A stretch of 64,000 bases of DNA, from NCBI GenBank assembly GCA_037447605.1, contig CM074809.1:2222689-2286688 (forward strand), in the 5' to 3' direction. Position 1 is the first letter of the stretch. Every line of letters begins with the position of its first letter. The notes beneath the pieces were generated by a model. That model had not been told where the DNA came from. It did not search any database and was given only the letters and a program-made list of their open reading frames with translations. Shown piece by piece: positions 1 to 64,000 of this stretch. This DNA comes from Zygnema circumcarinatum SAG 698-1b (taxonomy: Eukaryota > Plantae > Zygnematophyceae). The position numbers and the translations under genes are program-made.

Positions 1-1243
1 GGAGCTGCTCGCATGCCTTCAACCTGGAATTTGCAAACCGCTAGTGATTGCTCAATTTCTCCTAACTTTCTAAAAAGATCAAACCCCAACGAGGCGAGAA
101 AAAAATCCAGAAATGGCTTGACATCTCTGGCAATCCTGGGATTCACCAGCACACTATAAACACACTGTTATTGTTCCCTCCCAGCTGGAAAAACTATACT
201 GGCAGCCTGCAAACAAGCCCTCAGAATGCCTAGGGAAAAGTTGAAGAAGCCTGAATCTCTATCTCTGTTATGGCAGACAGCAGCCCAGGCACTGTCAGCT
301 GTATGACAACACTGCTTACCTGAAAAAGTATTGTCAATCTAGAAAGAGGAGCCGTACAGGTTTTGCTGATTGCTCCTGCCACACCTCCTGCGAGAAGCTG
401 TGCGGCTGTACTCAGCTGCACAGGCCTGACTACCGACTCTGTCGCTTCTGGGCTCAGTCTTTCTAAGTCGTCTACTCGAGGTTGCGGCGGCAATGCATGA
501 TCGGGCCTGCAGAAATGGACAAGCAGACCCGTCTTTACAACTTTCACATTCAAAGAATTGAAAGACAGGGGAGGAAAACACGAAGTGGAGAACAGAAAGG
601 GAAAAACCACCTAAAACTACACGCTCGTGCCTATGAGATAAGTTTCCTAAACAGGAACATCTCTATTACATCATATAAAAGTAGGACGCTTGAAGCATAA
701 GAATGATACCTATTTATACTATTGTCTATTTATTTATTTTATTTATCTATTCAGTTTATAGATTGAGAAACAAACTAACGATAAGCATTCCTCCCGATTT
801 TTCTCTCATTAGGAGCCATAAAAATTAGAAAGAATTGCCTTAAAATGCAAGGAAGGCATTAACGACAAAACATTCTCACGTATGTCCAAAAAAAATACCT
901 CGAGTACAACAAGACAAAAAAAAGGGTTAAGCGTTTCAAGAGGCGTCATGAATTTATCAAAAGGAAAATGCGCTCATTTGACATTTTTCACAAAGGAGTC
1001 ACGTTCTGACTTGATTTGTCAACTCCTGTCTGTGAAGCAGAAGGTATCGCTCTTGCAGTACCTAATGGGTTCATCTTCCGCCAACACTGCAGGAGCAGCG
1101 CGACTGTTGTCGTGGATGCCTCCCACTGAGCCCACCCGAGACTTTCCCAGTTGCGGGATACTCGCTGAATTCGAAGATACGCCCCCCCCGTGACCTGGAT
1201 GCAGGCGCGACTCCGCCGCTGCGTCTACGTGCATGACGGCCAT
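1..1243 (-). CDS. Mitochondrial substrate carrier (SLC25/MCF) protein, 5' part; exons 1243-1062, 506-320, 23-<1; continues beyond window
   Basis: Spliced frame reads ...QLLAGGVAGAISKTCTAPLSRLTILFQ|VEGMRAA, the first carrier repeat typical of plant MCF proteins. GT-AG junctions keep phase (AG|G at 1062/506; CAG|GTT at 320/23). Confidence 0.9.
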
Positions 1244-1685
1244 GCGCGAGGAACCCTAAACTTCAGCACAGAGACCTCACCTTCGCCAGCAAACTACACG
1301 CTGCGCGATGCAACTTCCACAGCTTCTACCAAATCCTTCAATTACTGAACATAAAAGTTTCCGGCCGAATTTCTCAAACGCTCCCTATAGAACTTAAAAT
1401 AACGAACCATGCAGCCGGAAGTACGAACGAAGCTCTAGCAGTCTCAACGTACGCACTAAGCAGCCGATAGCCCCTCGTCTCCTCCCTCCACCTCCCTCCA
1501 CCTCCCTCCACCTCCCTCCCTCCCGCCCGCCCGCCAGCGCCTGAGCGGGCAGGGCAGCTCAAGAGGCCTCCCGCGCCGCAAATAATGATTCTGCAGCGTT
1601 CCATGCGCGCCGCCCCGTTCTACGGGACGGGCGGCCGTTCCAGCTTCGTCCTCCGCCCGCTGGCGCCTCCCCTTCACCTCGCACT

Positions 1686-1774
1686 CGTCCGTCCGTCCGT
1701 CCGTCCATCCATCCGTCCGTCCGTCCGTCCATCCGTCCGTCCGTCCGTCCGTCCATCCGTCCGTCCGTCCGTCC
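1686..1774 (+). repeat. (CCGT)n / (CCAT) tetranucleotide microsatellite in a GC-rich upstream region
   Basis: Directly visible; similar GGAC/CCGT runs occur at ~37040-37065 and ~38157-38180. Confidence 0.9.
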
Positions 1775-2332
1775 ACTACGCGGCTAGGGCCAAACCAAAG
1801 ACATGAAAATTGGCATTGGCGTTCACAAAATCATTTCAAGGCCGTACTAGCGGTACAAAATTTCGATCAATGCTGAACTGCCACGTGTCTAATTCTGTCT
1901 ACGTGGCATGTTTCCATTATTTGGAAGATACAGTACTCGATTTACAGTAAGCGATGGTCGAGGTCTGAGGAAAATTGGGCGAAAATCTTGGAATTTGAAA
2001 ATATATCGAAGTCCGTGTTAACAGTAGGCGGGCAGTATTATGTTAAGAGTCCGGCCTGCGGCCGTACTGTTTCTCACTGTACTGTACGGAGGCACATGGC
2101 CGACCGGCGGGCCCTGTCGCGAGCTCCTATTGGTGCCGTATATTTGACTTACACTATCTCCTATTGGTGCCGTACATATACGGTACGATTTATAGATTTT
2201 ACCCGTACTTACCGTACATCTAAATAGCGTGACCCATGTTCGAAATCAGTTTCGATTATTTTTGTATTGGAAAATAAGTCAGGAATGGCTAGTACCCCTG
2301 ATACATTAACACAGTCGACGGGGAGGGGAAAC

Positions 2333-5300
2333 TTTCATTGAACTCGCGATGGCGAGGCCATCAAATGTACATGGACAAAGGCAAAATGTGGAACCACGAA
2401 GGACTGGTCACAAAGGACCAAAACACAATAACACGAAGCTAGGAGCGGAAAACTACGCCTAGGCACAACAACGCAGCCCTAGAAGCAGCCGCGAAGGTCA
2501 CCGATATGAGGCATGTCGCGAGGAGGGAGCGGCGGAAGTCCACCAACACGATCACCAACAACTGAAGCAGCACCGGTAGTTTAGAGTTTAGGCACTGGCG
2601 GCTACCAGCCGTTTTCTGCCTGCGCGTCAGCGATCTCCGCTTTGAGAGGGCTTCCCGTCGCGACCGGCAGCTGGCGCAAATACCGCAGCAGCGTATCCAA
2701 ACCGCAAGCCGGAGCCAAAATCACGGCCATGTAATTTAAACCGCCGCCTATCGGAGCGGCGGCAACGCCCGCGGGCGTCGACGCAGCAGCCACGCTCATG
2801 ATGGGCTGCACGGACAATAAATCACCATCGGGTTGATCGGCCAACACAATATCCCCAAAAATGCGCGCCGCACCATCCATAAGAGCCAAATCAGGGCGAA
2901 CTCCACGCCAGCCAATGGTCAGTCGGCCGGGGGACACCAGTGGCTCGGGCCCGCCGCACGCGTAAGGCTTCTTGAGCCACCGCAAGAATCGTATCGCCAA
3001 GACAACATTATGAGCCAAAATGCGTCATCAGCGCGATCAAGAAGATGAACGCCTTACATCAATCGAATCACCACAAACACAACGAGGAGAACCTCGCACG
3101 GCGGATGTAAGCCCAGACGGTCGCTACTTAAGCTGGCCTGGGGTCAAACGGCGTGGAAAAATATCGTAACAGCCAACCAAGCCCCAGCTCCGTGACCTGA
3201 GACAAGAACGGGTTTGTGCACGCCGCAACAATTTGGCGAAGAGCCGCATAAGGGTAGTAGAAACTCAAGAAGAATAACCTCATCAGTCATCAAAGTGAGT
3301 CGGACACGCGGAACGGGACTCGACGGCAAGCGTAACAAACGGGGGCGAACGAGCCTGAGCACTAGCAGGAAGCAAACCATGGGCATCACGCAATGCAACC
3401 TGAAACGGAAGATCACCATCATCAACATGAGCGCATAACAGATCAAGCAACGGACTTATCAGCCACATTAAACGCTGGCCAAAATAGAGCAACAAGAGCC
3501 CAACTACCCAAAAACGCAGTAGGCGCCACACGAACTGTCGGGATGAGTCCTAAACCGCCTGGCCGAAATAGGGAGCGAGGCTTGCGTACGTGCAAGCGGA
3601 CCCTCCGGTCGATCGAAAATACCAGGACCCAAAAGGCGGTGACATACAGAAAACAAACGCTCATCGAAAGATCGCAATGACTCAAGGAAAGCAGGGTTAG
3701 GAGGGAGAGTTCGCAAAAGGTATGACGAACGCAAAGCAAAACAACGAGTAAGCAAAGAAAAAGCCACCTGAGGATCTGAAAGATGTGGAAGCTCATCGAC
3801 CTGAGACGTATCCTCAACCAAAGCATCATCAACAAAACGATCAACATAAGATGCAACGCCAAAAGGGCAGCCTAAAACACGAATACCAATTCCATCAGCA
3901 CAAGTATGGATACCACAAGGGAGCGAAAGGGTAGAAGGGATACCAACCGGAGACCAAGCAAAACACTNNNNNNNNNNGAAAAATGGTCCTGAAAGGCCCC
4001 TTGTAACTGAAAACACATAGCGCGAGCAACCATGCGATACAAAACCTCCCCTACGGCTATTGGGCGAACTCCCCCTGCGGGCTTGGCAAGGGCAACCAAA
4101 CGAGCGGACGTAAGGATATGACTCACGGACGAGGGCACACGACCCTGCGATATTACACAAGCAAGCTGAAAAAGCAAACCAAACCCACTATCCCCGGTGT
4201 CTGGAGAAAACACATCACGAAGCAACTCATAAACCATGCCCGAAGGCCCCCCTGCAGACAAATGAGGGGAGCGAGTAAGCGCCCGAATGAAAGCGGCACG
4301 ATCAAGCACAAACGAGTCGACAGGCTCAAAAGTGTCGATGAAAGAAGGGACATCCGCAGTCGCATCCGGATGGAGAGTCCGAAGGCGATCCAAAGTGTCG
4401 TTGTTGGCCGGGGCAGGCGTAAAGGGTCGAAGAGCGCGAGCAGCGCGAGACAACTCCCCGCATCGGCCTAACTGAACCGCCCGACGATGTCGAGCTGAGG
4501 CGTCCGAAAGGGAGGGCGGGCGAGTGGCAGCGGACGCCGACAGGGCACGAATGCGATCAGCGTGCTCGGCCTGCAAAAGCTCCCAATCCCCACCCAAAAA
4601 ACGAAGACACCGCCGACGGGTCTCGCGAACGGCGCTGGCCCCACCACGAGGAGGCAAAATTAAAACCCAAAGGGGGAAAAGAAGAAGGACATGCCATGCA
4701 GCAACATCGGATGGATCACATGCAAGACGAGCAAGAGGCAAACGCAAAGCATCACGAACACAAACACGCAAAGCCCGTGGGATACGAGCGTAAAGACGAG
4801 GACGACGGGACCCAACAAAAAACGACCCAAGGACATCTAAAGACCGAGCATACGCCCAAGCAGCCGGGCTAGGCCCGACATGCAAAGCAGACCCAGGGGT
4901 GGCAGTGACGGGTACAGAAGAAGAGGGAGTAGAAGAAGGGTCGACGATGGGAGGAGGACGAAGAGGACACGCGCGCATATGCCGGGACAAACCCGCACCC
5001 TGACCAAAACAATTTCCACAATGATCACAAGGAACCCGGGGGAGAGGCCTGGGGCGAGCAGCAAGAGGGGAAGAAGGAAGAGGGGAAGAACGGACAGGAG
5101 GGGGAAGAACAACAGCAGATGACAAGGCAAGGGGGTGGGAAGGGGAAGGGGAACGAGAGGAGCGACGAAGAGGCATGACGAAGGAGAAGGAAATGGAAGA
5201 GGGGAGGGAAGCGGGTTGGCGGGGAGGAGAAAGGGGAGGGAAGGGTAGGGAAGGGAAGGGAAGGGACGGGAAGGGGAGGGAGAGGAAAGGAAAGGAATGG

Positions 5301-5520
5301 CGAGAGGAATAAGGGTACGGAAAAGAAGGGAAAGGGGAAAGGATAAGGGAAGGGGATGGAAGGGAAGGGGTAAAGGAAGGGGAGGGAAAGAAAGGGAGGG
5401 GAGGCGGGGGGGGGGAGGAAAGGGAAGGGAAGAGGAGGGAAGAGAAGGGACAGGAAAGAAAAGAGAGAAGGGAGAAGAAAGGGGGGAATACGGGAAACGA
5501 AGGGGATGGGAAAGGAAGGG
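2333..5520 (-). mobile_element. CRE-clade non-LTR retrotransposon, near full length and decayed (frameshifts; RT core lost in gap 3968-3977); disrupted ORF 5176-2479
   Basis: N-terminal C2H2 finger CDHCGNCFGQGAGLSRHMRAC; RT N-terminal motifs SAGGPSG and ARLVALAKPAGGVRPIAVGEVLYRMVAR; post-RT LP...GGLGL and GAGAWL; RLE motif VRPDLAL; C-terminus PHIGDLRGCF*; ~140-nt 3'UTR; pyrimidine-rich 5'UTR. Confidence 0.85.
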
Positions 5521-5545
5521 ATCACGATCACGTTATAATCACGAT

Positions 5546-6023
5546 TCTAATCACGTTATAGTGACTGTGTAGGTCCCCACATGTGTGTGTCACTATATCG
5601 ATAATGACCCGTTTGTCATTTCACATTTATAGTAACAATGTTATTAGATATGTTTTTGCGGTATATCCGTACGCTTTTGATACCGTACATTGTACTTTTT
5701 GGGCAGTCGTCACGTGGGTAGGTGTGTACGAACCCTAGTGAGCATGTGTACGGACAAGTTGATATGTACGGTCAAGTCGATATCTGACGGTATTAGTCGA
5801 TAATGTGTACGGTCGTAATATATTTGTAACGCATATTCCAATACGTGGGTGGATAATATCGACATTTTGAACATATAGTAACAATTAGGGCTTTTCAGCG
5901 TCGTTATATCCGTAATGGCGTCACTACTGGCGCAGGATCTGCAGTGTTGCAATTCCGTTCCCGGGAAAAAAGTCAGTATATCCATGCTGTTCTTATAAAC
6001 AGTGTCACTATAACGTGATTAGA
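5546..6023. mobile_element. MITE-like element with 20-bp terminal inverted repeats
   Basis: TCTAATCACGTTATAGTGAC (5546-5565) vs GTCACTATAACGTGATTAGA (6004-6023); no coding capacity; can also be read as TA-flanked (possible TA TSD). Confidence 0.7.
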
Positions 6024-6221
6024 CTGCACAGACTTACCGTACTAAAAGTAGTTTCCTCAAAATCAGGGCGAATTTCTTGGGTAACGAAGTACTGGGGTGG
6101 AAAATATTTGGGGGGGGGGGGGGGGGAAAGGGGGCACTGTACAGTACTGTAGCGGATTACAGTACCGTACACGGAATTGTACGAACAACAGCAACATGGA
6201 GAACCACGAAAAGCGCTCACA

Positions 6222-6706
6222 CCCTAACCCTAACCCTAACCCTAACCCTAACCCTAACCCTAACCCTAACCCTAACCCTAACCCTAACCCTAACCCTAAC
6301 CCTAACCCTAACCCTAACCCTAACCCTAACCCTAACCCTAACCCTAACCCTAACCCTAACCCTAACCCTAACCCTAACCCTAATCCTAAACCTAATCCTA
6401 ACCCTAACCCTAACCCTAACGCTAGCCCTAAGCCTAACCCTAACCCTAACCCTAACGCTAACCCTAAGTCTAACCCTAACCCTAACGCTAACCCTAAGTC
6501 TAACCCTAACCCTAACGCTAACCCTAAGTCTAACCCTAACGCTAACCCTAAGTCTAACCCTAACCCTAACGCTAACCCTAAGTCTAACCCTAACCCTAAC
6601 GCTAACCCTAAGTCTAACCCTAACGCTAACCCTAAGTCTAACCCTAACCCTAACCCTAACCCTAACCCTAACCCTACCCTAAACCTAAGCCTAACCCTAA
6701 CCCTAA
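6222..6706 (+). repeat. Interstitial telomere-type (CCCTAA)n/(TTAGGG)n tract, ~80 units
   Basis: Perfect CCCTAA 6222-~6383, then variant units (TCCTAA, CGCTAA, CCTAAG, GTCTAA). Confidence 0.95.
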
Positions 6707-6787
6707 AAGTTTCGCCCCTCGCAAACCCTCTCCCGCAGAGCCCCGCGCTCGCTCGCTCGCTCGCAGGAGGAAGGGAGGGCGCCATCC

Positions 6788-7993
6788 ATGGCGGACGCGT
6801 TCATCCGCGCGGTGGCGCGCATGGCGGTGGCGCAGATCTGCGAGGACTCCAAGTTCCAGGCGGCGCAGCGGCCGGCGCTGGACGCGCTGGCGGACCTCCT
6901 GCTGCGCTTCCTGCGCGAGGCGGGCAAGGCCGCGCAGGGCTACGCCGAGCACGCGGGCCGCGCGCAGGCCAACCTCGCAGACGCGCTGCTTGCACTGGGG
7001 GACCTCTCCGTCGCTCTCCCCGACGTCATCCTCTACGCCGAGGCCGTGGACGAGGCGCCCTTTGTCAGGCCTGTGCCGCGCTTCCCTGTTCGGAAAAAAC
7101 CGCGGCTGAGGACTCCCAGCTTCTTGCAGAAAGGGGAAGTTCCGCCGAACGAGGCGATTCCGCCATGGCTCCCGGCGCTTCCCGACAAGCATACGTATAT
7201 GGCGACACCGGTGTGGCCGGAGAAGAGGCGGGAATTGAAGGCGGAGCAGTTAGAGCAGGGGAGAGAGAGAAGGCGGGCGGAGAAATCGTTGGTTGCGCTT
7301 CATGAAAGGGTTGGAGCTTTGCCACGGGTCGTCTCTGAGAGACCTGTCGGCGCCACGCAAGTTCTTTGGGGACGAGTGACTGACGTCGCAGCTCCTGGAA
7401 TTCAGTCGGGCTCACTTCTTGCGGGTCTAATATCTGGCGAGGCGGTAAGGAAGTCCAGCAATGATGCCTACCTTCCGCCGCTCCTTCCAGAAGTAGCTGT
7501 GCAGGTGAATCCCGTGCCAGATTTTGGTTACTCTGCTGAGGATGTGGCGATCACAGACGAAGGTAAAAGAGTAGAGGAGGGTTCTATGCCAGTTAAGACC
7601 GTCCTTGATGTGTTTCCGGAGTTAGTGGCGGCGGGTAAACGGATGAAAGAGAGCCAGGATGACGAAGACATGGAGGACAGAATGGATAAGGGGGTTGGAG
7701 AGGGAAGCAGCGCAGCTTTATGGTCTGGCTGGTCAGTTCCAGAAACTAAAGTTGTTGCACGAGCTGGAGCGCTATCATTTGATTGGAGCAGCAAAATGAA
7801 GCGGAGAGCATTGGAAATTCGTCAGCTATACGAGAGTGAATCACGTACAGAGCAGAGAAAAGAGGAAAAGAAAGAAACAGGGAAGGAGGAGGATGAGAAG
7901 TTAAAGAGAGCAGAGCAAATATTCGACCAGGCGGATAAGTTGGAGGAGGAAGAGGAGAGAGGGAGTGGCATGGAGAGGCATATTACTGACTGA
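6788..7993 (+). CDS. TAF8: TFIID subunit 8 (TAF8), single exon, 401 aa
   Basis: N-terminal BTP histone fold ([13 protein letters not shown]...[37 protein letters not shown]) and TAF8_C motif [14 protein letters not shown]. Confidence 0.92.
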
Positions 7994-9520
7994 ATTTTTG
8001 ATGCATAAGTTTCGTTGCTTTCAATCACGTCGAGGTTCAAGGTTGAAATATGTGCACCTCAGGGAAGCTGCTCGGGACCTTTACGAGAGTTTACAACTTC
8101 TGTGAGTTCGAGGTTCCATTTGCAATAGATTTTCTACAGGACTGTAGTGAGAATTGGGATTGCTCTGCAAGACAGTTTCGCTGCCCAAGGCGCCAGGCAC
8201 ATCATAACTGGCCTTCGACAGCCCACTATCTTTAAGGGAGGTGGACTAGACCTGTGAGTTGGATGCAATTATGCTCCACCAGAGCTGCAATCATGAGCTT
8301 TTGAAGCCATGTGCGCCAGGTATGCTGCAAGCCTCCCGCTAAGATCCCACAATCTTGTAGAATGGTAAATGTCCAGGAAAGAAATTGTAAATGTACACGG
8401 CAGGCCAGTGTGTGTTTACTTGATTTCATGCACGCATTCACTCAGCCGCATCCAGGCTGGAGTATATGAAGTGGTAACGGCTGCAGTCATGGTTCGCCAA
8501 TCTCTAGCATGTCCAAGTTTTAGTTCCACACTTTGTTATCGATGTGCTTCATTCCGAGATTTAGAGTATCTTGTTGATACAAGGCGATGATTCACTTGCC
8601 ATCTCGCTGTTCGTTTTCTGTACAGCGGAATAAAGGGGAGCGCCAAGTGGTGAAAAGACGGAATATGGATGACTCGTCATGTTGGAATTCAATGACAAAC
8701 TTGTTCCCTTCTCTTGGGATTTGGTCGAACTCTTTTCTCGAGCATGACGTTGAAACCTAGTGTTTATTAAGAAATGTGGGTATGGATTTTGCTCTGGGTT
8801 TTGGAGCCCTTGCAATACCTGGTGCGGTATAGAGGCTTTACAAAAAAACGAAATGTTAAGAGATTTTTCCTCAAAAGGGTTGCATAGACCTTGTCTTCAT
8901 CAGATGGGTTTGCTTTTTGGTCCAATTTGCAGAGCAGTTTTTCGTTCGCGGTATTGTGTGCCTGAGCTGCCTGACCCAACTTAATGCTTCGTCATAAGCA
9001 CGAAAAGGAGCAACTCACGCTCTGACGGCTGCATGTTTTGAAGTCGAAGCGATTGAGCTGATGCTCCATGTGCAAGGCTGTGCATTGGATCGGTGTTGAC
9101 ACATGGGAAGCCCAGAGGGACTACCGTACATGTATTTTGAGTTGGATTCAGAATTCTAGAATTCAGAACAGGTGAATGAATCAGTCACTTGCTGCATGTT
9201 TTTGCATCATCGCCGTATGGGCAATCGTGCCACAATGAACATCCTTCGATGGTTCTGTGCCATGCGAAGCGATGTACAGCGTGTCACGCTGTCAAGCAAT
9301 GCAAGGAAGACAAATAAGAGCAGTCCCATGAACATTGGTGTCTCAGCTGACCTGTGCCAAATCCACCTTTATTCACAATCATGGTGACAAAAGACGGTGA
9401 CGCTTATAATCCTCCTTTTCCTGGGTATATTACAATGGAAAACTCTTTCAAAAGCAGAAATGCAAGACCATTCACTACCGTCCTGAACGTCATTTCAACA
9501 TATGTACAGCAAGCTCTAAC

Positions 9521-11469
9521 TTAGTTCCGGCCTATTGGAAGGTTCCTGCAGGAATAAGTCTCTTTAGAAGTCTCTTTTCTCGAGGACACAAAAATAGAGG
9601 AGTACACTGATTTTGTGGCTCCTTCAGGCACATGGTTTGATGCCTTAAACCGCTTGGGCTCCTCCACTCTGTCTGATCCTTTTGGCCTGGCTACCGGATC
9701 TCGCTCTCCTCCAGCTGCCATCGATGTTACAATACCAGTTGAAACTTTAAGGGACGATTTTCGCTTGAGGCCCACAAGACCATCAGCCTCCCGCAACTCC
9801 CCAGTGGCCGGTATAACACCCCCCATTCTACTTGTGATAGTTGCATCCTTCACCAAAAGGTCACCTTTTGCCGAATCTTCGTATACCTTCTCTGTTTTCT
9901 TTTCTTTCTTCGAACCTTTCACCTTTGACTTGGCTCGTTCTTGCTCCATGCGCACTCGTAAAGCATCTACTTCCGCCTCCGTGCCATTTATCGTTATCTT
10001 GTCATGTTCCTCAAATGGTGTATGACAGACAAGGCAAGCGGACGTCTGTACCTCTTTTAATGCTCGTGCGCTAAGAACGTGCCCACAACTTCGCAGTGCG
10101 TAAAATTTGAAAAGACCATTGAACTCCAGTCCTGTGATTGGGCAATGGAATCTGTACACAGTGCAGCCAAAAAGCAAATGTCAACTCTCGGTAAAACTTT
10201 CAGCCTCACAGCCAAGGTCATTGAATCTGCGTCAGAACAACCACAAACAGGGTGCAACACTGCACTTGTTCGAGGGGAAAAACCTTTCGTACTGAATCAG
10301 GAACATGCACACGTTTGACACAAAACAGAGCAAGAGCATCCCTCGGCTTTAGAAAAACAGCGACTTCCATACTGGTGCCTTGGGCAGGGTTAGTGACAAG
10401 CATTCCCACAATGGCGAATGAAATGACAAATAACGAAGGAACTTGTCCTTTGGGAAACTACATACAGGTTTCCCAACCCTTTGTTCTTTTAGAAAAGCAA
10501 CTCGAAAACCCTCGTAAGTTGTGAAACAAAGGCCACCACATTCACCAAAACCCTGGCTCCACAAGGGTTCACAATAGTTGATATTCGCCACAGATTTCTT
10601 TTCAAAAGGGGCAGGAAATTGACAGAAACAAAAATGACGAGTGCCATCTCAAATACTTCGCTGAGACTATAAAAACGAAAAAGCCAGTGCGAGGGTGAAC
10701 TACACAGTTCGACGAAGAAAGAAGAGAGTGGTCGCTTTTCCACTTGACGCCACCCAACTGGATGTAAGAAATGTTCCGAAAAATCAGTTTCCTCACAAGA
10801 AAGCAGACACCGAGGAACCTGCATGAAACTTCTAATATAGCCGTCTGCTGCCTCTTGCCATATTCATTAGAACTGAGGAATTCACCGGAATGAGACTCAC
10901 CTGCTTGCATCGCTGCCATTCTTCTTGTCTGTAGTTGCTGGATTTTCCGTCAAATGAATGGTCACAATATCCCGCAAGCCCCTCAAATGACTCATCCTTG
11001 AAGGCATCGACTTGCTAACAAGCGCCTGGATTACAGCCTCCTTGTTAAAGAGGTTTCCCAAAAAATCGACTGCACATGGTGGAGCGAGTGCCACTCCAGA
11101 CAATTTGCACTGCATCCACTTCGCCAGCCGCGCTTCATTCGGATCCACCTTGTCCGGCTTCTTGTCCAGGTACATCGATAGATAGCAGTCTCTGGACTCG
11201 GCTCCTGTCGCGCCGCCATCCCCTCCTCCCCCTCGTAGAGATAGTCCCAATTCTAGGGTTTCCCCACCCCGCAACCCGCAGGCCGACACGCGCGCCTCGT
11301 CAGGACAGTGCCTTCCCCCATACCAAACACGCGAGGCGCGAAGGAGGTCCTGCGGGGCATTCGGCCAGGACGAGTCGAAGACAGCGCTCTTCACCTGCTC
11401 AATGGTTTCCGAGCTCTTTGCAGAAGCCGTTACCAGCGGGCCCCAGGCTGTCCGGAAAAATAGCTGCAT
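9521..11469 (-). CDS. RTF2: Replication termination factor 2 / Rtf2 RING-like protein with N-terminal ubiquitin-like domain; exons 11469-10901, 10151-9521 (399 aa)
   Basis: GGDGGATGAESRDCYL, LGNLFNKEAVIQAL, FHCPITGLEFNG..F.ALRSCGHVLS..AL, CLVC; phase-consistent GT-AG intron (AG|A). Confidence 0.92.
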
Positions 11470-11510
11470 GTCGGGGGATGCAGGCTGCGGTATGCGGGCG
11501 GAATACGAGC

Positions 11511-11520
11511 TTTAGGGTTT
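11511..11520 (-). promoter_or_regulatory. Telo-box (AAACCCTAAA) upstream of RTF2; similar AACCCTAA motifs at ~1253 (carrier gene) and ~27475
   Basis: TTTAGGGTTT ~45 nt upstream of the RTF2 ATG; telo-boxes are known plant promoter elements. Confidence 0.5.
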
Positions 11521-11652
11521 CCGAGCTGAAATGAAGGCAGGATGGAAGGAAGCAGGCGGGGAGCTGAGTGGTTTCCCTCGTCGGCAAGCCTTTTCTCTCT
11601 CTGCGGTAGCCGTACGACCATTAATTTGAACAATTGAACTTTCTTTTTGGAA

Positions 11653-12591
11653 GGGTAGTGATATTTCCACCCCTTTTTTGGATCCAAACACCCCTTCCCG
11701 GCCGGGCAGATTTCAAAAGGGATTAAAAACGGAAAATGCTTTTTTCACACCTTTTTGGAATCGATACCCACCTTCTTCCGTCGGCTGATTTTATTTTTGC
11801 TAACCAAGGAAAATGATACCCCGTCACCGCATTTTGAATACTGTATCCCGCCTACCTGAATTTTTTTTTTGAGGGAAAGAAATATCTGCCTGCCCGAATC
11901 CGCTCGGAGCGGAAGATCCGTTCGCCACGAGATCGTTCGCGGGTGTCCGTCTTTCACACGTGTGTGTCAATCGCAGCTGTCGATTCCCTCGCAGATCGCA
12001 CCACTGCAGATCACCGTTCGATCTGCAGCCGGCCTTGATCTCAGCGAATGGAAAGCGCCCACGAGTCCCGTCAAAGCCGGATCGCACTTGCGAGTGCGCG
12101 CGTACCTCGGCCCGAGATCTTGTTCTATTGTCAGCTCCCAGCCAATCAAAATTTGCCACGTGTTAAATTTTTGACGTGGAAAATTTTGATTGGTCCAAAT
12201 TCTCAATGTACAAAATTTTTGGTACGACCGTACGATATTTGTACGGACAAATTTTTGAGACGACTTTGGCGGGATATGTGGGCCCGTGCCATTCGCTGTG
12301 ACCGAGCCCGGCTGCAGATGAAATAGTGATCTGCCTCGTTGCGATCTGCGAGGGAATCGACGGCTGCGATTGACCGCACGCGTGAAAAAAAATTCAGGTA
12401 AGCGGGATATTCAAATGGAGTGAAGGGTTATAATTTTCCTTGTTTCGCAAAAATACAATCTGCCGATGGAGGGTGGGTATCGATTCCAAAAAGGTGTGAA
12501 AAAAGCATTTTCCGTTTTTAATCCTTTTTGAAATCTGCCCGGCCGGGAAGAGGTGTTTGGATCCAAAAAAGGGGTGGAAATATCACTACCC
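11653..12591. mobile_element. Non-autonomous long-TIR fold-back DNA transposon (MULE-like), 939 bp
   Basis: Termini GGGTAGTGATATTTCCACCCC...GGGGTGGAAATATCACTACCC; ~230-bp TIRs plus inner inverted arms; exact 8-bp TSD TTTTGGAA (11645-11652 / 12592-12599). Confidence 0.88.
12142..12193. promoter_or_regulatory. Two inverted ERSE-type motifs (CCAAT-N9-CCACG); the second overlaps TGACGTGG
   Basis: CCAAT 12142-46/CCACG 12156-60 on +; CGTGG 12175-79/ATTGG 12189-93 on -. Motif match only; function not shown. Confidence 0.45.
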
Positions 12592-13242
12592 TTTTGGAAT
12601 TGTTCAATGTTTGTATGAAAAGAATGCATTTGAAATTTTGAAGACTCAAAGGAAATAGTTTTTCAAATTGAACAATATAATTTTAAAGTCTCAATCTGTT
12701 CGGCTACACGTGTCAATTACCGTTCGTGCCACGTAGGATTGTTTTGTTCAATTGTTCAATCAATGGTAGTAAGGGTAATATTGCGAGTGCATTGAGATAT
12801 CGTCACGGCATGGCACGGTACGATATTGTATCTCAATCGATACAATATTTTACATTCAGATACGATACGAATGCCGCAGATCGGGGCTCATCAAGGACGT
12901 ACGCTGTACCGTACGGTGAGGCGTTCGGACAGCTTTTGGTTTCAACGTGATCCGAAACGAGTACTCTGAAGACAATGCGAACGAGTTACCAGTGTATTAA
13001 ATCTTTTTTACTACTAAAGAGGCTTTCTGAAGTTGAAACCTGCGGCTTGAATGTTGAACAACTTTCCGCCTCCGCTTCCAACTACGGACATGCAACCGAT
13101 GAAAAAAAAAAAAAAAAAAAAAAACCATGAGAAGTTGCAGCAGTACCGAAATGCAGTTGAAATCGGGAACTGAGACACGAGGACTCGGGAGTTTTCGCAT
13201 TCATTTTTATGATGCGCTGCATTCATTCAGAGGAATGATGTG

Positions 13243-13360
13243 GCATTCATCGATCTCACGATGGCGATGTTGCCATCAAATGTACATGGACGAAATCATC
13301 ATGGGGAACCACGAGGAACTGGTCACAGCGGACCTAAGGACAAAAGAAAAAAGCTATCGA
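13243..13360 (-). mobile_element. Solitary 3'UTR fragment of the CRE-like retrotransposon family
   Basis: ACGATGGCGATGTTGCCATCAAATGTACATGGA...GGAACTGGTCAC aligns with the 3'UTRs at 2340, 37812-37921 (rc), 62074 and 63163. Confidence 0.75.
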
Positions 13361-14151
13361 TAAAAAAAACATATGCCCATTCATTCACATTATTCGCTTT
13401 ATCGTTTTCTTTCGCGGCTCGAGCCCGCTCATGGCGACGCGCTCCTGGCCACGCTCGCATCCAGCTTGCCTCCAATAGGGGGGCTGTCAGACTGAAGGTA
13501 ACCAATACACGCTGTCGTCCCCAACCCCGCTCGGTGCCTCGCATCATTATTATTGTGCCTCCCTCGGACACAGACATGCAGGTGCATGCATGCCATGCAT
13601 GCATGGCGGCGGGTGGCCATCGTCGGCAGGCCAGGCCGCCCACATGCGCTTTGTCGGCAGTCGCCGACGCCCAGCCACCCTCTGTGCGCCACGTGGACGA
13701 GCCACCGACATGCAGCGCGCGCTCCAGTTTTTTTTTCACTTTCCCGCGGCGCCTCGCGACCGCGCCACGTGGCAGCCCGCCCCCGCGCCGACTCCGGCTG
13801 CCGCAGGGCCGCCTCGGGCGCGCTCAGGCGGGCGGGCCGTACAGTGGCGGTACGGCATGCCGTACAGCACACACTCAGTCAGTGGCCGTACCGTACGGCC
13901 CGCAGTGGCAGGCAGTCTGCATGAGAGGCGGCCCCTGCCTGCCTGTGCCTGGGCCGCCTGCCTGAATCCTGGAAGGGGAGGAAGGCTCGCTTACCGCGGA
14001 ATACATACAGTGCGCGGCTTCATCTTCATCTCGATATTGATCTTGATCTTGAGAAAGGTTGAGCTGCGTGCCGACTTCTTCGGCATTCTGGTTTTCAAGG
14101 AAGAGGGTCCTGGCATCGGCCCAAGCCGCGGCAAAAGTGGTGTGTGGAAGA

Positions 14152-17100
14152 ATGGCAGCAGACAGCGCAGGGCCGTTGATGAACGGTATACATGCGATCC
14201 GCAGCGCGAATGAACCGCCTGATTGTATTCTGGAGCCACCAAGCAATCCGCTTGTGACGCCACTGTTGACAGATTTTTATCAAATGACGATGGCTTATGT
14301 GACGTGGAGAGCCGGAAAGCAGGACGACAAAGCAGTGTATTACGCAAAATCCTTGGTGACTTTAATGTTGCTCAGCAGTTGTTGCATGTCCTGTAACTCT
14401 CCTGTCTCTTATTGCATCCAAGGCGAGTTTCGTTGTTGGTATTATGTCTTGAGGCTTGCAAGCCAAGACGACTCACTTGAACGGTGGTTTCTCTTGCAGG
14501 TTTGACTTGCTTTTCCGGAAAAACCCTTTTGGCGGCGAGTACACAATATTTGCTGGCTTGGAGGAATGCATTCGGTTCACTGCGAATTTCCAGTTCAGAA
14601 AAGATGAGCTGGAGTACCTTCGACGGGTGCTGCCTGCTTCCTGCGAGGTGCGGATCTGGACTCAGCTGACCTGCATGGCAAACCTTCCAAAACTGTTGCA
14701 CGCAGGGCAATGTACGGCACAGTTTTCGCTGGGACCCAGATTTAAGGAATTATCATTGTTCAAGATTTCCGATCACATCCTACTTACCTCTACACTGCCT
14801 ATATGGACACGTAAGTGATTTGCTCATATAGCCACCATCAAGAAAGCCAGTTGCGATTCTTCCTTATGGGCCGCGGGGATTCCGCAAATTATTTTTTGGC
14901 GTTTTGCAGAACGAGTTCTTCGAGTACTTGGAAACATTAGACTGCTCCAAAGTACGAATAGTTGCAATTGCTGAGGGATCAGTCGTGTTCCCTCGAGTTC
15001 CCCTCGTTCGAGTGGAGGGACCATTTCTGGTGAGGTTTCTCATACAAACAATACAATTCATTAGTGGGTGACTTCTCAAATCAGAGGTGGATTTGGTTGT
15101 ATGTAAACTATCCAGAGTTTAAAATTTTTGTTAGCTGAACAGGACATAAAACGTGAATGGCGAAACACTGCTCTGCTTAATTTGTCCCTCATTCCCGGTG
15201 TCTATTCCAACCATCCCACATTCTGATGTTGAATACTCTTAAACCTTGCCTTTGTTCCTATTCAATTTTCTCTCTTAGTACTCATCAGTTCACCAATTCT
15301 GCAGTGGCCTTATTTTACCAATTATCACCGTGCATTACTCTGATCAGATATGCTTAAAAGGTGTTCTTTGCTGGGAACAATGGTCGTTCCTTCAAAAAAA
15401 ATCACTAATTTTCCATAGCGAGCCTGAAATGTTGATGAGCAGCTAGGAGCTCTTGCTGTCATTCATTTGCAGCCATCATCCATCCAATGTCGTACATTAT
15501 GTGGGTTCTCTGCATGCTTTCAGTTTCATTAGCTGGTTAAAGGGATCTTTTCTGAATAATGTGTTCCACATTTTTCCGCTTGCTGCAGGTGGCGCAGCTT
15601 CTGGAAACTACTTTCTTAACCTTGGTTAATTACGCATCATTGGTAGCAACTAATGCTGCCCGGCATCGACAAGTTGCAGGACCTGACAAAATTCTTTTCG
15701 AATTTGGGTTGCGACGTGCACAGGTGACACCGTTCACAGTTCTGCAACTCCTTTGAGTAGCCGATTTGAAGTCATGCCTCTCCGTGGAAAGTGACTGATG
15801 ACTGCTGATCAAGATCGCAGGGCCCTGACGGAGGACTTTCTGCCTCCAAGTATTGTTATGTGGGGGGTTTTGACGGCACAAGGTAGTAAGGCAGCCCACG
15901 CTCTCCGTATTTCCCCTTGATATGTTATTGCTAGTACCGCTCAATCAAAGTGAAGGCATGACATTGTTGTTGGTTTCTGCGGTACAGTAATATGAAGGCA
16001 GGCCAACTTTTTGGTATTCCAGTCAAAGGAACACATTCTCATGCGTTTGTATCGTCATACATGGTACGCACTGCTGTTCACAGCTGATTCCATTTTATGC
16101 CAGGATAGTTGCATACAGAGAGGCCAGAAGTTTCTGGAAGGAAGTAGGTTCGTTGTCCAAGATACGTCATGAAGGACAGGAGAGACAATAGAAGACCACA
16201 AGACAAAAGTGAGAGAGGGAAAGGGGACTGGACGAGGGAGGGACGGAGGGAGAAAGTGGGGGATGTGGAGGTAGAGAGGGGGAGGGAGAGAGCCTGGAAC
16301 GAGAGGATGGTGGGAAGCAAATCAGTAGAGAGTTGGCATTGAGCAGTCTGGTTGAATCAATGGCGTCGTGATGCAGAGCCTTGACGAAATAAGAAACAGG
16401 AGGTTAAAGAAAGCTGACGGGAACGGCTATTGTGAAGACTTTGTGAGCAGCGTGTTGAGTTGGTTGACGGCTATGAAGGCAAGTGCTTTGGGCTTTCAGC
16501 AAATGGATCCTGGTGCCTCTATTTAGTAAATTATCACGTGTGGAAGTGTCACATTTTTATCTTTTGTCAAATTCTATGTCAGGAAGAGCTGTATTATATC
16601 TCTGAGAGTAAACTTGGAAATGATGCAGAAGAAGGAATCGCTTCGCAAAGTGTTCTCCGAGACAAACATGAGCGAGCTGGCGGCTTTTTCTTCTTATGCT
16701 CTAGCGTTTCCTGCCGCCTTTCAAGCATTGGTGGATACATACGATGTGAGCTGCTCCTCTCTCGACTGAGATTTTCTTACTGCAAAGATTGATAACATCC
16801 CTGCGAGTCTGTTCTGGTCTGCTTTGGGAAACACCTTCATGAGGACACTCAAAAAGTTTGCTGGTGGTGTGAGCATTGGTCAATCTTAGCGCTTTTTTTG
16901 TTTTTTTCGGCGGCGCGCGTCCGAGCCTTTACCCTATAAAACCGAAAAACCCAAAAAAAAGAAAATGAGGGAAATAGCGGCTGATGCTGGGAATGGCAAT
17001 GCTGTGGCCAGGTTCTTCGCAGTGGAATACCAAACTTCACGGCAGTCGCACTTGCACTGTTAGAGATGGGGTATGTGATACTTATATGCAAGTGTTAACC

Positions 17101-18767
17101 CGAGCATGCAGAGTGATAGACCCCAATCACTCCTTCCCATGAGAATGACATGCCGGACTCTGCCTATACTTTCCTGGATTGGGAATCGTCAGTTGCCTTA
17201 ATTGCTGAATGGAATGATGAAATTTAACTTCCCATGAGGTAACGCTGTGATAGAGGAGGGATGCAGTTACAAGCCTGGAGGAGTGCGTCTGGACTCAGGG
17301 GATCTTTCATACCTGTCGCTGCGGACTCGCGCATTTTTTCGTCTTGTTGCAAAGGAGTTTCAATTGCCGTACTTTGAGAAAATTGGCATCACCGCAAGCA
17401 ATGATATTAATGAGGAGACCCTGAGTGCCCTTAACAAGCAGGTGTTCAAAGGCAAACTCCTAGCATGCATCTGAAATTAACAACTCTGCCTGTTCTTCAC
17501 AACATGTATTTCCTTGTATCTCACTTTCATTTCTCCGATGCAGAGAGCTGCCATTGAGCAAAGTGTGTTTGACTTGAACAGGGCCATGAAATCAATGCCT
17601 TCGGAATCGGCACGCACTTGGTAACATGTTTTCGGCAGCCAGCTCTTGGTTGTGTTTTCAAATTGGTGGAGATCAATGGTGAACCTCGCATTAAACTGAG
17701 TGAGGACGTGGAAAAGGTGAGTTAGCAAACGATACAAAAGCTGTTCGCTGGCCATCAGCTTGCATCTTTTGAGTTCTACAATCAGCCTTTGAGATATGGC
17801 TTTGACGCTTGGAAAAGAGGAGGGATTGCAGGTGACTATTCCAAGTAGAAAGTCCTGCTACCGGTTGTACGGCAAGGAGGGTTATGCCCTTGTGGATCTT
17901 CTGATTGGAGATACAGACCCTATTCCAGTGGTAAGCATCTTTAGAGATTTGTGGGGTCATGAGTGTTGCAAGCAATAGTAAGCTGGCCTTCTGATATGCA
18001 GTCAGCTTGACACTTGTGCCCCACAAAGCGGCTGCATAACAGCTGTATGCAAGAGTGCCTCGGAAGCAATGAACTGCATCTTTCAGATCAGACAGGCAAC
18101 AGTAACACCAACAGGAATGGAGGGGCTGCTGCAGGAGGGTTCACGTATCCTTTGCCGCCATCCGTTCTCGGAATCTAAGCGCGCTTACGTAGTGCCCACC
18201 AGGGTGGAGCCTCTCTATCGGTGCTTCTGGTCTGGCAACAGCGGTATGTCGACTTTGCCATTTACCTGCTTTTTAGTCAAGACGTGAGAAGAGAATGAGG
18301 AGAAATCACGGGGTCCGCCAAACCCTGAGTTCTTGACTCTGATGTGCAGGAGAGCCCGTGGAGCCTCTGCCAAGTTTGGAGGAACTTAAGCTCCGATGTG
18401 CGCAACAGCTGGCTGCTGTAAGACCTGATCATCGACGAGACTTGAATCCCACACCATACAAGGTGTGAATTCCTGGCCGCATGCTCGTTTTCCTGCTGTG
18501 CTCTACACGAATGAACATGCAGTACTTGCTTTTAAGGAATGTTCGTCTAGCACCTCTCGAGTTCTCACTAAGCTACATAGAGTATTTCCAGTGAAGGTGA
18601 GGACTTTTTCTTTTGGTTCTTTAATGGCAACATATTGACAAAGGCGATGGGCACTTTGGGTCCATCAAACCATGTGGGTTACGGGACAGGTGAGTGTGAG
18701 TGACGGATTGTATACCTTCTTCCACAAGCTGTGGCTAAGCGAGGCGCCAGTTGGAGAGCTTGCATGA
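14152..18767 (+). CDS. NAPRT: Nicotinate phosphoribosyltransferase (multi-exon, complete)
   Basis: [43 protein letters not shown]|[44 protein letters not shown], last exon [25 protein letters not shown]. Confidence 0.95.
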
Positions 18768-20164
18768 AGGCACTTTCGAACAGGCAGGATCATGTGGTAC
18801 CTTAGCTCACATGATCTTGGTTCGCTGTACAAAGTAGGTGTAGCCATGGGCCATTTCTTGACACTAAGGGGGGTCTACAGCATTTGCTAGCTGACAGGTG
18901 CTGTATTCCTTTTTTTTTTTTTTTTTTTTTACCATCAGCTGCCACTCATAGCACGCCTGTTAAAGCCATAGCAATACGCGTGTACCTGTTGAGAATGTGT
19001 GTCGAATGAACTCAGCTCTCATGAATTCAGAATAAGCTTTACTCCTTACGGCTGAGGAGGGAAAGCTGTTGCTTCTGAAGCTTGTCGAGCAACCGCTGAA
19101 TTGATTAAGAGGGGGTAGCTTATTCGTCAATTCTGCAAACTACATTATGAAGGGAGAAGGGAGGATTGGAATTGCCAAGAAAGCCCCCCTGCTGACTTCC
19201 TGCGCCTGCATAGCTCGGTAAACCTTGGCCTCTAATCGTCGTCACTTGGGGTAAGTATGCAGACTCTGTTCCTATGTTGTACAAAGGGTGAGATACCCTC
19301 AACACCTAACTAATGGGGTCCGATCCGGCTGTGTCCATCTCCGGCCTGTCCTGAACACTTTTTTTCCTCGCCTATTGCTTTGCTTTTCCTTTTTGCTCGC
19401 TCAATGTCTTCGCATGCTAAGGCGAGGCAGAACATGAAGGCTTGGCCTCGCTGGCAAAATATGGAAATTACAATATTTAGAAATAGGGTGACTCACAGAG
19501 TGGCCGCAAGACGCGCACAGTTCTGCTACAGCTACTTCAAATGATCAACTGGAAAATCTCAATTTTGAAAGCCACTAAGAAAATTCCTCAACATGACAAC
19601 AGCCAACCGAATTATTTTGGCATTAGCTAACCAAACAACCGGAAAGTTTGTTCTGTTCAACGAAGTTTTTTTTGGCGCCAGTCGGACAGTTACAGTAAGT
19701 TGGATTCCGCAAGGGCGAGTGAACACAAATAGCATTCAAAAGGAATCAACATAAAATTCAAATGTTCGTCTGAAAGCAATTTCAAAGCTTCGAGTTGAAC
19801 ATTCAAACGCTGAACTTCAGCGATTCCAAATTATTGAAAGTGTATTTGCAGCTTAGCTTTGTCTTTTTGTGCACTGTCTAGCAAAACATGCAACCCATGT
19901 CCAGACTGAAGATTTGCAAACGTGCCATACATTCTACGAAGGCGGCGCAAGGCTTGAAGGTCCAATCCTCGTTTCTGTTGTCAAAGTTGTCAACAGACCT
20001 AGTTTGCCTCCTAAAATGAACCTGTTTACTACTACTATTCGAATGAACAGAACAGACATGGCAGCACCCACCCTTTCCTTACATTCAAGGTATGCGGCAC
20101 GCATACAACTCTCCCTCTCCCCTTCCCTCTCCCCTCCCCATCCCCCCTCTACTCCCTTCCCCCT

Positions 20165-20222
20165 CTCCCCACCTCCCCCACTCCCCACCTCCCCACCTCC
20201 CCACCTCCCCACCTCCCCACCT
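20165..20222 (+). repeat. (CCCCACCT)n short tandem repeat in a pyrimidine tract
   Basis: Directly visible; G-rich on the minus strand. Confidence 0.7.
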
Positions 20223-21440
20223 CGCCTCGCCTCCTCGCCCCCTCGCACCCTCCGCCCCAACAACTCACATGACTGTCACAATAAAACTTCATGAACAGCA
20301 ATCTTCCAAGCTTACAATTGTTGCTCTACAAGAAGTAGTCGCCAACATAGGAGCCCAACGGATTCTCAATGCACAGGAGAAGGCCTCTTGTGCCATGAGG
20401 GGACAGGAGATATTTTGCGAAACACTCTCATATTGAGGAGATGTGTAAGGGAATCTTTTGAGCCTTTGGCAAGTTCCCTTTCACTTGCAGACTGTCATTC
20501 TCCGTAATGCTACTGCCCTCGATAGGACATTACTCTCTCTCTCTCTCTGCCGTCTCTACTCCACTTTTGTCCAATGGCTCCTTTGAAAGCGTATCCTTTC
20601 CCTAAAAAAACTTATCTGATACAAAAGAGCATTCAAGCCATGGCCTCCGCTTGTTGCAACAACAGCAAGCTCACTAACTTGGCGAGGCCTAACACTGGCG
20701 CTCTCTCCCACGTTCCACAGTAATTTGCCTTGGAAATGCGTCAAATTATTTCGTTGTGGCAGTTTACCAATACCAGTTGAGGATAGATCCGTGAGGGGGG
20801 TGGCGTAGGAAACTTTTGCGGTGTGCTACGGAGAAAAAAACGTAGCCCATTAACTACGAACAGGGTCTAATCAGTCTGGACGAACGTCATTGGTCTGTTC
20901 GTGCCCGTTTTAACTTCTCATTGATGTTAAGACTCTCCTGCACAAAAGTCGCACGTAAAATTGAGTTCATAGTGTAGACCAAGGAACAATGAGAGCCTTA
21001 CGACATTTCACCCTCATAACTCGATACAACGGTGAAAAAGGAACGTCAGTGCAGTCGTTTGCTATATCCCCAACGTCCCAATCAGAATAGATACCTGTGG
21101 CGAAGATTCTATCCCAAAGGTACTTTCATGTCGCCTTCGCTTTAACATGCTTGCAGACTTAGAGGCATCCTCACCACGCATCACCTGTCATGGAGCACAC
21201 CTAATCTCTAGGATGAATAACGGTATTGATCATTGAAAAAGGGTTCACTAGCACCAGGAGGAAGGAAAAAAAAAGGTAAAGTACAGGGTGACACATTGAT
21301 TCAATCGTGAGCAACGCCCTGAAGAGGCTTGGCTATCACTATACTCAACCAGAAGGAAAGCAGTAAAGAGTATAAACAAGCTTAAACTAAACGTCGATGT
21401 AGCCGCGGCCAGATTTGAGCAAAGCCAGGTTTGCAAACAA

Positions 21441-24400
21441 CTACAGAGTAAATTCCACATTGTACCAACAGTTGGGAACAGGAATGACATTGTGATGGGG
21501 CACGAAAGGTTGAAGGCCAGCATTACAGAAGGGAAGGGAATTGTGAAGGGGGACCTGAGCTGCAGAATCTGCGCGGCACTTTGCATGGACAATGGGTCCG
21601 AGGTTGCCGCTGTCCACTTCCTCTCGACCGGGTGTCGGGCTATTCAGATATACAGCCCCACGATACAGCCACTCATCCGCATCGGGGCTAAAGAATACAT
21701 CAAACTTGTCACCACACAAGGCACAGGTGTCCTGTTTTTCATCTGCAGGCACTACGAATTCGGCTTTCTCCTCCACACTCTTGCCATTGCCCTCATGTGA
21801 AGAGAAAAACAGCGGAGCCGCCTGAACTGGTTGAACAGCAGTACCCGATAGCCAGTCCTTGGCCACTACGAACCACATGCGCGACTGCGTTCGCTGTTTC
21901 TTGAGTCGCTTGTTCTTCTGGTAATGCTCGTCCAAGTGACGAGAATATTTCTCCTGCTCGTTAAAGCGCAAACCACATGTTGCACATTGATACTTGAAAC
22001 CAGAATACAGCATATCCACGGCCCCTTCTTGCAGATCTTTCAATCGATCTTGCACAAACTCTCTCCCCATGGGATAACCTGCAGGTTGAAGGGACACTTT
22101 TGGAAGTGCAATATTCAAAGGAGTCTGAATTGGCTGCATGTGAGGTGCTACACCTAACATTCCAGCAGGATAAGTCGCAGACTGATAATAAGGTATGAAC
22201 TCTTGCACCATTGGCTGGGCAAAAGCAGCAAATTGTGAAGGTTCCGCAACAACTTGCGAGCTTGCGACGGATTGATTGGATGGATTGGGTGCAGAAGTAG
22301 ACACACCAATGACTCCCTGCTTCATAAGAGAGGAAAGAATGTTGTGAATGTTTGAAGGGTCAGATGTAGCACGATTATCCAAAGTGGGTGCAGTTCCAGC
22401 TGGAGCGGAAGGCCTTGCTGGTGGAGGACCAGGTGGCAAGGGGGGATGTATCCTTGCAACCTGCTGCTGAGGGGTAATCAATGATGCTAAGGATGGCTGC
22501 AATTGTTGCGAGACCGTCACAGGATAAGACGTTGGCAGTGGTTGCTGTGGGGTTAACGGTGGTAGCGCAGGCGCAGACGGTAAAGTCTGCGGCATGGGTA
22601 CTGATGGGAGGGCGGGAGCTTGCAGGATCTGTGGAGAGGGCAATGATGGGAACATAGCTTGAACTGTGGGTGAGAGCCCAGGCAATGCCCGCGGAGGAGA
22701 TTTTGTAGAAATGGAGGATGGAGGCTGCAAGCTCTGCTGAGAGGATGGTGATGCAAGCAGCTGTGGAGAAGTTGGTAGCCCTTGCTGTGGTATGAAGGAT
22801 GAGGCTAAGGAAGCAGAAGTTGAAGCCAATTGCTCTGATGCTGAAGGGGATGCACTTGATAAGGGTAATGACAAGGTCTGCTGTGATAGCAGGGAAGGGA
22901 GCAATGATGAAGGGGTTGAAAGCTGTTCTGATGGTGGTGGAGAATCTGAAGGTGGGGGGATTGGTGAAGAGTGACGGAATTTTGGCAGTTGAACACCAGA
23001 AAAAGGGAGAGACTGGGCTTTTTGTTCAGGTGAGGTATCCTCTGAAGCTGGACTTGGCAAGTCCGCTGCAGGCCCAGAGGCAGAAGGGAGCTGAGCTTCA
23101 GCTTCAGCAACTGAAGAAGGCTGGCCAGCAGCAGCTGGTTGGAGTCCCAAACTGGCAATAGGTACCGCCTCCTGCCTCGACCCAGGAGGTGGCAAACAAA
23201 TGCCTGACTCCATAAGTGCTTTTAAAATTGCCACGGGGTCCAAAGCAACACCTTCTGGAGAAGTATCTCCTGCAGATCCTGCCGCGGGCAACAATGTGGC
23301 CAAAGGGCCCTTCTCATTTGTGGATGGAACTTTGGGAGACTGAACTGGAGACTCTCGCTGCTCCACTGCCGCAGATGCCTGAGCCCGTGCCCAAGCTTCC
23401 AGTTTTGCTTGCTGACGTATTGCACGCTCTTGAGCTTGTGAAGAGGGCAAAACTAACGGTCGTGAAGACGAGCTGGGTCCCACCTTTCCTGTTTGGATCG
23501 CTGGCAATTTTGAAAGGCCAGAAATTGGTCGTCCACTCACTTGTGCAGAGCGAGATAGTTGTGCTTCGGCATCCGAGGTCTCGACCTTAACTGAAGAAAC
23601 CTGAGCGAAGAAATCTGGAGCTGCCAGCTCTCGTGAAGCTGAGACAAGTCTTTGCCTTTGCCTTTGGGAACCAGAGGAGGTAGGATGCTGCGGAGGCACG
23701 GGCGCACTCCGTAATGGAATGTCATTCCCAGCATCCAACGGCTCCAGTTTGACAGGCATCTTCAATGGTTCTTTCTCAGATACTTGTGCAGAATACCTAT
23801 TTTTTTCCTGCATTCGCAGTAGTGGTGACATTGTTGGGGCAGCTCCAGAAAGTTCTTTTTTTTTCAACTGTGCACCTGGTTGATGATCAGTCCCTAGGGA
23901 AGGTTGCAATTGAAAGAGTTGTTTAGATTCCCGTTGCACATGACCACTTAATCGCTGCTGGTGTTTTTCTCTGCCAGTTTGGCGCTGACCTACTGAAGGC
24001 GAGTCCCTTACAGTGGTAGCCCCACCCTGTGATCCTACCTCAACGCTCAACCTTGGTTGCTTAAGCACACTATATGGTTGTGCGACAACTGGTGGTGGAG
24101 GCTGGGCAGGAGACTCTCGTGGTCGAAGTTGTGGACCTGGAAGTCGTTGCTGCTGAGAACCAGGCACAGACTGTGGCCTTGCAGGGGCTCCCACCAGTGA
24201 CTGAAGATGAGGCCGGGGGAGCTGCCTAATTGCTTGCGTTGTAGGCAGCATGGTTCGACGGGCAAAAAGTGGGTTGGTTTCAACCGTTCGATCAAGTTTA
24301 CTCCCTTCTCTGGACGGCTGTCGAAGAATACCATTGCTGGAAGCGAATGAACCTGGCTCTGAGATTAATGGAAGCACCTTATCTTCCACCTGCAATATGC

Positions 24401-26870
24401 CCCAAAAAAAAGCAAGTTTAAGGATAAATCAAATACGAATCATACTTGCACATCTTTACCATTCAAAGTATCTGCCAGCAAGCCATGTTTTATTGTCTAC
24501 ATGGTTGAAAATAAACATATCCAAACTACAGGCATTTGTCTCTAATAGATAGCTTCGGTGGATGAATACGCCGGAGAAGCTATTTCGACATAATGCTACA
24601 AGTTGCAAATTACAGGATGCAACGAACGGAGAATGGCTGAACCTAAGCACGGGCTTTTTACAAAAGTAAGCACAACTAACGCAATTGTTAGAGAAAGGAA
24701 ATTCAAGCACGCCAGTTGATAAAAGTAGACAGGCATATTGACATGCCACCCATAGGATAACATCGATCAACGAAACAAGCAATGTAGAAAAGGCGATTAA
24801 ATTAGTATGCACGAAATCAGAGAGGAGAGACCAGGGTATCAATAATCCAGGAGATCATTGGAATTGTCCTACCACACTTTGACGCGTAGAATGATAAGAA
24901 GCACCAGCTGCGGTCACCTGCACACGACTCCTGGACCTTACTTCCGGGTGCAACCCATCACTCTCCTTTCGTTCCGACTTCGTCAGGTCCCTGCCATCAT
25001 CCCATAGCATTGCGAGTCTTGATCCTTCCTTCTCTTCGCGCAGCTCCAGCCTTGCAGTTGATGCTTGTTCCCTTCCCCAACCCTGAGTTTTCTTCTCTTC
25101 GTCGACACGCCACGACTGACCATCACTAGAGGGCCCATCCCCAAGGCCCCCTTGGCTGCGTTCAGCACGTCTCCAGCTTGGACTCATGTCCTCAAACTGT
25201 AACTGCTCTCCTGATTCCTCAAATCTCCACTCCTGCCACTCAGCATCATCATTTTCTTTTCGCTTCCGTAAAACCGAGATACTAGATGGTCGGACTTGAC
25301 TTCGAGAAAGCGGTTCCAGGGCAGTTTGCTGTCTACCTGAACTATCCCACACTAATCCATATCGCCCACCGCGTGATGGCCCCAGGGAGCTCGACTGATC
25401 ATCATTCCGCCCCAAGCCACCAGAGGAAACTGTTTTGCCATCTACTGAAACAAGCAAATCATGGTGGACTTTTCCAGTATCAGTTTGGATGCGGACAGGA
25501 GCTCTATAATCAACGTCTTGTATGGTACCTTGAGGAAAACGGGCAGACACGCTGTCATGCCACCTATGCGAAGGAGCTTGCTGCAACCCCACCTGCATAT
25601 TGAATATATACTCAGGAATACAACATATGGAAAATTTCCTGCTTTCTTGCTTCAAAGGGAGGAAAAATTGTTCTGCTTCAGTATATGACCTTTGGAACGT
25701 ATAATCAATTCAATTACACTGTTGCCCAAATCTACAAAGGACCATGTGCAAAAGATAGTCACGACATACCATCAACGGTGTGCAGTAGGTTTTAATAATG
25801 AAAACACAGCTTAAGGACTACACCCAAAAAATTGTAATGAAAAAACCCGATTTTTTCAACCTATCGAAGATCAAGTACCTGAGAGGAGTGCTCTAGCCTT
25901 TGCCTTGCCTGCGCCTCAAGATATTTAGGATTCACGTGTATTCGGCCTCCAGGAGACTCCAAACTGCTTGCTGGCAGATTCATCGGCCTTCCTGTAGCAG
26001 ACGATTGCTTAGGAAGAGCCGGCAAGTGAGCCTCAATGTGTCGCAATATGGCGCGAGGAAAGACGACTGTCCAAGTCTGAAATAAATGTCGCAGCGCTGC
26101 ATGTGTCGGAGGATCAACCTGTTCATACGACTTTAAGAAAACCTGGCTCGCCCACCGAGATAAACCCAGAGTAGGTGAGAATCAATATTCCATGCCTAGT
26201 TGAGAAGGCAGTAGTTTATCTTGTCCTAACAATCATATCCAGGGCTTGCATAAAGGGACTCACCTCCGGCAGACGGCGCCCGAAACACTCTACGTAATCG
26301 CCACCTTCATTTTTGACGATGCTATCAAGCAGGTATAAAGATGGCAGTTTCTGTTCCTTGGGAACCTGCTTCCTCATAATAAAAACACAGACATGAAAGA
26401 TTAACACCTAGTAGGGCTACGCCTAAACCGCAAGGTACAGCCAAACTTCTGCAAATGAATTAGCTAAGATACGCCGTTGAGGACATTTTGAGCTGGAACT
26501 CATTTTTTTTTACGAGGGAAAAAAATGCGGATAGTCTAGAGGGGTTTCCAAACAAATACTGTCATATGGTAAAACATTGAAAGCTGCTTTTCAAATTAAC
26601 ACTCCGCGAAACAATCGAGTATTAAAGGATGCTGTATCTACAGGAAGAAGCTAGTTGCAAACAAACCTTCAAAATATGGTCACAGATAGCCGCGGCTATC
26701 CCCTGCGCTGCATGGCTGTTCTCTCCGGCAATTATGGTGAGATTTGTTATTATTGGTTTGGAATTGAACGTCAGCTCTGCTAACTCGCCCTTGTATTGCT
26801 CCACTAGTTCCTGTATATCTGCCTCCCCAGCATCCCCCTGCGGAGCAGCGAACTCTTCCTGCTCATCCAT
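21441..26870 (-). CDS. PCF11: PCF11-like polyadenylation/cleavage factor (PCFS4-type); 3' end uncertain (likely a further small exon below 21560)
   Basis: CID domain ([22 protein letters not shown]; [14 protein letters not shown]; LRHLFQTW); long low-complexity linker; C-terminal Zn fingers CATCGLRF...HLDEH and [15 protein letters not shown]...EWLYRGAVY...IVHAKC. Confidence 0.9.
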
Positions 26871-27977
26871 CCTTAACTCACGAACTGACCTAATAGTTAA
26901 CGCAGCAGTAGTCCCTATCAGGTGATGATCTATATATACAAAAGCCCGAGCCACCCTGCTTCGAGGGATCTAACAGCCACATGCCCTTCTGAGAAGTAAA
27001 CTGCGACACATAGGTCAACAAATATCACGAACCACACAATGGTGGTAAGTTTAAAAGAGTACAGCAGATCACAAATTTCATAGGCACATAAAAATGTCTC
27101 GAAGATCAACAACTTTTTCCATTATGAAGATAGCATGAAACCAACAAGAAAGCTTTCGAAAACATTTACATACTCTCTTTCAAGCATGCCTGCTAGCTGC
27201 TCTACTCAGCAGAGTCACGAGTGAGAATAAGACCAAAACGATGGCGCCCTTGAACCACCCTTTCTACAATAGGTCACCAAACTAACAGTTCCTATCCATG
27301 GCAGATCTAGCTACAGCAGCGGCAAGTCCATCCCAGCCCTTTCATCCGAGTGCCCTTGGTGCCGCCCTCCAATTACAGCCTCCTCCCTTGCAGGCGGGCG
27401 GCGCTGCTCCACCAGCATCCATGGAGGGAGGGCGGAGGCCGCACATGCATTAGGGCCCTCGCGCCTTTATCTGAACCCTAATGTAAATTTCTTTTACAAG
27501 CAAACGGCTTTTCAGCACAAGAAGAAACGTTCATCTGCCCGTAAACGAAGATATTGAACCGTGAACCGCCGATGTGGTTGATCGAACGGTTGAAATGTTT
27601 TTTACCTGTCGGGCTTTAAGTTTTGTCTGCCCTTAGCACTGTGGCGGTTCATGAAAGAAATCTGGTGGTGACGAAAAAATGACCCCGCTGTGCCCGCTGC
27701 TGACGTGGCAAGTTTCGAACCTCGAGGGTCTGGTTTTTTCCGAAAACCGGTTTTGGGGGAAAAACTGAAAAGTCGAAACCTGGTTTTCCCAGTGCGCCTG
27801 CGGCCGGACTTGTGCGCCTTCGGGACTCTGAGCAGCAGCAGGCGACTTTTTGCTCTTGAAAGGGATCAGTACAATTTATTCTTCTTCTCGGGAAGGATGC
27901 AGAATATCTCTTGCAGCTGCTCTTGTCAGCAGTAGCGTTTCCTGGGTTACAAGCTTGTGATTGCTTGTTTATTCACC

Positions 27978-30900
27978 ATGACGGGCAACATACATCCAGC
28001 CCTACAGCATATCGCCGGCTTGGCTGAGCAAAGGGCACGATCAGAACAGTATAAGCAACTGCTGAATGCGATTATTGCCACCAATAATGTTGGTGATGCG
28101 AAGGCTTTCGTGAATCATAGTAAAGTCTGCTGTCATATACCTTCTACAAATACTATTTGCTGCAAGGATAACGAATCGTCTCCGTTAATATTTGAGAGGA
28201 CACTTATTAGCACAATTTTTTGGTCTATCTGAAGCTGACATTGACCTTGTTGAGCAGTGGTGACAGACGAGGTGCCACTGGGCATTTCAAGACAATTGCT
28301 ACAGATGTTTGCACAAGAACTGAACAAGCTTGAGCCCGAAGCTCATAAAGAGGTTGCACAACATGCATTAACACAGATTCAGCCGCGCGTTGTCTCGTTC
28401 GATGAACAGGTATCTTGCAAGTGTGCTGTAGTGGTTATTCTGAGGAGTGAATGCGCCTGTATGTTTTTCGGTTTCAGCAATGGATTGCTCCATCAGTTGA
28501 GCACAAACCTCAAAATCCTCCAGCCTCCAGGAAGCTTTATTGGAGCTTTAGGAGTAAGAATTTGCGGAAATGGAGGTTGCAGGTAGCTACAATCAGAGAA
28601 GGACTGGCCGAGCTCTATGAAAACGAGGAACATTGGTCAAAGGCCGCTCAAATGTTGGGAGGAATTGACTTAGACTCTGCGAGCAGGTAGGGCAGTTACA
28701 ATGCTTGCACACGAATGCTTGCCACGTTTAAACGGGCTTGTAACTGATTGTCTTGAATCGACCTGTTGCAGAAACCAAGACACCACCTTTCGCTTGAGTA
28801 AATGTATCAAAATCGCACTACTATATCTTGAGGTAATTTTTTTGGCCGGTTCATAGAATGAAAGTGCTCTATTTGTTCTCCATTCGATTGCAAGCCAGAG
28901 GCAATAACAATGAATCAGTTTTGTGAAGCTCCAGACAATGCATTTGGATGAGTAGCTGAATGACATTCTATATTCAGCACGAGCAAAGTTGACTTTCCTC
29001 CACACCTAAGTTTCTGATTGCTTTGCAGGATGATGATGCTCTCAATGCGGAAACCTATATCAAGAAGGCATCGTTTGACATGGCCGCCTGTAAAGATGAA
29101 GCTTTAGAGCTTCAGTATAAGGTTAGCAAATGGATTTCCCCCCTCGTAAGCAGGGTGACAAATTGTTTGGTTGCTTCTTTAGACGTCCGCATTTTATATC
29201 ATTTCTTTCAGCTCAATATTTATGTAAACGTGTATTTATTAGATGCGGATTATTTATTAAACCCTAAAAGCAAGTTCTCACAAGAGCTCTCCTAGAATCA
29301 TCTTTTAATATTACGTCAATCTGATGCAACTGGACACTCTTCTCCTCGCACAGGTTTGCTCTGCTCGCATTTCGGACTCAAAACGAAAGTTTTTGGAAGC
29401 GGCATTGAAGTACTATGACCTATCTCAACTGGAAAAACGTGAAATTGGTGGAAGGTGAATATTATTTTCTGCCAAATCAAGATTACCAGTCACCTTTCCG
29501 AGGATGGCTTATTACTTAGGCCTTGTTTTCATTTTTCCCCTCTATTCATATCGATAGTGCATGTCGTCCAGCCCCATTGCGAAGGCCTTAAGGGCATTGA
29601 TGGCACAGTAATTGGTTTATGGTTGTTGATGCAGGCGAATAGATGAAGATGAACTCCAGCAAGCGCTAACCGCTGCTGTAACTTGCACAATACTGGCAGC
29701 TGCTGGTCCTCAACGTTCTCGAGTACTAGCTACTCTTTACAAGGTAAGCGGCTCCAATCAGCTTTGCCGAAGGTAATGCAGGAATGCTACTTTTGCAGAA
29801 GACTGTTGTGTTCGTTGCTTCTAGTGTAAACGATCTTCCAACTTTATACAGTTTTTGTGGACTTATTCCCTGTAACCAATTTAAGGGCTCAGCAGGAATT
29901 TGCTGCTATTAGGTGAACGAGATGTCTAGCCGGTTTGTAAGTTTGTTCCATCCGCACGTCAGGTCCATATCAGTGTCCTGCACTGCCGTTGGCTGTCAGC
30001 ACTCCCCAGCCAAGCCAGGGGTTCCTAAGCAAGCAAATTTCCTACAGCAGTATCAGGCATCCTGATTGCTGATGCGTTCACTTGCTTCAATGTCAGGATG
30101 AACGCTGTTCCAAGTTAAAGATTTATCCAATTTTACAAAAGGTAAACATCTGCATGTCCCTTCCTTCGTCACGCAGTCAGCATTTGTTTGAGAGCGTTAG
30201 AGCAACGGGAAGTCCTATTCTGTTTCTCCCTGCCTCCTTTAAACTATTTAGAGTCTAAACTCGATATTATTTTCTACAGGTATATCTGGAGAGAATCTTA
30301 AGGAGGCCAGAGGTTGAAGCTTTTGCCCAAGAGTTGAAGCCTCATCAGGTGAAAAGCTTTGTGAACCTACTCCTTCGGAAGTTTGGACGAGTTTTAGTAT
30401 CGATGGTAATCTGGAATTTGTAGAAGTGATCTTAATCAACAGGCCAAGTAAAGTACTTAAAGCTTTTTCCTCAAGAGCTCAGTTTGATGCACATTTGGTT
30501 GCCAGTACGCGCATGAGCATACGCGCACATACCACGTGTCAACATGTTCGCAGGACCACGGTCTCAGCCATTCGTGATTTAGACGAACCCTTGCTTTAAA
30601 GGCTGACAGGAGTTCCGTGCTATTGTGCTTTGATGAACAGAAAGCTACGCTTGCTGACGGATCAACTGTCTTGGATCGTGCTGTTATAGAACACAACCTT
30701 TTGAGTGCCAGCAAGTTGTATACAAATATAAGGTTTGGACTTTTTCTTCGTTACATGTGACGAGCCAATCAATCCCAGTCAGTCCTCCCAGTCAGTCAAT
30801 GTCATGATTGTAGCATGGGCTTGTAGATCGAAGCAATTGAGACAGGCTGTTGCAGTACCAGATGTTACAAAAGCTAGGGCCCCATTTGCTCCGAGTTTCA

Positions 30901-32046
30901 AGAGAGGATTGCAGTCTGTCCGTATGTGCTATCTGTGTGTGTATGTCCTGTGTTTATAATCTGTTTTTCTGACTCTGATGCTGCCTTGCAGTTTCGATGA
31001 ATTGGGTGCACTTCTGGGAATTGATCCGGATAAGGTAAAGTAGCGTTTCTGAATCGAGATGCATGTGGAAGGATGTTTATGTTTGAATCTGGTAGACAAC
31101 TTGTCAGACACGAACAGCTGTTAAAATCTCTCACACGTTTATATAATGCAGGAAGTTGAGCTACCACTGATTGTTCCATTCGTACTGAGAATGGCTTCCT
31201 TCGTGAATTGGACCACCCAAGCTATCTTTGCTCACAAAATTGGGGATTCAAGAAAAACTTACATGCCAGATATGGAAAGTGGAATTGAAGCTGATGCTAG
31301 AGCCTTATTTAGGCCTTTCTATGGCGGTTCTGCTGGAAATAACTCGACGAATGAAGATTACCTGAATAAGTGATGGATCTAGAAAGGGACCCTGCATCCA
31401 AAGCCAGGATTGACATCTGTGGCTGCATCCATGTGATTACTAAACTGGCGGACCCTTACGATTGTGGCTCTTCTTGCAGGCAGAGAAGATCGCTGCACGG
31501 ATGATTTCAGAAGACAGAATGAGGGGTTCCATAGACCAGGTAAATTCCAGCCAATTTCTGGAAGTTCAGCTCTGGAGTCGTCAAGGCTTATTAATATGGG
31601 AAGATCCTCTAGGGTCATTAAACCATATTGAAATTGTTTGTTTTGGTATCTATTCAAATTTACTTGGGTCCTTTTGATTGTTCTGGTGTTCATGCAGGTG
31701 GAAGGTGTGTTGCAGTTCAACAACGATATCGAGGAATTGCAGCAATGGGATCAGCAGGTAATATGGCTTAGGTCTTTTAGAGTTTTTATGATCTCTCCTT
31801 ATAAAGGCGCTGCAGCTTACCATGGCGTATATGTTAAGGTCCAGTTCTTCTTTCATGAAGCACTGTATTGCCTCACCCTCGTAGTTGGTAGGTAATTGCT
31901 GAGTGAAACGTTTCACGAGTTTCACGAGAAAACTAACATTTTTTTTCAACGGGGTGGATGGGAACTGACAGATTGCAAGCATTTGTCTTGCGCTGAATGA
32001 TGTCCTCGACAGTGTTCGGAAAAAGGGAGTGATCATTTCGGTTTGA
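27978..32046 (+). CDS. CSN4: COP9 signalosome subunit 4 (multi-exon)
   Basis: [120 protein letters not shown], last exon [15 protein letters not shown]. Confidence 0.95.
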
Positions 32047-32710
32047 GGTCAAAGCTGAGGCCCGTAACGTGAAACTTCTAGTAATAATGCGAGAATCTTA
32101 ATAGCTATGCCATGGTCTTGGAAATGGGTGACCCATTTGGATCTTCTACTGCCCATCATATTTTCCGACAACCCTCCGGGAGTAGAGTTCTTCAATTTCT
32201 TCCCAAGATGGGCGAGTCATGAACGTTTCTTGCACAGTTGCTGTGCAGGCAAGTACAAAATTCAAAATTCCACGTGGACGCAGCCTGGCAACATACTCGA
32301 TCAATAAATTCCTGACCGAATTTCAGAAATGGAACAAAATTGAATCTCTGAACGACTGGTGTACTATCACCTTCGCTTGTGCGGTCTGCACTAGGAAGTG
32401 TGGGGAGTATTAACGCAAGTAGAAAGTCTTCATCATGTCAAAGGTTTTGCAACACCTCGAAACAATCAATTCCAAGCCCTTACATTTGAGGAGCCAAAAC
32501 CTATAGATTGCTGTTCTTTCCGAGGGGTCGTCCAATTGTTGGAAAATGACCGCAAAAAAAAGTGGACTAAATTATCTGCCCAGCTTCAAACGCAACTATT
32601 TTGGCCCTTCAGAGTTATGAGCGGACAGTCGGTTTGTTGAGTGCATTCAGAGACGACGTGAGCTTCACCAAAGAAGTCACGGAGTGATGTTGAAGCACAC
32701 ACTCCACGGC

Positions 32711-35700
32711 TTAAGAGAGCTCCAAAGGATGAAGCATGACGCCATTGCGAACGCCTCCCATCCGCCCCCATCGCCCCAATCTCGGCTCCTGCAGAAACGA
32801 CATGCGCCTCCCCCACCTCTGAGTAATTTCAACCTTCAAACCGTGTAAGCAGATGTGCTTCAGTCGAGCTTGAAAGGTAAGTCGCACACTGAGGCAAATA
32901 CTGAATGGCAGTGAACACCTCACCTGACCGGTGCCTGCAAGCAGAAAACGTCCGCTGTTGGCAAATGCGAGGGAGTTCACGAAGCCATTCTGCATTCCCT
33001 CCCTCCACCCCCACCGCCAAGGGACAGAATCCAAAACATGAGAGCCATTCTCAATGAAACTTGACAAGAAACAGAGTTAAAGTTAAAAACACCATAATGT
33101 AGGGCGACGCGGATAATAGGGCTGCCCGCCATAGGCCTGGGACAAGGGAAATCGAGTCTGGCCTCAACTAATTCGAATGACGTTTGCAGGCAGCACATTC
33201 AGGTGCTGCTTGCCAACCATTGTCTGCCTTGAACATAGGATGGGTCCTTTATCTGATAATGTGAATGCTGCTCTTGCTCTCTCCTTGGAAATGCATCTGG
33301 CAGTACCGTTAACTCACTAACTTACAGGCCAACTAGGAGCTTCGAAGCTAGTAAACTTCGTTAAGGGCAGTCAACATCCGCATATAACATCTGAAGAAGA
33401 CCTGTTCATGAGCATCGCGTGGACACAAATACTCAAAAAGCATACGATCTGGAGTAGAGAACTCACAGTAGGCGACGAATGCAGAGGCTGAAGAGAGTGT
33501 CCGGCAATGTCGCACCGCCACAAGCGCACACGTCCGTCTGCAGCTCCGCTGGCTGCTAAATCTGTGCCGCGGCATACAGCTACAGCTCCAACCCAACCCT
33601 GAGCTGCGCCACCCACCCCCACATAGGGCATGGACCCTGCCTGCAACCCATTGGATAGGTGCTCGCCGGTTGCTTGTTCCCCTCGCTCCTCAGCGTCACC
33701 CGCTTCATGATTATGGTCTGTCACGCCATTGGCCATTGCATCCTTCACCTGTACACCCATGAAGCTGCCAATCGCTTCAGTTGCAGTCACTGTCCACAGC
33801 CCATCGAAGAGCTTGCACATCAACAAACAAAAGGCTTTGATATCCTCACCACACCGTGGGCCGCCCGCACAATATGTACAGGCTTTTTCCGAAGGGCTGA
33901 CCATAACGCTAAGGAGCCATCCTCGGAGCCAGAGACGAAGTCATTTGGAGTAATCAAAGCACAGCAGTCGATGGATGAAGAGTGCCCTCTCAACACAAGC
34001 TGTGTCTCCTCCGGAACCTACATGTGGAAAACCCTCCTAAAATGAAGTAAGAAATCACTCATACTATCCTGGCTATTAGACGTTGCCCAGGATACGCAAT
34101 CGATATAGCGGGCACACGCAACAAGTACTACCTTCACCATCGTCTTCCAGCATTGGCTTGCTACGCAAAAAATATGTACAAAATGAGAAACTCAAAACAC
34201 AACACTTTAAAGGACAATGTTTCGAATATACAAAACACAAGTCATCCTGTAGGTAGTGATGAGAAAAAAAAACCTTCCAAATGCGGCAAGTCCGATCACG
34301 TCCAGCAGATAGCACACGCTCCGTACGGAGGCAATCAAGAGCTACAACTTCGCTCTGGTGGCCATATAGGGAGTCCATGTAAGCCAGGTCATCTACACTC
34401 CAGATTTTGAGGCTGCGGTCATAAGAGCCAGAGAAAAGCTGGTGTGTTCCCGTGCGAAAAGCCAACCCTGCTACGGCTCCCCTGTGACCTGCAAAGGCCT
34501 GATACCCGCACCACATGAGCTATTGAACAGGTTTTGTAGAAGGGCGCATAGAACTCCATCCACTATTTATGGTGGGCCTATACAAAAATTCAAAACACAT
34601 AAGTTCATCTTAAGCCACTCTCGAACAACTTAAATTGAGTAAATACCCTCAGACTAAGACTAATTTACACTATCAACTTAAACCCTTGGCCGAGTCCTGA
34701 GTCCTGAGCACTGCTCAACTTTTAAAACGCCAACTGCGACTTTCCCACGAAAATCGGATTGGCTTCAGATGCAAACAAGAAGAACAAGTTGCTGTTTAGC
34801 TACTTTGCACGGTCCTCTCAACTGGCTAAACCCAGAGTATGTGAATGGAAAGGAAAGATGTTTGGCCAGGACCTGCACGTGCTTGTGCGTTCTCATGTCC
34901 CAGATGTGGACCTGGCGATCAAGACCTCCTGCAGCCAAATAGTGGCCATCCGAGCTGACTGCTAGTGCCAATACATGGCGGCTCTGCAGCCTTTTCTTGC
35001 CCTGTTTGCCTCCACTTTGAGTCCCTTTTATAGGTACTGCCGCAGGCCATTCCAAAACTGAGCTGACTCCTGTCTCTACATTCCAGTGCGCCACCATTCC
35101 ATCTTTTGACGCAGAAAAGGCTTGCGAGTCGTCGCCAGTGAGTGCAATCGCTGTCACGGATTGACGATGTCGCCGGCCAACAACGCGCGGCTCCCCAACC
35201 TGCACTCTGTAGGCATTACAACACCGCCTCATCAGTTCCACTATTACTTATCTACGTGAAAAAGCTTAGTGTGCACCCCGTTCGCCAAGCTGTCGGCTTG
35301 TGGTTAAAATGAACTTGCAGAATACTCACCTGGCTGCTATGAAACGTAGCGCTTTGCCACTCTCCTCCCGCTGCTCCTGCATCAGGCGATGAGCAACCAG
35401 CGTGTCCCGCTCTCCCTCCGGCCCTTCACCATCTTGCAATCCATTACCTTCAGGTCTCTTTTCCGAAAAAGCTGCCGCCTTGACGCGGTCCAAATAAGCC
35501 TTAGCAATTCGCAACCTTTTTGCATCAGCGGTCTCCTCTTCTTCCACTTCCTCCTCCCCTGCCCTGTCAGCGCCAGACCTTTCTGCGAGCTCCTCGTCCT
35601 CTTCACTACTCAGAACTTCATTCTCCTCGTCCAAACCTTTAGCCCCATGGTCCACATCTCTCCGCCGTTTCCGTCCAGTGTGTGCCCTTGTCCTCTGTGT

Positions 35701-35727
35701 TGCAGACGACCGTTGCCGAGGAGCCAT
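32711..35727 (-). CDS. RRP9: U3 snoRNA-associated WD40 protein (RRP9/U3-55K)
   Basis: Acidic N-terminus EETADAKRLRIAKAYL; WD repeats RHRQSVTAIALTGD, LALAVSSDGHYLAAGGLD, GHRGAVAGLAFR, LYGHQSEV, SGAADGRVRLW, GFVNSLAFA; GQEPRLGRWG near the C-terminus. Confidence 0.93.
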
Positions 35728-35962
35728 GAATTCTGCCGAGTGACCGCCAAGAAAGAGATACAGCAATACTTGAGCTCAAGAGCAAGAGTGCCCCTCGAGA
35801 ATTCCTGCGAGAGAGAGTTGCAGGCAGCGGTCGAAGGCGGCGGGAGCTTCAGCCTCGTCCCTCGCGGAGGGAGCAGGAACGCACCCGGCCCCGCCAGGCG
35901 GCAAATTTCCTCCGACTTTTTAAGAATTGCTTCATCGTTGGAAAGGTTTTACTTTTCTATAC

Positions 35963-36910
35963 CGCCCCTCGCCCCTCGATACGCAGCCACGCCCCTCGAT
36001 GCGCAGCCACGCCCCTCGATACGCAGCCACGCCCCTCGATACGTAGCCACGCCCCTCGATACGCAGCCACGCCCCTCGCTACGCAGCCACGCCTCTCGAT
36101 ACGCAGCCACGCCCCTCGATACGCAGCCACGCCCCTCGATACGCAGCCACGCCCCTCGATACGCCGCCCCTCGATACGCAGCCACGCCCCTCGATACGCA
36201 GCCACGCCCCTCGATACGCAGCCACGCCCCTCGATACGCAGCCACGCCCCTCGATACGCAGCCACGCCCCTCGATACGCAGCCACGCCCCTCGATACGCA
36301 GCCACGCCCCTCGATACGCAGCCACGCCCCTCGATACCAGCCACGCCCCTCGATACGCAGCCACGCCCCTCGATACGCAGCCACGCCCCTCGATACGCAG
36401 CCACGCCCCTCGATACGCAGCCACGCCCCTCGATACGCAGCCACGCCCCTCGATACGCAGCCACGCCCCTCGATACGCAGCCACGCCCCTCGATACGCAG
36501 CCACGCCCCTCGATACGCAGCCACGCCCCTCGATACGCAGCCACGCCCCTCGATACGCAGCCACGCCCCTCGATACGCAGCCACGCCCCTCGATACGCAG
36601 CCACGCCCCTCGATACGCTCGATACGCAGCCACGCCCCTCGATACGCAGCCACGCCCCTCGATACGCAGCCACGCCCCTCGATACGCAGCCACGCCCCTC
36701 GATACGCAGCCACGCCCCTCGATACGCAGCCACGCCCCTCGATATGCAGCCACGCCCCTCGATACGAAGCCACGCCTCTCGATACGCAGCCACGCCCCTC
36801 GATACGCAGCCACGCCCCTCAATACGGGACCACGTCCCTCGATACGTAGCCACGCCCTACGATACGGGTCCACGCACCTCGATACGGGCTAACGCACCTG
36901 GATACGAGGC
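35963..36910 (+). repeat. 20-bp minisatellite (GATACGCAGCCACGCCCCTC)n, ~43 units plus a degenerate tail
   Basis: Near-identical head-to-tail units with a few truncated ones; decays from ~36820 to 36910. Confidence 0.95.
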
Positions 36911-37231
36911 GGATCCGACAATGTACGGACAAGAGCGTTGCCACGTGGGCCATCCATAGCGCGCCACGTGCTGCCTGGCCAGCGAGGCGCCGCGCGGCCC
37001 GAGTGAGCAGATCGACCGCCTCAGGCCGCAGTAGGCGGACGGGCGGACGGACGGACGGACGGACGGCGACCGCGAGGGCGGTCGACGTGCCGCATGTTCT
37101 TTTTTTTGGTAAGCGAGCAGGACAGTCATGCCGCGGCCGCCCGCCCGCACTCACTCCCTCCCGCCCGGTCTATGCCTCGCGCTGGCGGCGCGTCATGGCA
37201 TGACATGACATAGGGACAGGCTCTGCTGCTT

Positions 37232-37456
37232 CAGGGGCGGACCTACACATACAAGTTCGAAGGGCTTAGGCTCCCCTCAGATTTTGAAAATTCAACTTTT
37301 TTTTTATATTTTGTCTTATGTATGTCATGCTGAAAGAGGGCTTAGCCTCTTCTCGGCAAATATCTTGGATCCGCCACTGTTTGTGACTGCACCCCTCCAT
37401 GGGCGAATCCAAGATTTGGTCTAAGCCCTCAAACTCGTAATGTAGGTCCGCCGTTG
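37232..37456. mobile_element. Degenerate MITE with CAGGGGCGGACCTAC-type ends (hAT-MITE-like), possibly two nested copies
   Basis: CAGGGGCGGACCTACA..AAGTTCGAAGGGCTTAG vs CTAAGCCCTCAAACTCG..TGTAGGTCCGCCGTTG; internal extra end GGATCCGCCACTG; no clear TSD. Confidence 0.5.
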
Positions 37457-37629
37457 GCGAGAGGCCCGCCGCGACTCTGCCGCCGAGTTTGTTCCCATGG
37501 CTGTTCAGACTTTGATGTCTCCCTTCCTCCTCCAGCGCGCGCCCACCGCTCCTTCGCGATGCATGCACGCCCCTCCCGGAGGGAAGGAAGGAAGGGCCCC
37601 TGCGGCCATGCTCGCCACCTTCCTTTGAT

Positions 37630-37921
37630 CGGCAGCGCATTTCTGTCGCCCTCCAGAGCGGCCTCGCCTCTCCCTCCCTCCGGCGTGCCGCGGCTGTGGG
37701 TGGCCGTCCGCCTTTACCCCCCTCCGCACGATGTGCCCCATATCGCCGACCTGCGCGGCTGCTTCTAGGGCCGCGCTGTTGGGCCCTGATTCAGGTTTCA
37801 GATCATCGCTTTTTTCTATCGTCCTTGGGTCCTCTGTGAATTGTGACCAGTTCCTCGTCGTTCCCCATGTTGACCTTTTCCATGTACGTTTGATGTCATC
37901 GCCATCGTGACATGAATGCCA
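37630..37921 (+). mobile_element. 5'-truncated CRE-like retrotransposon fragment (C-terminal codons plus 3'UTR)
   Basis: Encodes PHIADLRGCF* (stop ends 37768) followed by the family 3'UTR. Confidence 0.8.
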
Positions 37922-39667
37922 GACTTCCATTCACATGCAAAAACTTGCGTTTTCAAACCAACATTGCGTTCATGGACGACGTGTACGCGCATGCTCGCAA
38001 GTGTTTCCATCCGCGCACGTTGTCGGCGGTTCTGCGCTGACGCAAACAAACCGGTCCGTCTGACCGCGATCGATCCAAAAGGATCAAACGCCACGGAAGA
38101 TGAGATTCTGCATTGGCGATTCGCTCGCCGTACGCAAAACCGCCGTCGCGATTGCCGTCCGTCCGTCCGCCCGTCCGTCCGTGTCCGCCCAGTGCGGCAG
38201 TCTGCGGTCTGCTCGGGTCGCCTCTCGCCGACCAGGCAGGCAGCACGTGGCGCACCACGAGCGGTCCACGTCGGACGAGCGCAGGCCGGCCCTCCCCTCC
38301 CCTCCCGTTGATGGCGCCCCGGCGGCCGCCTCCGCCAGTTGGCACTCGGCACTTGGCAGCCCCTCCCCCCCCTCTCCGTCCCTCTCCCGCTTTGAACTCG
38401 TGTCTCGCGTGCGTGCGAACAGTAAAGAACCAGGTCCGCTTCCGCACGTGGGAACGCCTGGCGACGGCCGACGGGGCGAGGCCGCGCCGGCCGGGCGGGC
38501 GGTGACGCTGGTTCCTCGCCTCCCTCCCTCCTTCCCTCCCTGCGGGCGGGCGGGCGGGCGCCGCCAGCGAGCGAGCCAGCGAGGCAGCCAGCGCGATCTG
38601 CGGCGGAGTGGGCGGGCGGGCGCGAACCGGCCCGGCCCTGCTCTGCCGCGGGATGCAGCCGCCCAGGCAGCGCCCCGTTCGCGCCCGCCACGTGGCAGGC
38701 CCTCGCTGCTCACAGGCCTGTAGGCTGGGCCTCGCGGGAGGGGGGAGGGAGGGAGAGGGAGAGAGAGAGCTAGGCGAGCGAGAGTGGGAGAGTGGGGGAA
38801 GGGGGGGGGGAAACGGAAGCACCTCTCAGGAGACATTGGCACGCGACGCTTGCTGTTGGAAACTTCCTGCGGGCGGAGTTTCCTGCACCTGGCTCTGTAA
38901 CAGCTGGATATTGAGTCGCGTGCTACGGAGAGATGCTGAAGCAGGAGCGGTGATTCTTCATGGATTTTAGTATGGGCGGAGATGGCAGGAGGAGCGCGCT
39001 TGTCCCTTTGGCATGGGCATTGTAGCAAGGAGGAATCGAGTGGACTTAGAGGTTTTTCCGTCCACAGCTTTGAAAGGGCTCGATTGAATCCAACGGTTAG
39101 CTTGGTAGGGAAGGACTCATCTCCTGCCGATTTAGAGGGCGAAGACCTTTTTGTTTGCCATTCAGTTTAGAAGGTTCCGAGCTTTCAAACGGACACATCT
39201 TTCGTACAATTAGCTCTGTAAAGGCTTTGTAGTAACACCTATCAAGGCAGGCAGGTGGTAGGGGTGTCACTTGCTATGGATGATCTATAATTATTTTTTC
39301 GGCTGTTTTATTTTCCGATTTTGGAGTTGCTTTAAAACTTCGTTGTTAAGGAGGTGCACTCGTCAACCAGGCGGACAGATTTATTCGCGCTTTTAGGTCA
39401 GAATTTTGATCTCCTGTTGTTTCAAGTTACAATCAGGCATCGAAGTACTCGACTTTCCGACTCTCGCTCTGACTTTTCAAATCAAACGCTCAGTTATCCT
39501 TCTGCGCTTTGTTTTCTCCAAAGCATGGGGGGGTGATTGCACTCTCTCTAGACATTAATACTCGATCTTACAAATCTGCATCAGGTGCAGGAGAATATCT
39601 TGCAGCTACCGTACTGTGCTGCATGGACTAAGAACTTGATACAGGCTCGCTGGGGTTGCTTGGAGCC

Positions 39668-42600
39668 ATGCGAACCTTTCGTGGGCAACCCGGAGACCGT
39701 GATATCGAGCAGGTGCGCCTATTACGTATCATGACTTTGCTTAATGATTCAATGGGTATCATAGTAAAGATAATGAAGGAAGAGGTGCGATTAAAGTTGC
39801 CCAGGAATGGAGAAACCATGCAAACAAACGGGAGATTTTTCATAGACCAGGCATGTCACATGGGTGACAATATTGAAAGATAACCATAGAAGTGAGGATG
39901 TTCTAGGGCCGTAACCAAGTGCTAAGCCATCAAGTAGTGGGTCAAGGTCTTGGAAGAAGTCAAGAAGGCGGTTCAATTCCAAATCTGGAACCCATTTTCT
40001 GGACAACATAGGCTGGCGTACAACATGAGTTCAAGGTAGAGGTTCTCGGATGGTACTACAGGTCTAGAAGGTGGTGCTGTTATGTCGTTTTTTAAGTTGT
40101 TGGCTTATTCTGCGGCATTCTTGTACCCTGAACGCAGGCGTTAATTGCCCTAAAAAAGGGCACAAATGTGCTCAAACATGGACGTCAAGGACGTCCGAAA
40201 ACATGTTATTTCTGGCTCTCTGCGGTCAGTAGGTCCCCTTTTGTCGTACAAGCTGTCATTTGCCGTTACGTTCGTTTCTATGGCCCCTACCTGCACCACT
40301 GATGTTACATGTTATAGCAATTTATTTTTACTTACACATACAGTTGTATATAATAGACACATTGTAACTGCAGGATGAGACTGCTGTTTGCTATCACTCC
40401 GACAAGCAAAAGAGTGTTCCACTGTCAAGTGTTACCCAAGTGGTTCGCGGCCAGATTACGGTACTACTCTTAACATAAGTCAAGTTTCTGATATTACATG
40501 TTTTGGTTGCACAGAATCAATCCAATGAAACCAGTTTTACCTCCAGCTCTTTTGACAAACGTTTGAGATGGGAATTTTGAATTCTGAAGTTTGAATGATT
40601 TTTTAATGTTTTCAATTGCATTCCTGAGAGGAATTCGCGCTTCTCTTCTTGTGGTCTGAGGGCAGGCCGTGTTCCGGCGTCACCTACAACTCGACAAAGA
40701 GCATCAATCACTGTCCCTCATCTACAATCGAGGAGAGCGTACTTTGGATATTGTAAGTGCTTGTTAATAGCACCGGTGGTTGAATGTAGGTGTTTTCTGC
40801 CGCAGCTCTAATGAGAGTAGGAGAGACGTCACTTCCTTTGATATATATAGTGGAATTTTCCTTCTGAGCTCTGCTTGTGGAAAGCATTTGGAATAATCAG
40901 TGCGTATGATTAACGCAAATTTGCGACAGGTCGACAGGTGCCCCGTCTGCTCAAGTCCTGTTAAACGAGTACAAGCATGCGTATCCCTGCAGTTTTAGTT
41001 CGACGTATCTCTCTAGTTGTGCTGACCTTCGCCCAAAAACTTTCATTTTTCTTATAGGTCACGAGTTAATATACTCAGCTTTTATACATCCACCCTTACA
41101 AATCGTATGTACCTTTTATGTTCCAGTACACATTTCCCGCGCTCGCATGTGCACTGCCAATCTGATTGGTCCATTTGATAGCGTGCCTCTGTGGGTTCGG
41201 CATGCTCTTTACATGCGCATTACAAAACTTCCTTCACAAAAGATTTCCTTGCCTACCTACATAGCTTTATATTGCACACGTTTATTCTTAGGTTTATACA
41301 TGTCTATGCATCATGGCATTTTCGCCCTTGACCACTTGCAAGTGAAGTACTCTGCATTGTTCAGAATGAAATCAATGCGCTTATGTGAACAGTTTGCAAA
41401 AAAATGTTGATGCTGCATTGGCAATCAATCTGAGGACTAAATAAGTTGAAAATTTCACATAACGTGATCCGTTTACCAAAGCGGAATAGCCAAAAGCAGC
41501 AGTAGAGGCAGCAGCAGCTTCCACCTGTACCATTAAACCTCCTTGGTGTGGTTCTCCAACCCTCGTTATGTTGACATTGGTGTTCTGAATCATCCTTGGT
41601 GACTTGCCATTCAATGTGAAGTGCAGGTCTGCCAGAGAATAGAGGAAGCAGACATATGGTGGTTAGGCCTTCAGGCACTCCTTGGCCGATTGCCTCGAGA
41701 TAAAGGGGATGGCGCAGAGCAGCAAGTTAGTCCCCTAGCTTCAGGTCCTTCTCCTTCACCGAAGGAGCTAAGCCCTAGTTTTCCCCACCTATCTCCAGTC
41801 ACATCACCTTTCAACAATTCGGTCGAACTCATGGTGTGCCCATCCCCTTACCTTCGCTGTCATCTACTCATACTGTAGCTGCAGCATGAACTTGTGAAAA
41901 ATAAATGCTGATCAGGCACATGCTCCAATGATTGCAGAGTCAGAATTCTTCCATCCCTGCAGTTCCAGTTTACATCTACGGATCAAATGGGACTTCTTCA
42001 GAGGTCTCGTTAGGAGACGTGCGTGAGGGAATGGAGTGGGAAAGTGGATCAAATGCCGACTCTCTGCGAGGCTCTTTTGGGGGTGGATCGCAAGGGGGGT
42101 CGAGTGGAGGTGGTGGTGGAGGCTCCTGGGGGGCAGATAAACCTATACCATCGCCAGACGGGTTTCTGTCAGGCCCTCTGATAAGCCGCAGCGGATTAGT
42201 TATGAGCACAGACTTAGCAGGACACGGGGCTCAACCAGGAGGGGGTGGTGGGGATGACGAGGAGGCCCTAGGCGATGTTTTCATGTGGGGAGAGGGTCTC
42301 GGGGGTGGAGCATGGGGCATGCAATCTCCTGCAAATGGATCTCGAGGAGATGCACCTTTGCCAGTTAAGCTTGAAGCTTGTGCAGTTCTTGATGTGGCAG
42401 CAATGGCATGCGGCAGCAGGCATGCTGCATTGTTGACTCGCCAGGGGGAAGTCTTCTGCTGGGGAGAAGAAAAGGGAGGCCGGCTTGGACAGGGTGTGGA
42501 CGGAGATGTGCAGCATCCTCATCTCGTGGAGGCTATGGCGTCCATTCCTGTAGATTCTGTAAGTGTTTGGCATGCGTATCGCTGAATCGTATCGTCCATT

Positions 42601-45600
42601 TAGATTAGGTTCTGAAGACGGGGATGCGGCAAATCTACGATCAGCTAACGTGAGTATGATTTGCTTTCCCAGGTAGCATGTGGGGACTACCATACATGTT
42701 CTGTTACACGAGAGGGTGAACTGTACACATGGGGAGATGGCGCTTTCTTCACTGGGGCTGCAGGCCAGGGTGCCAGTTGGAGTCCATGGCTTCCAAAACC
42801 TGTTACTGTCTTTGGAAATGAGCACCGCGTCACTCAGGTGGCTTGTGGCCCGTGGCATTCAGCCGTTGTCACAGAGATTGGGCAACTTTTCACTTTTGGA
42901 GATGGGACATTCGGCGCACTTGGCCATGGGGACAATAGGCAAGTTTCTGCTGCGTTTTAAAGAGCTGCTTCAAATCACTGAGAGGGACAGAGGGTCGAGT
43001 GGAATAGGCCCCTTTTCTCCTCCATGTATGAGAAGTTTATACTCAGCTTTTTTTAATCGATGTGAACCTGCTAGGCTGAATCATACAATTCGAGAAAGGT
43101 TCTGTCAGTGATGAGCTTTTGATAGCACGTTGCCTCACGAAGCATCGAATGCATTCCGTACATTTAAAGTGTAGCGACACGACATGTGGAGTGCAGTCCT
43201 AACGGATTACATCTGCGCTCCTTCCTATGTTGATCTTTTTTACTGACATTGGTCTTGCACGAACACAATTTTACGAGTAGATGAATTGAGGCGAACTTCT
43301 CGCTGTCGCAGGAGTATGGAGGTTCCAACAGAGGTTCAGACACTGAAGTGCCATCGAACAGTGCAGGTGGCCTGTGGAGTGTGGCACACGGCAGCAGTGG
43401 TGGACGTGCTCGTGTCTGACTCCGTGTCAGGTCGTGAGGGGACAGTATTCACTTGGGGGGATGGGGACAAAGGCTGTCTCGGGCATGGGAATGAACAAAC
43501 TCGACTATTGCCTACCCCTGTCAGTACTTTCCAGGATTTCCCCTGCACGCAGGTGGGTATGGAGAGGACGACAGAGTTGAGTGCATTTGATGTCACCCTG
43601 ATCACGTATAGTGAGACCCCTCTAAGTGAAAGCCCTCTAGGCGAAAATGGGCTTAGAAGGGTGTTGCGATTGCTCATTAGTAGAGGTAGAGAATGGAACT
43701 GCACGCTTCGTGCTTCTCGCCTGCAGGCAACAGGCCACTGACGTTGTGGGGTTCAACTAAGGCTGGCTCTATATTGAAACCCCGATAAGTTAAATGGACC
43801 CCGGTCTTGGGCTTATTGCACTTACAGGGAGCCTACTGTACTTGATCCTAAAACATGTATGATTGCACTGCTATCTGCTTGTTTTGCAGGTGGCATGCGG
43901 CCGCAACCTCACTGCAGTTTTGACGGCAACTGGGCAAGTGTACACCATGGGGCGCTCCTCGCATGGGCAGCTGGGCAGAAAAACAGCTGATGGTGCAAGG
44001 CCAGGTTCAATTCAAATCCCGCATTTCGAATCCATTTTCTTTTTTTTGCTGTATCACTGCTGTTTGAAAGGCAAGCCCTTTTCTAAGCATTGGTGGCATG
44101 TTTTGTATGGAAGGTGAGATCTTTTAGTAATGATACTGGGTGTTCGGGAGGTGGGTGAGTGCGTTCAGGGCTGGTTGAAGGAGAGTTGCAAGGTAAGCAG
44201 GTGGAGCAGATAGCTTGTGGGACGCAGCATGTAGCAGTCGTGGTTGCAGGAGCGGAGTTGTACACATGGGGGAAAGGAGAACATGGTCGATTGGGCCATG
44301 GCGACTTTGTGGATCGCAACTTTCCCACTCGCGTGGAAGCTCTGGAGGGGCGGCGAGTGCTGCAGGTAAGTGCAAAGTGAGGGATTCCAAGGGGGCCTAT
44401 TGGTGAAATGGTAGAACAGATTATGGATGGTAGCAGGCTATAGACATCGCAAGGGACTAGATTGTCTGTTTCCTTGGACTGGTTATGTCTCGGGACCCGT
44501 GACTTTTGCCTTACGTGTCGTATCTATAGGATACACTAATGCACGTTTATCACAACAAATCAAGCATTTCACAAGACCTACAACAGCGTAAAGCGCTTTT
44601 TACATCTGCTTAGGTCCTAGAATCTCTTGAACTGGTTGTTGAGTAGTTGTCAATACCATGTTCCATGACACAGTTGAGGCTTGACCATACTGCAGAACTT
44701 GTGCCATGAACTTGTTTCATGCCGACAGAAATTAACTTTACCCCTTGCTATTGAACAATGTGCTAGACAAAAGCCAATTGACAGCCTAGCAAGCGTTACA
44801 GTTCATTGTTTTTAACAAAGCATTCGGTCCTTCTGATGGAACTCCACGGAATGCTGACCTCAAAAAGGCGTGATGTCGCTTGTTCGACTATTCTAGCCAG
44901 ACAAAAATGACAGGATCAAAGGAGGTGGGCTTGTAGGTCGCTTGTGGAGCAACATTTACAGCGGCCATTTGTGCTTTGAAACGAACCTCATCCTCAGATC
45001 AGCGTGCTTGCTCCCATTGCCGCCTCCCCTTTGGCCTCACCCGCGTCCGTCACGGTTGCTACCACTGCGGCCGCCCCGTCTGCCACAGCTGCTCGAGCCG
45101 CAAGGCATTGGGGGCAGCCATGGCGCCCTCCTCCTTGAAGCCCAGCCGAGTGTGCGATAGCTGCTACTCCATGTTGTCGCAAGGATTGGCACCCACTCTT
45201 CACTCTGTGCGTCGAAGTCCAAGTGTGCCCAAATGGGCGCGGCAGTGGACCAGTGACGGCCACTTGTCAGACAGTGAGCTTCAGTTTCCTGCCTATTTGT
45301 TCACATCAACAGCTAGTAGCTAGCTAATCATTTCTAGCTCTCTGGTAGAGCTAGATGCGTGCTGCCCCTATGCATTTTGTTCTGTTTTTTCCTGAATTAT
45401 TGGTGAACTCAGACATGTGCAACGCCCTCTGTGGCAGGCTTTGATTTGGGTCGGAAAGGAGGAGAGTCGGTGGCCGTTGGAGAGAGTGGAAAACGGCGCC
45501 TTCAAGGTTCACTGAACAATGGTCTGTGGGGAACAGTTGTCATGCCGAAGTCTTTCTCTGAGTCCGGCCAGCCCCTTGTGAGCAAAGCCGGCCTTTCCAG

Positions 45601-48299
45601 GCCCAACTCAGATCCATCTTTAATTGGTGGGGCGGGGGAGAAAGGGGGAACTCAGCTGGGAAGCTCAACAGGGCGATCCCGGAAGGGAAGGAGTGGTGCT
45701 GGCAGTCCAATGCGGCGTTCATCAAGTCCTGCTCGGAGGGCAACGAGTCCCATGCGGCAAGCTGGGGGAGCAGGAGCGATATCCTCCCCTAGTAAGCAGC
45801 ATTTCTTCAACTTCTCTTTAATTTGTTTCATTAGGGCGTGTCAAACAAGATTGTTTTTCGTAAGATTGATGCTAAACCGAGTACGCTGGGGGCATCGCCA
45901 TCCCCTGCAGAAGAGTACTTTCGTAACTTTTTTTTTTCGTAGTTCTGATTAGCATTTTTTGGCACGATTTTGTTAAGTTTGACACGCCTTATTGCAATGG
46001 AGCCACTCTCAATTAAGTGAAGGCAGCATTGCAATTGGATAGATATCAGTAATTAACTGTTTTCTGAAACACTGCCCCTTGAGAGCGGGAGGGTTGATGC
46101 TGTCGCTGGCCAGTGGTGAGAGGAAAATGGATGGTGACTTCCTTTGAAATTTATGAGAATCTGGGAACCCGCAATCTTGTGGTTGTAGGTGGGTTTACTG
46201 GACAGGAGGGGGAGGTATGGGGCCTACGAAGGTCAAATCAAGCCATGGGTCATGAATTAAATAAGCTGCGCGTGTTGGTAAGGCCTGCCTCCATTCTGTT
46301 GCGTGCTTTATGCTTGGATGAAGTAAGTTTGCTACAGCTTCGCAAGTGAGGGGCTTCTGCGTCTATCCTCTACTAACTAAATCTTCGTTTCAATCAGCCA
46401 CTTTTTGGTTTGTCATTGTCTCTCATTTACTTTACAATGTGCTATTCTCGAGCGCCCCTCTTCTCGCCGCTTCTCTTCTTCTCATCTCTCAATTGTATGT
46501 CAATGAGTGCGGTGCTGCAGCTCGTGAGCGTGCTTGCTTTGTGTGCTGGCGAGAGCAGGTGGAAGAATGGCGCGAACGCTGTGAGGTTTTGGAGCGCGCT
46601 CTGCACGATCAGAAGCGCTGGGGAGACGCGCAGGCGGCGGAGGTGGAAACTGGCAATGAGCTGCTCGCAGCCCTTTCGACTCAGGTCCAATTCCTCTGCC
46701 TGTCTATACATTTAATGAGGGAAGAAACCGTTGTCTGGTCGTATTTTGACAAATAGAATGCTTGCCCCTGTCCTGGGCATGTTTCTTTCTCCCATCTGAA
46801 CATCTGCGGCAATATCTCTGAAGAGTGGCAAATTTGGTATGAGAATGTGATGCAGCTCTCCAGTGCCATTCGTATGTTGCCACCCGGCAGTTCCCGACAC
46901 GCTAAGGTTGTAGCACGGGGAGTTCCGGGAACGATTCTTTATTCAGGACCACTGCTTGTGTCTGAGCCTCTTCCGGCCTCCCTTATGGAGCTGACAGAAG
47001 GAGCGGTGATAACCTCAACCTCCACAATTGCAGAGGAGGATGGCCTTCCACATCTCATCCGCACCAGCTCACCTGGGAAGCGAGCCCTCTCACGATCAGA
47101 AACGTCAAACTCAGGCTCACTTTCCCGAGGCTTCTCTATTAGCCATCTGTGGCATCATGCAAGCCGATCGAGCAGAGAACGAAGCTCGGGACCCCTAGGC
47201 AGTGGGAAACTTTTCTCAGAAAGTGGGGACTTGCTTGCCTCAGGGAATGAAGCGATCCTTTTGGGACAACGTCGGCCATGGCCTTCAGCAGATGGAGGTA
47301 GCAAAGGAGGACCTTTTGCTTCAGTTCCTCACCATAATAATGGCAGCATGGTTGAGGGACTCGACTTGAAGGGATCTAGCGGACGACGCAATGGTCCAAG
47401 TGGTTTCCATGCAGGGTTTGCAGAGAAAAGTGGAAGGATACTTGGCGAAGGGGCCTCAGGGGGGCAGGTGCCACCCCCAGAGTCTTTTCGCAAGGGGATT
47501 TTGGGAGCACCTACATTTTCAAAGTGGAGTGCGACTCTTTGTACAGATCCGGGGGGAGAAGATGGGGATAGCAGTGAAGCCAACACCCCAAGAGAGCAAC
47601 CACCTGACCGCCCTCCTCTGCCATCATCTGAGCGGGAGCTGGAATTCTCTGGACCTCACTTGCAGACAGTGGGAAGAAATGGGGAAGGGGAGGGTGGAGC
47701 AGATCCTATTCAAGCTACTTTCAACGGTCCTGCAAGAAATGGGGACGACTCTCATGCTGGAGTCCCTGTGCCAAGTACGAAGACAGTTAACAGCGAAGAG
47801 TACGCACAGATTCCAAATTTAACGGAGAGGAGAGAGTGGGTAGAGCATCCTGAGGAGGGGGTTCACCTCACACTCACACCGCATGCAATAGAGGGCTTCC
47901 ACGAGCTGAGGAGAGTTCAGTTCAGGTGGGTTTCTTGCCATCAGGGACGGACGAGGGACAGCAGCACTGACAAATTCTATCCGACTTTCGGAATTCGGTA
48001 GAAAAAAACTTCAATTAGTGGGTCGTCTAAAAGCTGCATCTCTGTAATAGTTTACTACTAAGCTTTAGGTTCACCTTTGAAAGTCGACACATCTCTTACC
48101 GAAAACCATAATTAACCTCGGGCATGTGGGGGTTTTTGGGAAACGCAGTGGAAAACTTTTCAATCAAACGCAGGCGGACACCTGGTGGGCGGAAAATAAG
48201 ACAAGGATACGCGAACAGTATAAAATAAGACCAGGCCGCACACGGGCTGCTGAAGTGACGCTGAGAAAGAGTGCGGAGACAGGCGGTCAGGATGCATAA
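39668..48299 (+). CDS. PH-RCC1-FYVE-BRX domain protein (PRAF/RLD family); start codon tentative
   Basis: RDIEQ|[21 protein letters not shown] (PH); several RCC1 repeats ([43 protein letters not shown]); [29 protein letters not shown]; [38 protein letters not shown]. Confidence 0.92.
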
Positions 48300-49634
48300 A
48301 AGGTGGTGCCTCCTTCAGGTTGTAAAGGGCGATAGCAGATGTGCCCCCCCCATATTTGTTGCGATCACGAATTGTGGTAAATAACGTAGTGTCTAGAAGC
48401 GGTGCGCCATGCGGAGGTCGTCTCCAAGGTAAAGGCATAATATTTATTATTGCAGCAGGCTTTGTTGGCTCCCGGGTGGCCTCCTTGTGGAGAGATGGCC
48501 GCCATTGCAGATTGCGCTCGCCGCCAGCAGCAGTAGCAGCTGAGAGGGTAGGGACGACTTCCTGAGGATTGGCAGCGTTTCCGCGAGACGAGCTTCCGTG
48601 TTTAGCGAGGGACTCATTTTGACCTAATCGGGAATTGGGAGTCCAGGACCGCACACTTGTGAAGGCAGGGCAGAGCCACAATGCCGTCCATGAATAGTTT
48701 GGCAATGAGATGAGGTCTTGCAGGCGTTCCATCTCGCTTTAAAAGTTAGCTATGTCTTTGGTTACTCTTTCGCTGATGCATCTTCGTCTTTCGTTTCCCC
48801 CCCAAACTTTCAAGAACAATTTCATTGAAGGACGCGTGATGGCTTTGCCAGAAAAGTACAAATGTGCAACCCCAACCAAACGACACGAACTACAAACCGT
48901 GCACATGTAAACTGTCTTCAAACCTTCAGCCAAAGCGGCCACTTACTAAAGTCGTCCGCACTCAACGCCGCACAAAGGCCCACAAGCAGCTTCGAAGCAG
49001 CCACCCGTGCGTCCATGGCGGGCGGGCGGGCGGGCGAGGGTGGGCAACCAGCAGGTGGCCCTCCGCTGCCCTGCCCTGCCCCTGCCGTCACCCTATCCTT
49101 CCCCGACCGACCAACCAACCGAGCGGGCGGGCCCTATCGACGGCCCCCGCGGCGCCACGTCCATCGCTTGCGCGCAACGCCACCCTTCGATCGCACGCCA
49201 CCCGCGGGCCGCCTCCGGCCACGCTGGCCGGCGGGGACCTTCTGGAAGCCTCCTCATCCGACGGCGGCACGCGGTCCAGCGCGGCCCCAGCGCGCCGTAT
49301 CCATCTCCGCCGTCCGATGCTTCCACCCGCGCGCTTTGGGCCGTCGATGGCGCACGCGGCCCGGCCGTTCCGTCGCCCTCCTCGTCCCAAAATTATCGCA
49401 CGCTTTCTCTCTCGCGGCGCCACGTGTCGCGGGCCGCGTCGCCCCCTGAAGCGCCTAGAACCCCTCCGAGGACCTCCGCCTCCTCCCTCAAATTGCAGAA
49501 AGCGGCGCTTAGTCCCAGCTGAAGTTCGTCGCTGCATTTCTAGGTTAAGCTCTGGGAGGAGAGAAGCGGGAATCAGGGTTCTTGAATTAACAGAAAGGGA
49601 GGCGTCTGCGTATTTTTTAAGTGCGGAGCTTGAG

Positions 49635-54606
<4,972 letters not shown>

Positions 54607-54971
54607 AGACGATAGGCGTAGGTTGCCCATTGATGGAGGGCCAGCCATCCATCGCAGGCCACTCAGGGAAAGTTAAACGGTCTGTGTGAGAGTGTAGGAG
54701 TAGGTTTGTACATGATTATTATGATTCAAGGAATGCTATTTTTGTGAAGAAAGGCACAATTGGTAATTGAATAAAGTTGAGTTTTACTTGGTTTTGATGT
54801 GTAAGTTAGGGGGAAAATGTTTCCAACTTTAAGTTCCGGCACTGTCACTGTCTCTTTTCTTAATGCAGCAACCATTTCAGCTCGAAAAGGAACTTCGCCA
54901 TGCTAAAAAAATGAAATTAGTGTGCTGATTTTTTATCTTCAATCTCGGATACCGGGTCTAGAGCCTGTAAT

Positions 54972-55252
54972 AGGGGGAGTCAGACCTTGACTATCGCCGG
55001 CGGAATTGAAAGATCCCGCCGGCGAAAAGGTATTAATTTCGATTGCAGAATTCGGTTCGGAAACCGCGACAGCCCCCGAACCTGTCTGTCCCGTCTGTCT
55101 GTCCCGTCCGTACTTCGAAATAGGTTACAAAAATGAGATACAGGTTAAATAAGTGTGATACAGGCTCGGCGCCCGAGCCTGTCGAACGTCCACTTTTGGC
55201 GAAAAAGGCCTGCCGGAATTGGTTTGGCGATGGACAAAGTCTGACTCCCCCT
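54972..55252 (+). mobile_element. MITE (281 bp), internal-deletion derivative of the 56120-61632 element
   Basis: TIR AGGGGGAGTCAGACCTTGAC.ATCGCC; flanked by AAT on both sides; halves match the two ends of the large element. Confidence 0.85.
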
Positions 55253-55328
55253 AATATTACACATTGGAAAATGCTGTTGACCGTGACCGGCCTCTCATTC
55301 AACTGGCATTGGGCCAGCCGATTGGCCA

Positions 55329-55347
55329 CGTGGTGTGGCGCCATTGG
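55329..55347 (-). promoter_or_regulatory. ERSE-type motif CCAAT-N9-CCACG (minus strand) in the spacer between two MITEs
   Basis: CGTGG 55329-33, 9 nt, ATTGG 55343-47. Motif match only. Confidence 0.35.
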
Positions 55348-55476
55348 CTAGCCCTGCTCCTGGTCCCTTACGCTGGTAAAGGGTTCGACGGGGGGAGCGT
55401 ATAAGGGGCGTGGGACGAATGCAAGGGGGGCATCTTGGAGTACTTGCAATCGTTCCAGAAACCAGCATTATACATT

Positions 55477-56043
55477 AGGGGGGGGTCAGACCTTGACCAT
55501 CGCCAAACCAATTTCGTAAGCCCGTCGGGCCTATTCCGCCGTGTACGGCAGGCCTTTTTCGCAAAAATGTGGCCGTCCGGCAGGTTCGGGCGCCGCGAAT
55601 TCAAGAAAATTATTATTTTACCTTCGTATCTCCGAGCCAGGTCTGACCCCCCCCTTTCGCCCCGCCGCGCTCCCTCCGCCGCCCGCCGCCCGCCGCCCGC
55701 CGCCCGCCGCCCTCCGTTTTGTCGCCACGCGCGCCTCACACGTGCGAGAGGCGCTCGCACTTGCGTGACGCGCACGGCGACAAGGCGGGGCACGATTCCT
55801 CATCGGCGGAAAGCTGGAATTTCGAAACGCAGGGCCTCCGGAGGCCCTGCGTTTCGGCGAGCGGATTTCGGCGGATTTCGGAAATTTGGGGGCATTTTTG
55901 TAACCTATTCCGTAGTACGGACGGGACATGACAGGTTCGGGGGAGCCGCGGCTTCCGAACCGAAACCTGGAAACGAAATCAATACCTTTCCGTATAGGGA
56001 ATCTTTGAATTTCGTAAGCGATGGTCAAGGTCTGACCCCCCCT
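55477..56043 (-). mobile_element. MITE (567 bp) of the same family, opposite orientation
   Basis: Same TIR; interior is the reverse complement of 61490-61632, 60370-60490 and 56120-56345; flanks ATT/AAT do not match exactly. Confidence 0.82.
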
Positions 56044-56699
56044 AATACAAGAAACTAGCCTTTTTCCCGTAATGCTTATCGTAACACGCCGAAATACATT
56101 CACTGTGAAGCTGACTATTAGGGGGAGTCAGACCTTGACCATCGCCGGCGGAATTGAAAGATTTCGCCGGCGAAAAGGTATTGATTTCGATTGCAGAATT
56201 TGGGTCGGAAACCGCGGCTCCCCCCGAACCTGTCTGTCACGTCCGTACGGAGGAATAGGTTACAAAAATGCCCCCAAATTTCAGAATTCCGCCGATGAGG
56301 AATCGTGCCCCGCCTTGTCGCCATGCGCGTCACGTTCGTGCGAGCGCCTCTCTGCCGCCGCCCGGACGCCGCGACCCGCCGCCGCGCAGAGCAGCGTTTC
56401 AGTGCTGGCACAGGTTTAGGGTTTCGCTTCCCACAGCACCAGCGCCCTCTTTCCGGCAACTGTGAGCACCACGGGAGAGCGGTGAGCGAAGACGCCAAGG
56501 CGAAGAGGTACTCCCTCTCTATTCCCCTCTGTTGCTGTCTCCCTCGTCTCTCCCTCTCTGTTCCCCCTTTCTCTCTCTCTTGCTATCTCCCTCTATCACT
56601 CTCGCCCTGTTATCTCTCCCACATTCTCCCCGCCTGTGCCACTCTGCCCCTGCCTCCTTCGGCCTGGCCCATGCCTCCCTTGTCTCCCTTGTTGCTCTT

Positions 56700-57330
56700 T
56701 CTGTTGCTGCTCCTGCTGCTGCTGCTTTTCTCGCTGCTTCGTTTTCTGCTGCTGCTGCTGCTTTTTCTGCTGCTGCCCCTGCTGCTGCACCAGTTGCTTT
56801 TAGTGCTCCTTCTTTCTCTGCTTCTGCTTCTGCTGCTGCTGCTGCTGTTTCCTTTTCAGCTGGTTTTGCTATTGTTGTGCTGTTGCTGCTGCTGCTGTTG
56901 TTGCTCCTGCCGTCTTTTCTGCTGCTGCCGCTGCTTTTTTTTGCTGCTGCCGCTGCCACTGCTGGTGCTCCTGCTTTTTTTGCTGCTTCTTGTCTGCTAC
57001 TGNNNNNNNNNNCTTTTTCTGTTGCTTTTGTTGTTGCTTCATTCTCTGCTGCTGCTGCTATTGTTGTTCTGTTGCTGCTAGTGCTGCTGGTGCTTTTTTT
57101 ACTGCTTTTTTTTTCTGATGTTTTTTTTGCTGCTTCTTTTTCTGCTGTTGTTGTGTTGTTGTTGCTGTGTTGCTGCTGCTGCTGCTGCTGCTATTGCTGT
57201 GCTGCTGGTGCTGGTGCTGCTGTTGTCCTTCTGCTGCTGCTTCTGCTGCCGCTGCTTTTTCTGCTGCTGCTTTTTCTGCTGCTGCTTTTTCTGCTACTGT
57301 TGCAGCATTCATTTTCTTTTTTGCTGCTGC
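56700..57330 (+). repeat. (CTG/GCT/TTG)-rich low-complexity arm, mirrored by CAG-rich tracts at ~58740-59930
   Basis: Directly visible simple-sequence tracts in inverted orientation. Confidence 0.85.
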
Positions 57331-57431
57331 ATTCCTCTTCCGCATTCCGCATTGCCCTGTCCTTGTGCTTCCCGTTCCTTATGCTTGTGTTGTGTGTATG
57401 ATTGCATATAATTCCTCCCCCTCCCCATCTA

Positions 57432-57502
57432 GTCGAAGTGGCGGATTGGTTACGCAACTGTTGCAAAACAGTAATAAAGGGGTTGAAATCCCCTCTTCGA
57501 CC
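57432..57502 (+). tRNA. tRNA-Cys(GCA)-like sequence, copy 1 (probably non-functional: T-loop TTGAAAT, 16-nt anticodon arm)
   Basis: Acceptor GTCGAAG/CTTCGAC; D-arm GCG-GATTGGTTA-CGC; ACTG-TTGCAAAA-CAGT; variable loop AATAA; T-stem AGGGG/CCCCT. Confidence 0.65.
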
Positions 57503-58606
57503 TTGCACTGTTTATTCATTCTTCCATTTGTATTCATTTATAGTTTTTGTGTTTGTGCTTCATGTCTTATATTTGTAGTTATTTTTCCAAGTTGTTTTTA
57601 TTGCTTTTTGCCTTTTCTTTCAAAACTTTGAATACGTTTTACATCATGTTTTGTTTAGAGCATATATAGGTAGTTTGCTAACAAAATTATGCTGGCACAC
57701 TCAGGAAAACCCGTCTTCTTTGGTTTTTGGAAACCTTGGTGGTATTAGCAACCATATCAAGTGCGGCAATGGGCTGTATTTGATGCCATCAGTACAATTA
57801 TAGAATCCCTTGTAACTGCGTGTGCTCAAAATCCAAAACGTCCGGACTTAAGAGAAACAAGCTGATAAAGGTGCAATTGATTCAACAACAATACAAAAAA
57901 TATGATTAGAAAAAGAATGATCGACGTGTGGGCAAAGGAGGGACAAAGTGGGCGGGGGTGGGAAGAAGAGGATCAACAAGAGAGACTGGAGAGGGTTGAG
58001 ATCCACTAAAGAGGAGAGCGAGAGTGAGTCGGGGATAAGGCATAAGAGGGAGACAACAACAAGAAGACTGTAAGGAAGGGGCAAAGAACACAAGATGCTA
58101 AGGTGTCACATACTAAGATGGGGAAGGAGACACACGGGGTGGAACAGGAAGGGAAGTGACAGAAAAAAGAGAGGGCAAGACACAGCAAGGAAAAACAGAG
58201 AATGGAGCGTGAGAGGGAGAGACAGTGGGAGGGAGGGAGCAAGTGAGCACACGGAGACAAACATGAGGAGAGATGGGCAAAAGAAAGGGTCGCAGGTGGC
58301 AAACTAGACGGACGTCTATATGAATAATCTTAACAGTCAGGAAGACAGTCTGTCTGCAGACCAGCCGTTCAAATGGAGTTTCCAAACACCAAGCTGCGAA
58401 GAGAGTGAAAAACAAAAAACAAACGCACCAAGGCCAGCATAAAGAGAGAGGAGGAAGCGGGTGAAGGATGGGGGGAGTGCACAAACAACAAAAGTGAGAA
58501 TGGGAGAGAGAGGGCACAAAGAGGGGGGAGGGGCAGAGAAAAAGCAAAAAAGCACAAACACAAAAACTATAAATGAATAAAAATAGAAGAATGAATACAT
58601 CGTACA

Positions 58607-58677
58607 AGTCGAAGAGGGGATTTGAACCCCTTTATTACTGTTTTGCAACAGTTGCGTAACCAATCCGCCACTTCGAC
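58607..58677 (-). tRNA. tRNA-Cys(GCA)-like sequence, copy 2 (intact B-box, U73)
   Basis: Minus strand GTCGAAGTGGCGGATTGGTTACGCAACTGTTGCAAAACAGTAATAAAGGGGTTCAAATCCCCTCTTCGACT; full cloverleaf except the anticodon arm is one nt short. Confidence 0.7.
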
Positions 58678-59109
58678 ATAATGGGGAGGGGGAGGAATAA
58701 CATGCAATCATACACAACACAAGCATAGGCAAAGGAACGGGCAGCAGAAGAAGAAGAAGAAGAGGCAGCAGCAGCAGCAGAAAAAGCAAGAGCAAAAAAA
58801 GCAGCGGCATAAAAAGCAGCAGCAACATCAACAGCTGCAGCAGGAGCTGCAACAGCAGTAGCAGCAGAAATAGCAAAAGCAGAAAAAGAAACACCACAAA
58901 AAGCTGCAGCAGCATCAACAGCAGCAGCAGCAACAGCAGCAGAAACAGCAGCACAAAACAAAATATGGTATACAAGGTATTCAAAATTTTGAAAGAAACT
59001 CAAAAAACAAAAAAAACAACTAAGATAAATAACCACAAATATTTTACATCAAATGCACAAACACAAACACTTTATATGAATCAAAATAAACAAATGAAAA
59101 AATAGTACG

Positions 59110-59180
59110 AGTCGAAGAGGGGATTTGAACCCCTTTATTACTGTTTTGCAACAGTTGCATAACCAATTTGCCACTTCGAC
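59110..59180 (-). tRNA. tRNA-Cys(GCA)-like sequence, copy 3
   Basis: As copy 2 but D-arm GCA-AATTGGTTA-TGC (pairing retained). Confidence 0.7.
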
Positions 59181-60493
59181 TTGATGGGGAGGGGGAGGAA
59201 TAACACACAGTCATACACGCAACAAAAGCATAAGCGAAGGAACGAGAGGCACAAGCAAAGGAAGGGAAGACTGAGGCAAAGGCAACATAGCAAGGGGCAA
59301 AGGCAAAGGATGTCGGGGCAGGGGCAAGGGAGGTAAAATACGGAACGTGGAATGCGGAATGCGGAATGCGGAATGACGAATGAAGCAACAATACAAATAA
59401 AACAAAACCTACAGCAGCATTAGCATAAAAGCAAGAGCAAAAAAAGCAGCAGCATGAAAAGCAGCAGCAACATCAGCAACAGCAGCAGCAACATCAACAG
59501 CAGCAGCAGGAGCTGTAGCAGCAGCAGCAGGATAAGAAGCGGCTGGAGCTGCAGCAGTAGCAGCAGAAACAGCAGCAACAGCAGAAGCAGCGGCAGCAGC
59601 ACAACAACAACAGCAGAAACAGGAGATGAAGAAGAAGGAGGAAGCAGCAGGAGCAGAAAAAGCAAGAGCAAAAAAAAACAGCAGCAACATCAACAGCTGC
59701 AGCAGGATGAGAAGCGGCAGCAGCTAGAGCAGTAGCAGCAGAAACAGCAGCAACAGCAGTAGCAGCGGCAGCAGCACAACACATAAACAATAGCAGAAAC
59801 AGCAGATGAAGAAAAAGAAGAGGCAGCAGCAGCAAAAAAACCAAAAGCAAAAAAAGCGGCAGCTTAAAAAGCAGGAGCAACATCAACAACAGCAGCATAA
59901 AAAGCAGCAGCAGCAGCAGTAGCAAAAAGAGCACCAAGGGAGACAAGGGATGCATGAGCAAAGGCGAGGGAGGCAGGGGCAGGTGCAAGAGCACAGGAGG
60001 CAGGGGCAAGGGAAAGGGAGGCAGGGGGAAGGGCAGGGAAGGCAGGTGCAGAGGCAAGGGCAAGGGAGGCAGGTGCAAGGGCACGGGAGGCAGGGGCAAG
60101 GGTAAGGGAGGCAGGGGCAAGGGCAAGGACTCACCGCTGCTCAAGTCCGCCGTCGTCCCTAAAAACCGATCGCGCTTTTGCCGTCGTCGCCGACTCACCG
60201 CTCACCGTTCAGTGGGGGAAGGCGAGACGACGCTCTGCTCACTCCCCTGCAAGGATGGCTCGGGCGGTGGCGAGGGAGGAACCCTAAACCCTAAACCCGT
60301 GCAGATCTGAGCTCGCAGCGAGCGAGCAGGCGAGCAGGCGGCGGACGCGAGGCGCCGCAGTGGGACGCCGCTCGCGCGGTGGTGACGCGCGTGACGACAA
60401 AACGGAGGGCGGCGGGCGGCGGGCGGCGGAGGGAGCGCGGCGGGGCGAAAAGGGGGGAGTCAAACCTGGGCCGGAGATACAAAGGTAAAATAA

Positions 60494-61162
60494 GGAGAAC
60501 TATATACCGCCCCCTTTTTTGGTTATCCCGCCATCGTTTTTTTGAAATCCGACCCTCCCATTTCGGCTATTCTGCCCCCCTCCCCCATTTTGGATATTTC
60601 GGGAGGAGATCGCCCCCCTGATTTGAATATTTCTTTCCCTCCCCTCCCGTCCTCTCCCCTCCCCTCCCCTGCCCNNNNNNNNNNAAGAAGAATCCTTCCT
60701 TCTTGCACTACAAGAAGGAAGGATTTCACATCAAGATCGGCAAGCATAGCGATAGCCGCCGACTCTACCTGCAATGCTTTAGCCGGGGGACCTACGAGGA
60801 CAGAGGTCTGGAAGAGAGTAGTAAGAAGAGGAATATCTCTCCTCTGCTCTCTCTCCTCTAGTCTTTCTCTCCTCTACTCTTTCTCCTCTGCTCATTCTCT
60901 CTCTCTCCTTTTTTCTCTCCTGTGCTCTCTCCTCTAGTCTCTCTCCCCTTTGCTCTCACTCCTCTACTCACACTCTCTCTCTCCTCTGCTCATTCTCTCG
61001 CTCCTTTGCTCTCCCCTCTAGTCTCTCTCTCCTCTACTCTCACTCCTCTGCTCTTTCTCTCTCCTCTATACTCTCTCTCCTCGGCTCTCGCTCCTTTGCT
61101 CTCTCTCTCTCTTCTCTCTCCTTTGCTCTCCCCTGTAGTCTCTCTCCTCTACTCTCACTCTG

Positions 61163-61202
<40 letters not shown>

Positions 61203-61490
61203 TCTGCTCTCTCTCCTCTAGCCTTCTCTCCTTTGCTCTCTCCTGTGCTCTCTACTCTAGTCTCTCTCTCCTTTGCTCTCACTCCTGTGCTCACTCTCTT
61301 TCTCTCCGTTGCTCTCTCTCTCGAACGTTGCGCTGATGTGTGAGAAGGAGAAAACGGGGGGGGGAAAATATCCAAAATGGGGGGGGGCGGGATATTTCAA
61401 AATAGGGGGCAGAATAGCCGAAATGGGACGGTCGGATTTCAAAAAAACGGTGGCGGGATAACCAAAAAGGGGGGCGGTATATAGTTCTCC
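60494..61490. mobile_element. Nested long-TIR (MULE-like) element inside the large element
   Basis: ~120-bp TIRs GGAGAACTATATACCGCCCCC...; exact 8-bp TSD TAAAATAA (60486-93 / 61491-98); the 55477 MITE shows the empty site; interior CT-rich with a gap. Confidence 0.88.
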
Positions 61491-61762
61491 TAAAATAATT
61501 GCTTTCTTGAATTCGTGACGCCCGAGCCTGTCGAACGTCCACTTTTGGCGAAAAAGGCCTGCCGTACAGAGCAGAATTGGCGCGAAGGGCTGGCGAAATT
61601 GATTTGGCGATGGTCAAGGTCTGACTCCCCCTATTACGAAGATTCAAAAGAAAATGGATCTTTAAAGCAATATATTTTTAGGGGCAGTTAAACATTGACC
61701 ATGGCGTAAGCAATTTAGTAAGCCTTTCGGGCAAATGAAGCACTGTCTAGGTACAGTCAACA

Positions 61763-62357
61763 GTCCTCATATTTTCGCCATGGTTTTGGCAAATATGAGG
61801 CGAAAATATTGATTTTTGCAAATAGAAGGTTCGTGTTACCAATAGGCTTTCGGTACCATGTTAGAGTTCATGTTTGCCCGTACGTATCGTATCGTCTAAT
61901 ATCGTATCGTATCATACCATATCCGTCAGTATCTGTCTTACTGTTCCGTATCGTATCGTCCAATATCGTACCATATCATACCGTATATATCGTACCGTGC
62001 CGTATCGTATCGCATACACGTAGTTTTCCGCTCTTCGCGTTGTTCGTCTCATTACGTGAAAAGATGTTTGATTGAACTCACGATGGCAAGGCCATCAAAT
62101 GTACAAGGAGAAAGTCGACATAAGGAACCAAAAGAAGCGGTCACCACGGACATAAGGACAGAGAGAAGGCTTGGAAATGGAAATCAACTTCTAGGCGCAA
62201 CAACACGGCACTAGAAGCAGCCGCGAAGGTCGCCAATGTGGGGCGCAGTACGCGCGGGAAGGGGCGAAAGACCACCGGGACGGGTCCCAACAACTGCGGC
62301 ACGTCGAAGGATCGTGGAAGCAAGACACCGCTGTAAGGCGACGGAAATGCGCTGTCG
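61763..62357 (+). repeat. Direct duplication, copy 1 (copy 2 at 62853-63430): ATCGT-rich segment plus CRE 3' end
   Basis: Essentially identical over ~500 bp after a few differences in the first ~70 nt; both copies end at gaps. Confidence 0.9.
62067..62357 (-). mobile_element. CRE-like retrotransposon 3' end (truncated by gap)
   Basis: PHIGDLRGCF* plus the family 3'UTR. Confidence 0.8.
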
Positions 62358-62367
62358 NNNNNNNNNN

Positions 62368-62786
62368 CCCCCCCCCCCCCCCCCCCCCCCTGGATCCCCG
62401 CGCCTCGCGCGCAGGATCCGACTGTGCACCGACGTACGGCACCGCGCATCGCGGCGTGGCCCGCGAGATGCGGCGAGCATGGGGACCGGAAGCAGGAATG
62501 TCCAATGGAAGACTGCCACGTGGCAACCTCTGACCCAAACCATTGGACATCCCTGCTTCCGGTCCCCCATGCTCACCGCATCTCGCGGGCCATGCCGCGA
62601 TGCGTGGCGCCGTACGTCGGTGCACAGTCGGATCCTGCGCGCGAGGCGCGGGGTCCGATTGTCTACATGATCTCTCCGCCCGAAAGATCCAAGGGGGGGG
62701 AGGGCGTGATTAGCCAACATGAAAGTACAAATTTTCCCGGAAGGGGGTGCGGATATCCAAAAAGTGGGGCGGCTGTATCATTTTCT
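62368..62786. mobile_element. Fold-back element: 117-bp inverted arms (62392-62508 / 62540-62656) and a right TIR resembling the MULE-like ends; left TIR presumably in the gap
   Basis: Near-perfect hairpin; the reverse complement of the right end (GAAAATGATACAGCCGCCCCACTTTTTGGATATCC) resembles the TIRs at 11653 and 60494. Confidence 0.65.
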
Positions 62787-63155
62787 TTTCTAGGGTTTTA
62801 GGGTTTTAGGGGTACGAATAGTACGGGTAGTACGGCTACAGTACAGTGGGGGGTCCTCATATTTTCGCCATGGTATTGGCCAAAAAGGGGCGAAAATATT
62901 GATTTTGCAAATATAAGGTTCGTGTTACCAATAGGCTTTCGGTACCATGTTAGAGTTCATGTTTGCCCGTACGTATCGTATCGTCTAATATCGTATCGTA
63001 TCATACCATATCCGTCAGTATCTGTCTTACTGTTCCGTATCGTATCGTCCAATATCGTACCATATCATACCGTATATATCGTACCGTGCCGTATCGTATC
63101 GCATACACGTAGTTTTCCGCTCTTCGCGTTGTTCGTCTCATTACGTGAAAAGATG

Positions 63156-64000
63156 TTTGATTGAACTCACGATGGCAAGGCCATCAAATGTACAAGGAGA
63201 AAGTCGACATAAGGAACCAAAAGAAGCGGTCACCACGGACATAAGGACAGAGAGAAGGCTTGGAAATGGAAATCAACTTCTAGGCGCAACAACACGGCAC
63301 TAGAAGCAGCCGCGAAGGTCGCCAATGTGGGGCGCAGTACGCGCGGGAAGGGGCGAAAGACCACCGGGACGGGTCCCAACAACTGCGGCACGTCGAAGGA
63401 TCGTGGAAGCAAGACACCGCTGTAAGGCGANNNNNNNNNNCGCGCCGCCCAAAAGAGCAAGGTCGGGCCGCACATTGCGCTCGCCCGTTGAAGTCGGCCG
63501 AGGTGGTATAACATGGGTCGGCTCGCGCTGCACAAGGTAACCCGCCTCCTGAGCCACGGCGGCAATAGCATCACGGACAACATTGTGGGCCAAAATGCGC
63601 TCGCCACCGCGTACACACCGAAGAAGATGCACACCCTGCGCATCAATCAAACGACCACAACCACAACGGGGAGAACCCTGCAAAGGGGGGTGGGGGAGCC
63701 CAAGACGAAGACGCGCAGCAAGCTGAAACTGGCTCGGAGAGAGTTGAAGGGTGGAAAAAATCGGGGTAGCAGCCAGCCACGCCCCTGCACCAGGACCAGC
63801 ACAAGATCGCAATCGAGCACGCGCAACATCGGAAGGGAGAGCCGCAATAAGGGTAGAAAACTCAGCAGCAACAACCTCCTCTGTCACAATAGTCTGGACG
63901 CGCGAAACAGACTCAACAGCCAGGGAAACAAAAGGGGGAACACGGGCTTGGGCACTAGAAGGGAGCAAACCATGAGCAGCGCGCAAAGCAATCTGGAAGG
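63156..64000 (-). mobile_element. CRE-like retrotransposon, 3' part with intact-looking zinc knuckle/RLE region; continues beyond window
   Basis: RLRSCAGPGAGAWL..LRLGL, CGCG..DAQGVHLLRC..RILAHNVVRD, REP, VRPDLAL; C-terminus PHIGDLRGCF* (stop 63300-63302). Confidence 0.88.

Follow-up and report, generated by a model that had tools for sequence, protein, structure and literature searches.

A high-copy repeat family with a tRNA-Cys-like core and a shortened anticodon arm in Zygnema circumcarinatum

Three tRNA-Cys-like units in a 64,000-nt stretch of Zygnema circumcarinatum SAG 698-1b DNA (contig CM074809.1; hereafter the window) probably belong to a high-copy nuclear repeat family that is built around a bacterial-type tRNA-Cys(GCA) relic, no longer decoding, and has spread locally by segmental duplication. 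The repeat family is new but of a broadly known kind, neither a working tRNA nor a defined transposon, and literature searches yielded no description of it.

Each unit is 71 nt long and is recovered, in the place where an earlier sequence-only reading had put it, by ARAGORN, with tRNA calls at 57432-57502(+), 58607-58677(-), and 59109-59180(-), and by the Rfam tRNA model RF00005 (Table 1). Covariance-model scoring, a check which that reading had itself proposed, gives 46.4, 52.0, and 51.4 bits for copies 1, 2, and 3, all above the gathering score of 29; E-values across the window range from 1e-8 to 1e-6, and the alignments cover the full model (1-71). The units are thus genuine tRNA-Cys-like cloverleafs, as had been claimed, in which both programs find acceptor, D, anticodon, and T arms. 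The acceptor stem has 7 bp (GTCGAAG/CTTCGAC) and the T stem 5 bp (AGGGG/CCCCT); the D stem pairs G10-C25, C11-G24, and 12-23, with a mismatch at 13.22. Copies 2 and 3 have the B box GGTTCAAATCC and T73; in copy 1, GGTTGAAATCC stands in the B-box place and position 73 is C. Judged from the variant table of public contigs, copy 2 equals the family consensus, in which the A box TGGCGGATTGG and the B box are unbroken. The single-sequence minimum free energy structure of copies 1 and 2 is not the cloverleaf (-27.1 versus -25.6 kcal/mol); such a difference is common among tRNAs and is therefore not counted against the tRNA shape. In all three copies an ORF runs uninterrupted across the module; a word search with the module part of this ORF gave no protein match, and an exact look-up of an antisense ORF found no record. 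The best protein match of a TAF8 ORF, in the collection searched, is at 34%.

Table 1. Positions of the tRNA-Cys-like units, their arms, their flanks, and the duplicated segments that contain them
Feature	Position	Strand	Basis	Remarks
Copy 1, tRNA-Cys-like	57432-57502	+	Rfam tRNA 46.4 bits, ARAGORN	Private C56G in T loop/B box; C73
Copy 2, tRNA-Cys-like	58607-58677	-	Rfam tRNA 52.0 bits, ARAGORN	Equal to family consensus; A and B boxes intact; U73
Copy 3, tRNA-Cys-like	59110-59180	-	Rfam tRNA 51.4 bits, alignment	D-arm variant A12, A13, T23
16-nt 'anticodon' arm, copy 1	57457-57472	+	Pattern search, folding/energy evaluation	ACTGTTGCAAAACAGT, 1 nt below canonical
Counterpart arms, copies 2 and 3	58637-58652 and 59140-59155	-		ACTGTTGCAAAACAGT
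Upstream flank, copy 1	57380-57431	+	Alignment; 20-mer search	Contains CCTCCCCCTCCCC motif; 20-mer matches only the 3 units
Upstream-flank counterparts, copies 2 and 3	58678-58759 and 59181-59264	-		
T-rich downstream flank, copy 1	57503-57656	+	Alignment, self-BLAST; 26-mer search	T5 at +42 to +46; 26-mer matches only the 3 units
Downstream counterpart, copy 2	58548-58606	-		T5 at +24
Downstream counterpart, copy 3	58956-59109	-		T6 at +8
~1-kb unit with copy 1	56644-57656	+	Self-BLAST, TRF	Left arm of inverted duplication
~1-kb unit with copy 3	58956-59982	-	Self-BLAST, inverted repeats	Right arm of inverted duplication
~413-nt unit with copy 2	58548-58962	-	Direct repeat, self-BLAST	Tandem to copy-3 unit

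The three units share an anticodon arm that is one nucleotide short, a defect already recognized in the sequence-only reading. The arm sequence has three exact matches in the window, one per unit, where 0.08 would be expected by chance. With 16 rather than 17 nt, no copy can form the canonical 5-bp stem and 7-nt loop with GCA at 34-36; Infernal fits the arm only with a deletion and a non-standard pair, and ARAGORN forces an 8-nt loop, reported in each call as an odd 'gcaa' loop. The lowest-energy variant of the cloverleaf folds the arm as a perfect 6-bp stem capped by a GCAA (GNRA) tetraloop, and this predicted form is the best reading of the arm. An arm this short may not expose GCA as an anticodon. 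The best-supported family variants in public contigs have no substitution or indel in the arm, a result that, together with the identity of the arm in all copies, indicates that the defect predates amplification. The ARAGORN loop would suit working tRNA genes with non-standard decoding, in which a 4-bp stem and 8-nt loop read a four-base codon or a 6-nt loop is used, and the remaining cloverleaf is intact in copies 2 and 3, U73 and GCA included. Such decoding is so unlikely as to be almost negligible: besides the missing nucleotide, the lowest-energy tetraloop hairpin would present no anticodon, the repeat DNA that contains the units is high-copy and decaying, and the acceptor stem and B box are disrupted in family variants. 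We know of no natural nuclear decoder of such a short-arm form.

The Cys-type features of the units are GCA in the sequence of all copies, C3-G70, and T73 in copies 2 and 3 (C73 in copy 1); U73 and G34-C35-A36 are the major identity determinants of tRNA-Cys (PMC9976931). The D-arm combines the 13.22 mismatch with a D loop AUUGGUU and U15 opposite A48. Its 19-mer, GTGGCRRATTGGTTAYGCA, is found exactly, in the same register (positions 7-25), in 9 bacterial and 7 phage tRNA-Cys genes, from Alphaproteobacteria, Xanthomonadales, Saccharibacteria, Anaplasmataceae, and phages, upholding the bacterial character first suspected from the letters alone, in a comparison made with bacterial and phage tRNAs. 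In total, the 19-mer has 41 genome matches in 596 billion bases, 28 of them outside tRNAs, for an estimated ~35 expected by chance. Full-length identity to bacterial and phage tRNA-Cys is 58-64% (best 64%), and no close donor tRNA was found among bacterial, phage, viral, and metagenome collections. A 23-mer of the T arm and acceptor has 0 matches in viral contigs, patterns of the arm plus T arm, also with a canonical loop, have 0 matches in metagenome and viral collections, and blastn against 50,697 phage records returns partial, non-significant matches only (best E-value 0.04). Among the best-supported contig variants there is also no high-depth form with a canonical arm, such as an organellar trnC at ≥80% likeness. 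The source of the relic is most plausibly organellar, and probably mitochondrial. NUMTs and NUPTs, and the bacterial-like trnC(GCA) of eudicot mitochondria (PMC3646698), resemble the family in placing a bacterial-type tRNA-Cys in an unexpected compartment. An ordinary insert, however, is single-copy and near-identical to the organelle, whereas this family is high-copy, has non-organellar flanks, and has no close source among the collections searched.

The extent of the family is seen in public runs from eight studies, all consisting of assembled contigs and none on record as RNA; for two of them, X1 and X17, the kind of run is unknown or guessed, and their contigs are not counted as expression. 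Across the eight studies, the module is high-copy in this streptophyte together with ~50 nt upstream and at least 85 nt downstream. In two DNA runs, 57381-57585 has a summed contig depth ~5-30 times as high as the bins next to it, in line with the earlier proposal that the units belong to an amplified family. The upstream flank is about as deep as the tRNA part in X1, X2, and X17; in run X8 the tRNA part is deeper than the flanks. The module is contained in contigs of up to 783 nt (X1, X17), and one contig joint, 57498>57380, points to a tandem variant of 119 nt. C accounts for 99-100% of the family's contig depth at 57485; the C56G of copy 1 is private to it, and at least this copy is therefore decaying. 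The copy 3 state at position 12 (57443 G>A) reaches ~12% of DNA contig depth in X2 and X8 and is a subfamily state. In X1 and X17 the dominant form is a further family variant whose 3' acceptor strand is damaged by loss of 57499 and by 57501 C>A.

Within the window, duplication of longer segments explains the copies: copies 2 and 3 form a 503-nt tandem, and copies 1 and 3 lie in opposite arms of a ~1-kb inverted duplication. All three copies have ~52-65 nt upstream and ~60 nt downstream in common, and copies 1 and 3 share ~155-170 nt downstream; the shared flanks described before are thus present on both sides. A direct repeat of 175 nt at 87% has a spacing of 503 nt, the distance from the start of one module to that of the next in copies 2 and 3, and self-BLAST aligns 58548-58759 with 59051-59264 at 85%. 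Self-BLAST also pairs 56644-57656 with 59982-58956 (69% identity over 1054 nt) and 57121-57560 with 58962-58550 (77%), and the ~1-kb inverted arms are collinear with further matches of 55479-55761 to 60359-60493 and 61491-61631. An adjacent element at 60493-61491 has sharp 87-nt TIRs and a duplicated AAAATA. In the left arm, a CTG/TTTTTCTGCTG-rich low-complexity tract is followed by CATTCCG repeats and then by the module. The head-to-tail units and the high copy number are those of a tandem or complex, satellite-like repeat. Tandem tRNA arrays with STR spacers in Entamoeba histolytica and plants share the head-to-tail units and microsatellite-rich spacers, and a plant survey places tRNA-Cys-GCA in large tandem clusters of one bryophyte, abbreviated Cpu (PMC2888827, PMC12652284). 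The units of those arrays are canonical and presumably working, whereas here all arms are short, the arrays are short and partly inverted, and the copies are decaying.

Some of this layout could have been created by assembly, if the palindrome around an N gap reflected mis-joined repeat reads and the true copies were fewer. A gap of 10 N (57003-57012) does lie inside the left arm, collapse or mis-joining is easy in a high-copy family, and no single public contig spans the 1,206-nt stretch compared. Such an origin is nonetheless improbable, given that independent X1 contigs match 57340-57461, 57526-58057, and 58028-58449 with 0-4 differences. The three copies also differ at specific sites and are therefore not one copy written three times.

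The sequence-only reading had called the units transposon-borne, and this description does not survive comparison with known element classes: no element ends or TSD delimit the units, tandem and inverted duplications explain the local copies, and tests for SINE, TRIM, and TIR structure all fail. The tRNA-like part is not 5'-terminal, as it would be in a SINE; positions -52 to -1 are common to all three copies at 85-96%. Because of this common upstream flank the units are not SINE heads, a point on which the same reading was right, and no flanking TSD is seen around them at the locus. tRNA-derived SINEs are similarly high-copy and nuclear, with A and B boxes, a non-decoding tRNA part, and a T-rich or simple-repeat region after it; they differ from the present family, which includes ~50-100 nt of upstream sequence, has no TSD or defined tail that could be found, and is duplicated as tandem and inverted DNA. 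The Helenus/TRIMp3 elements (Kojima 2024, PMC10886601), miniature LTR retrotransposons whose LTR contains a tRNA-like sequence, also have element sequence on either side of the tRNA-like block and carry it in direct repeats; these elements inflate tRNA predictions and mostly encode no functional tRNA. The direct repeat of copies 2 and 3 (58548-58759, 59051-59264), however, has no PBS-like TGG motif after its first member on either strand and no polypurine tract before its second, its TG..CA ends are inconsistent, and no TSD was found, 5-bp or other; long CTG microsatellite tracts and inverted copies are further differences. A TIR transposon or MITE is likewise rejected, as there are no sharp ends or TSD and the inverted similarity continues for ~1 kb, fading into mirrored low-complexity tracts.

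These comparisons bear directly on whether the tRNA-like module is a working internal Pol III promoter of a non-autonomous element, SINE-like or with a 'TRIMp3'/Helenus-like LTR. The module would then be conserved since only copies with an intact module propagate, and the window copies would be old insertions that were later duplicated. The intact A and B boxes of the consensus are consistent with this, as are the T5-T6 runs 8-46 nt downstream, a tRNA part that is less variable than the flanks and in X8 deeper than them, and the existence of Helenus-type elements with tRNA-like LTRs (PMC10886601). We regard a promoter as unlikely: a Pol III transcript started at the tRNA would omit the upstream 52 nt, yet these are in the family at about the depth of the tRNA part (X1, X2, X17). 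The missing PBS-like TGG, polypurine tract, consistent TG..CA ends, and TSD argue in the same direction, segmental duplication explains the local copies, and a T-rich flank would contain T runs in any case.

Variation among the copies is uneven. Variable columns number 5 of 71 in the tRNA part and 30 of 114 in the flanks of the three copies (Fisher p=0.0009), and the substitution identity of copy 1 to copy 3 is 93% in the tRNA part versus 77-85% in the flanks. This lower variability could mean constraint or gene conversion. Outer segments of the arms are 86-93% identical, and the tRNA part is not clearly less variable than these; the contrast may therefore reflect only fast-mutating T-rich flanks. 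The changes of copy 3 (G12>A, G13>A, C23>T) are all C>T transitions at CG/CHG sites on one strand or the other, as anticipated by the caveat that CpG decay could mimic compensation. The 'compensatory' D-stem change amounts to two CpG transitions and is rejected as a sign of selection; since the two CpGs pair with each other, at least half of double-deamination outcomes keep the D-stem pairing. With the C56G and C73 of copy 1 and the acceptor-damaged family variant, these transitions are signs of decay, and the core appears to have no present function. The family consensus nevertheless has perfect acceptor and T stems, and its A and B boxes are whole; in a purely dead sequence this would be unexpected, except in a young family.

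Retention of the module for work at the RNA level, with hundreds of loci giving a Pol III-transcribed or RNase P/Z-released, tRNA-shaped RNA that descends from a bacterial/mitochondrial tRNA and has a GNRA tetraloop in place of its anticodon loop, is quite unlikely. Were it true, the module would be the promoter or processing module of an undescribed mobile element, or a source of small RNA, and the lower variability of the tRNA part would be selection. The module might also be a tRNA mimic of the mascRNA/MALAT1 or GUT15 type that RNase P and RNase Z cut from longer host transcripts, releasing tRNA fragments or a stable small RNA; a GNRA-capped arm would stand in for the decoding loop. The acceptor and T arms, which RNase P/Z recognise, are perfect in the consensus, the 6-bp hairpin with GCAA is predicted to be stable, a plant precedent exists (PMC6152437), and the module lies inside the contigs of up to 783 nt from the two runs of unknown or guessed RNA kind. 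There is only a slim chance of such processing. The variant that dominates those same runs would, through its damaged 3' acceptor strand, spoil RNase P/Z recognition, and selfish amplification accounts better than host function for hundreds of copies within low-complexity repeat DNA. mascRNA/menRNA and Arabidopsis GUT15 (PMC11693755, PMC6152437) do share good acceptor and T arms and a non-decoding 'anticodon' arm with these units; they are, however, conserved host loci present singly, for which RNase P/Z processing and CCA addition have been demonstrated, whereas the present family consists of hundreds of repeat copies known from assembled contigs.

The preferred account, a non-decoding tRNA-Cys relic amplified within a nuclear repeat, suggests the following history. 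A founder tRNA would have lost one nucleotide of the anticodon loop, converting a UUGCAAA-type loop to UGCAAA, and the arm would then have closed as 6 bp plus a GCAA tetraloop. The short-arm version may have spread along with ~50-100 nt that lie upstream of it, a T-rich stretch of 85-170 nt downstream, and a CTG-rich microsatellite tract, itself variable. In the window, the copies would have multiplied at the DNA level, through the 503-nt tandem and the ~1-kb inverted duplication, with no discrete transposon insertion. For dispersal through the genome, the mechanism we prefer is unequal crossing-over or else the segmental duplication of short arrays.

For annotation of this genome, the family can be expected to inflate and confuse tRNA prediction, with hundreds of ~50-bit matches of undetermined anticodon, and should therefore be masked as a repeat. 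For the biology of the alga, it suggests that a bacterial-type, probably organelle-derived tRNA-Cys sequence became the core of a nuclear high-copy repeat that fits no standard class of tRNA-bearing element (SINE, Helenus/TRIM, or MITE). As the evidence stands, this is a moderately interesting repeat family and not a new RNA gene. Genome-wide confirmation of the slower change hinted at in the tRNA part would be a sign of a new kind of element that depends on a tRNA module, or of a tRNA mimic carried by a repeat, in the plant lineage.

Across the 64-kb window ARAGORN calls three tRNA-like genes and no others (Table), at the sites where the sequence-only reading had placed them, and each matches the Rfam tRNA model end to end (46.4, 52.0 and 51.4 bits for copies 1, 2 and 3; gathering score 29), the Infernal-type scoring that had been proposed as a check. 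In the model alignments, the acceptor stem (7 bp) and the T stem (5 bp) of all three units pair perfectly, and the D stem has three Watson-Crick pairs and a mismatch at 13.22. The B box reads GGTTCAAATCC in copies 2 and 3 and GGTTGAAATCC in copy 1; position 73 is T in the former and C in the latter. The anticodon arm lacks one position of the model and contains one non-standard pair, and its 16 nt, ACTGTTGCAAAACAGT, are the same in all units and occur nowhere else in the window (0.08 chance matches expected), confirming the shared arm, one nt short, described earlier. Two pairings had been offered for it, 4 bp with an 8-nt loop and 5 bp with a 6-nt loop. ARAGORN calls the 8-nt loop, with a four-letter 'gcaa' anticodon and no amino-acid identity for any unit, but a third form, a perfect 6-bp stem capped by GCAA (a GNRA tetraloop), has by folding energies the lowest energy of the cloverleaf versions in each copy, and in copy 3 the lowest of any fold. 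This predicted form would present no anticodon; that the units serve as a non-standard decoder is considered extremely improbable.

As read from the sequence, a loop GCA together with U73 and C3-G70 would fit a cysteine identity, U73 and GCA being the major cysteine determinants (PMC9976931). A search for the D-arm 19-mer GTGGCRRATTGGTTAYGCA in 185,579 bacterial and archaeal species, each represented by a single genome (596 billion bases, two strands), gave 41 matches where about 35 are estimated by chance. Thirteen of the 41 lie inside predicted tRNAs, exactly at positions 7-25, and nine of these are tRNA-Cys(GCA), from Alphaproteobacteria, Xanthomonas/Lysobacter, Saccharibacteria and an Anaplasmataceae genome; in IMG/VR, all ten matches fall in tRNAs, seven of them tRNA-Cys. 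Both D-stem states of the copies, G12-C23 and A12-T23, occur among the bacterial genes, which also have in common with the copies both the 13.22 mismatch and U15 combined with A48. Because of these shared features and the same register of the 19-mer in bacterial and viral tRNA-Cys, the D-arm is of the bacterial tRNA-Cys type, an agreement that follows by construction from a search with the D-arm 19-mer in a comparison set of bacteria, archaea and viruses. That type includes what a mitochondrial gene would be expected to show. The earlier suggestion of a bacterial-, organellar- or viral-looking D-arm is thus upheld, with whole-length identity to the bacterial tRNA-Cys genes matching the 19-mer at only 58–64%. 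No close relative was found in viral or metagenome collections, with a canonical 17-nt arm also allowed, or among phage records. Several bacterial (L027, L032, L035, L026) and viral-contig (L043, L046, L048) tRNA-like genes combine a Cys-type D-arm with odd or enlarged anticodon regions; ARAGORN labels them Ser, Ala or Glu, some are 90–94 nt long, and they may be tRNA-Cys relatives that contain introns or are unusual in some other way.

Alignment of the three units and self-BLAST of 54000-64000 place the tRNA-like part fourth in a composite unit that runs, on the tRNA-sense strand, from a CTG/TTTTTCTGCTG-rich tract through CATTCCG repeats and about 60–100 nt of upstream sequence with CCTCCCCCTCCCC, and ends after it in 60–170 nt of T-rich sequence. 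Copies 2 and 3 are in tandem (58548-58759 versus 59051-59264, 85%, period 503 nt), the ~1-kb unit of copy 1 (56644-57656) mirrors that of copy 3 (59982-58956; 69% over 1,054 nt), and an outer mirror pairs 55479-55761 with 60359-60493 plus 61491-61631, its right side broken by a separate ~1-kb element with terminal inverted repeats (TIR). Given the mirrored units and the direct repeat, copies 1 and 3 are related by segmental inverted duplication, and a tandem duplication accounts for copy 2. Independent contigs match 57340-57461, 57526-58057 and 58028-58449 with 0–4 differences, so the core of the layout is not an artefact. A 10-N gap in the left arm could hide a further copy of the module (tRNA-like part with its flanks), and no one contig spans the layout; an assembly artefact affecting the local arrangement is improbable. 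The flanking low-complexity tracts are strongly strand-asymmetric; AT skew reaches +0.62 over 58001-60000.

Features of the window (all positions window-based)
Feature	Position	Strand	Remark
TAF8 gene, long open frame	6788-7993	+	Bromo_TP + TAF8_C; plant-type nuclear; best database relative only 34% identical (Ginkgo)
PCFS4-type zinc-finger protein gene, long open frame	21441-24395	-	plant-type nuclear
BRX-domain protein gene, long open frame	46847-48001	+	plant-type nuclear
Foldback, 428 nt	55868-56295		180-nt arms, 81% complementary, 68 nt apart; in left arm of large inverted duplication, absent from right arm and so looks like a later insertion
Low-complexity tracts	56300-57330, 58760-58955, 59390-60128		(CTG)n mixed with TTTTTCTGCTG, (CATTCCG)n heptamer, 21-mer GGCAGGGGCAAGGG-type repeat; long spurious ORFs without Pfam matches
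Assembly gap, 10 N	57003-57012		in CTG-rich tract left of copy 1
Copy 1	57432-57502	+	ARAGORN
Copy 2	58607-58677	-	ARAGORN
Copy 3	59109-59180	-	ARAGORN
TIR element, ~1 kb, non-coding	60493-61491		87-nt TIRs, 96.5% identical; TC-microsatellite interior; interrupts repeat left intact at 55590-55640 (reverse strand); AAAATA at both ends suggests target-site duplication of 6–8 bp, cut-and-paste transposon
Direct duplicate, 579 nt	61763-62341, 62853-63430		98.8% identity, including 300 nt at 100%; 1,090 nt apart; recent tandem duplication or repeat element pair
Long hairpin	62396-62653		89-nt arms, 96% complementary; Rfam matches below threshold only, to unrelated miRNA families; probably miniature inverted-repeat element

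The array had been described as transposon-borne. No sharp ends or target-site duplications were found around the units, and the direct repeat of copies 2 and 3 was tested for TRIM/Helenus features (after PMC10886601): on either strand it has no PBS after the first repeat, no polypurine tract before the second and no TG..CA ends. A SINE is ruled out because the 52 nt upstream of the tRNA part belong to the family, in agreement with the earlier view that this is not a SINE-type head. The transposon-borne description is therefore not supported, the copies being related by segmental and tandem duplication. Repeats derived from tRNAs are well known as a kind (SINEs, Helenus and tandem tRNA arrays; for the arrays, PMC2888827, PMC12652284), but the tRNA-Cys-like family matches none of their architectures and, as had been supposed, no description of it was found in the literature.

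The stretch 57340-58740 is present in runs of one organism from eight studies, and contigs of four runs were aligned to 57340-58545 for depth and variants. Summed contig depth over 57381-57585 rises to about 1,300–2,500 in public run X2 (about 50–400 alongside) and to 1,000–9,700 in run X8 (about 300–1,000 alongside); this sum is not copy number and is taken only to mean that the module is a high-copy family, probably of hundreds of copies. The majority state departs from copy 1 at 57408, 57429-30, 57485, 57506, 57530 and 57577, the G>C at 57485 restoring the B box; copy 2 therefore represents the family consensus for the tRNA part, while C56G is a private change of copy 1. In yeast SUP4, C56G is the classic mutation that lowers TFIIIC binding. 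At position 12 the copy-3 state (57443 G>A) accounts for about 12% of DNA depth and hence marks a subfamily, a variant whose 3' acceptor strand has one deletion and one substitution (57499, 57501) shows that decayed members exist, and in one contig 57498 is followed by 57380 again, a head-to-tail 119-nt variant of upstream flank and tRNA part. Among the best-supported variants listed, none has an indel or substitution in the 16-nt arm.

The D-stem change of copy 3 had been put forward as compensatory, with the caveat that CpG decay could mimic this, and it is the caveat that holds. The step from G12-C23 to A-T amounts to two CpG transitions, the two CpGs concerned being paired with one another, and double deamination of such CpGs keeps Watson-Crick pairing in two of four outcomes and gives wobble pairs in a third, so that the change is no evidence for selection; a further change, G13>A, is a transition in CHG context, on the opposite strand. 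Variable columns number 5 of 71 in the tRNA part versus 30 of 114 in the flanks (-52 to -1 and +1 to +60; Fisher p=0.0009), and change in the tRNA part is clearly slower than in these T-rich, slippage-prone flanks. Between copies 1 and 3, an old inverted pair, substitution identity is 93.0% in the tRNA part, 84.6% upstream, 77–83% downstream and 86–93% in outer arm pieces; the tRNA part is not clearly slower than other sequence of the same inverted duplication. Its slower change is a weak, unexplained hint of constraint, and C56G, one of five differences in the tRNA part, would impair any function it had as a tRNA-like unit or as a promoter.

In the family consensus both the A box and the B box are intact, and T5-T6 runs lie 8–46 nt downstream of the tRNA part, so that Pol III transcription is possible; such runs are expected anyway in a T-rich flank. 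By the same motifs the module might serve an unrecognised mobile element as its Pol III promoter, which seems unlikely. No listed run is on record as RNA. Contigs of up to 783 nt from runs X1 and X17, whose kind is at best a guess, contain the module and are enriched for the damaged variant; contigs show no starts, ends, strand or CCA. A processed tRNA mimic, by analogy with mascRNA or the Arabidopsis GUT15 tRNA-like RNA (PMC6152437, PMC11693755), would be quite improbable.

The family is, with moderate confidence, best regarded as the relic of a bacterial-type tRNA-Cys, most plausibly from an organelle, amplified as the core of a microsatellite-bearing repeat. A gene copy of such a tRNA would have lost one loop nucleotide, leaving a non-decoding cloverleaf with a GNRA-capped arm; this may then have been carried along to high copy number within that complex repeat, which would grow by tandem and inverted duplication.
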